Assembly: GCA_022813865.1 (NCBI GenBank)
Contig: JALDZX010000043.1
Location: 124,001-185,813 of the forward strand
Reading direction: 5' to 3'
Length of the DNA: 61,813 bases
Source of the DNA: Xylographa opegraphella
Lineage: Eukaryota
Shown: positions 1 to 61,813 of the stretch, piece after piece
How the letters are laid out: every line of letters starts with the position of its first letter
How positions within the stretch are numbered: position 1 is the first letter of the stretch
The notes under the pieces: model-generated
What the model was told of the DNA's origin: nothing
The model's input: only the letters and a program-made list of their open reading frames with translations
The model's database searches: none
Translations under genes and position numbers: made by a program

Positions 1-2899
1 TCAATCTTGTCAGGGCCTTGCACCCAAAGACATGCGTTGGCGTAGCCCGCGTTAGCTGTCGAACTGCTTGGTAAACCAGCATAAGGCATTGCGTTGCGTT
101 CAAACCAGTAGTATCGATTCCAGAAGCGATCCTTACCGAGCACTCTGGTACGAGGGCAATCGGACTCTCGAAGGTCATTGTCCAGAGTGGCTACCTCTTC
201 CTCGCAATCTTTGATCCGCTCCATCATGTCATCGATCTTCTTCAGCACTTTCTCTAATTGCCTGGCTTGCTTGGTCGGTTTCTTCGCCTTGTCAGCCTCG
301 GCCTTCTCTTTACGATCACGCTCTTCCTCTAACTTCCGCTTGCGTTCAGCCGCGCGGTCATTAGCTCTCCGTAAAGACCTTTGCTGGACGGGTTCTTCGT
401 CCTCTGATTCCATGACTACATCTTCATCTTCCCCTTCATCCGGCTCTTCCACTTTGAGATCTTCCATCTCTTCAAGCTGTTCCAGTTGTGGTATGGGCGA
501 AGTGGCTTCTGGTTGTAAAGTTTTACGCTCTTCATGAAGAATCTTCAGCTCTTCGAGCCTGTTTCAAGTTATTACGATTCATTTGGGAGTTATGGTCACT
601 TACGCTGCCTTCCTAGTCCTCTGCGCCTCAACCTTCTCCTTTCTAAACTGGGTCATTTGGGAAGTACAATCCTCCATATAACCTCGAATAGCTTGTGTTT
701 CTAATGATAACATACATAGAAATTGAAGAATTTTGACCCGCAGGTTGATGTCGAGTTTCGCGTATTGTGAGATGGCGGTCTCCTCCTTGGCACCCATGTT
801 CAGTGGTGCAAGCTGAATGAGAATCTCGTCACATATCTTTCTGAAACGTGAGGTTGCAGTATACAGATTCAATAGGCCAACAACAACAACGATCCACCTA
901 CCATTACAGAAATCCCGCTTCCGCAGACGGTACCTCCAGTTATAACCTTTAACGCACTGGTCAATTTCGGCCCCTCGATGAAGCTTGGCATCTATAGCGA
1001 CTTGAGCCTTCAACTCGGCAGCCTCGATTTTGGCCATACTGCTTCGAGTAGTTCGTGGCTTAACTTCGGGCTCCGGTGTTGGTGTTGGTTCCGAGCTGCT
1101 GCCATGCCGTGAGGATTCATCGTCTGTCTCCTCCTGCAATACTGTTGGTAGAGTGATCTGTACTTGGCCGTTGAGGTCCTTCTCATGATTCACTAGCTTT
1201 TTCAGCACGGCACAATGAACCTCCACAAGTAGCTCGCACTGAACATCTTCTGACGTAAACTGCAATGCTTCAATGTAGTCGTCAAACGTGAAAGAGTCGA
1301 GCACAAACACTTCGCAGTAAACATTCAGGGTATCCCAAGTTTCTAAGAGTGCGCCAACTGACTCCATCTGGATACCACTGCCTGCGCCTTCCGCAGCTTT
1401 ACTAGAGCACGGACCATTGTCGGAAAGATATTTCATTGCTGGACGGGGTGCTACGTTGCGCATAGGCGGCACTTCTAGATCTTCGATTGGATATTTAATT
1501 GGAGGAAGAGGTGGCGTTTTGAGTTGACCTTTGGAAGCGATGAGATGGTAGGCAGGATGTGAGTTGATGACATGGAAGTACTGCTGATCGCTGGGTGTCA
1601 GCACTCCTTGAGGATATCCAGTAGATTGATTCCCAGATAGCGTCTGGTGAATATGCATATATTGTTGCTGCCTGGCAATCTCAATATCGTGCTGTGTGAT
1701 TTTCCCTTTATGGCCTTTGGGCCTAAGCTCAACCAAGGGAGGATGATTATATTGAGAGAATGAGTTTACCAGGCTACCATTGGCCTCTGCCTTTTTCATG
1801 GTTCGAGTGAGCTGATTTTGCGCCTTTTGTTTATCGTAATGCAATTCGTCAGGTACTTGAGTATTTATGCGATACTGCGCGGCCAGCTTGTCCTTGACCT
1901 GCCATGGAGCACCCAACCAAGACTCCCGGTTCAGCGAATTTTTCAGAAACGAGCGTAGCATTTGTTTAGTAAACGTTTTGCGATCTCGAACAAGGTGATC
2001 ACCATCAACAAGAGCCTCCTCATCGGGTCGACTGGTCAGGCTGACAAAGTAACGTGCAAATGCCTTACGTTCAATTGTGCCATCAGGTCTCACAAGCTCC
2101 GGAAATTTGGTTTTCTCGCGAATCGTACCATTTAAGCGGTTACCGTCGTCTAAGATGACAGTCACGTGCTCACCAGGATAGAAATCTTGCTTGAATTTCT
2201 GGCTCGAGGTCAGCGTACATTACGGCCCTTATTGCAAGTTCATACTTCGAAGATGTGATCCACTAGTGTAATGTTAGTCAATAGTAACCTCTGTGAACGT
2301 GGTCGAAAAGTACTGACCCAGGTTGTCTATTCTTGATATGGTAGAAAACTGTACCTTCCTCAAGATGGGATCTCGCAGAGAATCAGGGAAAGAATCGTCA
2401 ACCTCATGAGAGGCTTCGCTCTATCAATTTTCAGCTTGGGAACGCAATCGATCTATTGGTCGGGACAAACCTCGCTCTGCTGGGCAGCAAAGAAATCCAT
2501 TCCGGAGTGGCCAGTTATCTCGCAAATGAATCGTTTCTGCTCTGGATTTCAGCACGTTCCACCTCCGATTGAGATAGACATCGATAATTACTGACTTGGC
2601 TGTAGTAATCCATACTGTCGGGGTCAGCTGTAATCTTTGGGGTGGATGCAGAGCCGGGAGTTACCGTGCCAAGTAATCATTGTAATTAGTGAATACCTCC
2701 TCTGTTGCCTCGATGATCCATATCTGCAATGAATGAGAGACTGCTGCAAGCGTCATAAGACAACAATGGTTGGTAAATACCTCTTGATCTTCGAATATGG
2801 GAGGCCTAGTGGTGTACGTGACAGGCTTGCGCTTGAATAGAACCTGGCGAGATATCAATCTACTGGAGATCTACTGCAGATAGCATAAGGTCTCACCAT
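1..2899 (-). CDS. ITC1: ISW2 chromatin-remodelling complex subunit Itc1 (WAC + DDT + WHIM domains); multi-exon, 3' end runs off the window
   Basis: ATG at 2899 is followed directly by a GTGAGA donor; exon 2 reads VLFKRKPV (WAC N-terminus). ORF 600..2165 has RDRKTFTKQMLRSFLKNSLNRESWLGAPWQVK and the DDT motif LLETWDTLNVYCEVFVLDSFTFDDY. The region near 60-150 reads LGKDRFWNRYYWFERN. Confidence 0.88.
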
Positions 2900-3913
2900 C
2901 GCGGCAGCTCCGGTATTGGCTGCTTCTCGAGATGCCGGCGCAGCCTTCTACCTACTTGAGGAAGACCAGTCTGAATATCCGCTGTTTTCAGTCAACCCCT
3001 GTTGTTCATTCGCTTTAGGGTTATTATCAAGCCACAAGGACATAACATGTTTCATACACAGTCGATAGATATGCTGAAAAATACATGCAAGACGCAATTC
3101 ACCAGAACGGTTACGCAAGCCAGGTGAACCATAATTGTAGTGGATTGAGATGTATCAACATGGAAACACTCACATAAGCGACTGTTCACGCGTCTTAGGG
3201 TTAGCGGCCGTGATTGCGAGATGCCTAGAGATAGGGGTCGCTTTCTGGGGTTGGTGGTTGATGGGACAGAGAAGGTGAAAGACAAGGTGTCGTGAGAAAG
3301 AGGAGAAGCAGGTAAAGTCTTCAAAATGCATCGGCCCTGGACCACAAGGGTGGAAATCCAGGGCCTATCAGCCCATAACGGACTAGCCGCCATCGGTAAG
3401 TTTAAATAGCAGCACGCTAAGGAACTTCACTCTCGTTTCTGTGTCCCGACTGCGCATTTACCCACGCATCGTAGTGGAGCAACGCGAGCAGCACATGCTA
3501 CTTATTGGAGTCGTTCGAAGGCTCTGGTTATGGGGATTCCGGCCTGGGGATAGCATGGGCTATTGCTTACCGATCGGCCAATTCACGTTGCTGAAATGCC
3601 AATCGCTTCCTGATTGCACCATCCAGGTGCATTCAATCTCGACAACGACGTTGATCTACAAATAGCTTATCATTATAGCCTAACAATGGTGCAGAGCTTC
3701 CTGCCTAACGGGCATCTGCATGGGCATTTAGCACTTGGGTCGGGGCGATGGGAGAAAAGTATAGTGATTTTGAGGCTGTCTTCCTAGATTGACAAGATTA
3801 GATTGTTCGTTGTCGTCAGTGTCCCGCTTCACATGCAGCCTTCGTGCCAACTCGTCGTGTAATACCATCGTTTTGGACTAGTTTCTGTTCAATACGAAAT
3901 AGGGGTATCTCCG

Positions 3914-5684
3914 CTATGATGTAAAATAAACCACCATAAATCCCACCCAGCTCCCAAAAACTCCAACTGCCGAATATGAACTGATGAACATCAGTGGTAA
4001 GAATTCCAACTTCTGACCGAACACTAGCCCGTGTACCAGCGAGCAGTAAACAATCAAGGGAACTGCAATGGTAATGTACAAAAGAGAGAAGCGGTCCAGC
4101 AGAAATACTCTCGGTCGGTCTGAAGGAGGTGCCAGGCGGTCGAAGGCGATCAAGAACAAGACCAGCCAGAAAATGGTATAGATGGTCTTGATTGGAAACT
4201 CTGCTGCAGTGAATAATAACGGAAACAGGGACACATGGCCTGCAACGGCCAAAGGCCGAAATGCACCCAGGTATCTTCGATTCTTTAGCGCAACCAAGCT
4301 AAAAGGGATGATCACCAGAAGGATCGCTTTCTCATGAACATGCCAGCCAAATAAGAATGATGCATATCCACAAAGAGTAACCGCCCCGATGAAAGCGTCC
4401 CAGCTGGGCTGGACAGTCAGCTTGAGTAAGCTTATCTGTGCAGGATTAGTAACACTCAGGGTAGACAGCTATTAAGACCGCCACTTACTAGCTGGAAACC
4501 GAGAGTCAAGATGAATGTTGTCCTTGGAGATATTTCTGGTAGGACTGCAAATGACGTGTCACCTATAAGACCACGAGTCACACTATTGATGGCCGCTCTA
4601 TTGACACGCAATCCGAGGCGTGGAGCAGCTGAAGGATATCAGCAACAGCCAAAAAAGCATCTGAAGCGGCTTACCATAAATAAGCACTCTGTCAACAAAC
4701 GAGTACATTGCCCACACATTCGGTGCCCAATAAGCATGGCAAAGTCCTCGTGAAAAGGGGAACAATCGACTGAGCAACTGATCTGATTGACCAAGATATA
4801 TGAACGGACCGAAAGCAAGTCCAAACATGATAGCTAATCCAGTACCCAGTTTGATGCAGTTGTACAACCTGATGCGAAAAACCGATTTCTGGCTCAGACA
4901 GTACGCTCGAAGAAGGTAAGCAAAGTAGGCTGGCGCTAGGTAAAGGTATATATGCTTCAAGCAGAGTAAGACCGCGAACAGAATGCCACTCCACAACATG
5001 GTCGACTGCTTTCGAGCAAGGACAAGAGACAGCACCAAGACGCCATAGAGGAAACCATTGTACTGGAAGTGAATGTGGTCGATGATCAAGAGGCCCGGGG
5101 AAAGTAGTATGGAGAGTGCAGCCGCATGCGAATGATGCTTCGAGGTAAATGGTGAAGTCCGCACAAATCTAAACCGGTATTTAGCCTCGAGGTAGGGCCA
5201 GCAAGCTACGGAGATCTCACTTCTGCAAGGCGTAGACAAGCACAAGTTCCGTAATAATCACTGTCATCCGCTGGAAACAGAGTGTTTGCCAACTATCATA
5301 GCCAAGGTTCTGTACTTCCAGCATTCGTCGGTCTGCATATTGGGCAAACCGAGACAGGAAACTCTCAAAGTGCGCAAAGAAAGGCGGATAGTCAAGAGTC
5401 CATTCTGAGGTATTCTAGGAGCGACGGATTAATTGAGGATCAAATGTGGCGGGGATTTGGCACTGCACTAACCTCATAATACCACTTTTGGAGCGGTAAC
5501 GAATAGGTGATGGCCAGCCAGTTACGATGGACTTCAAAGTCGGTTGATTTGCTACGACGCCGTCAGCATGGCATCTTAGCTGGCCTATCATCAAGAGCTT
5601 CGCGTACTATGCAGGAAAGAGCAACGTTTTGAAAGCTGCGGCAACGACGGCGCATTGAGTTATCGTGGGGTACAAGCCAGCCAT
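3914..5684 (-). CDS. ALG8: Dolichyl-pyrophosphate Glc1Man9GlcNAc2 alpha-1,3-glucosyltransferase; multi-exon
   Basis: Spliced exons give [66 protein letters not shown] and [12 protein letters not shown] (ALG6/ALG8 family). Stop at 3914. Confidence 0.92.
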
Positions 5685-6250
5685 GAGGCACTCAGACGCG
5701 AGATATGACGGAAATCGTGGACATGCAGCTGAAACGGACGAGTGACGTCCACGTTCGAGAAGGTCGCTAGAAGCCCCGTCTTTCGCGACCAGGACTAGGA
5801 CAGTTAGGACTAGGTAGGTACCTAAGGTAACCTTGTGCTGCGGCAACGGAGCTACCCCCTGTTCGTGCGCCGGGCCAGCTAAATCGTCAATGAAGAAGAA
5901 GCCACCTCACTGATGGATTGCTCGTCTGATGTTATTGTGCGCCGTGCGGTAGGCTTCACGACTTTGGACGTTGAGCATTCGTTGGACATATCTTCTTCTA
6001 CGTTGCCATTGACTAAAGAGTCACGCTTTCGTGTGATCGCCATTGCTGCCGCCACGAGTGTGCTAAACTTTCGGTGTACCGGGAATTCTTCTCTGTAGAA
6101 ACATTCTTTCCAAGACAAACGAGTACAGACAATCCTTGCTAGTGGTGCTTCATCTGTCGCACGTTATCGAGAATCTTGCGGTGCTTTGACCAGCACGTGT
6201 TTGTTGGCTTCGCACGCCGAGCTTCGGCTTGGAGTCAATCTCCGGGCACG

Positions 6251-7859
6251 ATGAGGTTCATTGTCTGCACACTGTTTCTCTTATCTTTAACACAGGCGCA
6301 GTATATCATCGACGGTGCAAGTTTCGGACACAGAAATGGGTGAGCAAGCCCAGCGTTTCCCACACTTATTCTGATCTGAATATGATACAGGAGGATTTCG
6401 GAAAGTAGGCATCAGATACGAGGATGGAGTCATCGTGGAGACGGACATGTGCCACAGATTGTGCGTTGTATTCGTGGTCGCAGGATGCCACCTACTAATA
6501 CGTGGTAGATGACTGACAAAATTATCCTAACACCTCCATATCCTGGGAATAAGAGAGGTTCGTTATGGACAGATGTGAAGTGAGCTACATATTATGGGAT
6601 GGAATGATGAGGTTGGGACTAAGTCTGCGTCAGGGTTTCGCAACGAGAATGGATAGCTGATTTCGAATTTCGGGTCACCGGGCCTGAGCATGGAGGCGGC
6701 AATCTTCAATTGTGGTACACTAAGGAAGGCCGACCTGGTATTGGGACTTCAAGCGTGTATACGGTGGAGAAATTCGAAGGCCTTGTTCTGGTCATAGATA
6801 TGTATGGTGGCCAGGTAAGCCCGGGGTCGAGAGGTTCTTTTCTTGCAAGAGGATAAATTTCTAATCTAATTGATGCGTCTAGGCAGGTAGCATAAGGGGC
6901 TTCCTCAACGACGGAACTACGGATTTCAAAAATCATCACCATCTCGAATCTCTCGCGTTCGGCCATTGCGATTATTCTTATCGGAATCTTGGCCGCCCAT
7001 CGAAACTACAGCTTAAACAAGATAGCAGCGGCTTCGAGGTCAACGTTGATGGTAATTTATGCTTCAGGAGCGACAAGGTCAGTCCGGATTAGTTCTTTCA
7101 GTTCCTTTCACGGCCCACTCCCTCCCCAAGTCGTTCAAACACTCGAGGTTCCTCTCGGTTAATCTTCGTCCGTTATAGGTCCTTCTACCTTCGGAAAACT
7201 ATTTTGGCATCACCGCAGCTTCGTCTGACACGCCCGACAGTTTCGAGATCTATAAATTTGTTCTCTCCACCACCGCGACCTATACGCGTGAAGAACCCCG
7301 CCGTGTGCCTCCGCCGCCTGCCCAACAACAGCAACAACAGCAACCAGAACAACAAGCAGAACTTGGGCAGGATACAATTCCACCCATAGGGCAGATCTTA
7401 AAACCTCCATCGGCTCCTCAACAGCAACCCTCCGCGGACTTCGCCGCTCTTCAAGATCAACTGACTTCTGCGTCGGTCTCTCTATCCATCTTATCGTCCA
7501 CTCTGATCTCTCGGCTGGACAGCCTTTCCGCTCTCGTGGCGACCGCGGAGCGGCAGCGTGTACTCGATGGGCGGCTAGCTGCCTTAGAGAATCAACTTGG
7601 GGAGCTCAAGCAGACAATCGCTCTGGCTGGGAAAGACACGGGAGGAAAGTTTGAGGAGATGCATGCGAAGATTGGAGAGCGACATGATGCGCTGCTGGAA
7701 GGATTGCAAGAGCGGGTTGGACATCTACTTACTGCAGGCGGAAAGAAGAGAAGCTGGGGATTCTTGATGCTGATGGTGGTACTCGTCCAGGTTGGTGGGC
7801 TGGCAGGATATTGGTATTACAGGAAACGTAGGGACGGAACAGTGAAGAAATACTTATGA
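6251..7859 (+). CDS. L-type (legume-like) lectin ER-Golgi cargo receptor, Emp46/47/VIP36-like; multi-exon
   Basis: Signal peptide MRFIVCTLFLLSLTQA; exon fragments ILTPPYPGNKRGSLW, DFEFRVTG..GGNLQLWY, GIRGFLNDG, FGHCDYSYRNLG; Q-rich coiled region; C-terminal TM ending in a KKYL dilysine motif. Confidence 0.8.
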
Positions 7860-8677
7860 ATGAAAAAGTCAAGCCCCGAGATCGATGTACATATTTATGT
7901 ATTGAAATTGGAGTTGACAGCGATTCTGTGCACTTGTTATAAATGTTCCAGGCGACGGCCATTGGAAAGGTAAAAGCGCTACAGAAAGCGCAAATTGCAA
8001 TTTTCTTATTCTTCTTGATGATATCCAACACCGTGTGGCCACAGATAGCCTTTGTGGTCGGATATAGTGAATGCCAATTGAAAGGAAAACTGCCACAAAC
8101 CCATGCTCGGTGGCTTGGTTCACAGTCACGTTGAACAAAGGCCTAGTATCTGCAACTTTGAAGATTTGATATGGACCGCAACCGAACCAACAGCGGATTT
8201 TCGAATAGTTGTGGTGACTCGACGGGGGTTACTTTGAGCTTGGTTGCCCGTTGCAGGGACCGCTTGCACTATGCGTCTCGACCTCAGAACATAATATGGG
8301 ATAGTGAAATCGACTGACTTCCATGGCCGATGTTGTTGGCTGTCGTTCTGAAGAGAACATGTCACCCATGGCACGATCGTTATTGCTGGTCATGACGCTG
8401 TGGAACTGCTCACCAGTGCTCTCAACTGTGCGAGCGATGGTCTGAGAATGATCAGCATCCTTGCACACTGACGACGATAACTGTCAAAGTTCTCTCATAT
8501 CGTCTGTCATTCTGGCAGTTGAACCATTCGTTTCTTTAAAGACGCGTTCGGCATAAAGGAGGCAGTCGCAATACTCCAGGTTCCGCGAGTCTTTGCTCTG
8601 TAAGTCTGTAGTCGTAGCAGGACCTTCACATCAACCCCTTCGCTTTTCGGCCGTCAAGCTCGCCCAACATGTCTTGA

Positions 8678-9173
8678 TCACTTGGCGGAAAACTTTTGTC
8701 CTTGCACGACGGGAACGCCGCCGGAAGGCTTCTCCTTGCTCAGACTTTTCCCACACATAGCACATGCTTCAACATTTCTCAGCCAGATGATCACTCCCAC
8801 TTCGTATCGAGTCTTCGGATTTCTTACCGTTCGCTTTGTACGCGCACTTATGACAATAAGTCCTCCCATGTTCAGTCTTGGTCTTGCATGTTGTGCATGA
8901 GCTAGCATACGCAGCGTAAGGGTTCTTGGCACCTTTGCTCAGAAGCTTGTTCTATCGATCTCGTCCTCAGTTCCCGTTTCCAATATGCAGAGGCTGATTG
9001 CGACGTACCTTGCCAATACCCGTGTTACCTAGAGTGGCGGAGGTCTTGCTTTTGCCTGCGCTGCTACTGGCCGATGCAGTCGGGGATCCGTAGTAGATAT
9101 CATTTTTGCGCTTCACGCCGGGGGTGGCGAGCTCGGTTTTCTGAAGCGTCTTCTGGCACTTGGCGCAGACCAT
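8678..9173 (-). CDS. CRIPT: CRIPT-like cysteine-rich PDZ-binding protein (3 exons)
   Basis: MVCAKCQK..LATPGVKRK...GIGK/NKLL..KNPYAAY..CTTCK..YCHKCAYKANACAMCGK, with four CxxC pairs. Confidence 0.88.
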
Positions 9174-9755
9174 CTCGTAGAAACAGACAAAGCTTATAGA
9201 TGGTGAAAGTTGGGAAGTGGAGCCTGATGATCTGTGTGGCTTGGCAGTGATTAGGATTTGATGCTAAACTTAGGGAGTGTGGCTCGTGAAGCTTCAGGCC
9301 AAAGAAGCCCCTGTGTATCAAAAGCTGAAACTCGTCCGGAAGCCGAATTACTGAATGGTCGTATATCGGAGGTATCGGCCAGAGCATATGAAGTACATGG
9401 ATTTCAACGGAGTGTCAAGGTGAGTAATGGAGGCGAGTCAACCAGAAACTCGTACGTGAGTAAGTGAACATAAGGTGTGGCTGGTGAAGGGGTGTCGTAA
9501 GTTTATTAGTTAGGATTGATTACTGCGGCTCCCCGGCCTCGCATAAACGTGTGGATTGCTGCTGCGGTACCCTCCCTGGTAAGCTCACCAGACACAACTC
9601 CCACCTCATACCAATTCACCTCAACAGACCTCTCGGTCCTCGAATTCTCTTCCGAACGTGCCTCACCGTCAGCTCATCTTTTCCATCCGCTACTACTGCT
9701 CTGGCTCTGGAAGGCATAGCACTGGCTTCACTCTGGCGCGCGAAGCTTGACCGGC

Positions 9756-12700
9756 ATGGCAGGCATGCCACCGGGAGCGCATCGAGGGCGAAGCGTCACG
9801 AATGACGGTCTGTTATTGGATTTGGACGATTCAAATCCGTTATACAATGATGGGCGACCTCCGCCTGTGACTGACGGCGAACTACTGCATGAGTATAACA
9901 TCGACGACTCTGAAGTTCCCCAGCCTAGACCCTCAACTTCTTATGATGACTTCGTCGGCTCCCGCAACTCTCACACAGCGTTACCAGGAGGACCGGGTGC
10001 GCCGCCTGCGGGACGCTCACAGCCACCCTATCTCAGTGCCGGCAATGATCGCACCTATTCACAATCTTCCGGCCTCAATAATTACCAACGGTACACCGAC
10101 ATTGACGACTATCCTGATGATGACCGGAGCTATTATCAGAATGGGGGAGCTGGAGATGGCAGTGGCACTCCCGGTATAAACGTTATGGGAGGAGGGCGGC
10201 AGCGAAATAGCGTCCTCAGTATGGGTGGGGGCTTGGTAGGAAGAGCGAAGGTCATGCTGGGGATGGCGCCAAAATACTCGGAGATGGATCTGCCATTGAC
10301 TGAGCCTGGACTTACTGGCAATCGTATGGACAGCGGTTCATCTGAGGGGCCAGGCAAAAGTTCTGAGCACAAGAGATTTGATGCTGGCAACTTCAAATTT
10401 GGCTTCGGACGGGGGAAGCCGGACCCCTCTACTTTGGGTCCGAGATTGATACATCTCAATAACCCACCTGCCAACGCTATCAACAAGTTCGTTAACAATC
10501 ATGTTTCTACTGCCAAATACAACATTGCTACCTTTGTGCCCAAATTTCTCTTCGAGCAATTCACCAAATACGCCAATCTGTTCTTCTTATTCACTGCCGG
10601 TTTGCAACAAATACCGAACATATCACCTACGAATCGATATACAACAGTTGTCCCCCTCGGAATAGTCCTTTTGGTTTCGGCAGCCAAGGAATTGGTGGAA
10701 GATTACAAACGGAAGAACTCTGATAAGACGCTGAATTACTCCAAAGCAAAGGTTTTGAGAGGGAATGACTTCGAGACCGCAAGGTGGGATAGGGTAGCCG
10801 TGGGAGATATTGTGCGAGTCGAATCCGAAGAGCCATTTCCCGCGGATCTGGTGCTGCTTGCAAGCTCTGAACCGGAAGGCTTGTGCTACATTGAGACAGC
10901 GAACCTGGATGGAGAGACGAATCTTAAAATCAAGCAGGCTATCCCCGAGACCGCTTCTCTAGTCAGCCCTAACGAGCTTAGCCGTCTTACTGGCCGAGTT
11001 CGTTCGGAACAGCCGAATAGCAGTCTCTATACCTATGAGGCAACATTGACAATGCAAGCTGGTGGCGGAGAGAAAGAACTATCACTGGCACCGGATCAAC
11101 TCCTTCTACGAGGAGCGACGCTTCGAAATACCCCTTGGGTCCATGGGATAGTTGTTTTTACAGGCCACGAGACGAAGCTACTGCGGAATGCTACTGCGAC
11201 TCCAATCAAGAGAACGGCGGTTGAACGGCAGCTCAACCTGCAGATTGTGATGCTGGTTGGTATATTATTATGCCTAAGCATTGTCAGTTCCGTCGGAGAC
11301 CTCATCTTGAGGGGCAGTTCGGCAACGGAGTTTGCCTACCTGTACAACGGCCCTACCAGTTACGCTTCTCAGTTCTTCCTCGATATTCTCACCTACTGGG
11401 TCCTTTACTCAAATTTGGTTCCAATATCACTTTTCGTGACCGTAGAAGGTGTCAAATATTATCACGCTTTTTTGATCAATTCCGACCTCGATATCTATTA
11501 CGATACGACTGACACCGCTGCAATTTGCCGAACATCATCCCTTGTCGAAGAGCTGGGACAGATTGACTATATCTTCTCCGATAAAACCGGAACACTGACA
11601 TGTAACATGATGGAGTTTAAGCAGTGCTCCATCGGAGGCATTCAATATGCTGACGATGTCCCTGAGGACAAACGTGCGGTTGATCAAGATGGGCCAGGAG
11701 TGTACGACTTCAACAGGCTACGTGAAAATCTCAAGACACACGAAAGTCGGACAGAGATAGAGCACTTTCTTGCTCTTTTGGCCACTTGCCACACCGTTAT
11801 ACCGGAACGAAAAGATGAGAAAATAGAAGATATCAAGTATCAAGCAGCCTCACCGGACGAAGGCGCCTTGGTAGAAGGTGCGGCTATGCTTGGCTATAGG
11901 TTCATTGCAAGGAAACCGCGAGCGGTGCGGATTCTGGTTGAGGGCCAAGAACTCGAGTACGAACTTTTGGCTGTCCTTGAATTCAACTCAACTCGAAAAC
12001 GAATGTCTACTGTTCTGAGATGTCCAGATGGCAAGGTCCGGGTATATTGCAAGGGAGCGGACACAGTTATAATGGAACGACTTGGCGCAAACAATCCCAT
12101 CTCTGAAATTACTCTGCAGCACTTGGAGGACTACGCCACTGAAGGTCTTCGAACTCTATGTCTTGCCATGCGAGAAATACCCGAACAGGAATTCAGGCAG
12201 TGGTGGCAAATATTTGAAAAAGCAAACACCACAGTCAGTGGAAGTCGGGCGGAAGAGCTGGACAAAGCAGCAGAACTGATCGAACATGGCTTTGTCTTGC
12301 TAGGCGCCACGGCCATCGAAGACAAACTGCAGGACGGTGTTCCGGAGACGATACATACACTGCAGACTGCCGGAATCAAAGTCTGGGTGCTTACTGGGGA
12401 TCGGCAAGAGACTGCGATCAATATTGGAATGAGCTGCAAGCTACTAAGTGAAGACATGACTTTGTTGATCGTGAACGAGTCCACCGCCTCAGACACAAGA
12501 GACAATATCTCGAAAAAGTTGAATGCAATACGGAGCCAAAACGCAGGTAATATGGAGATGGAAACGCTTGCGTTAGTGATCGATGGCAGGTCCTTGACAT
12601 TTGCGCTCGAGAAGGATATGGAAAAGATGTTCTTGGATCTGGCGGTAATGTGCAAAGCTGTGTTATGCTGGTAAGTCGAGCTCTCGGGCGTTGATGAAGC

Positions 12701-13941
12701 CTTCTAATAAATGTAGTCGGGTATCACCGCTCCAGAAGGCGTTGGTCGTCAAGCTGGTAAAACGTAACCTGAAGGCTATCCTGCTTGCGATTGGAGATGG
12801 TGCCAACGATGTCTCTATGATTCAAGCAGCTCATATTGGGGTAGGTATAAGTGGTGTAGAAGGACTACAGGCTGCGAGAAGCGCCGATATTGCGATCGCC
12901 CAGTTCCGCTTCCTGCGTAAACTCTTACTCGTTCATGGAGCGTGGAGTTATCAGCGAATCTCCAAAGTCATCCTGTATTCGTTCTACAAGAACGTAGCGT
13001 TGTACATGACGCAATTCTGGGTGAGCTACAAGCATGTGGTTGATCACTGCTAGAAATGCTGACCGGGAATCCAGTATTCCTTCCAAAATGTCTTTTCTGG
13101 CGAGGTCATATTCGAGTCCTGGACTTTATCCTTCTACAACGTGTTTTTCACGGTTTTCCCTCCAATTGCGATGGGAATCTTCGACCAATTTGTGTCGGCT
13201 CGCCTTCTCGATCGCTACCCACAGCTTTATCAGCTCGGGCAGAAAGGGGTTTTTTTTAAGATGCATTCCTTTTGGGCCTGGGTGCTGAACGGCTTTTTCC
13301 ACTCTCTTCTATTGTACCTCTGGTCGGAAGCCATATGGTATTGGGACCTTCCGCAAAGTGACGGCTTGGTAGCCGGTCATTGGGTGTGGGGTACCGCTCT
13401 TTATACAGCGGCGCTCGTCACCGTTCTCGGGAAAGCAGCGCTCATCACGAACACTTGGACCAAGTGGACCTTCTTAGCTATACCTGGGAGTTTGGTGATC
13501 TGGCTGATATTCATTCCGATTTACGGCACCGTTGCACCTATGCTCAACTTCTCGACAGAGTACAACGGTGTTATCCCACGTCTCTTCACTTCGCCGGTTT
13601 TTTGGCTGATGGTCACGGTGGTGCCCGTCTTCTGCCTCTTGCGCGACATTTCTTGGAAGTATTACAAACGCATGTACAGACCACAAGCCTACCACCACGT
13701 CCAAGAAATACAAAAGTACAATATTCAGGACTATAGACCGAGGATGGAGCAATTCCAAAAGGCGATACGGAAGGTCCGGCAGGTGCAACGGATGCGGAAG
13801 CAACGGGGTTATGCTTTCAGTCAAGCGGACGAGAGCCAGACGCGGGTGCTACAGGCGTACGATACGACGAGGGAACGAGGACGGTATGGAGAGATGGCAA
13901 GTTCGAGACCGGGAATGGAGCGGGCCAAGTCCAAGAGGTAG
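9756..13941 (+). CDS. DRS2: P4-type ATPase aminophospholipid flippase; introns 12671-12716 and 13021-13074
   Basis: DGETNLK, DKTGTLT phosphorylation site, KGAD, TGDRQET and GDGANDVSM motifs, plus the C-terminal RGYAFSQ autoinhibitory motif of Drs2/ATP8A. Confidence 0.95.
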
Positions 13942-14319
13942 GGGGATTAGGCTACAGTAGCGAAAAGGGGATGATTCGATTTGTACATGATACTCGTGGG
14001 ACGGAGGGGCGTTTTCGATGTAGCCGTTGGGCATTCCATGTCATTATGCGACGGGATGTAAAGCATCGGCGCTCAGGCAGGGAGTCTTGTGGCATAAGCT
14101 TCGTTCTCCTTTCCAAACTTCCGCAATCTTCATGCCTTCACGGTCGCTTTTCACGACATGCATGTGTTTCGTGGTGCAAGTTCTGTGGCATGTTGTGTCT
14201 TCTCCAGCACTTTCCTGGTTACATGATGCAATGAGTGAAGCGGGGAAGCTCTCGATAAGCACTTCCCTCCCGACTCTGTCGCTCGCCTTCACTCCGCTCC
14301 CACCGCCGCCGCCCATACG

Positions 14320-16161
14320 ATGTTCGTTTCCGGGCTCTTCGGGAGTTTTAAATCTCGAGCTGCTTATCATCATGGGCGGTTGCCCGGGATTCGTAAGGTG
14401 CCTTTGCCGGCCATCGGCATCATCGCTCTTGTGGCATTGGTGAACCTGGCGGTCTGGACCGCCGTGGGTGTAGTGTTGGTATGTGTATCTAATAAATGCA
14501 CTTCGATCGAATGGTCATATGGCTTACGATTCTAGCATTATCATGTGTATGCCGTTGTTTCTCTCTCCCTCCGTCCGTGCCGGTTGACGTTCTCCCGCGA
14601 GGCTGACCGACACGCTCCGATGATAGCGCACTGGTTTCTACCGCCGTTCTGGCCTATACGCTGGGGCTGCGACATGCGCTGGATGCCGACCACATCTCCG
14701 TAGATTCGACCAGTGTTTAATTCCACGTTCGTTCTAACCGTACGCTCAGGCGATTGACCTCATGACAAGAAGACTGGTCGCTTCCGGTGGCCGTCCCGTC
14801 ACGGTGGGAACTTTCTTCTCCCTCGGGCATTCGACGTGCGTTGGCATATGTGAAGGTTTCTTCTCAACCGTTTTTCATCCTGATACATTCACTCTTCGTC
14901 TTCCCCCTTCGTCCTTGTAATTCGATCGCAGCTGTCTAAATTCACCCTGACGTCCCATCCCTTTGAGCCTGCACTCCAGCCGTCCCCACTCTCACTCACC
15001 TGAATCTCTCTCCGCTACAGAATTGTCGTCATCACTTCCATCGTCGTCGCTGCTACCGCGTCAGCCGTGTCTTCGAAGTTCGGTGCCTTCAGCACGATCG
15101 GAGGCATAATCGGCAGCTCCGTCTCGGCTGCTTTCCTCATCATCCTTGGCTTGATGAACGTCTACATCATGTACAAACTCATGCAGCAGATGAAAACCCT
15201 CATCCATTCATCCCCGGAGGAGGAGCAGGCGTTCAAGATCAAAGGCGCCGGATGTCTTTTCTGGCTGTTCAAGAAGATGTTCAAGATCATTGACAGGTAC
15301 GGAGGCATGCAGCTTGAAACAGGTCACTCCTTTGCTTCCCTTGTCTGGCTAATCGAGGCAACGACAGACCATGGAAGATGTACCCGCTGGGAGTCATGTT
15401 CGGCCTTGGCTTCGACACAAGCTCCGAGGTCGCCCTGCTCGGCATTGCCAGTATACAGGCCTCCAAGGGCACGAGCATCTGGCTCATCCTCGTCTTCCCG
15501 GCTCTCTTCACCGGTAGGCTTACACTTGATGCTTACGCAGTTACTTCGGCCACACAGATACCCGCCTCTCCCTAGCCATGATAGCTGACACGAGAAAATA
15601 GCGGGAATGTGCCTGCTCGACACGCTCGACGGTGCGCTGATGCTCACGCTGTACACGTCTCCGTCCCTAGCCAAGGACACCATCGCTATCCTGTACTACT
15701 CCATCGTCCTGACGGGCATCACCGTCGTGGTCGCCTTGGTGATCGGCACCATCCAGCTCCTCACGCTCGTACTCAACATCGCGAAACCGACGGGGAAGTT
15801 CTGGACCGGGGTGCAGGTTGCGGGCGATCACTACGATATCATAGGTGAGCAGCTCACTCCCCCACAGCCGCAGAACTCGGGCACGGTTATCCACCCAGTT
15901 ACACCAACCTGACCTGCGACCGCAGGCGGCGGCATTTGCGCCTCGTTTGTGGTGTTTGGAGCCTTGAGCGTCCTCCTGTACAAGCCATGGCGGCGGCACA
16001 TCGACCGCCAGAGGGCCGCAGGGAGGCACCTCGCACCAGATGATAGAATAGCGGAGGTGGTCGAGTTGGAGGTTCACGGTAAGCAGGTGGAGGGGGGGGA
16101 CTGTAACCGCTGCAGAAACCACGGGAGCACATCTCTCGACATTCGAAGAGCGACCATGTGA
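14320..16161 (+). CDS. High-affinity nickel/cobalt transporter (NiCoT family, Nic1-like); multi-exon
   Basis: [17 protein letters not shown] signature (RHAxDADHI), [30 protein letters not shown] and [10 protein letters not shown] spread over several exons. Confidence 0.9.
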
Positions 16162-16723
16162 TACGCCCGTGGTTACAGCTACAGTGGTGAAGGTGTGATG
16201 CTTGTGTAGATTATGAGCCAGCTACATGAACCGATGTTTGCATCCGAATTCTCTTTTGTGCCTTGTATAATGCATGTAGTACATGCCTGGTGGACGTAGA
16301 TTAAAAGGCTGGATGTAAACCAAAAGGCTGGACGTAGATTGGGACGTTCCAGACTCGAAAAAACCTACCAAATGGTGCTCTGGGAGAGCTGAGGTGGTAC
16401 TTTCCTAACAAAACGAGAGATATTACAAACTACTACTCTGGCAAGAACCCCTGTGTCCCCCGGGTTCTGCACCAACGGCACACAAAAGGGTTGGCAGACA
16501 CGCCGGATCAGCCATGCATGCAATCGGGTCAGGATCGCAGGAAAGTCGGACGAGCCGAGCGTTGAGACAGTACGGGCACTTTACGTGAGCGGACTGGACG
16601 GGTCAGGTATTTGGTGGGAAGGTCAATCACCTATTTACATGTCCACTCCCCTACTCCCTCACCTATTTACATGTCTACTCCCCCTACTGCGACGTCACGA
16701 TTCGAAGTCTTGACAACCGAGTG

Positions 16724-18139
16724 CTAGACCGGAGTCCTCGCCAGGACATCCGCCTCGCTATCCTGCCCCGGCCGGACTTCCACCACCCGCTCGCCGTTCT
16801 CCCACCGCAGCCGCAACATCACTTGCAGACCCTCCGCCACTAGGTCGATTGATGGCCGACCATCCTGATCTCGCCTCGGGGTCACGGCCGCCGGAAGCAG
16901 CCGGACGGGGGGCAGGGACGCAAACTTCAGCATAGGCCGCTCGTCGGGGAGGATGTGCCACTTGTCACCCCAACGGCCCGCCCAAGCTTTCCACTCGTCG
17001 CTGACCTCGCCCAGAGCGACGAGCGGAACGATGTCAGCGTCCACGCCGAGCGCGGTCGGGATCGGAGGCCATCCCATCAGATAGCCGGCTGCTTGAGCGA
17101 TTTTGATGACCATCTGTTGGCCCTGTGGAGAATTCGTCATCACGCAGATGCCACACCCGTCGGCCTTGCCCAGCTCCGCCGTACCTTCTCCGGCGACGTC
17201 GACCCAGCCAAGGAGCATACAGCGGTATCCAGGATGGTTGGAGCCACCGTGGTAGATGACGTTGCTGCCGGCAGGGGCCATCCACCCACGTGCGAATTTC
17301 GACTGGACAGCTGTAAGCATGAGCCGGGCCCATGCTTGCCTGAGGAAGCTGTCGTTGGCACCCTGGAGCGAAGACTGGAGTGCACGGATGACAACAAGGA
17401 GTTCCCTTGGGGTTGTCCACAGCCCTGCGGCTGCCAGTTCCGGGAATATATGATACGGCGGTTCATGAGCCGTATCGGCGGTGTCGTAAGCACCGGCGAA
17501 GTTTCGCTCCGTGTCAGGAAGTTTATAGCAGCTTCGGCTCATGCGAAGCGGCTCGAAGACGAGCTCCTGGACGATTGCGGCAAATGGTTTCCGTAGCACG
17601 GTCTCCAAGATCATTTGCGCCACGGTGATTCCGCCGCCGGAATATTCGACGCGCTGGCCGGGGAAGCCTTCGAGACGGACTTGACATGTGTTGCTTGGAG
17701 AGCGGCCTTGCAATATGGTAGCGATCGGCGGTGGATCATGGGCGTAACCGGGGAAACCACCAACGGAGAGGCCGGAGGTGTGAGACAGGAGCATCTCGAC
17801 GGTGATGTGCTGGAGCAACGGCTTGGTTTGGGTCGTCTCGAGGAAAGCGAGCTGTTGCGGGGACAGGTATTCGGTGATCGGGGCAGTCACGGACAGGTGA
17901 CCCGCTTGGGCGGCTCGGAAGACGGCCACTGCCGCGATGGGCTTCGAGATGCTGCAGGCTTGGAACAAGGTGTCGGCATCGACAGCGGAGGTTGAGATGG
18001 TCGTGGTGGAAATTTCATCGTGGGCCAGAGTTGCGATGGAGGCTGCGGGAACCCCCAGTCGGGCCAGGGCCTCTGCGGACGAGATTGGGGGTTCGTACTG
18101 GCCAGCGATAAGATCCTCAAGAGCTTGTAAGACTGCCAT
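16724..18139 (-). CDS. Beta-lactamase/serine hydrolase family protein (class C/PBP-like fold), intronless
   Basis: FQACSISKP (SxxK), LLSHTSGL, YSGGG (YxN-equivalent), AAAGLWTTP and HGG motifs. Confidence 0.85.
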   Translation of the reverse strand: MAVLQALEDLIAGQYEPPISSAEALARLGVPAASIATLAHDEISTTTISTSAVDADTLFQACSISKPIAAVAVFRAAQAGHLSVTAPITEYLSPQQLAFLETTQTKPLLQHITVEMLLSHTSGLSVGGFPGYAHDPPPIATILQGRSPSNTCQVRLEGFPGQRVEYSGGGITVAQMILETVLRKPFAAIVQELVFEPLRMSRSCYKLPDTERNFAGAYDTADTAHEPPYHIFPELAAAGLWTTPRELLVVIRALQSSLQGANDSFLRQAWARLMLTAVQSKFARGWMAPAGSNVIYHGGSNHPGYRCMLLGWVDVAGEGTAELGKADGCGICVMTNSPQGQQMVIKIAQAAGYLMGWPPIPTALGVDADIVPLVALGEVSDEWKAWAGRWGDKWHILPDERPMLKFASLPPVRLLPAAVTPRRDQDGRPSIDLVAEGLQVMLRLRWENGERVVEVRPGQDSEADVLARTPV

Positions 18140-21021
18140 GATGAAAAGTAGTTTAAATCAAAGGTAGAAAAGATGGAATGGTCACGACAACGGCGATGGA
18201 GGATTTACTTTAAATGAAAGAACCGAAAGATTGGGATACACCAACCAGGGCAGCTGCGTCACAGTCTTGCGCAAGACATTTAGATCCAGAGCTGGTTACG
18301 TCGTCGGTGACACGGACAGGCATCGAAGGCAGACGACGACAAGGTGCTTGCGAGGGCTGGCGTACGCAGTGCAAACGGACGTTGGATTAAAGGTGTGAAG
18401 AAGCACGACCATTTCATGAGCCATGGGGGACAGATGACGCGGCCACAAGCGGGCGATAGGTGCCACTAATGGATAGAGTGCGCATGATGGCAGGCCCAGC
18501 ACAGATTGAGAGAACAGAAGAACAGAGACGAGAGAAACGAGGGGAGCTGGCAGGGGGGAGGAACGGGGAAGGGGAGGGATGGCAATCCTTCTCCAATGAA
18601 GCAATTGATGATGAGGTGAGTCACACTGGGGGAGCATGGCCGCAAACGCCTACCTGGATACATATAATCTGAGGGGGGACCCATCCACAATCTTCGCATC
18701 CTTCCGTCTTCCTCATCCTGTTCAAAGCACACGTTTTCCAGCTCAGCATTGAATCTTCACCAGTCCTTACCGAGTACCCAATAAGCCACCACAACAAAGA
18801 TGCAGAGCACCACCAGCACGACACGTGCTGGTGCCAAGATCCTCCTCTCCGCATTGGCCCGGCCCGGCATCCCGAAGCAGCCCGAGAGCGTGGGACCCGG
18901 GAGGAGAGTCACGATGTTTTGATCGGCGTGCGCCGGCAGCGGAAAAAGCAACACTTGGGCTGACCAGCGGACAATGCGTCGCGAGAGGTTCAGGTTCTAG
19001 AACGATGCGATGGAAGGTCTGAAGCGCCTTGGTGGTCGCGATGTGTTCCTGACTTGCAGAAAGCTGCAGCATAGGTACATTGCTCCCTCCCTCATTCGGC
19101 GCAACGACCAGGGCGCCTGCCTCAAAGCCCGTTGCATCGTGTGCTCCGCTGCACTTTCGGCTCCTCTAGCCCCGGGAGCACCAATGGCGCCGCTGTTTCG
19201 CCACGACGATACGGCTGCATGGGCCACCACGCACCATGGGCCTTGCCACAATCAGGATTGGCGAACCCGAGGCCCAGTGGCGAGACTTGCTGGATGCTGG
19301 ACCGGCTACACAGTAGAAGTGGTCGCCAGATGCATGGCTGATGAGCTCTCCCTCCTCACGACGAAATCCCTCGTTCCTGCTGTTTGGCGCTAGATCGCCT
19401 GTTGGCCATGGGCGCGGAGGGATGTGCATACTCCTACACAGTACTCAGTACCTTGGGTGGTGGCGGACCACCAGCTGTCGTCTCGATCGACCTCGCTGTC
19501 GCTGGAGTCGAGGGGCGATCAGCGTGCGCGATCAGCCTTCATCGTCATCGTCATCCCCATGGACGCTCAACGTCATTCCGTAATGCACAGATATCGCACC
19601 GTGGCAGTCACTAGCAAGACCGGTGGTGGCCGATAACCATGATGTGCATCTGGGCGGCTGGTCAGTGGTGGAGGAACTTTGCACATTCTTACATATGCCG
19701 CCGTCTACGATGAGGCCATGGATTACTGTGTATGTGCTCTGATCATGGCTTGTTCGGTTGTGGCCCTCATCCTCCTTCGTCTTTGTCGTTACCTTATCGC
19801 ACACCTTCCTTCGAGCGACGGCTAAACAAGAAGGAGCAATCTTGCTCCGCACGACGGCCTTGGCGTCTTCGGCTCCGTGGCTGCAAATCTCGAACCAAGC
19901 TTCGCACCGACCAATCGGCCGACGCGCCCCGCCATAGCGAAAAGCTTCTGGAAGATCCGATTGTGACACACGCTAAACCCCTTCGCGGCCAGGTCAATGC
20001 GCCAAGCGCGGGTTTAGACGATTACTACCCTGCCCTTGCCCTACTTTAGGACTAACTCCGAGCCTCTAGTCCATCTTACGTACTTTACTAGCCAAGTCGT
20101 GGTACTGCGTGAGGTGAGCAAGTACAACTCCGTCCTACGACCCGCGTTGAAACAAAAGCCTCTCACGTGTGCACACGACGTGGGAAGTGCTGTCGCGTGG
20201 GAAGTCGACCTGACGACGGGAAACCGAATCTGAGGACGAACGGCCTCCACCGACTGGAACCTCCCAGGAGATGATACGGCCAGCATGCTTTGCTGAGTGA
20301 AGATGGCCGTCTCCGCTGGCAGCGCGAGGCTGACGGAGATGACATGCTCCACCGTCGCCGACATGGGTGGCGCTGCCGGTGAGACAGCAGCGATGGCTAT
20401 CAGCGACCATGCCCGATCCAGCCGTCCGACCCTCGCACATTCGCTGCGGTGCGAGGCATGACCGAAGGCTGGAATCGTGTGCAGTCGACCGAGGTCGAAG
20501 TTCCCGACCAATCATCTGCTGCGGAGAGGGCGCTGCAAGTCCCCACAGTGGCCGTTGCCTGACTCCCTGGTAGCAGCTGCAAAGTCGAGTTGTAGGGAAA
20601 GCGGCAGCGATAGGACTAAGGTACTGTACCGGACCTCGAGCTCTGTCATCTCCACTCAAGCTTCTGGTTGGCAACGTTCGGCCGATAAGTGCAGCGGCGC
20701 CACGGACCTCAATCGTGTTGGAGGCCGGCCGTCATTATTGGCTCGAGGCGCTTGTAGCCATTGCGGAAGGTAAGAGAGGACCGGGGTGCGCATTCACTGG
20801 CTCTGCTTCACATCCCTGTCCGCTGTTCGCTTCGATCGTCCGCTCAAACACGCTCTATCAGTTTGCTGGCAGACGGCGGAAATCTCCAATAGATATAAAC
20901 CCACCCCCCTCCCTGGGACGGGCCACGATCTCTCCTTTTTGCTGCCCATTCCTGTCCCTCCTTTGGAACTGCAGGCTCCCCCTCCCCCCATAGCCCTTTC
21001 CTCCCAACACCTGCATCGATC

Positions 21022-23569
21022 ATGGCCACTCCAGATCGATCGGAAGGCATTGCCTCTGATGTCGGCCGTACCACCGCCTATGAGGGCGACGAGAAGGCCG
21101 GCTACGGCCATTCCGCCAGCATCTCCAAGAACTCCTCCGGCAGTGAATCGCCCAAGGCCGTCAACGAGAAAGCCGATTATGGAATGGCCGCCCCCGCCTA
21201 CGACGAGGAGGAGGCTGGACACACCGGCAAGCTGCGCGTCGAGAACGCCGAACAGCTCGTCACCAGCGTTCTCTCCGTCGACGACGACCCCACCCTGAAT
21301 GCGTGGACCTTTCGCATGTGGTTTCTCGGTATGCTCCGTCGACGACTCCCCCCCCGGCCCCCAATCCTCCGCCGGTGAGCCGACCATCTAACCATCGTCG
21401 CAGGTCTTGGGCTCTCGCTGTTCGGCTCCGTGCTGTCGACCATCTACTACTTCAAACCGCAGACCGTTTTCGTCTCCGTCATTTTCTTGACCATCTGGAG
21501 TTACATCCTCGGCGAGATCATGGCGAAGATCATCCCGAAGACGGGCTTCATCGGTCGGTGGTTCAATCCTCACAAGTTCAACCACAAGGAGCATGCCGCC
21601 ATTGTCATCATGTCGTCCGCCGCCGCCACCTGCGCGCTCGGGACCGAGGTGCTCGCGGTGCAACGTCTGTACTACAGCGCCTCCCCGAACGCGGGCGCCT
21701 CCATCTTTCTCCTCTTCTCCTCGCAGTGCTTGGGATACGGCATCGCCGGACTCATGCGCAAAACGCTCGTCTACCCGACCAAGATGCTGTACCCCATCAA
21801 TCTGCCCTTGAACACCCTGCTCGAGACCCTCCACCGCGACAAGACGGAGACCGCCCGCCGTCTCAAGCTGTTCTACATCATGTTCTGCGTCCTCTTCGTG
21901 TGGGAGGCCTTCCCCGAGTACATCATGCCGCTCATGACCGGCGTCAGCATTTTCTGCCTTGCCAAGCGGGACAGCCTCGTCTTCACCAACCTCTTCGGTG
22001 GCACGAACGGAAACGAAGGTCTCGGCTTCCTTTCGTGGTGTATGGATTGGCAGTACATTGCGGGAACCCAGTCGCCACTCTGGTTCCCGCTCCAGACGTT
22101 GGTCAACAACCTCGTCGGATACCTCCTGTGTATCTGTGTGTTCATGGGCGTTTACTACATGAACATCTGGAACGCCCAAGACTTCCCCTTCCTCTCCCAG
22201 CTGTTGTTCTCCAACACTTCCAACGGCACCTCCTACGTCGAGTATAACCAGACCGCGCTCCTCGATTCCAACAACGTGCTCGACCCGGCCATGCTGGACG
22301 TTCTCGGCATCCCCTACTTCGCGACCACGTACGCGACCTACATCTTGAGCACCAACCTCGCCATCACCGCGACCTTCACGCACATGTTCCTCTGGAACTA
22401 CAAGGACATCAGCACGGCCTGGTCCTTCGCCTCGTGGACCAATATCAAGAGGGCCATGAACGTCGAGAACTGGAAATTCTGGAAGGGCGACAAGCAGACC
22501 ATCAGTCCGGAGGAGGAGGCGGCCTTGGACCCTCACTACCGGCTCATGCTGGTCTACAAGGACGCCCCGAACTGGTGGTATGGTGCCATTCTGGTTTTCT
22601 CCATCGTCGTGGGTTTGGTCTGTCTCTACGAGGTCGATTCCACGCTGCCATGGTGGGCCTTTTTCGTCGCATGCGGCCTCGCGGTCATTTGCATCTTGTT
22701 CTTCGGTGCGCAGTACGCCATCACTGGGTTTCAGTTCATCATCCAACCGATCATCCAGATGATTGGAGGATACCTGCACCCCGGCTACCCCGTCGCCAAC
22801 ATGTACTTCACTCTGTTCGGCTACAATGCCGTCGTGCAGGGGCAGCTGCTGCTCAAGGACCTCAAGATTGCTCAATACGCCAAGCTCCCGCCGCGGGTCA
22901 CCTTCACCGCTCAGTTGATCGGGACGCTCGTGGGCGCCATCTTCAACTACGTCATGATGATTTCCATCGTGGACAACCAGCGTGACATTTTACTGTCCAT
23001 CGAAGGAACCAACATCTGGTCCGGACAAAACGTCCAGCAGTACAACTCCCAGGCGATCGCCTGGGGCGGTCTGGCCAAGTACATGTTCAGCGTCGGCGGT
23101 CGCTACGAATGGGTGACGCTGGCCTTCCTCGTCGGCTTCGCCATCCCTCTCCCCTTCTACTTCCTCCACCGCCTCTTCCCGCGAGCCGGTTTCTGGTACT
23201 GGAACACGGCCATCATGACCTACTACATCGGCTGGCTGTGCGTCGGGATCAACTCCTCCATTTTGACCTACTTCGCCGTCGGCTTCGCGTCCCAATGGTT
23301 TATGCGCAAGTACCACCCCGAATGGTTCGTCAAGTACAACTACATCTTGTCGGCCGCCATGGATGGAGGCACCCAAGTGCTGGTCTTCATCTTCACCTTT
23401 GCCGTCGATGGTGGCAGCGGTGCGTCGGTCACCTTCCCGACATACTGGGGCAACAACGGTGGAACTGGGGACGGAATGAATTACGACTACTGTAAGTCTG
23501 GCCTGTCATCGTGCTATCCACCCTCACTGACCCGACCGATCAGGCATGTTCAACCCCGCCAACGGCTAA
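21022..23569 (+). CDS. Oligopeptide transporter (OPT family); introns about 21329-21403 and 23492-23543
   Basis: DDDPTLNAWTFRMWFLG, FNPHKFNHKEHA, LDPHYRLMLVYKDAPNWWY, DLKIAQYAKLPPR and KYNYILSAAMDGGT; many TM segments. Confidence 0.93.
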
Positions 23570-24328
23570 GTAATAGACGATGGAAGTTGATGACCTGGCT
23601 GGCGCGATGGTGGGATGATGTTTCGATAGTTGTTTGCCATGAAAAATAATACACCAATGGTTCAATCTGACTTGACATACATGAAGTATCTCAGCAGTGA
23701 TATATGCTTGAACGGATTTGAATCAAGCTGCCAATTACGCTTGCAAGCCTCTGACCCCCATGACCCCTTATGAGTTGAAATGTGCCGATAATGACATGCT
23801 GCGCTACCTTCGCCTCCGCTCCTGGCGCTTCACATTCGGTCGTCGTGAGGATTTTACTCGACAGTCCTTCGTAGCTGAGACCGACAAAGGGTCGATCTAG
23901 GGTGCGTGTGGGTGTCGTCGGTTTATTGTGCTGATTATGATTGCAAGTACTGCAACTATCGTAGACTAGATTTCATAAATACCATAAGCGCATTGGCCTT
24001 CTTGGGAGGAAACTTTTACGGATCTACGATGAATTCCCCATTCGATCATGAGCCTGGGAAATATAGGTATATGATACCAAATTGGGCGTACAAGTGCTCC
24101 CTACAGGCTCGATTGGGCAAAGTGGAACTTGCACGTGACACACAAAATCGCGCCACCGCCCGCCAAGAGAGTGTTTGCTTTTCTTTCACCGGCACCACAA
24201 AAACCGTTCTTCGCAAACACCACCGTTCTCGACCCTCGCAACTCCCAACCACCCGCACATATTTCTCCACCGCATCACCACAGTATATCGCTCGAGTCCA
24301 CCATCGACGACTCTGTCCGACCATCAAA

Positions 24329-24547
24329 ATGGGAAACGGCGCCAAAGCAGCCTCGAAGCGGGAGCGCAACGCCAAAGAGGCCAACACGGGCGGCAAGTCG
24401 CAGCTGAAGAGCAACGCGGCGGCCAAGACGCTCATCTGCAAGAACTGCAAGCAGGACTGGCAGGGCACCACGAACAAGGCCACCCTCGAGCAGCACGCCA
24501 GTTCCCGACACCCGAAGCTGAAGTACGAGGACTGCTTTGATAATTGA
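24329..24547 (+). CDS. Small DUF1909/At2g23090-like zinc-binding protein (72 aa)
   Basis: MGNGAKAASKRERNAK...KSQLKSNAAAKTLICKNCKQ...LEQHASSRHPK..YEDCF: 4F5-like N-terminus plus CxxC..H..H; good ATG context (AAAATGG). Confidence 0.85.
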   Translation: MGNGAKAASKRERNAKEANTGGKSQLKSNAAAKTLICKNCKQDWQGTTNKATLEQHASSRHPKLKYEDCFDN

Positions 24548-25720
24548 CGGCAAGGGGTCGGCGGTCAATGGGAGACGGAGTGGGTGGGAAAGCGGGATGT
24601 GCGCATTGGGCATGGCTTTTCGGATCTGTGGCGTTGAGCTGGGAGTATGGGGGTGTTTGGCTGTTGAGCACTGGGCCTAAGTTACACTGCGCCAATCTGC
24701 TGTGTCCTTGGGAGTAGAGTACGTGGACCCGGCAGTCGGGTCTTCGGGCGCGTTCTAATGATACCAAAATCGCAGATCACGACGATACGATAAGCTCAAA
24801 ATCCTGCCGACCCGAACCATGACGCTGTTATTGTTGTGGTGATAACTGTCCAGCCCGTCCTCCTGCCGCTTACGTTCTAGGTTAGTCAGATGTAAGCGCT
24901 ATGGGGTTCAAGTGTCCACCATGCCACACGATATGCGACTGATTTTGTGAAAAGGGAAGGGAGGGGTGTCACTTCTACACGGCACTCTGGCTGACATGTG
25001 AGAACATGGTTTTGTACGGCCGGAACTTGTATCTTGACAAAGACATGTGCCAAGGCTGTGTGACCATCACCCAACATGTCGGAGAATAAAAAATCAACGG
25101 TGTTTTCTTGACTTTCCCACTACTACCGCTCCACCGGTCCAGCGGTAGCTTTGCCGCCTAATCCCTCCAGGGACCTTTGGTCAACTCGTCGTGTTGGAAA
25201 TCGCTGACGGCACCCTAAAATTCTCAGTAATCGTGCCCCAAACCATTTCCAGGATTTGCCCTAAGCGGCAGGTCGCGACGGAAGAACCTCTTCCGGCTCC
25301 GCAACGATAACCGATCGGTCGGGAGTCCCCATGGACACTAATGAGTTAGACTAGGTACGTTAATCAAAGCTTGATTTGTGGATATCGACCTATTTTGATG
25401 ATCTTGATAACTGATACTCTGGCATTATTCTGCGCGACGTACTAGGCATGGTGTGACGTCGTCGGCGTCTGTTGGGCATTGAGGTAAGGTACTCTATGGG
25501 GACCGATCGTTAGTGGGAAGGGAACAACCGCAGTGTCGGAAACCGGGTTTAGGTCAGTTGTAGCTGCCCGTGTATCAAACTGTAAGGTATGGGAGGTAAG
25601 GTAGGTGGTACTTTACCTGGGAGTCCCGAGAAACCGGTAATAAAAATTAGGCATCCATCTCCGGTAGTTTGTCGCACTTGAACTTCAAGTTGAATGGCTT
25701 GAATAACGGCTAGATACATA

Positions 25721-25723
<3 letters not shown>

Positions 25724-25769
<46 letters not shown>
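25724..25769. repeat. (GA)n microsatellite
   Basis: Uninterrupted GA run of about 23 units. Confidence 0.95.
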
Positions 25770-25772
<3 letters not shown>

Positions 25773-26013
25773 TGGGTAGAGGACGTCTTCATAATTCTAA
25801 TGCAAATGCAATGAATTAGGAGCCGGGCAGCTTCATCATTGGGGAAGACCTGACGATTCGACGGGTTCCAATGTATATTTGACAAGGTAGAATAAATACT
25901 CAGTGGATGAATGCCTACGCGACCCCACACGTTACACTTGTCCATTGCTGCACGGTGCACACGATCAAGATCCCAAGGTAGGTAGGTACTGAAGGGGAAA
26001 GTCCCCTTTCCCC

Positions 26014-26241
26014 CTGAATCCCTGCATACAGTCTCTCTCACACAAAGTGCGAGGCAAAAGCACCAGCAACGCTCCGCACTCCATACAAGTCCAACGCCAG
26101 CCCTCTGCACCCGGTTAAGATCCTACCGAAAGACCTTCTGAATCCTGCATACAATCTCCCTCACACAAAGGTGCGAGGCCAAAGCACCAGCAACGCTCCG
26201 CACTCCTTTCCCGCTACCAATCCACCACCGGCCCTCCGCAC
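26014..26241. repeat. Imperfect direct repeat, two copies (26014-26110 and 26138-26241); copy 2 overlaps the viperin C-terminal codons
   Basis: Both copies read CTGAATCC(C)TGCATACA.TCTC.CTCACACAAAG(G)TGCGAGGC.AAAGCACCAGCAACGCTCCGCACTCC, about 124 nt apart. Confidence 0.9.
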
Positions 26242-27251
26242 TCCTGCCCCGTGCCGCCGCGCGTCCAATCGTACAGACCGCCTCGCGAGACAAAGCTCTC
26301 CTGGTCCCAAAACACCCTCGCCAACGCGGCCTTGACGCCGACCTGGAGGATCGGCGGCGACGGCTGCCGGCCGTCACGGTCGAGGAAACCCATGTACTCG
26401 TCCAGGATGAGGTACGACTTCGCCATGAGCCGGTTCGGCTCGGCCACGAAGGACTTCTGGCCCCGGTGCCGGGCGCAGAAGCGCTCGTACTGCTCGTCCG
26501 AGATCTGGAACTTGCGCACGTCCCGCAGCGTCGTGGCCGAGTCGTTCTCGCCCGCCACCATGAGCACCTGGAAGCACTTCCACCGGAACGGCTGCAGCAC
26601 CGAGATCCAGCCGTTCATGTCCTCCTCGTGGTTGAGCTGGCAGACCACCGTGTTGAGTTTGAAGCGGATGCCGTACTCAAGGCACCATGCCGCGATCCGG
26701 GTCAGCTTCCGCACGTTGTCGCCACTACCGCGCCCGATGGCGATGTTGGTGGCCTCGTTGAAGGAGTCGCACGACACGGCGAGGATGTCGATGTACGGCC
26801 CGTACTTCTTCAGAAAGGCCTCGTTCACCAGACTGCCGTTCGTCACGATCGACACGGACTCGAGCTGCAGCGTTTCTTTGCAGTAGGCGATCATGTGTCC
26901 GAGGAAGTCCCGGTACAGGAACGGCTCGCCGCCGGCGAAGTTGAGCTTCTTCATCCCTGCTTTGGCGAGGAGGGCCAAGCCGCGTTTGGCTTCTTCCTCG
27001 GGCATTCGGTAGGACGTGGTGGCCGTATGGAAGCAGAAGCCGCAAGTCTTGTTGCATTGGCGGGTGAAGTGGTAGTTGACAGATATGGGCGTGGCGATGT
27101 TTGGTGTGGGAGGTTTGGAGCGACCGGTGGCAATTACAGGACTGCCCTGCCTCCTAAGCGGCTGCCTGCGTATGTACCATCTCCACGAGGCGAACATGAC
27201 TACCACTACCGCGAGCGATGAAATGAAGCCCACATACTGGAGGAGGACCAT
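26214..27251 (-). CDS. RSAD2: Viperin (RSAD2-like radical SAM ddhNTP synthase), 345 aa, intronless, with N-terminal membrane anchor
   Basis: SVNYHFTRQCNKTCGFCFHTA (CxxxCxxC), KKLNFAGGEPFL, SVSIVTNGS, DILAVSCDSF, FKLNTVV, RWKCFQVL..GEN, EPNRLMAKSYLILDEYM, F..RGGLYDW and terminal Trp (VDW*): the full viperin motif set. First ATG is at 27251, followed by the hydrophobic segment VLLQYVGFISSLAVVVVMFASW. Confidence 0.95.
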   Translation of the reverse strand: MVLLQYVGFISSLAVVVVMFASWRWYIRRQPLRRQGSPVIATGRSKPPTPNIATPISVNYHFTRQCNKTCGFCFHTATTSYRMPEEEAKRGLALLAKAGMKKLNFAGGEPFLYRDFLGHMIAYCKETLQLESVSIVTNGSLVNEAFLKKYGPYIDILAVSCDSFNEATNIAIGRGSGDNVRKLTRIAAWCLEYGIRFKLNTVVCQLNHEEDMNGWISVLQPFRWKCFQVLMVAGENDSATTLRDVRKFQISDEQYERFCARHRGQKSFVAEPNRLMAKSYLILDEYMGFLDRDGRQPSPPILQVGVKAALARVFWDQESFVSRGGLYDWTRGGTGQECGGPVVDW

Positions 27252-27648
27252 CTCTTCACAGGGGACTGCTTGTCTACCGGAAAGAGAGGGCAGGGTGAGC
27301 TGTGGAGTAGTGCGAAACAGCAACGTATGGTCCGTTTTCCAGCGGCTCCTGGCTGTTTTAACATCACATTATAAGTAGAGGCAGATGGGTTGTTAAGAAA
27401 AGAACGAGACGTTTGATGCTTTTTCTAGAAGTTACACGGGAGTAGGGATTCCTGCGCATGAGAACGAAGCGGACAGACAGGTTTGCTATCGCGATCGTGC
27501 ATCAGATGAAAACGACAAACAAGTAATTCCACCATAACAAAGGTAGCTCTTGCGAACACATTCCAGCGCAGTTACCAAACCCCGTCCGTCTTTCGCTGAA
27601 GATAGGTGAATACGCTTGCACAACACTTTCGAACTTATTCTAAGCCTC
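27252..27648. promoter_or_regulatory. Putative bidirectional promoter between viperin and the NMP kinase
   Basis: Only 397 bp separate the two divergent ATGs. TTATAA near 27370 and a palindromic ATCGCGAT near 27488. Confidence 0.5.
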
Positions 27649-28431
27649 ATGATTGTGGGAACGAAGCCAGAAGTACATGTATTGATTATAGGTATACAAC
27701 CCTGCTTTGAAAACGCCCGTCTAATTTGTGGTAGGTGCCCCAGCTTCTGGCAAAGGTACGCTTTGCAAGAAGCTTTCGGAGGACTACGGCTTCTACCATC
27801 TTTCTGTGGGCGACCTCATCCGACAAGCACTTAACGATCGAACAAATCACGCTTTAGACGAAGCTCGCGAAGAGGCCATGAAACGCATGAAAGAGGGAAC
27901 GCTACTCGCAACAGAAGTCTTGGTCCCCATCATGACAGCAGAGATTGGCAAGCAAAGATTATCAGGACATCGGCGGTTCCTGATCGATGGCTTTCCCAGG
28001 CGTCTGGACCAAGCGGCTTCCTTTGCTCCTCATGTAGGACGGTCTACCGATGGCGTTGACAAGCATGAGCTGACCACACGCCAAGATGATCAAACCAATG
28101 CTTGTCATCCACGTCCAATGCCCCAGGGATGTAGCTCTGAATCGATATTTGAGCCGTAAACTACCTGGACGACTTGATGATGACGAGGAGTTATTTCACC
28201 GGAGGTATCACCACTACTTGCGACATAACGATGACATCTCGGCGCATTACCGTGCAATGGGTGTTCTTGTGGAGGTTCGGATCAGTCCCTCTGAAACTTG
28301 ATCCAGAAATGTGTGTTGATTGTGCCATGTAGATTGACTCAAGTGGCGATACCCAAAGTACATATGAGCGGCTTGTGCAGCTCCTCAGAGAGCACGAAAT
28401 ATGGAAGATGTTTCATGAAACTGCAGGCTAG
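27649..28431 (+). CDS. Nucleoside monophosphate kinase (adenylate/UMP-CMP kinase family, short LID), 209 aa; exons 27649-27691, 27735-28033, 28086-28274, 28333-28431
   Basis: Three GT..AG introns join into one open frame: VLIIGAPASGKGTLC (P-loop), HLSVGDLIR, FLIDGFPRRLDQA, short LID RYLSRKLPGRLDDDEELFHRR, then VLVEIDSSG...TAG. Confidence 0.9.
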
Positions 28432-28951
28432 CGGCTGTCTCTCAAACCGCTTTAGTGTAGCTGAGTATGATAGAAAAGCACCGCCCTAGCGGATTAAGGT
28501 AAAAGCTCTGGAGGTTGATGAATGTGAATATGATCACCAACCAAAAACCCATGCTGTGTATGAACTGTGAGCTGGTCCGTTCCATCTGAGCCCCTTGTCG
28601 CATTGGCTTCGACTAAAAAGTTTGTGATACTGAAGGAGATCCTTGCCACAAATTCCGCACATGTGTCTCCGTACCCACCATCTTATCACACAAGGCCGAC
28701 TTCCACGATTGTGTACGCAACCGTATGTTTGTATATTGCAGCCTGCTTTTCAAATCAACACATCATAGACCAACTTTCAGTACCAACCCTGTTTCCTGCA
28801 TTGCGTGTTATTGGTGAAGTGACTCACGCTTCCGAAGTCTACGGAGCACTTTCTTTATACTTGCGAAATAACCTCCATACTCTAGTGAACAGAGTTCCCA
28901 TAGATTGAATTCATTCTAAATTTCGGAGAATCCTAAAGCATTGACGTCAAT

Positions 28952-29584
28952 ATGCGACCTGTCATGCCTATTTCAAAAAACAAAATCCTCGAAGTCGAGC
29001 GTAAATTTGTCTGCAATCCACGTACCACAAGCATCATTCATTCAAACAACGGCTTCCCTCGTCTACCAAATCTCACTTTCAAAGGGCGGCACACCTTCGA
29101 AGACATCTATTACGACTTCAACGATGTCTGCTTCTCGCGAGGAATCTGGATACGAAAGCGCAATGGAACATGGCAGGCCAAGATTCGGCGGGGAGGCGAT
29201 TTCACTAATTCACAATTTGACGAAATCGACGGAGCGGAGGATGTTGGAGCTCTGGTGCAGAAGCTGCACGTGGACGCACCTATCAAAGCAGAGAACTTTG
29301 GACTGGACGAACTCGCCAGATTCGTCACCCGAAGAGACGCATGGAAGGTAGCGGATGTCTATGAGGTCGTGGTTGATAATACGGACTTTGGACATTCGGT
29401 TGGTGAGGTGGAGATGCAGCAAACTCTCGAGGCGGATAGTAGGGATGATGGAACCGTTGCCATTCAAATGGATGCCCGAATCAAAGAGTTCATGCAGAAG
29501 CATTCCTGGGCATTCCCTCCAGGTAAAGTCGTAGGAAAGCTATCTGCATATTTCGAATGGGCACGAGCAAACAAAGGTAGTTGA
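28952..29584 (+). CDS. CYTH/triphosphate tunnel metalloenzyme, thiamine-triphosphatase-like
   Basis: LEVERKF (ExExK), FEDIYYD, WIRKRNG.WQAK, VVVDNTDFGHSVGEVE and GKLSAYF match the ThTPase-type CYTH layout. Confidence 0.87.
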   Translation: MRPVMPISKNKILEVERKFVCNPRTTSIIHSNNGFPRLPNLTFKGRHTFEDIYYDFNDVCFSRGIWIRKRNGTWQAKIRRGGDFTNSQFDEIDGAEDVGALVQKLHVDAPIKAENFGLDELARFVTRRDAWKVADVYEVVVDNTDFGHSVGEVEMQQTLEADSRDDGTVAIQMDARIKEFMQKHSWAFPPGKVVGKLSAYFEWARANKGS

Positions 29585-29783
29585 GAAACTCATGGAAGCC
29601 CCCTTCGTCGTTGGGAAGATGGATAGTTAGGCGATTGCAGCTTTTGGTCAATGCAAAGCGCGATGATAACGTAACATAATTCCAGATGGAACACCATGTC
29701 TCCTCCTTTGTCTTCCATCCCAAAATCTCACAAGCGAGGCCTAATAGTGGTTCACAGATTTTGCGAAGATGGAAACGTGCTAC

Positions 29784-32700
29784 TCAATACTCAAAGTCGT
29801 CGTCGACCGCAGGGCCCTTTTGCTTCGTGACACTTTCCTGCTTTCGATACATCTCGACCACCATTCTGCTTCCTGTGGCTTGGTCGGGTTTTTTGTCGTC
29901 CCTCTTCTTGATGAAGCGGGGAAAGCGTAGACTGATTCCTTTGTGAGTTGCATCGTTCAGCACATCACTTCCAGCCTTGTATCGGGGAGACAGGGTCAGA
30001 TCCGCAGTCTTAACCTCCCAAACGAAACGTGGCTCGAACCATACATCTGGTTGGTCTTTATTCACCGATGAATGTGTATAAAACGGTTTGGGGCGGTCGA
30101 TGGTATGTTGTGAGAGCTCTGAGTGAAGATCTTCTAGTATAGCTTCCGAAAAGCCGGTACCTATGTTACAGACCGTCTCATAGGTCTCCTTCGATGCGTT
30201 GAAGCAACCTAAAAGGAATGCACCATATACACGTGTACGCTTGCCTTTACCAAAGTAGGCTCCCAGTACTACTAGGTCTAGAGAATCACCAATTCCCGAC
30301 AAGTAGTCCTTCTTCACCTTTAGCCAGTTTCGAGACCGCTTGCTAGGCTCGTAGCCACTTTCTTCAGTATCCAGCATCTTAATCATCAGTCCTTCACAGG
30401 ACGCTTTGACACTCTCTTCGAGCAAAGTTTGAATTTCGTCGAGTTCCGAGGTGTCGCCATACTGAGCGAAGCGGAACTCGCCCTCTGCTTCGTCAAATGC
30501 CCTTTTAAGAATCTCACGACGCTCGCGCAGCGACTTGTTCACGATAGACTAGCAAATTAGCATGTCCCTTCCAAAGGACGGAAAGCGTACTGACCTCGCC
30601 ATTGTAGAATAGCATATCGAAAGCAAAAACGCAGACTTTGACTTTCACATCCTCGACCTTTACGTCCTTCCGCTTTCGAGTCATGAGTTGTTGAAACGGG
30701 AGAACTTTCTTCTCCACGACATCCCACCCAACAGTCTCACAGTCGAGCACAAAGCTTTTGGTGTCTTTTTTGATCCACGTATCTAGTTTTTCTAGAATAT
30801 CCGGATACTTTTTGGACAAATCTTCAGAGTTTCTGGAAAAAATGGCAGACAACCCTTTCACACCTGTCTTTGAAAGCGGCAGGCTACTTCCGTACTGCTG
30901 TAGCGAGTCTTCTGCGACGTAGTGTATCTGTGCTCGTTCACCATCATATTTGTACTCGCAGGTAAAGTTCTTTCCTTCAAATCGATCAAGGACCTCGGTG
31001 ATAGATTTAGTTGGCTTTGCCAACATAGGCTTCAGCGGCACACCGGGCTGAAGTTTACAGTTCTCTCGTAGATGAAAGATTCCATGCTCTTGCATTGCAG
31101 GGATGATGACTTCGTAATTAGGTAATTCACTAGAGAAATCAGAACTGAGACAGAAAGTGGATCTGTGTAAACACTAACCTATAGACTGTTTTGAGAATGG
31201 CTTCTCCTTTTGCAAGCTGCTCACTGCTTGGAACCTTGGCACCTTTCTCTTCGGTCTCATGTATGACCATTGCATGAGCCAAAGCTACCAAGACAGTCTT
31301 CTCCGCAAGACCAAGCCTTAGTTTTCCTTCCAGGAATCGGATGATGAATTTCGCTTCACTAGCACCACTTTTATCCTTCGTTATATCCACTCCTTTGTTC
31401 CCTTTACCTGCAATAGCAACATCGGCTGCAGAGAGAAGCTTCTTGATGCCATCCACCTTGCGCCCCTGTGATCCGCTGCCTTGTAATATAGCTATACCCA
31501 TGAGGCCATCAAGAACACCCCTTATGGTCAAGGCTTTTGGTTTGAACATTGTTGGCTGGTTAGAACGACTCTTGGCTGCCACGAGTCCCAGATCTCCTAT
31601 CTCGTTTTGATCGGCTTTGATTACTGCCAAGCTCCGGCCCGTGCTTTCCCCAATTGCTTTCATGATCAATGACTCTCCTATGCCAAGCTCAATACCAGCA
31701 TAATCAGCAGCAAGTTTGTTGATCATGAGCTGAACAGTTGGAAGTAGGTCTCGTGGAGTAAGTCTCAGTACCTGCCGAAGAAACAATGAACAATGAGCGG
31801 AAATTATGAGTCGCTTAGTTGTTAGTTCGATTAAGGAAAATGTTGTACATAGAGCTGCGTACGGAACAGGCTCACCAGCTTTCCAATCCGGATATGGATC
31901 TTTACCCTGACTCTTAAGAGTAGACTGCACCTTTTCTCGAGCTTTGGCAGCGACTTCATGCTCCTCGTCGTCCTCCGAGTCTTCATGTTCTTCAGCTTCT
32001 AGGTCGACCTCTACGACGTCTTCGCTTTGAGTTTGGGACAGCTTAGTACGTCGTGCGGACTCCAACGTTATTGTATCCGCTGCATTTTCTGTAGATCGCC
32101 CGCTGCTATCTGCGGATTCCAGGTCAGGTTTCGAACTGAGTTCCTTTTGCTCGGGATACTCTCCCTCAGCTTTATCGTTGGTAGCTGATGTTGTCACCTC
32201 AGTATGTTGGCTCGAACACGATGATTCCTTTGCCGAGGGGGATGCCTCACTGTCAAGGGCATTCTTGATAGGTTGCGTTCGATTGTGTCGATATCTCTTC
32301 CGTACAGGTTCCTCATCCTCGTCATCTTCAACGTCTTTTGTGTGAGTATCTTTGAGCGACTTGGCGGACGGTTTTGCAGTTGTCCCACGTGAGCTCCGGA
32401 CCTTTCGTTTGGAAGTACCGTCGGTCTTGTGGCCTGAACAGAATAACCCAGTTAATGCTTGTGAAGGTAGAGTCATCCTCGTGCGTGAAGTATACGAGTT
32501 ATTTACGACAGATTCTTACCATTTGATCCCGACGTCTTCACAGCTTCCTTTATATCTTCCGTATTTAGACTCGGGATGGGCTTCTTCTCATCTTCGTCCT
32601 CCATCTTCAACTCTTGACCTGGCTCTATTTGCACGTTCGGAGTGGCTTTATCAAGGCTGCCTACGCCATCCACATGTTCATGTTTCAGCTTTTCGATCGC

Positions 32701-32916
32701 CTTCGATGCTTGACTTCGGGGCCTACCGAACGCTAGAGTCGATTGTTGCTTGTGGGCCGAACTCCCGTTCGGATTGGAGAAAAATTTTCTGTCAAACACA
32801 GACCATTAAAACATGAGCTGATTATGGAAGCCTACAGCAGCTATACGCAGGCTCTCCCACCCTAATGTCCGCTGCGATGATTTGACATACCCCAGAGTTG
32901 CTTGCTTCGGCGGCAT
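29784..32916 (-). CDS. CDC9: DNA ligase I; multi-exon
   Basis: MPPKQATLG start, CEYKYDGERAQIH (motif I), FVLDCE, FAFD, EGLMIK, WLKVKKDY, ISLRFPRF and DDDFEY end. Confidence 0.95.
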
Positions 32917-33562
32917 TTTTAACTCGCGAGTCTTCGAAGCATACAGTGTAGTCGAAGTCAACAACTGCTTCGGTAGATGTTCGAGGAGATGTGACGCCGA
33001 GCGGAGTTTGTTCTCCAGGAATGTATATGGCAGACATGAAGTGTACTGAAATAGTGGCTGATCGAAGCTTGTCCTAATCAACCAAGCAGCCACAAGTGCG
33101 GGCTGTTTCTTACCTTGATGCATGCATTGGCGCCTGTATTTTTGATTGTGGATGATGCTGGCAGTTAGTCGTGATGTCGCGTTCAGCCGCGTATTTGGAG
33201 GACCGCGTTCTTAGTAAATAGGTAACGTGATCATGGCATGACGCATCCTAGCCATAAACCCTAAAAGGCGGTTTCAAAAGCGAAGAATACCTGGATACCG
33301 TAGTGATCATGTCTACCTACGTAAGGTAATTATACACTTATCTATGCTGTGACAGGTCGTGTGTCTATCTATTGTTCTCCAGGCAACTCCTTGCCCATAT
33401 CAGACCTACAAACAAAGGAATGCTTCGTAAGATCGGTATCTTGACGCCGGCATGAAAGTCGTCCAGCATTACCTCTACTCGGAGAACTTCATTCAACTTT
33501 ATGCCCTCTCCTTTGTCCTACTATGGACAGACCCAGTGTGCGTTCTTCCAACATGGTGCACT

Positions 33563-35379
33563 TTAAGGTGTACATCTTCCAGTAAATCGCGGGTAAAGGC
33601 AGCAGTCTCTCACCGTATATCTTCCACACAGCCATGCAAGAAATCGCTCAAGTCCAAGCCCGTAGCCACCATGTGGTGATGTTCCATACCTGAGAGACTG
33701 TCAGCATCTGAGAAGTACCATGTGGATTGGGCTGGAACAAACTTGCGCTGGTCCGTGTACCAATAGTATGGCTCTGGATCAATCCCCTCCCTATTATAGG
33801 CAGCAAGAAGCTCATCATAGTCTGTCATGCGCATACTTCCCCCAACAATCTCGCCGACGCCGGGCATAAGGCAATCCACGCTTTCCGTGACACGGAGATC
33901 GTTCTGATCTTTCTGCATATAAAAGGCTTTTATCTCTACAGGAAAATGTGTTAGAAAGATAGGTCGATTGATGATGTCCGTCATTCTTCGCTCGGCAGCT
34001 TCAGCGATATCGTCTCCAAACTTGTGTGTTTCGCCCTCTTCATTCTTGATATCATGTTCCACAAGCCAGTCTATGGCATCTGCGTATTTCATGCGCATGA
34101 AGGGGCGTTCAGGGGCTTTAAAGTCCCTGTTGAGCTCGTAGACAAGTTTCGCAATCTTTACGTCGCCAAGTATTATGTCAATAACACTACACATCACGAC
34201 TTCTAAGTGATCCAGAAGATCATCAAACGTAATGAAATCTAGTTCTGCCTCGATATGGGTGTACTCTGAAAGGTGGCGACGAGTATGGGCCTTCTCTGCT
34301 CGGAAGGACGGTGCAACGCAGAAGACATTGCCAAGAGAAGCCAAACAAGTCTCAAGATACAACTGAGATGATTGGGTAAGGTATGCCTGCTGTCCGTAAT
34401 ACTCCAGGCTGAACAAGGTCGCGCCGCCTTCCACTTGCGTTTGGACCATACAGGGTGGTGTCACCTCCAGACATTGCGGTTTTATCTCTTCGTAACTATG
34501 ACGGAAGGCCCGGAGCACAGCTGCTCGGACTTTCATGACCGATGAAGAGACCTCCCCGCGAAGTACAAGGTGCCGGTTGTCGAGGAGTGTCTGCGGATCT
34601 GAGTCTTTGGCGACTCTGGTAGTTATAGCTTCCTTATCGCCCGCAGCTTTACCTATAACCTCGAAGTAGTCCGCATGTAGTTCCCGATCATCGGGCGCAT
34701 GTTGTTTCGGTGGAACTTCCCACATTTCTCCAAAGATTTGAATAGAAGTCTCCAAGGTGAGGGTCATTGCGTCGTAAGTCTGTACTAAGGGGCCGGTCAG
34801 AACGCATTGAAGAAAACCATAGCCATCTTGGAGTGTAATGAAGATGACGTCTTTCTGGGATCGTAGTCGATGTATGCGTCCGCAGACTCGTACTCTCGAG
34901 CCTCGGCCATCACTATAGTCCACATCGTTCTTGCTATCACCGCTCCGCAATTTCACCAATTTCGGGTCCTTTTCGTTTAGATATATGTGTACTGGTTTTG
35001 GTAGTAGGGGGTCTTGAACAATCTTGACTTTCTTAGCCTCTTCAAGCACCAGCTTCCTCTTGTCAGCTTCCTCTTTTTCTCGAACAGCGAGTTGATCTCC
35101 CCGAGCGGCTTTTCTTTGATGTTGTTCGTAAAGGTTGGTGGCTTTTTTATATGCAGACTTTGTAGCTATTTTCCATTCTAGCCTAGCTGCAGGATCGCCA
35201 TCTTCACTCACTGGTCCAGTCTCGGACTTTCGTGTGAGGTATTGGGATCCGTCAGTGGGTGGATGGTGTATAAAGGCGTAAAGAAGACTTTTGTAGGGTG
35301 AAGAATCAGTACCGTTGGCTGTAGTATCATCTTTTCCAACATCTTCGTCAACGTAGACACTTTTGGATTGGGTTGCCAT
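33563..35379 (-). CDS. DED81: Cytosolic asparaginyl-tRNA synthetase; one intron near 33690-33742
   Basis: [12 protein letters not shown] fold, [66 protein letters not shown] and [11 protein letters not shown]. Confidence 0.95.
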
Positions 35380-37847
35380 ATCTGTTATAATTGCTGACCA
35401 GACCTATACAGGAATGAATTGACTCTTTTGCGTGAACGTTATGAGTCATTGTCATTGGTCAATGGAGACACAAACCGGATCGGTGTATCTATTCGCCGAA
35501 TCGTAGGGGCTGACAGTAGTGATAATCCATCACAATTACAGACAGAGATGACTGACCATGTAAGTCACTGCTACATCAGAAGATTTGTAAAGTTAGAGGC
35601 GCAGGACGATCACTCTGCCAATATGCAAGAGCCGAAAAATGAGTAAAGCAGTCGAATCGATATCGTAAAAGGGAGTCCAACAAGTCAGATCAACCAAGAC
35701 GACTATGACTAGTCTCTTAGGTCGCAGGCAAGAGGCCTATAAGCCGGACTGAATGGTCAGGTCTTCAAGAAGCACAAGTCCAGCAAGAGCTTTTACCAAG
35801 TCGCATGAAGCGCTTCTTCAGGTTTGCTTTTCCGATATTACATATGGATAGCTGATATACTAGATGTGCCAGAGCATCACCGAATGGTTGTCGATGTCCA
35901 ATGTTGAGCTGTACGTCTGAACACATTTTTCTGTTTGCTCTGGTATAGCCGATGAGCCCCGTCGGCTGGAGTAACCCGTCGTGTTGAGAAGCGTCTCACA
36001 TGGGGAGACGCTGCTCATGCTATGCCGGCGCCTTAGATTGGGAGAGTCTCTATACTGTGAGGTACCTTGAAAACCAACATACGCCTGCCGCGAAGTCTTC
36101 TTCGGCGAAGACCTCGTCAATCTGTCTCCGCCAAGGTTGCCATGCATCAAAGACGAGCGGCATAAATAGCACGACGGACGGAGGTATAGCGGCGAGTACT
36201 CCCGAGGCGAAATCTTCAGTTTATATCAGAAAAGCTTCCGTCCAATCGGGCGACGCTGGTCTGAATTCCAGGTAGTGGCATGATTACGAACTGTAACAGT
36301 GGATCCGCCTTGTAACCCGCAAGTACTAGATGTGCTGCGATGTTCGAGGCGCTTATTATCGGTGTTGCTTTCTCAATTTCAATAGTGCAGATTCGTCTAC
36401 TTGCATTGAGGGTCTTCCGCGACGATCTCCATGTCTCAGTATCAGACAATAAACTCACTATAATCGCGTGTCTGGCCTAATAAGGCTTCATGCTAATGTT
36501 TGTTGACGAGTACGCCGACACGCTCAGATGTCGATCCGCTCACATCGTCTGCTCTGTTGTCTACATTGTCGTATCTTGGGCTTGCCATTTGGCCTCACTA
36601 TGGCAGCCTACTAACGTTCCGATTTCTCTGGGAGTCAAGAGGCTGGGCTGTCACAAAGAACGTCCATATGGTAAGCCGTGGTAGCTGTCATCATCACTGG
36701 TGCCCGATCGTGGTCAGTACCTACATAAGGTAAGCTTCCTCTTCTCGTCGGCCATCTTGGACAGGTCCAAACAGGACCCATTGGTTGGCGCCGCCTTCAC
36801 AAATAACCTTGGATGGTGAAGAGTTTCCTGGTTTCTGACTATCTACCCTAATAGAAACCTCGTACTCATAGTGCTTTTTAACGAGGCGTATCGCCAATTG
36901 TGGTTGAAGGCCTCTTCCGTGCACCTACGGCCAACGAGACGTTATGGGAAATTATCGACGAACGTGATTTGGTAATTCGCAGCCCACTATTCTGCTATCG
37001 TCTAAGGTCGAAAATAATGCTATTAAAAAACAACTCGGGAATTTCGGTGGAAACACCGTTCCTCGTCGCTCGCTTTACTTTGAAGGGACAGCTTGGCCTC
37101 TTACCTCTCACTTATGAAGACTTTGTTAGAGCCATCAGTGTGACCTTGACCGTCCTGTCTAAGAAGTTTTATGAAATTCACACCTTGGAGATCGGCTTCA
37201 CGTTTCCGCACAACGGGGGTTAGATCGGTCATTACTATTACACTGCGTTGGTAAAGTCATTGTTAAGGCTTTCGTCGGAATACAAAGAGCTTCGGACTCA
37301 CGGTTAATAAACGTCGGCAATCCGATCTTGCTCGACGTTACAACGCTTCTAGACTTCTATGCTACAGCGATGGAGACTTTGCGCTGGGCTCTCAAGTGGC
37401 AGACCTTACTGGCCGTGTGCCAGCCATTTTCTTGCTTCCCTAAACAAGCCTTTATTTATTGGTCTCTGGATCGCTTCAATTAAACATTTCACGATTTGAC
37501 ACTGTTGGTGACAGTGCTCTATAAGTTGCGAATCTGTAGGTCTTCTGCGTATATACTTCGTGTACCGTGCACAACGATAGAAAATTGACCATGTCTAGGA
37601 CCGAGCTAGTGATCTCAACGTTCAGACCCACATGATACTGCAACGACTGCTTATTCAAAGTTTACCGATATGAACCCAATCATTTACGCACGTTGAATAG
37701 TCAAGACGCTTCTAACATCTCAATCTACTCCAGCCTGCATATAAAAGCGCTGATAGAACATAATATCAGACAAAGTCCAGATGAATGACAGCAGCTTTGT
37801 GGCACTGGTCAAAACACCAGATTCGGCAAGTGAGTTGGCGGCTAAAG

Positions 37848-37987
<140 letters not shown>

Positions 37988-39382
37988 GGTGAATGGCGGC
38001 ACAGGTCCGTGAATTCGCACGCAAGGGTTGCCATTTCCAGTATCATCAGCGCTGGCTGCGTGAGTCAATAGCGACGAAGAGACTGCACGGTGGCTGATAG
38101 GTGGAGGCAAGTGTCTTCGTTCCTTTACACATACATCGCCTAATTTAAAGAGGACCATTTCATATCAAGATGCAGATATGTACAATATTTCAAAGAAACA
38201 AATTTATATATTGTGTGTGCTAGACAATAGTCGTGGTTTTCTCGCATGTGGAGCATGGGGGTCAGCCGACCCTTCATCTAGTTGTTTCACTTGGATGCGA
38301 AGCTATCATTGCTAATCAGATGTATCAGTCTTCAACAACTTCGGACCGAGAAACCTTCGCACTTGAGGCTAGGTACTTACCCACAACCATGCATGGGTGG
38401 ATGCGTTAACATTGACATCAACGTTGTTCCTGTGCCTGTCTTGCAAGCCAAGTCAGCGCCCGTCCACTTCTGAGCACTCTTCACTCCATACCGATCTAAT
38501 AATGGCATCAAGCCATGCTAATAGCCCTGAAGCCTCATATCTAGGTATCTCAACCTTTAATGCAGGGTTGGGCGTACGATACAGATAGCAATCTGTGGCG
38601 ATCAGCCTTCAGGCAATAAAGCGAGTGCTTCGACACTATCTTACACTGAATAGTGAATTAGTTGGGCCGCATGCTAGCCTACGAAACTAATTGAAATCTC
38701 GCAGACAACAGGACTTCGAAGAACGTTCACATGTTGTATATTCGAATTTTCTAGTGGTGGATACACGCAAGTTAGCAGGAACTGGGTACGGAACGGTCTT
38801 AATCTCGAGGCTCGAGAGATGCAGATTCTTGTGCAAAAGGACAGGAAGACATTCGAATGCAACACGAATACACGAAATCTACAAAGGCTCCACATATGAT
38901 GATTGTAAGCTCATGTCTCTTCACATCTGATAGGTATATCCTTGAATTTCTTCCTCTTGATGCAATACCCAGAACAAGCAGTGTAATATATACTTGGCTA
39001 CCAGCATGACCTCTGTGTACTCACTGCATTATCTCGGGATGTCATATAGATGGAAGGTCATTTGAACCTGAACAGAATCTAAACACTTACTGTCGGTTCG
39101 CTTAATTCAATGTTCATAAATGCTACTCACGCTAATGCTGGTGGAAAAGTAAATAATCTTCATGGTGCAACCCAACCACGCAAGAACTCATTTAGATGTT
39201 ACATAACATCCAGTGGCTGGCCTTCATCAGATATCTGAGCAGCTTCGGTCTGACTTTGGAAATCATCGTGAATATTTACGGACAAGCGTATGTATTGATC
39301 GTCCTTACTCTCATCATTCGTTAATACAATGCCTGAAGTCTGACACATATTACCAGTACCTTATCCACAGTGACTTTAAGCC

Positions 39383-42039
39383 ATGTCACGCATTGTCGAT
39401 GACGCTGGTAACCTGCAGCAGTTCACTGCAGCAGTCACTGACGTCCTAGCTTCTCTTGGTCAACGTAAGGACTACGGTCATCCTGCACGAGGTGAAGCGC
39501 AAAGCTCAACAGCTGCTATTGTCCAACCTCAACCATCATCCATAGCACCAGCCATGAATTCTCATCCTTACAAACCTGGTTCTCCAGTGACAACACTGCC
39601 TCTGTACACAACCCAAGGTGTCCGAGAGGGATCATCAGCAATCGTGCCATCGCGCGGAGTCAACCAGGTGACTTCCCAAATCACTAATAGCTTTCCATCC
39701 CTACCCATTCAAGATGATCGCAAGCCAGATGGGAACAAGGTTCATTTCAAATCCATGGACAACGGTACATCAGTCAAGCCAGAATTTGCCATCAATAAAC
39801 ATCTCGACAGTCCTCAGCTAGCAGGTCTTCGGGCTCCGCCCCCAACACCTGAAACTGGGGCACAAAAGACTATTGATACTGGTTCGTACAATGAAAACTG
39901 CCTGGGAGACGACCCTCTTGAAGAAGAACTCGCAAATGAGGACCTATTGATAAGCCACATTGAAAAGCACATTATGAACAAGCCTACGCACACAGGACTT
40001 GGCGAGAGTATGTATGCTCATCGGAAACCGGCCTACCTTGCGAACGAAACTGGCCATACTCAATACACGTATTCAGGAGGCGATGCCTCTCCTACAGCTC
40101 GTCGGGAACGCGAGAAGTCTTTTGAGCGCCTTTCCTTCGTGGTGGCAAGCGCTTCGAAAGCGGAGCTTCTTTCGAAGATCAACGCGGAAACCATGATCAA
40201 ATCTGATACTTCTGGTCTGCGCCAAGCAGTCGCTTCACCAGAGAATCTAAATATTATCGAACAGGTAACCCTTGAGCTACCACGGCTTAAAGTTACCGCA
40301 CCCGGTTCTATGCGAAACCAGACCGTCAAAGACAGGCAAGCTCAAATGGAAATGGAGAAGGTTGCGCCTGCACCAACACCAGGTCTTGGACAAAGTCAGC
40401 TTATCAGAATGGTGCAGGCCCACGCAATTTTGGAAGCGACATCCCCAGTACTAGCACCAGTACCCGCGCCCGCTCAATCTGCCAAGGATGAGCGAGTACA
40501 CGTGAAATCAGAGAAGGTCCTAGCAGCGCCATCACGGACCTCTGTACCAAACCAACCTGCTAAAGGCGAGCAAGTTCGCAGTGTAGAGAATGCGGCCAAT
40601 GCTGCAGCAGAGCCATCAATCGTTGCATTCAAAGTTGAGCTACAAACGTTTCTTGATAAGTATGGTGCCCGAAATAAAGGAGCAACTACGAAGCTTGATC
40701 CACAACCCTCGGAACAGACTGCTATTCGTACAACTAATCCGACACAATCTTCAGTTCCTGCAGAGAAGAACGAAACTACTATAGAATCTTCCTCACACAA
40801 CAAGTCCAGTTCTACGATTGCTTCGGACTTGGTTCTATTACAGCAACAGTCTGGCAATAAGTCCACTTCTACAATCAACAAAAAGCCCAATCTACCACCA
40901 AACCTGAAGGTCAATAGTAAGGTCCCTGGCGATACTGAGAACGTAGGGCTACCTGCCGACCCAGTCAATGCGACCAGTGCTCGCCCAAGTACGCCATTGC
41001 GGGTTATTGCCGTCAGTCAAAAGGACATTCCGTCAACTGGTAAGGACAAGATCCATCACGTCTCAAGCACTACGCTCCGCACTATAACTCCTGTCTCAGG
41101 GAAATTTGAGGATTTGTCTCCACAAACAGCCCGCCATGTTCTTAGACCAAACACTCGAAACAGCTCTGCAGACAAATTGCAGAGCACTGATGATACATAC
41201 ACGACCTATTGGGGCCGTTATCCGGAGCCAGAGCGAAGGGACCAACCAGGTACGTATTACTATACTTCATATAGTATGCTGTAAGACAAATGGATGAATC
41301 CTCTGACTCTCTGCAAGTTGCTTGTGTACGACGGGCCATCATCTCAGCGCTTCCGATTCCATGCAGCATGAAGTTCGTAGCATCTATTGTATACGGTGGC
41401 TCGGTCGAAAACATCGTCATGAAGGCAGCCGGTACAGCCGAAGTGCTCTTTGTAAAACCCGAGGATTGCTCCAGGTACTGCGAAGAGAACAAGAACGGTC
41501 TGGTATACGGGAAAGAGGTATATGAGGGTGACAAAGCTCGGGAACTGTTCGTTCTCGTCAAAGCCCACGTGGATGTGGACGTTGTGGGAGGTAAGATGAC
41601 AGAAATGGTCCTCCGCGGTGTTTCACGATGTGTGCGTGTCATTTGGGCGGATTCGGACTACACTACGCATGATCTTTGGAAGCTCGCGGAGGGCAAGACT
41701 CGCAAGGTTGAGCATATCGTGGACGACACCAAGACTGTTGAGATTGAGAGCAACGGCAAGAAGACCAACCGAGAGGTACACTGCCCTTGCTCCTGACAAC
41801 CATTTCCACTCTGTGGTTTCAACTGACGAGGAGTGCAGTGTCGCACCGTTACCTTCCGCTTCTGCAAGATGCAGGACGCAGACAGCTTTTTCGCCTCCCT
41901 CCGTAAGGATATAGATTGGGAGCACTGCAATATTACCTTCGCACCTGACCCGTGAGTACAGCCCCGCTCTCGACAGTCGATGTGATACTGACGACTTTAT
42001 GGATGTGCCACGGCCGCGGGTGTCCATCTTGAAGATTGA
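39383..42039 (+). CDS. Fungal protein with long low-complexity N-terminus and C-terminal RRM-like domains; introns 41250-41317, 41776-41838, probable 41952-42002
   Basis: 633-aa ORF splices into RRAIISALP..VYGGSVE..AEVLF..SRCVRVI...TVTFRFCKMQDA..WEHCNITFAPDPC, a divergent RRM-like pattern. The start codon is uncertain. Confidence 0.6.
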
Positions 42040-42702
42040 GAAGATGGGCCGTGGACTACGGCTCCAGGAGCATCAGGCCGAAAGGGACGAATGCATGGGT
42101 GAGGGGCTTTTGGCTGGCTGTGCTTGGATGGCGGATGATGTACTGGAGGTATAGCTTGCCTCGGACAGTGTCGAGCCAGTGATACATGCTATGCTAGTGG
42201 AAGTGAAGCTGAAACTCACGTTCCGCAATTGTCGAATGGTGCAGAAGGTGTTCGTGACTGTGTGCAGACTCCCCGTAAGGAAGATGTCGTAGCAACCCCC
42301 GGAATGTGCTCCCACGTGCAAGAGGCCACCGTGCTGGACCTTGCCATCAGTCCTCTGGGTGGAGGGTGAGGAGCCGGCAATGGGGAAAACGCATGACGCG
42401 GCTGAGACAGTCTGCCTGCGCTGCGGTGCCATCGGCGCTTCGGTCCCATTGGCGCTGGTCCTGAGGAAGCATTGAGCTTCTGCTACGCAGTACGCCGCCA
42501 AGGATAGGACCAGCTAGATCGGAAGTGGCTGGTCCGGGTCGTGGATGCCGCAGCGAATGTGCATCGAACACGGCGCAGAAGATAGGCGCGTAGGGTCAGC
42601 ATCGAGCGAAAGTTGCCCCGACCCATCAGGCACGTACCGCCGTTGCCCTCTTGCAGGTCGCCGAACTTGTCGGAAGGATAGGGATACGAGTAATATTCTT
42701 CA

Positions 42703-42726
42703 TGTGTGTGTGTGTGTGTGTGTGTG
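42703..42726. repeat. (TG)12 microsatellite
   Basis: Direct reading of the sequence. Confidence 0.9.
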
Positions 42727-45700
42727 CGATTCGGTCCGGTCATTCCAATCCTGTCAAGCTATTTCCGTCCTCGTCAGCGGAATGTCGTTGAACCGTTCAG
42801 CCTTGTTGCCCGATGATCCAACACCGCTCATGGTTCCAGCATGGTTTCATTGGGATTCTGCTCTCCTTCACAGTGGCGAGGTGCAAAGATCGATGACGAG
42901 CGCTTTAACATTGCAACGTCGCGGAGCAGACAAGGCCCTGGACCAGTATCCAGTAACTTGGACGGCAAGGCATGCAGCTCGATAAGTTCTGCAGGATCTG
43001 ACACCCCACTCGCATACACGCGAAGAAGGGGGGAGCCCTATCTAAGGCAAGCTATGAATACCTTAAGGTACCAAGGTAGGTATACAATCCTCAAGGATAG
43101 ACAACCGGGTTTGTAAGCCTGAAGAATGGTTCCCCCGACTTGGCTGGCGGCTACGCACGATCAGGGCTCTCCAGGCTGGTTTCAAATCCTTCGGCAGTCC
43201 CACAATTCTTCCACAACGGACATCCCTCATTGCTCGGACGACTGGCACGAATCAGGAGGCACTCATCGCGGCGGGCGACGCACATAACCGTCAGCTTGAT
43301 CAGGACTGATGATGGAATCCATTGGAGGCGTGGAGAGCGAAAGGCGAGAGACGGCCGAGCGTAGGCGCAACAACGGTTGATATCACTTGTCATATGATGG
43401 AAGATGATGCTTGCATCGAGCCAGCGAAGCGTGCAGGATTCGATGTGCATGGCCCGTCAATCACTCACTCGGGCTGCCCACTTGGCGCCTATCTCGGCAC
43501 TTGCCACTACCGCTTTCGATGAATGAAACACATGCACAAGAACTCGCCACGAGGCTGAGCTGGGGGTGTGGCGTGTCGAATAATGAGGGGGGTACGGAGT
43601 CACGGGTCGCCAGGGTGGTCGGGTGAAGATAAGACCGGTTCACAGGATCAGATGGAAGCAGCATTGAGATACCAACATCATGAACCTACCCCCCTCCCCC
43701 GCCGCTTTCCCCCGTCTCATCTCTGCATTCACATGGGCAACACAGCCTGAAAGGTTGGGAGATCACGGTGTGCTGCATCACGATCCGGGATCGAGCTTTT
43801 GAGGCGCGAGCTAAAGACAAGCGCGCGCTCCGCCGATCATCTCGGCTCGAGACTCGAGCCTCGAGTCGACTGTGATCGGGGCTGCAGGCGCGGACGTAGA
43901 CGCGTCTTCCGGAGCTAAGAAAGGCAGGCCGTTCATTGGACCGATATCCGGCTCGGTGGGGGGGGCGGGAAGCGACAGACGATCCTGTTCGTTCGTTCTG
44001 GCTCTCCGAAGGTACATTCTCGGCTCGAAAGAGGCATCCGTCACGGGTTGAGAGTTGCAACGTGGAAGGAAGCAAAGCTGCCTGAATGCCGAGCTGCCGT
44101 TCGACGTTGCAGTGTGAGCCAGCCCTGAGGAATCCGCGGCAGGCCGGACGTGGCTTGCGACGGAGTCGGCTTCATCAGCAATCCTGCTTACGCTCCCACT
44201 GCTGTCGATCACACGCCTGGGGAGCTGGACGGCCGGCACGATTGGACAGCGTCACTGCGACGAGATGGATGCTTTCCTCACCGAGGCAGTCCCCCTGGTG
44301 CTTGGTCGTTGCAACGAGTCGCCGGATTGTGAATAATATGCAGGGGGGAAGAACACTACCTTACCTACCTTACCTTACCGTACCATAGCAAATCGATCGA
44401 CCTTAGCGCAGGCTCAAGCTTACATATCATCATGTGGGGGTGGTTGCCATTGTTGCAGGAATCTGACGCCGTGCCTAGGTCCAACACCACTCCCATTTAT
44501 CAGTACATAGGACTATAGACGTTGCTGTTGCGCGCTCTCGAGCTTGTGATGCGACCATAGACGAGCGGAACACGACTCGAGCAGTTGCCAATCATGTTCT
44601 GCAACCTCAGGTGGTGTGGGAGATCTGGAGCTGAGGAGCAGGGGGGGGCCCCGGCCTAGGGCGGGTAAAGGCTGGAATCAAGAGCGGGGACGTTAAGGTA
44701 GGGCACGCGGGCGCCTGTCAAAGTAGGAAGTAAAAGTGCAGTGCTCTGTCGCGCATACCACAGTAGCCTAGCCTTACCCCTCCCGACCCCTGTCCTCCCT
44801 TACCGACTTACTACGTAAGGTAAGTTCCCGCTCGGAGCCGATCCCCCACAACCCTATCGCCATCGGCCTACGAACCGCCTTACTCCGTACAGCCAACGAA
44901 TTCGCGTCGTTCCTCGACGAGGAAACAACCGACGCGAACGGCGGCGCTCGTCGGCTCGGAATCCCTCCGCCTCCGAGAGCCACAGGCTACCTTAGTAGGT
45001 ACCTTATTCTGTCCATTGGCAAAATGGCGAAATCTCGTCCACGCAGCGCTCCGACATCCACACTTCCACACTTACTCGCCAGACACTGCAACGACCAGAA
45101 GCTTGGTGGCACGATCGCAACACCGTGGTCAAGACCGTACACGTGATCCATGTTGTATGCGGGCGGCCTGGCTAAGGCTTCTGCACGCGGCGAAACACAC
45201 TATTTTGGTCAAGAATATAGCCGCCGTGCACCCCGACACGGAGGTGCCGTGGATGTCAAGACTGCCCGCCCGCATCTGCGCGATGCAGAGCCACCCTAGA
45301 ACATTTGACGGTTCCCGGTCTGTCCACGCGCTTGCTCCATGCCCCAACTCTTTGAGAGAGCGTTATCCACCCACGGCTAGGTTGCTACCGGAGGGCGGCG
45401 CGGCGGCAGTGTTTAGCTGGCCGAAGGGCATGCCGGGATGGAGCAGCCAAGGCTTTTCTCAGTTTAAGCTACCATACCTCGACTTCGGGTCCAGCTGTAC
45501 TGTGGACATACTGCTGCATATCCCTGATAGCGGCGGACGAACAGGTAATCTACTAGCACCTGCAGCGCTGGCGCTGCCCCATCCCTCCACACCCCACCCA
45601 GCCGAAATCAAGCTGAACGGTAGATAGCCAACCATTTGCAGGGCCTTCTACCGGCTGTCGATGGTCGGTCGACAGACTCATAGGCCGCGTGAACCGATGC

Positions 45701-46507
45701 AGCAGCGTCGACAAATCCCTTCATCCAAGGCATTATTAAACACCGTTACCACCACCTCCCCTGTCAGGCTTTGATACTGTCTCCCACTGCAGCAGGGCTC
45801 TGCGCTGTCTCCGCTCGCTGATTGGAGATCGTAAGCGCCGTGCCTCGACGAGGAGCAAGGGTCAACGCAAGACGGGCAATTGTGACGTTGAAGCTTGCTA
45901 ATCTCTCGTGCCGATTGCAATTTTTTTCTCGTGGCCTGTTTGTTCCCGCTGCGCTTGCGATCCTCGGAACTGGCGAATTGTTGACTAAGGACTGAACACA
46001 GTGGCACGCCCTCAATCAGCACCTCAACACCTCCTGACGTCGGTCAGGGAGTCGGCGATACAAAATTCTTGATTCCAGGATCGATAAACACTAGACCTCG
46101 AGGTAATCTGCGTTGGCTGACTGGTCCCAGCCGCACAGGAAGCGCGCGGCGCATACCCTTCAAACGATCGCGGTACAGGGAACTGCGCTCTTAATTTTCT
46201 ACGTTGGCAGTGCCGTTCAGTCATCCTGCGCCAAAGAGGCACAAAATTGCGGTTGAGCAAGACGCGGTTCTTATCCCTGGTGGTCCTGGCCGCTCTGGCT
46301 GAAGCGTTAGTGCTGCGCGTTTTGAGCAACAGGATGCTTCCGAAGTGATAAGTGCCGTGGGTCGCCTCCCTACCTGGAATAACCGCCTTTCCAGAACATA
46401 TCGCGCGGCCTTGTGACACCAGCAGTGTGATATACTCATTTTCATTCCATATTTGTTGTTGCATATACCGTTCTAGATCATTATCAATCATCTTTCCTAC
46501 CTCGAAC

Positions 46508-47086
46508 ATGGATCCGCAAAGTCAGCCAACCAATGAGAACCAACGGCGGCGGATGGCCATTCATTCGGTGCTCAACCCCGACGACGGCACTCATATCGTC
46601 AGAAGTCAACCATCCAGGGAGTCCAGCGTGGGTGACTGCAGCCAAGGAAGTAGCAGTCCATCGTCCACCGGAGACTACCGAAATATAGCTCAGAGCCACC
46701 AGCACCATCATAGCCGGCACATGTCCCGTTCGGATTCGCGCCGACGGGAACGGCGTGAGATGCGGCCAACGTATCAGCAAGAAGAAGAGTACTTCATCTG
46801 GTATCACCGCGTCGACCTTGGAATGGACTGGCGAGATGTGAGGGCAGCCTACAATGCCCAATTCCCTGATCGCCAGCGCCGGGGATTCCAGGGCATCCAG
46901 TGTAAGTACTATCGATGCTGCGAAACGCACGGCGTGCCAAGGGTGCGAGAGCGGAATCGAGCAGCCACGCCCGAGAAGTCGTACGGTGTGCGCAGCCGAC
47001 TACCTGGACTGTGGTACCCGTGGATGCGTCCACAGCATCAAAGTAGTCCTCCTTTCCACCTCAAGATATGCTCCACGAAGTGCTGA
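46508..47086 (+). CDS. Putative fungal-specific Myb/HTH-like transcriptional regulator (192 aa)
   Basis: MAIHSVLNP repressor-like short motif, then RPTYQQEEEYFIWYHRVDLGMDWRDVRAAYNAQFPDRQRRGFQGIQCKYYR with Myb-like aromatic spacing. Confidence 0.6.
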   Translation: MDPQSQPTNENQRRRMAIHSVLNPDDGTHIVRSQPSRESSVGDCSQGSSSPSSTGDYRNIAQSHQHHHSRHMSRSDSRRRERREMRPTYQQEEEYFIWYHRVDLGMDWRDVRAAYNAQFPDRQRRGFQGIQCKYYRCCETHGVPRVRERNRAATPEKSYGVRSRLPGLWYPWMRPQHQSSPPFHLKICSTKC

Positions 47087-47398
47087 CTGAGTGCCCAGCG
47101 TGATCGGGGTCGATTCGAATTGGAGTAGAGGCTTCATTCGGCGTGGCTTTTCGGATGAGCCTTGGTGGCCCAGATGATTGATCATGCGGTGCTTTCATCG
47201 AGACTGGTTTTCGTCTCATCTGATAGCGCTTCCATTCTTTCACCGGTTCAATGTAAATATCCCGGCGTTGGCGGATCCGTTGGCTTTCAGCGTTATTCAT
47301 GTAAAATGGAATGGGACGTCCAGGAGAGGAATGGATTCGGAAAGCTAGCTAGAGCGTAGTACTTGTATGCAACTTCTTACGAACAGCTACCCGCTACC

Positions 47399-48917
47399 TC
47401 ATGAAAGAAGTTGCGCCAAAGCGAGACCAGTTCCTCCCTTGTGATCATCGGCGTTGACATCACCACCAGACCACAGGCCGCGTTTCCATGGCTTTGTTTC
47501 CTCTTCATCCGAGTAAGACATTACGTCTTCATCGTACTCCTCGTCATCCGAATCTGCGTGGCGGTATCTAGACGCACCTCTCCCGTACTCGTCGTCCGAG
47601 TTGATCTCGTCCTCCGGATAGTCGTTTGCATAGTAGTCCTCAGCTTTGACCAATCAGCACTTTTGAAGACTTCGAAGAGAAAAAAAGGGTCATCAACCGT
47701 TGGAGTCTGAGCCGTCGCTGCTCAGGTCCGAGTCTCCGCCTTCGTCTTCGCCGAAAACTTCCCAGGCGGGTTCGTCTTCTTCCGGAATGACCAACAGCCC
47801 GAAGTCACTAGCTGGTGTGTAAGAATCCACCGCGCTGGGCGAGACGCTGTTGGCTGGAGCGGGCTTGGCCTCTCTAACATAAGTCTCCACAATCCATTCG
47901 GTTTCATTTTCCTGGTTGCCTTCAGTGGCGCGGCTGTCTAATAAGCCATGATCAATTGGTCCGTGAACATGGCGGCCAGACAGGGGCTTGGGCTTAACTT
48001 TTGCTTGGCGCTCCACATGGTTTGAAACAGTATCCCCTTGGGTCTGTTGTAAAGCGAATTTCTGTAGCTCCGCAGCGAGCTTCAGTGTTTCATATTCTCG
48101 TTGAGTAGCTAAAAATTCCTCCTCTGCTTGAGCTCTTGGCAGCGGCTTCTCTGAGGTGGGTCTTTGCACTTGCTTCTGCCAGTTCCGAGCCCTCCACTGT
48201 TTCTCTACAGCACTGACATTTGGTCGCTTAATAGAGGATTTCGTCTCTACTTGTGCTACCTTGGTGTGCTGTGCTGTGACTCGGATAATTTCTGTGTCCT
48301 GGTTAAGTGAAGATGTGTCTGACACCAGCACGCTCAACAGTTCCTTCGTCTGTTCCGAAAATACCGGTAAATTCGCGTGGACATTTTTCTTGTGTTTGAG
48401 TATGCCTTGTTTGGTTGCTCGCACTTGGTGAGTATACGAAACCGAATCCTTTGTCAAGTGAAATCGGCGCGGTCCAATCGCCTTCCTGGTGACTTGAAGA
48501 GCTTGGCTCTCCACCGACACATCTTGAAACAAGGCAGAGCTTCTATCATAATCCGGTCTCGGAGCGCTATCATGCCGATAATGCTCTTTTCGCTTTATCT
48601 TGAGGTCTTCTTCTCCCGGCAGAGTCGCCCGCACTATAGGTACTTGTGGCGTAGCTTTGCTGGTTTGTGTGTAGTGCGCGGCAATAGATTCGGGCTTGAC
48701 TGAAGAGGATATACTCCGAGCACCGCCCACAAGTCGGAATTGCCACGCTGTGTCGGTGAAATTCCTCTTAGGATCCCTGTGCTCTTTCTGAATAACTGTT
48801 GTGGGGACTGTCAAAAACAGTATTGTGAACATCGAGCATGCAGCACATACAAAGTGTATCAGGAAGTTCTTCATTCCGCTTTCTCTTGAGCTTCAGGAAT
48901 TCCGGGGGCAACGGCAT
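47399..48917 (-). CDS. IWR1: RNA polymerase II nuclear import factor Iwr1 (3 exons)
   Basis: N-terminal PEFLKLKRKRNEELPDTL and the spliced acidic motif DSN/AEDYYANDYPEDE. Confidence 0.85.
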
Positions 48918-49750
48918 CGTCACTTATAGAACAGGCGGATACTTCCCAGGGGAGTAGGTTGACAATCTTCAAATGTTAAGGAGCCTCACAACTCGCGGAT
49001 CAAGATTAAATCTTCGCTGAAAGACTTTACTGCATACATGATATTTACACCCCCTCGACCCCTAAGAGAGACTACGTAAACGCGGCTGAAACAATTGACT
49101 GGGGAGAGCCCCTAGGTACCTCCAGGGCTTTGGGCAAAGCGAGACGTGCTAACCATGTTGAGCATCAATTCAGATAAGAAGGACGCTAATCTAGCACTTG
49201 ATCTAGCCGAGCAATACCAAGAAGTTTTCCCATCTGTTGTTACTAATTGATCACAGTACAAGTCACATCGTCTCAGCTTCAAGCATTGATCATCTTCACG
49301 AGTTCTGTGAATTTAGCTAAACTATCTGGGCCAGTGGAGCAATGAAGCAAGGACGAATGAGTCATTTCAAGAGCTCTGGTTGAGCACATGAGCAATGCAA
49401 TCGTGCGACAGCGAGGAAGTAATTTTCTAAAAGCGAAGGCCTGAACGATCAAGGAACCTGCCGGCCACCGAAGATACAGGAGTCGTAGCAATGACTATCT
49501 ATTCTCCGGTCAAGTTTTAGTACAAATCGTGCAGAATCTGTTCATTGATGTTAATGTGATAGCGATGTGATTGCCATTAGAAGGACGGCGAGTGCAGAAA
49601 GCAAGGATCAGGAAGCAAAGTCGGACGACTAAAGAAGAAAGTAAGCCCCTCTCTATCCATGTCTGTTTTCCCAAGCAAGAAGTCGGCTTACGATAGCGAA
49701 TAGTAAACCAAGACGGCCTGCACTCTCACATGCTGAAGCGTGTACCGAAT

Positions 49751-61813: not shown

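Follow-up and report, generated by a model that had tools for sequence, protein, structure and literature searches.

A conserved fungal gene trio of viperin, a UMP-CMP kinase and a thiamine-triphosphatase-like CYTH enzyme

Viperin, a CMPK1/URA6-type UMP-CMP kinase and a CYTH enzyme resembling thiamine triphosphatase (ThTPase) form a conserved three-gene unit across diverse fungi. The unit is present in the window (the whole 61.8-kb stretch of Xylographa opegraphella DNA analyzed here), and the same linkage recurs in many distant loci, which argues that the arrangement in the window is more than chance. The three genes are very probably functionally linked, and their association suggests that the CYTH enzyme takes part, so far unrecognised, in the viperin pathway.

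A sequence-only reading of the window had placed a viperin, a nucleotide kinase and a CYTH gene next to one another, and all three were recovered there with Pfam, PDB or fold matches (Table 1). Viperin and kinase are encoded head-to-head, and the CYTH gene lies on the same strand as the kinase after a gap of 520 bp. A tblastn search of the whole window with the three families revealed matches at these three genes alone, and the trio is surrounded by ordinary housekeeping genes with no further defence genes. A repeat search for a promoter motif common to the viperin-kinase gap and the region upstream of CYTH returned short chance-like repeats only. The predicted kinase-CYTH complex, modelled without alignments, received a score of 0.00 and a mark of 0.34.

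Table 1. Positions of the viperin, kinase and CYTH genes and the divergent intergenic region in the window.
Feature	Position	Strand	Description
Viperin (radical-SAM ddhNTP synthase)	26217..27251	-	one exon, 345 aa; stop codon 26214-26216; protein P0089
Divergent viperin/kinase intergenic region	27252..27648	.	397 bp; presumed bidirectional promoter
CMPK1/URA6-type UMP-CMP kinase	27649..28431	+	four exons (27649-27691, 27735-28033, 28086-28274, 28333-28431), 209 aa; protein P0001
Thiamine-triphosphatase-like CYTH (triphosphate tunnel) enzyme	28952..29584	+	one exon, 210 aa; starts ...ILEVERKF

The linkage, whose absence from other fungi the sequence-only reading had named as evidence against its proposal, was found in other fungi. 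A viperin-centred scan of public metagenomes yielded 80 loci, many of them classed as fungal from kinase type and relatives only, which dereplicated to 63 groups, 18 of these extending 3 kb or more on each side of viperin. Across all 80 loci a kinase was present in 46 and a CYTH gene in 32. Within 3 kb of viperin, the 18 well-flanked groups contained the kinase in 16 cases, CYTH in 12 and both in 11. The kinase is head-to-head with viperin in 26 of the 27 dereplicated groups that have one (median HSP gap 452 bp), and CYTH lies at most 4.2 kb from viperin in 21/22 groups that have it. Six of 27 well-characterised rows have no nearby placement of CYTH (L032, L033, L055, L072, L075, L078), with the gene about 7 kb from viperin in L075 and L078; the CYTH gene is thus dispensable in some lineages.

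Named genomes show the same association. In X. trunciseda the viperin, kinase and CYTH genes carry the locus tags MMC11_002301, MMC11_002302 and MMC11_002303, and viperin and CYTH have close tags in X. bjoerkii (CYTH 002978, viperin 002980), X. carneopallida (viperin 004302, CYTH 004304) and X. vitiligo (viperin 005991, CYTH 005992). A 410-aa kinase-plus-CYTH-like protein (SLS56_011338) adjoins viperin (011339) in Neofusicoccum ribis (Dothideomycetes). In each of Aspergillus sclerotiicarbonarius and A. ibericus, the contig carrying viperin has the same length as the one carrying CYTH (183664 and 237771, respectively). CYTH-viperin linkage spans a minimum of four named classes of ascomycetes as well as many deep viperin clades.

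The position and orientation of CYTH fall into four arrangements (A, 8 rows; B, 4; C, 5; D, 4). We counted at least nine changes of arrangement, including five shifts from kinase side to far side or back, on a quick viperin tree in which 42/87 inner branches are unsupported. In an ORF clustering of the 63 loci and the window, every family found in more than three loci overlaps viperin, the kinase (25 loci) or CYTH (24 loci). Because no other flanking ORF family recurs to that extent, wider synteny is not what keeps CYTH near viperin. The joint presence of kinase and CYTH in the majority of well-flanked groups, in several arrangements, bears out the earlier description of a clustered unit as opposed to a chance neighbourhood.

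Prokaryotic viperins belong to the same family, and 12% of the bacterial ones are linked to a kinase according to Shomar et al. We found no CYTH gene near prokaryotic viperins in 79 loci (±6 kb). An HMM of the fungal CYTH family, run over 2874 ORFs including those of L081, matched only the CYTH protein of L081, which proved to be a further fungal-type trio. A Pfam scan covering 105 of the 171 motif-prefiltered ORFs of these loci found no CYTH domain; the other 66 are mostly longer or overlap viperin.

The trio had been put forward as undescribed in fungi. This does not hold for the viperin-kinase pair: linkage of fungal viperin to a CMPK1-type kinase has been published (Shomar et al. 2023, bioRxiv 10.1101/2023.09.13.557418), with the same two genes adjacent and the kinase of CMPK1/URA6 type, not CMPK2. 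Of the three genes, the CYTH gene alone therefore appears to be new to the literature. The text of that preprint mentions that in four eukaryotic viperins a "triphosphatase or cyclase domain" is fused on, and it says nothing of a stand-alone CYTH gene conserved next to viperin. A full-text literature search, which covered sources other than the supplementary tables of Shomar et al., found no conserved separate CYTH neighbour of viperin beyond this fusion remark.

The window viperin is complete, as had been read, with a single open frame that scores 451 bits against the solved fungal viperins 6b4c/7n7i (residues 54-334), 327 bits against mammalian viperin 6q2p and 66.1 bits against Pfam Radical_SAM. 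It has a hydrophobic helix at the N-terminus and a W at the C-terminus. The CxxxCxxC motif (CNKTCGFC; C66, C70, C73), the GGE motif (AGGEPF; G107, G108, E109) and Arg292 in the β-8 loop (FLDR) are invariant in alignment A1. By motif correspondence, Arg292 is probably the equivalent of T. virens Arg257. The window protein has Gly288 at a position that is Arg in all five other Xylographa and in 90 of the 95 DEYM.FL-bearing relatives among the matches listed, where the other four non-Arg relatives carry Cys (three) or Ser (one). As Gly288 replaces a nearly invariant Arg, this viperin copy may be impaired.

The kinase is intact and four-exon as previously read. Its introns (43, 52 and 58 nt) are all GT-AG, and the exon model reproduces exactly P0001, which one source annotates as a UMP-CMP kinase from Xylographa opegraphella. 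Exon 2 matches Pfam ADK with 82 bits. Among solved structures the best match is yeast URA6 (1uky, 102 bits), ahead of AK1 and of human UMP-CMP kinase (1tev); CMPK2 and thymidylate kinase are absent among the 60 PDB matches listed. The P-loop GAPASGKGT, R44, D99-R103 (DGFPR) and R134/R138/R143/D146 are invariant or nearly so in alignment A3, and the P-loop, NMP-binding Arg, DGFPR and LID arginines align with those of yeast URA6. The low URA6 score and the patchy occurrence of relatives argue for a diverged extra copy, not the housekeeping orthologue, and this kinase tracks viperin across the fungal groups, in line with the proposed partnership.

The vertebrate RSAD2-CMPK2 pair is likewise head-to-head. 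There too viperin adjoins a pyrimidine nucleotide kinase that is held to supply substrate; the vertebrate kinase, however, is CMPK2 where the fungal one is CMPK1, and the vertebrate pair has no CYTH partner. Human RSAD2 lies on a different chromosome from THTPA, the ThTPase gene. THTPA maps to chromosome 14q11.2 (PMC8615392).

The CYTH gene had been recognised by its EVERKF motif as triphosphatase-like, an assignment strengthened here by sequence and fold. The protein scores 23.1 bits against Pfam CYTH (PF01928), 0.1 bit short of the 23.2-bit cut-off that many of its relatives pass. Its top sequence match is human and mouse ThTPase (E = 8e-10). An AlphaFold model (pLDDT 90.5) contains nine β strands and five helices, and its best Foldseek matches are ThTPases (TM 0.70-0.74), with probability 1.00 to ThTPases and other tunnel enzymes. 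A sequence-atlas look-up returned only CYTH- or ThTPase-named clusters, with Ascomycota and diatoms the commonest. A family profile search found 1806 representatives with E ≤ 0.001, and 214 when the limit was set to E ≤ 1e-30, so many family members may lie unlinked to viperin.

The closest known system at the protein level is mammalian 25-kDa THTPA (PDB 3bhd, 3tvl, 5a64). In our mapping by pairwise alignment, Y53, W66, R68, R70 and K77 align with human Y39, W53, R55, R57 and K65, and the ExExK motif also has an equivalent. The 33 aligned family members keep the ExExK motif and Tyr/Lys dyad as well as the basic and acidic residues of the tunnel, with F19, D51, Y53, D55, R68, R70, W74, E91, R128, D142, E152 and E154 invariant; the W66 position is Trp or Tyr in most of the family and not invariant. 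The fungal proteins differ from THTPA in their low identity (~24-26%), their own invariant C-terminal GKLSAY motif and their linkage to viperin. According to a 2021 review, mammalian THTPA has nearly absolute specificity for thiamine triphosphate (ThTP), its physiological significance in animals is "obscure", and fungi have yet to yield a specific ThTPase (PMC8615392). A ThTP-related role for the fungal CYTH enzyme is therefore conceivable, given that specificity.

Kinase and CYTH domains also occur in one polypeptide. One predicted fusion (P0223) matches both Pfam ADK and CYTH, and a second (P0010) matches Pfam ADK, with a CYTH-like C-terminus from tblastn only. Arabidopsis TTM1/TTM2 (PDB 7z67) similarly join nucleotide-kinase-type and CYTH domains; unlike in the predicted fusions, their kinase domain is of uridine-kinase and not NMP-kinase type, they are reported to be pyrophosphatases, and no viperin is involved.

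We propose the following pathway. Viperin, anchored by its N-terminal hydrophobic helix, would convert a pyrimidine NTP into the chain terminator 3'-deoxy-3',4'-didehydro-NTP (ddhNTP). The chief substrate would be UTP, as published for two other fungal species whose viperins make mainly ddhUTP (Shomar et al. 2023), a preference to be expected in the window protein because Arg292 is conserved. The CMPK1-type kinase would phosphorylate UMP and CMP and so feed the substrate pool, by analogy with CMPK2 and in agreement with the published reading of the pair. The CYTH enzyme, whose catalytic set is intact, would hydrolyse the pathway's own product, turning ddhUTP or ddhCTP into the diphosphate and phosphate, and would thereby limit self-poisoning of host polymerases or take the first step in breaking the product down into lower phosphates or the nucleoside. 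We lean, with modest confidence, toward this assembly of viperin, substrate-feeding kinase and ddhUTP/ddhCTP-hydrolysing CYTH enzyme, in which every enzymatic step and the antiviral purpose are inferred. The identification of ddhNTP as the CYTH substrate is itself tentative, and we give it somewhat less than even weight. ThTP and ddhCTP have in common, by our comparison of published structures, a pyrimidine, a planar five-membered ring and a CH2-O-triphosphate. Counting against the proposed CYTH step, a producer and a degrader of ddhNTP that are expressed together would run a futile cycle unless kept apart in time or space. A bolder version, in which CYTH is a dedicated ddh-nucleotide triphosphatase of a three-step fungal pathway and, by extension, animal THTPA may derive from or act in ddh-nucleotide metabolism, seems to us rather unlikely.

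Four other explanations of the CYTH gene or of the trio were weighed against this pathway. The enzyme could act on something other than the viperin product, namely UTP/CTP (raising the ratio of analogue to substrate), inorganic triphosphate or ThTP, with the linkage reflecting stress co-regulation. The nearest solved relatives are indeed ThTPases, the window protein retains both W66, the counterpart of Trp-53, and the Tyr/Lys dyad, and many tunnel enzymes are tripolyphosphatases (review PMC8615392; PDB titles). Hydrolysis of UTP/CTP would, however, oppose the neighbouring kinase, and a housekeeping role leaves unexplained why CYTH has been retained within ~4 kb of viperin through the rearrangements counted above while no other neighbour was kept; we regard this explanation as fairly improbable.

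The trio might alternatively form a small biosynthetic pathway whose product, a ddh-nucleoside or ddh-nucleotide antimetabolite, is exported for chemical warfare or symbiosis in place of antiviral defence inside the cell, with CYTH starting the dephosphorylation needed for release. Fungal metabolite clusters typically hold the enzymes of consecutive pathway steps close together, the genes around the window trio are housekeeping and not defence genes, the position of CYTH fits a downstream step, and ddh-nucleosides are reported to leave animal cells (PMC8801973). Against this, neither a transporter nor another phosphatase or regulator recurs alongside the trio, no ORF family outside it being found in more than three loci, and in animals and bacteria the antiviral role of the viperin family is established (Shomar et al.). 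We consider such a pathway improbable.

It is very improbable that CYTH is a passive neighbour, functionally unconnected to viperin and placed there by an accident of ancestral gene order. The common order inside Xylographa could reflect plain inheritance, and the six rows without a nearby CYTH gene also speak for this reading, but the taxonomic breadth of the linkage, the four arrangements and the fact that every other flanking gene differs among loci stand against it, and we estimate that, in a genome of ~35 Mb, one particular single-copy gene would fall within 3 kb of a second by chance with odds of the order of 1 in 5000. That CYTH is a CyaB-type cyclase, generating a signal that reports or triggers the response, is also highly unlikely: some CYTH proteins are adenylyl cyclases by their structure titles, and Shomar et al. 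lump "triphosphatase or cyclase" domains fused to viperins, but sequence and fold are nearest to ThTPase, with a TM of about 0.5 to class IV cyclases (Foldseek), and on chemical grounds a 3'-deoxy product should be incapable of forming a 3',5'-cyclic phosphate.

Viperin is among the few immune enzymes common to organisms from bacteria through humans, and to our knowledge the cellular control or disposal of its chain-terminating product is not settled. The CYTH enzyme, kept with viperin and the kinase through many fungal rearrangements, is a concrete candidate for that control or disposal; if the proposal is true, no enzyme acting on the viperin product was known before it. Eukaryotes seldom conserve functional gene linkage, and the three-gene fungal case extends the published two-gene example of viperin and kinase. 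For the ThTPase branch of the tunnel enzymes, the linkage would also be the first genomic context beyond animals.

Gene models, motifs and homology confirm the three genes that the sequence-only reading had placed between 26214 and 29584: a viperin, a UMP-CMP kinase of the CMPK1/URA6 type and a CYTH gene related to thiamine triphosphatase (ThTPase). The viperin contains the radical-SAM motif CNKTCGFC, a GGE motif, an N-terminal hydrophobic helix and the terminal Trp, and matches solved fungal viperins at 451 bits. A gap of 397 bp separates it from the kinase on the opposite strand, whose four exons give exactly the 209-aa protein annotated as UMP-CMP kinase of Xylographa opegraphella; among solved structures the kinase is closest to yeast URA6, with a score of just 102 bits. 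The CYTH gene starts 520 bp downstream of the kinase, on the kinase strand. Its product scores just under the Pfam CYTH cut-off (23.1 bits, cut-off 23.2), matches human and mouse ThTPase (E 8e-10), and has an AlphaFold model (pLDDT 90.5) whose best structural match is the human/mouse ThTPase (TM 0.70-0.74). Judged by sequence, all three are intact enzymes with complete catalytic motifs.

Genes of the viperin-kinase-CYTH trio in the window
Gene	Position	Strand	Description
Viperin	27251..26217	-	single open frame, 345 aa
Kinase	exons 27649-27691, 27735-28033, 28086-28274, 28333-28431	+	GT-AG introns
CYTH gene	28952..29584	+	210 aa

Residue 288 of the window viperin (codon 26388-26390) is Gly, within DEYMGFL. 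Among the 95 motif-bearing relatives listed, this position is Arg in 90 (the others include three Cys and one Ser), and it is Arg in all five other Xylographa viperins. Gly288 could be an error in sequencing or a genuine substitution that affects activity. The trio sits among ordinary genes: one flank encodes a P4-ATPase, NicO, a beta-lactamase-like protein, an OPT transporter and a SERF/zf-met2 protein, and the opposite flank DNA ligase I and asparaginyl-tRNA synthetase. Two stretches, 14000-28000 and 42000-48000, have a G+C content of 0.52-0.60, above the 0.45-0.51 seen elsewhere in the window. The first of these stretches contains the viperin; the kinase spans its end, and the CYTH gene lies just beyond it, in surroundings of mostly 0.48 G+C.

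Public metagenome contigs were searched using an alignment built from 19 fungal viperins, and 80 of 104 confirmed stretches were kept. Searched by tblastn with members of both partner families, 46 of the 80 loci show a kinase and 32 a CYTH gene, many of the loci without a match being contigs of only 1-3 kb. Merging loci at ≥95% viperin DNA identity left 63 groups, with a kinase in 27 and a CYTH gene in 22. Eighteen groups have ≥3 kb of sequence on either side of the viperin, and within 3 kb, 16 of these carry a kinase, 12 a CYTH gene and 11 both; where at least 5 kb is present on both sides (n = 14), a kinase is found in all 14 and a CYTH gene in 9. The kinase and viperin are head-to-head in 26 of the 27 kinase-bearing groups, and the CYTH gene is at most 4.2 kb from the viperin in 21 of the 22 groups that bear it. 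Counting against the three-gene unit, a nearby CYTH gene is missing from six well-flanked groups (L032, L033, L055, L072, L075, L078); in L075 and L078 one is located about 7 kb away. Locus L045 has a CYTH gene 99 bp from the viperin and no kinase. All three genes are present in L049, and its close relative L048 keeps the CYTH gene with no kinase detected in the 4 kb upstream of the viperin, suggesting loss of the kinase and retention of the CYTH gene.

Gene order in named genomes was taken from source names and locus tags in three protein searches. Viperin, kinase and CYTH genes are consecutive in X. trunciseda, and in X. bjoerkii, X. carneopallida and X. vitiligo the CYTH gene is the first or second gene from the viperin. 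The two genes lie on contigs of identical length in both Aspergillus sclerotiicarbonarius and A. ibericus, which places them at least on one scaffold. In Neofusicoccum ribis (Dothideomycetes), the viperin adjoins a 410-aa protein (P0010) with an adenylate-kinase domain as its only Pfam match (ADK) and a C-terminal half that matches CYTH genes by tblastn only. Pfam finds both adenylate-kinase-type and CYTH domains, and a weak bZIP match, in another protein, P0223 (839 aa). Annotation can wrongly join neighbors that share a strand; P0010 and P0223 may be true kinase-CYTH fusions or merged models of neighboring genes. Likewise, a 405-aa viperin of Alternaria panax (P0164) has an AAA_28 (P-loop kinase-like) Pfam domain at its C-terminus, and is either a viperin fused to a kinase in a fungus or two genes merged in one model. 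A 595-aa JGI metagenome protein (P0004), 41% identical to the window kinase, joins a nucleoside diphosphate kinase domain to two adenylate/UMP-CMP kinase domains.

To distinguish conserved linkage from inherited gene order, we clustered ORFs of ≥80 aa from the 63 representatives and from 10 kb either side of the window viperin. Clusters present in more than three loci overlap only the viperin, the kinase (25 loci) or the CYTH gene (24 loci); the best other flanking ORF family reaches 3 loci. With the viperin set as plus, the CYTH gene occurs in four arrangements: beyond the kinase on the kinase strand, as in the window (A, 8 rows) or on the opposite strand (B, 4 rows), and after the viperin on the minus (C, 5 rows) or plus strand (D, 4 rows). 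On a quick viperin tree with many unsupported branches these imply, as a rough count, no fewer than 9 changes, of which 5 are switches between sides of the viperin-kinase pair. Some CYTH-bearing loci fall inside the clade containing all named Pezizomycotina, beside Dothideomycetes, Sordariales, Chaetothyriales and lichen/Onygenales references, and others fall in many deeper unnamed clades. By the ORF clustering and arrangement controls, the linkage is more than inherited gene order. Together with the recurring loci, these results support the proposal of a conserved three-gene unit.

A further result against the reading is that no CYTH gene was found in 79 prokaryotic viperin loci: an HMM of the fungal CYTH family had no match over all 2874 ORFs except the CYTH gene of L081 itself, and a Pfam scan covering 105 of the 171 motif-prefiltered ORFs gave none. 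L081, filed as chromosome 1 (6.65 Mb) of a Lapillicoccus sp. (actinobacterial) MAG in a prokaryote genome collection, is another instance of the trio, of fungal type, in arrangement A and at 43.5% GC; its viperin is 69% identical to that of the window, and it looks like eukaryotic, lichen-fungus-like sequence under a bacterial name. The size of the CYTH family, with 1806 representatives at E ≤ 0.001 and 214 at E ≤ 1e-30, likewise weighs against the reading, as many of its genes may lie away from viperins. In five members of its alignment (P0061, P0078, P0082, P0085, P0086) the N-terminus is extended by 50-90 residues with a high content of Arg, Ser and Ala, which might be organelle-targeting peptides; the window protein has no long extension.

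The sequence-only reading knew of no description of this arrangement in fungi, which holds for the CYTH member and not for the viperin-kinase pair, already known from Shomar et al. 2023 (bioRxiv 10.1101/2023.09.13.557418). That preprint assigns the fungal kinases to the CMPK1 type and interprets them as convergent with CMPK2; it reports ddhUTP as the main product of two fungal viperins, with the UTP pocket marked by an Arg (Arg257 in T. virens). Full-text searches, with the supplementary tables of that preprint outside their scope, found no description of a CYTH gene with viperin, no match for viperin with thiamine triphosphatase or triphosphate tunnel, nothing relevant on ddhCTP with triphosphatase, no relevant paper but Shomar et al. 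on viperin with triphosphatase in fungi, and nothing further on fungal viperin-kinase genomic context or viperin/CMPK2 synteny; titles and abstracts on viperin and CYTH held no link between the two. A 2021 review (PMC8615392) describes fungi as without any identified specific ThTPase.

The window CYTH protein keeps ExExK, the Tyr/Lys dyad (Y53, K77), W66 (the Trp-53 equivalent), Arg68/Arg70 and the acidic GEVE motif, and since these catalytic residues are kept, it is expected to hydrolyze its substrate actively, as a ThTPase does. We infer that it acts on a triphosphate of the viperin pathway. We propose a ddhNTP as the substrate because thiamine triphosphate (ThTP) and ddhCTP/ddhUTP are alike in outline, each with a pyrimidine, a planar five-membered ring and then CH2-O-triphosphate. 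In the mechanism we envisage for the unit, the viperin would make ddhUTP, as published for other fungal viperins, the kinase would supply substrate, as viperin-adjacent kinases are read in the literature, and the CYTH enzyme would hydrolyze the ddhNTP, either protecting the cell from self-poisoning or opening a route to lower phosphates or the nucleoside. The predicted kinase-CYTH fusions and the viperins fused to a triphosphatase or cyclase domain in Shomar et al. 2023 agree with a close working relation.

Alternatively, the three genes could form a short pathway that makes an antimetabolite for export. The CYTH substrate could be ordinary NTPs, triphosphate or ThTP, and the enzyme could be a cyclase. 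It is unlikely to be a passive neighbor, given the ORF clustering and its multiple arrangements. The part that appears new is a third conserved enzyme, CYTH, added to the known viperin-kinase module.

Follow-up and report, generated by a model that had tools for sequence, protein, structure and literature searches.

In vertebrates, the viperin gene RSAD2 and the kinase gene CMPK2 form a divergently arranged pair. In fungi, CMPK1-type kinases encoded beside UTP-preferring viperins have been read as a case of convergent evolution in the text of Shomar et al., 2023 (bioRxiv 10.1101/2023.09.13.557418), which also places a kinase within three genes of 70% of the viperins from fungi and metazoans. 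From the same text we take the role of the beta-8 loop, by which we recognise a viperin of the fungal UTP type (here FLDR). Supplementary tables aside, it mentions no lichen-type fungus, no head-to-head spacing, no introns and no CYTH neighbour. Our literature search on fungal viperin, ddhUTP and gene cluster found only this study and that of Culbertson & Levin, in which kinases go unmentioned. Here we describe a locus in a 61.8-kb stretch of DNA from Xylographa opegraphella (61,813 nucleotides in full, hereafter the window), where a viperin gene, a nucleotide kinase gene and a CYTH gene lie side by side. With a probability of roughly 70%, we read this locus as an accessory module for nucleotide analogues in a filamentous ascomycete, made of a UTP-type viperin, a Ura6/CMPK1-type kinase that would feed it and a probable CYTH partner.

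The viperin gene is an intronless ORF on the minus strand (26214-27251, stop included), with its first ATG at 27251 and a product of 345 amino acids. The translation carries the radical-SAM motif CNKTCGFC, has a hydrophobic helix at the N terminus and ends in a Trp at the C terminus. Pfam Radical_SAM matches it (E 5.4e-18), and it scores 245.8 bits against NF038283, above the cut-off of 180; against TIGR04278 it reaches 372.7 bits (E 1.6e-111), under the 450-bit 'exception' cut-off of that model. In the PDB, the fungal viperin-like structures 6b4c/7n7i align at E 1.5e-134 (residues ~52/54-334) and mouse viperin 6q2p at E 1.1e-96 (residues 52-334). Within the beta-8 loop, FLDRDGRQPS of the window protein aligns with FLDRNGQQPS of Trichoderma virens; an Arg stands at the position of mouse Cys314 and the mouse insertion is absent, as in a UTP-type loop. 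By our own mapping, this FLDR Arg may be the Arg257 of the Shomar et al. text. The substrate is likely to be UTP rather than CTP; in view of its conserved FLDR loop and of how closely it resembles the T. virens enzyme, the protein would most likely convert UTP to the chain terminator ddhUTP.

Facing viperin on the plus strand, the kinase gene (27649-28431) has its ATG at 27649 and four exons, which join into a CDS of 630 nt encoding 209 amino acids. Exon 1 (27649-27691) starts at Met1 and ends on the first codon base of Gly15, which puts intron 1 in phase 1; exon 2 (27735-28033) encodes the P-loop GAPASGKGT, the NMP-binding segment HLSVGDLIR and LIDGFPR; exon 3 (28086-28274) encodes the short LID segment RYLSRKLPGRLDDDEELFHRRY, its arginines kept; exon 4 (28333-28431) includes the TAG stop. 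All three introns are of the GT..AG type (43, 52 and 58 nt), with branch-like CTAAT, CTGAC and TTGAT near their 3' ends. An earlier note, made from the letters of this DNA, had proposed just such a 209-residue protein spliced over three introns, and the joined product is indeed a 100% match to the public X. opegraphella protein P0004, "UMP-CMP kinase 1". The motifs it had picked out (GAPASGKGTLC, HLSVGDLIR, LIDGFPR and GRLDD) are all present in the translation, and the P-loop it had given as usual for Ura6, GGPGAGKGTQC, is what yeast Ura6 (1uky) reads at the aligned site.

Judged by its sequence, the kinase is a member of the ADK/UMP-CMP kinase fold family and not of the thymidylate-kinase type. 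PF00406 (ADK) matches exon 2 with an E of 1.6e-22, and thymidylate kinase PF02223, the CMPK2 type, was not among the six Pfam families that match this exon (E 0.01), so the kinase and CMPK2 cannot have a common origin. Exon 2 alone has yeast uridylate kinase 1uky as its best PDB match (E 6.5e-17), and exon 3 alone has TIGR01359 as its top model (E 9.8e-07). For the full kinase, the solved relatives rank in the order Ura6 (3.3e-28), AK1 (6.1e-26) and human UMP-CMP kinase (1e-24), and GAPASGKGT, GDLIR, DGFPR and RYLSR...GRLDD...RRY all align with Ura6. With AK1 scoring almost equal to Ura6, substrate specificity cannot be read from these letters.

The kinase is nevertheless diverged, as the earlier note had held: its top model, TIGR01359 (UMP-CMP kinase), gives it 117.4 bits, below the 207.6 cut-off, and three further members of its clade also stay below (132.7, 135.8 and 121.4 bits; 4/4 tested members sub-threshold), whereas both control UMP-CMP kinases (n=2) score above it, at 250 and 232.5 bits. 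A phylogeny of the 209-residue protein, which that note had suggested as a check, placed it in a 29-row fungal clade (SH-aLRT 96). In this tree of 93 rows, which contains neither fungal housekeeping Ura6 nor AK1 (the latter scoring near Ura6), the clade is nested in a group of 53 rows (SH-aLRT 99) that includes named UMP-CMP kinases, and the 40 rows of the adenylate-kinase type fall outside that group. When used as a query, the full kinase retrieved only 41 proteins at E 0.001, and its relatives beyond Xylographa come from scattered genera and share at most 45% identity over most of their length; this patchy spread and low identity are out of keeping with a housekeeping enzyme. Queried by tblastn with an adenylate kinase and two UMP-CMP kinase controls, the 61.8-kb window gave no locus but this one. 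For both the kinase and the CYTH protein, the ESM Atlas offered family-level leads only.

The start codons of viperin (27251) and the kinase (27649) diverge across a spacer of 397 bp (27252-27648), the distance that the earlier note had reported. An independent metagenome contig, L001, carries all three genes as well. There, viperin and kinase are likewise divergent, with a spacer of 309 bp (1584-1892), and three introns interrupt the kinase at positions that match those in the window, with equal phases in the two that were checked, intron 1 among them; viperin is 65% and CYTH 48% identical between the two loci. At both loci the kinase is directly adjacent to viperin, inside the three-gene distance of the published linkage. 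The other flank of L001 is a BTB gene that has no match anywhere in the window. Since L001 repeats both the divergent pair and the intron positions, the pairing goes beyond chance. From this conserved layout, the 397-bp spacer is probably a shared bidirectional promoter, and we propose on the same grounds that viperin and the kinase are co-expressed. When the two spacers were compared (27252-27648 of the window and 1584-1892 of L001), shared 8-11-mers were no commoner than in 300 shuffles. A second metagenome locus, L002, contains no more than a radical-SAM stretch of 26% identity and was set aside.

Around the cluster, the window encodes a housekeeping DNA ligase, an AsnRS and a SERF-like protein. 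Codon usage differs sharply between the genes: GC3 is 0.86 in viperin versus 0.50 in the kinase and 0.51 in CYTH. This gap, which L001 lacks, is a hint of unequal expression or of separate histories. Horizontal transfer of viperin, an idea prompted by the value of 0.86, was set aside because an OPT transporter gene 3 kb off also has a GC3 of 0.83.

The third gene (28952-29584), also on the plus strand, begins 520 bp 3' of the kinase and encodes a CYTH / triphosphate-tunnel protein of 210 amino acids followed by a stop. Pfam CYTH matches it with E 7.3e-05 and 23.1 bits, 0.1 bit short of the 23.2 cut-off, which is passed by its relatives P0153 (37.0 bits) and P0154 (30.2 bits). Its sequence matches in the PDB are mammalian thiamine triphosphatases only (E 8.2e-10), and the best folds for its structure model (pLDDT 89.1) are the mouse and human thiamine triphosphatases, ThTPase (TM 0.70-0.72, E 6e-13). 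Across an alignment of 11 sequences, E14, E16 and K18 of the ExExK motif are nearly invariant and the tunnel residues R68, R70, K77, R79, D142, E152 and E154 are invariant; an aromatic residue is mostly retained at the site of the thiamine triphosphatase Trp.

Adjacency of kinase and CYTH extends beyond the window and L001 to three other fungal records: consecutive locus tags in X. trunciseda (MMC11_002302 and MMC11_002303) and two merged gene models, Neofusicoccum ribis P0042 (kinase+CYTH) and P0170 (ADK+CYTH). Complete viperin-kinase-CYTH trios are found in the window and L001 only (n=2). The CYTH family is broader than the kinase clade, with 515 representatives at E 0.001, and its distribution roughly tracks fungal taxonomy, so that CYTH is maybe an ordinary gene kept close by synteny. 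We nonetheless count it as a probable third member of the cluster; its linkage to the kinase and viperin is directly visible, and any chemistry ascribed to it is a guess. Our literature search found no work tying viperin to CYTH, a triphosphate tunnel or thiamine triphosphatase.

How might such a module work? The kinase, as a diverged NMP kinase of the Ura6/CMPK1 type, would most likely raise local UDP and hence UTP for viperin, in the way that CMPK2 supplies CTP in vertebrates. Viperin would then turn UTP into ddhUTP, and the short divergent spacer would serve both genes as a promoter. CYTH, the probable third partner, would act on a triphosphate: it may cut back ddhUTP or hold it in check, or else remove a by-product. 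A more specific version is possible and, in our view, somewhat doubtful: the three genes might form a conserved three-enzyme unit in which the kinase feeds UTP, viperin converts it to ddhUTP and CYTH then has the ddh-nucleotide as its specific target, so as to protect the host's own polymerases or to begin the conversion into an exportable nucleoside.

The genes could also be a small biosynthetic cluster for a dephosphorylated, exported ddh-uridine-type nucleoside directed against competitors or partners, and not a cell-autonomous antiviral defence, which we consider unlikely. A kinase, a dehydratase and a phosphohydrolase do follow the logic of a nucleoside-analogue pathway, and the cluster is compact, patchy in fungi and moves as a unit. 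However, no transporter or regulator lies within it, its neighbours (DNA ligase, AsnRS, SERF-like protein) are housekeeping genes, and CYTH enzymes take off one phosphate or pyrophosphate, never all three.

More improbable again is a functional pair of an AK1-like kinase and CYTH that would make and break thiamine (or another small) triphosphate, with viperin a mere neighbour. Vertebrate AK1 is able to form thiamine triphosphate, which counts in favour of this pairing, as does its near-level score with Ura6. The same-strand order of the kinase and CYTH holds for the window, L001 and the two merged models, and X. trunciseda has the two genes under consecutive tags; moreover, the nearest CYTH structures are thiamine triphosphatases, whose Trp-site aromatic is mostly retained, and the plant kinase-TTM tandem 7z67 is among the CYTH fold matches. 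Yet both fully readable loci, the window and L001, also have viperin head-to-head with the kinase, and a link between fungal viperins and this type of kinase is drawn in the text of Shomar et al., 2023.

We give least credit to the kinase being a Ura6 orthologue with a housekeeping role that evolves fast in this lineage and stands beside viperin by chance. In favour of this, yeast Ura6 is its best solved relative, the public record calls it UMP-CMP kinase 1 and the 61.8-kb window lacks a second UMP/CMP kinase gene. Against it, the kinase reaches just 117 bits where two control UMP-CMP kinases pass 207.6; its relatives outside the genus come from scattered genera only, with identities of 45% or less across most of their length; the divergent viperin pairing and the intron positions repeat on L001 despite its different flank; and this type of kinase is tied to fungal viperins in the Shomar et al. 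text.

Reading the locus as an accessory viperin-kinase module, we return to the proposal of the earlier note that the kinase had been recruited independently of the vertebrate one. This proposal holds up: the kinase is of the ADK type with no PF02223 match, it falls in a diverged fungal clade and its pairing with viperin is repeated on L001. Because the window kinase and CMPK2 come from different kinase families, the layout is convergent. Independent recruitment is thus sound and supported, but it is not new, having been in print since Shomar et al., 2023, whose supplementary tables may list the window locus itself or CYTH neighbours. What the locus adds is a lichen-type fungus to the published pattern, in which viperin repeatedly gains a substrate-feeding kinase, drawn from different kinase families in each lineage. 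What deserves following up is the third gene: should CYTH truly be part of the module, it would provide a first role for this fungal CYTH family and show how the cell handles its own chain-terminating nucleotide, a matter unsettled across viperin systems. As the cluster is small, intron-poor and easily expressed, this chemistry is directly testable.

Compared with known systems, the window resembles the fungal systems in the text of Shomar et al., where a viperin with a UTP-type loop also lies beside a member of the UMP-CMP/adenylate kinase family. The viperin-like enzyme of Trichoderma virens (6b4c, 7n7i) has an FLDR loop of the same length as the window viperin, and both lack the Cys/Lys of the mouse CTP pocket; their N-terminal regions are unlike, and the activity of the window protein is a predicted one. 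Yeast Ura6 (1uky/1ukz) shares with the window kinase a short LID, the same arginines and the DGFPRxxDQA motif, but the window kinase has GAPASGKGT instead of GGPGAGKGT as its P-loop, scores about half of the cut-off of the UMP-CMP kinase model and is patchy among fungi. As for CYTH, the mammalian 25-kDa thiamine triphosphatase (3bhd, 3tvl, 5a64) provides its only solved sequence relatives and its best folds, at 24-27% identity; of the two, CYTH alone sits in a viperin-kinase cluster, and its substrate is putative. Arabidopsis TTM1 (7z67) likewise combines a P-loop kinase with a triphosphate-tunnel domain, but it does so in a single polypeptide, with another type of kinase and without viperin, and the match is weak (fold match rank 27, E 1.2e-06). 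An association of viperin with a triphosphate-handling domain is also seen in the four triphosphatase/cyclase fusions described in the Shomar et al. text, which gives neither the number of CYTH-type ones nor any word on fungal ones; these are one protein, whereas the window CYTH is a separate gene 3' of the kinase. Finally, in the vertebrate RSAD2-CMPK2 pair, as that text describes it, viperin adjoins a kinase for pyrimidine nucleotides, which supplies viperin with its substrate, just as we propose for the window pair. CMPK2, however, is of the thymidylate-kinase type and carries a mitochondrial N-terminal domain, whereas the window kinase has the ADK fold and no PF02223 match, and the nucleotide is CTP in vertebrates and likely UTP here.

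The viperin gene is intronless and lies at 26214-27251 on the minus strand (first ATG at 27251; 345 aa). Its product retains the CNKTCGFC radical-SAM motif and the terminal Trp and matched NF038283 at 245.8 bits (cut-off 180); the TIGR04278 match (E 1.6e-111) reached 372.7 bits, under that model's 450-bit cut-off. The solved fungal viperin (6b4c/7n7i) aligned to it at E about 1e-134 and mouse viperin at 1.1e-96. The loop FLDRDGRQPS is as long as FLDRNGQQPS in the fungal enzyme and is free of the mouse-type Cys/Lys. Just past the stop codon, two direct repeats of ~65-70 nt (26021-26089 and 26144-26213; 123-124 nt apart, 86-95% alike) may represent a 3'-UTR duplication, and a weaker, partial third copy (77%) at 26217-26251 overlaps the final viperin codons.

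The kinase gene reads in the opposite direction, on the plus strand, with its start codon at 27649 and thus 397 bp from that of viperin, the divergent spacing that the earlier note had claimed. As that note had also stated, the gene is broken by three introns: four exons (27649-27691, 27735-28033, 28086-28274 and 28333-28431), separated by GT..AG introns of 43, 52 and 58 nt, yield a 630-nt CDS and a 209-aa protein, identical letter for letter to a public protein (P0004) named 'cytidine monophosphate (UMP-CMP) kinase 1, cytosolic [Xylographa opegraphella]'. The main exon matched five related P-loop families besides Pfam ADK (1.6e-22), and the thymidylate-kinase family of CMPK2 was absent from its Pfam matches. 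Among solved structures, the full protein came closest to yeast uridylate kinase Ura6 (1uky, 3.3e-28), followed by AK1 (6.1e-26) and human UMP-CMP kinase (1e-24). All the motifs quoted in the earlier note are present, so that what it described is fully confirmed, and the P-loop, GDLIR, DGFPR and short-LID arginines line up with those of Ura6; the kinase therefore looks catalytically intact, judged by its motifs.

Sequence comparisons point to a diverged UMP-CMP-type enzyme. The top NCBIfam match of the kinase was the UMP-CMP kinase model TIGR01359, where its 117.4 bits fall well short of the 207.6-bit cut-off, which bears out the divergence proposed earlier; three further members of its clade scored 121.4-135.8 bits, so that 4/4 fell under the cut-off, while both control UMP-CMP kinases, from a plant (250 bits) and a ciliate (232.5 bits), exceeded it. 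For phylogeny, a quick IQ-TREE run of 93 rows combined the similarity-search proteins of 160-300 aa, the first 200 aa of P0042 (a Neofusicoccum ribis protein) and the spliced kinase of L001, an independent metagenome contig; shorter, longer and multi-domain matches were left out. The window kinase fell inside an all-fungal clade of 29 rows (SH-aLRT 96), nested in a 53-row group with named UMP-CMP kinases (SH-aLRT 99) and apart from 40 adenylate-kinase-type rows. The phylogeny suggested by the earlier note thus tentatively places the 209-aa protein on the UMP-CMP kinase side; because fungal housekeeping Ura6 and AK1 lie outside the sample, the tree points to the side of the family and not to the exact sister. 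With the whole kinase as query, only 41 proteins were recovered at E 0.001, four of them from Xylographa species; the other relatives, from scattered Dothideomycetes, Sordariomycetes and Leotiomycetes and from a few lichen fungi, were at most 45% identical over the greater part of their length. This patchy spread is at odds with an essential housekeeping role such as URA6 has in yeast.

The arrangement recurs on L001 (4455 bp), found in a single scan of metagenome contigs with viperin as query. Its viperin is 65% identical to that of the window, with the loop FLDREGRAPS, and a divergent kinase lies upstream, its ATG 309 bp from the viperin ATG. The kinase was modelled with three 46-nt GT..AG introns, whose positions coincide with those of the window in 3/3 cases and whose phases agree in both cases compared; the two proteins are 38% identical. 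The other flank of L001 encodes a BTB-domain protein and gave no tblastx match to the whole 61.8-kb window, and therefore the conserved unit is the cluster and not the wider neighbourhood. No motif common to the two intergenic spacers (27252-27648 in the window, 1584-1892 on L001) rose above shuffles; the putative promoter shared by viperin and kinase is thus proposed from layout only.

A third gene probably belongs to this conserved cluster. On the plus strand, 520 bp downstream of the kinase, a 210-aa ORF (28952-29584) encodes a CYTH protein whose Pfam match is weak (7.3e-05, 23.1 bits vs a cut-off of 23.2). Mammalian thiamine triphosphatases are its only solved sequence relatives (8.2e-10), and its structural model, of high confidence (pLDDT 89.1), best matched the mouse and human thiamine triphosphatases (TM 0.70-0.72), with archaeal tunnel enzymes and class IV cyclases ranking behind. 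Across 11 aligned sequences, the ExExK motif is conserved, as are the basic and acidic residues of the tunnel. On L001, a CYTH gene 48% identical to that of the window follows the kinase on the same strand; in X. trunciseda, the kinase and CYTH genes have consecutive locus tags, and in X. bjoerkii the two proteins come from equally long contigs. Two gene models look like merged neighbouring genes, hence kinase/CYTH adjacency on one strand: P0042 (410 aa) joins a kinase to a CYTH protein, and P0170, a representative protein of 839 aa, combines part of an ADK domain with a CYTH domain and a bZIP region whose weak match (E 0.00077) falls under the cut-off. A bZIP gene, if a real neighbour, could regulate the cluster in that organism. 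In a CYTH tree of 162 rows (only the similarity-search proteins 165-300 aa long, together with three slices), kinase-linked copies occur in at least three different subclades, and the linkage is therefore old or recurrent.

Codon usage is uneven across the cluster: GC3 is 0.86 in viperin, 0.50 in the kinase and 0.51 in CYTH; on L001 it lies at 0.56-0.59 in all three genes. Most long ORFs of the window range from 0.43 to 0.65, the other real-frame long ORF as extreme as viperin being a nearby OPT oligopeptide transporter (21379-23646; 0.83), which argues that the viperin value probably stems from codon bias linked to expression and not from a foreign source. This contrast cautions against presuming equal expression of the viperin/kinase pair. 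On the far side of viperin, a small plus-strand gene (24329-24541; 71 aa) encodes SERF-like N-terminal and zf-met2 domains; it is missing from the corresponding flank of L001, where the BTB gene stands instead. Between it and the viperin 3' end lies a (GA)n microsatellite, some 44 nt long (about 25727-25770). Downstream of CYTH, housekeeping genes on the minus strand encode an ATP-dependent DNA ligase (29787-32515, divided by introns into three ORFs) and an asparaginyl-tRNA synthetase (33613-35403). At the window end, an open frame (60819-61811, minus) resembles, by eye, a copia-type retrotransposon polymerase fragment.

The analysis thus establishes how the three genes are built and to which families they belong, that their catalytic motifs are intact and that their linkage is conserved. 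As to their working, viperin would, from its close homology, convert UTP to ddhUTP; the kinase, by analogy with CMPK2 and in line with the published reading, may raise the UDP/UTP supply near viperin; and the CYTH tunnel enzyme might, as a guess, act on ddhUTP or a related triphosphate, limiting self-harm or starting dephosphorylation. Plain synteny is the alternative to a functional CYTH link: against such a link stand the breadth of the CYTH family (515 representatives at E 0.001), its spread, which roughly tracks fungal taxonomy, and the number of complete viperin, kinase and CYTH trios read, which is two (the window and L001). Alternatively, the kinase-CYTH pair could work on thiamine triphosphate, or the locus could be a small gene cluster that makes a nucleoside for export. 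A literature search on viperin with CYTH, triphosphate-tunnel or thiamine-triphosphatase enzymes found nothing relevant.

According to the part of the text available from Shomar et al. 2023 (bioRxiv 10.1101/2023.09.13.557418), 70% of the viperin genes of fungi and metazoans have a nucleotide kinase no more than three genes away, and most of these kinases are CMPK2-like. Kinases of CMPK1 type next to UTP-preferring fungal viperins are interpreted there as convergent evolution, and the window viperin has the loop of this fungal UTP type. The window kinase differs from CMPK2 in matching Pfam ADK and not the thymidylate-kinase family. The earlier proposal of independent kinase recruitment is right and appears already in that part of the publication; the convergence reading is thus supported but not new, and the locus adds a lichen-type fungus to the published viperin and kinase pattern. 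In contrast to the same part of that text, which describes no third, CYTH gene, the locus has one, and this conserved thiamine-triphosphatase-like neighbour is the part of it that deserves attention.
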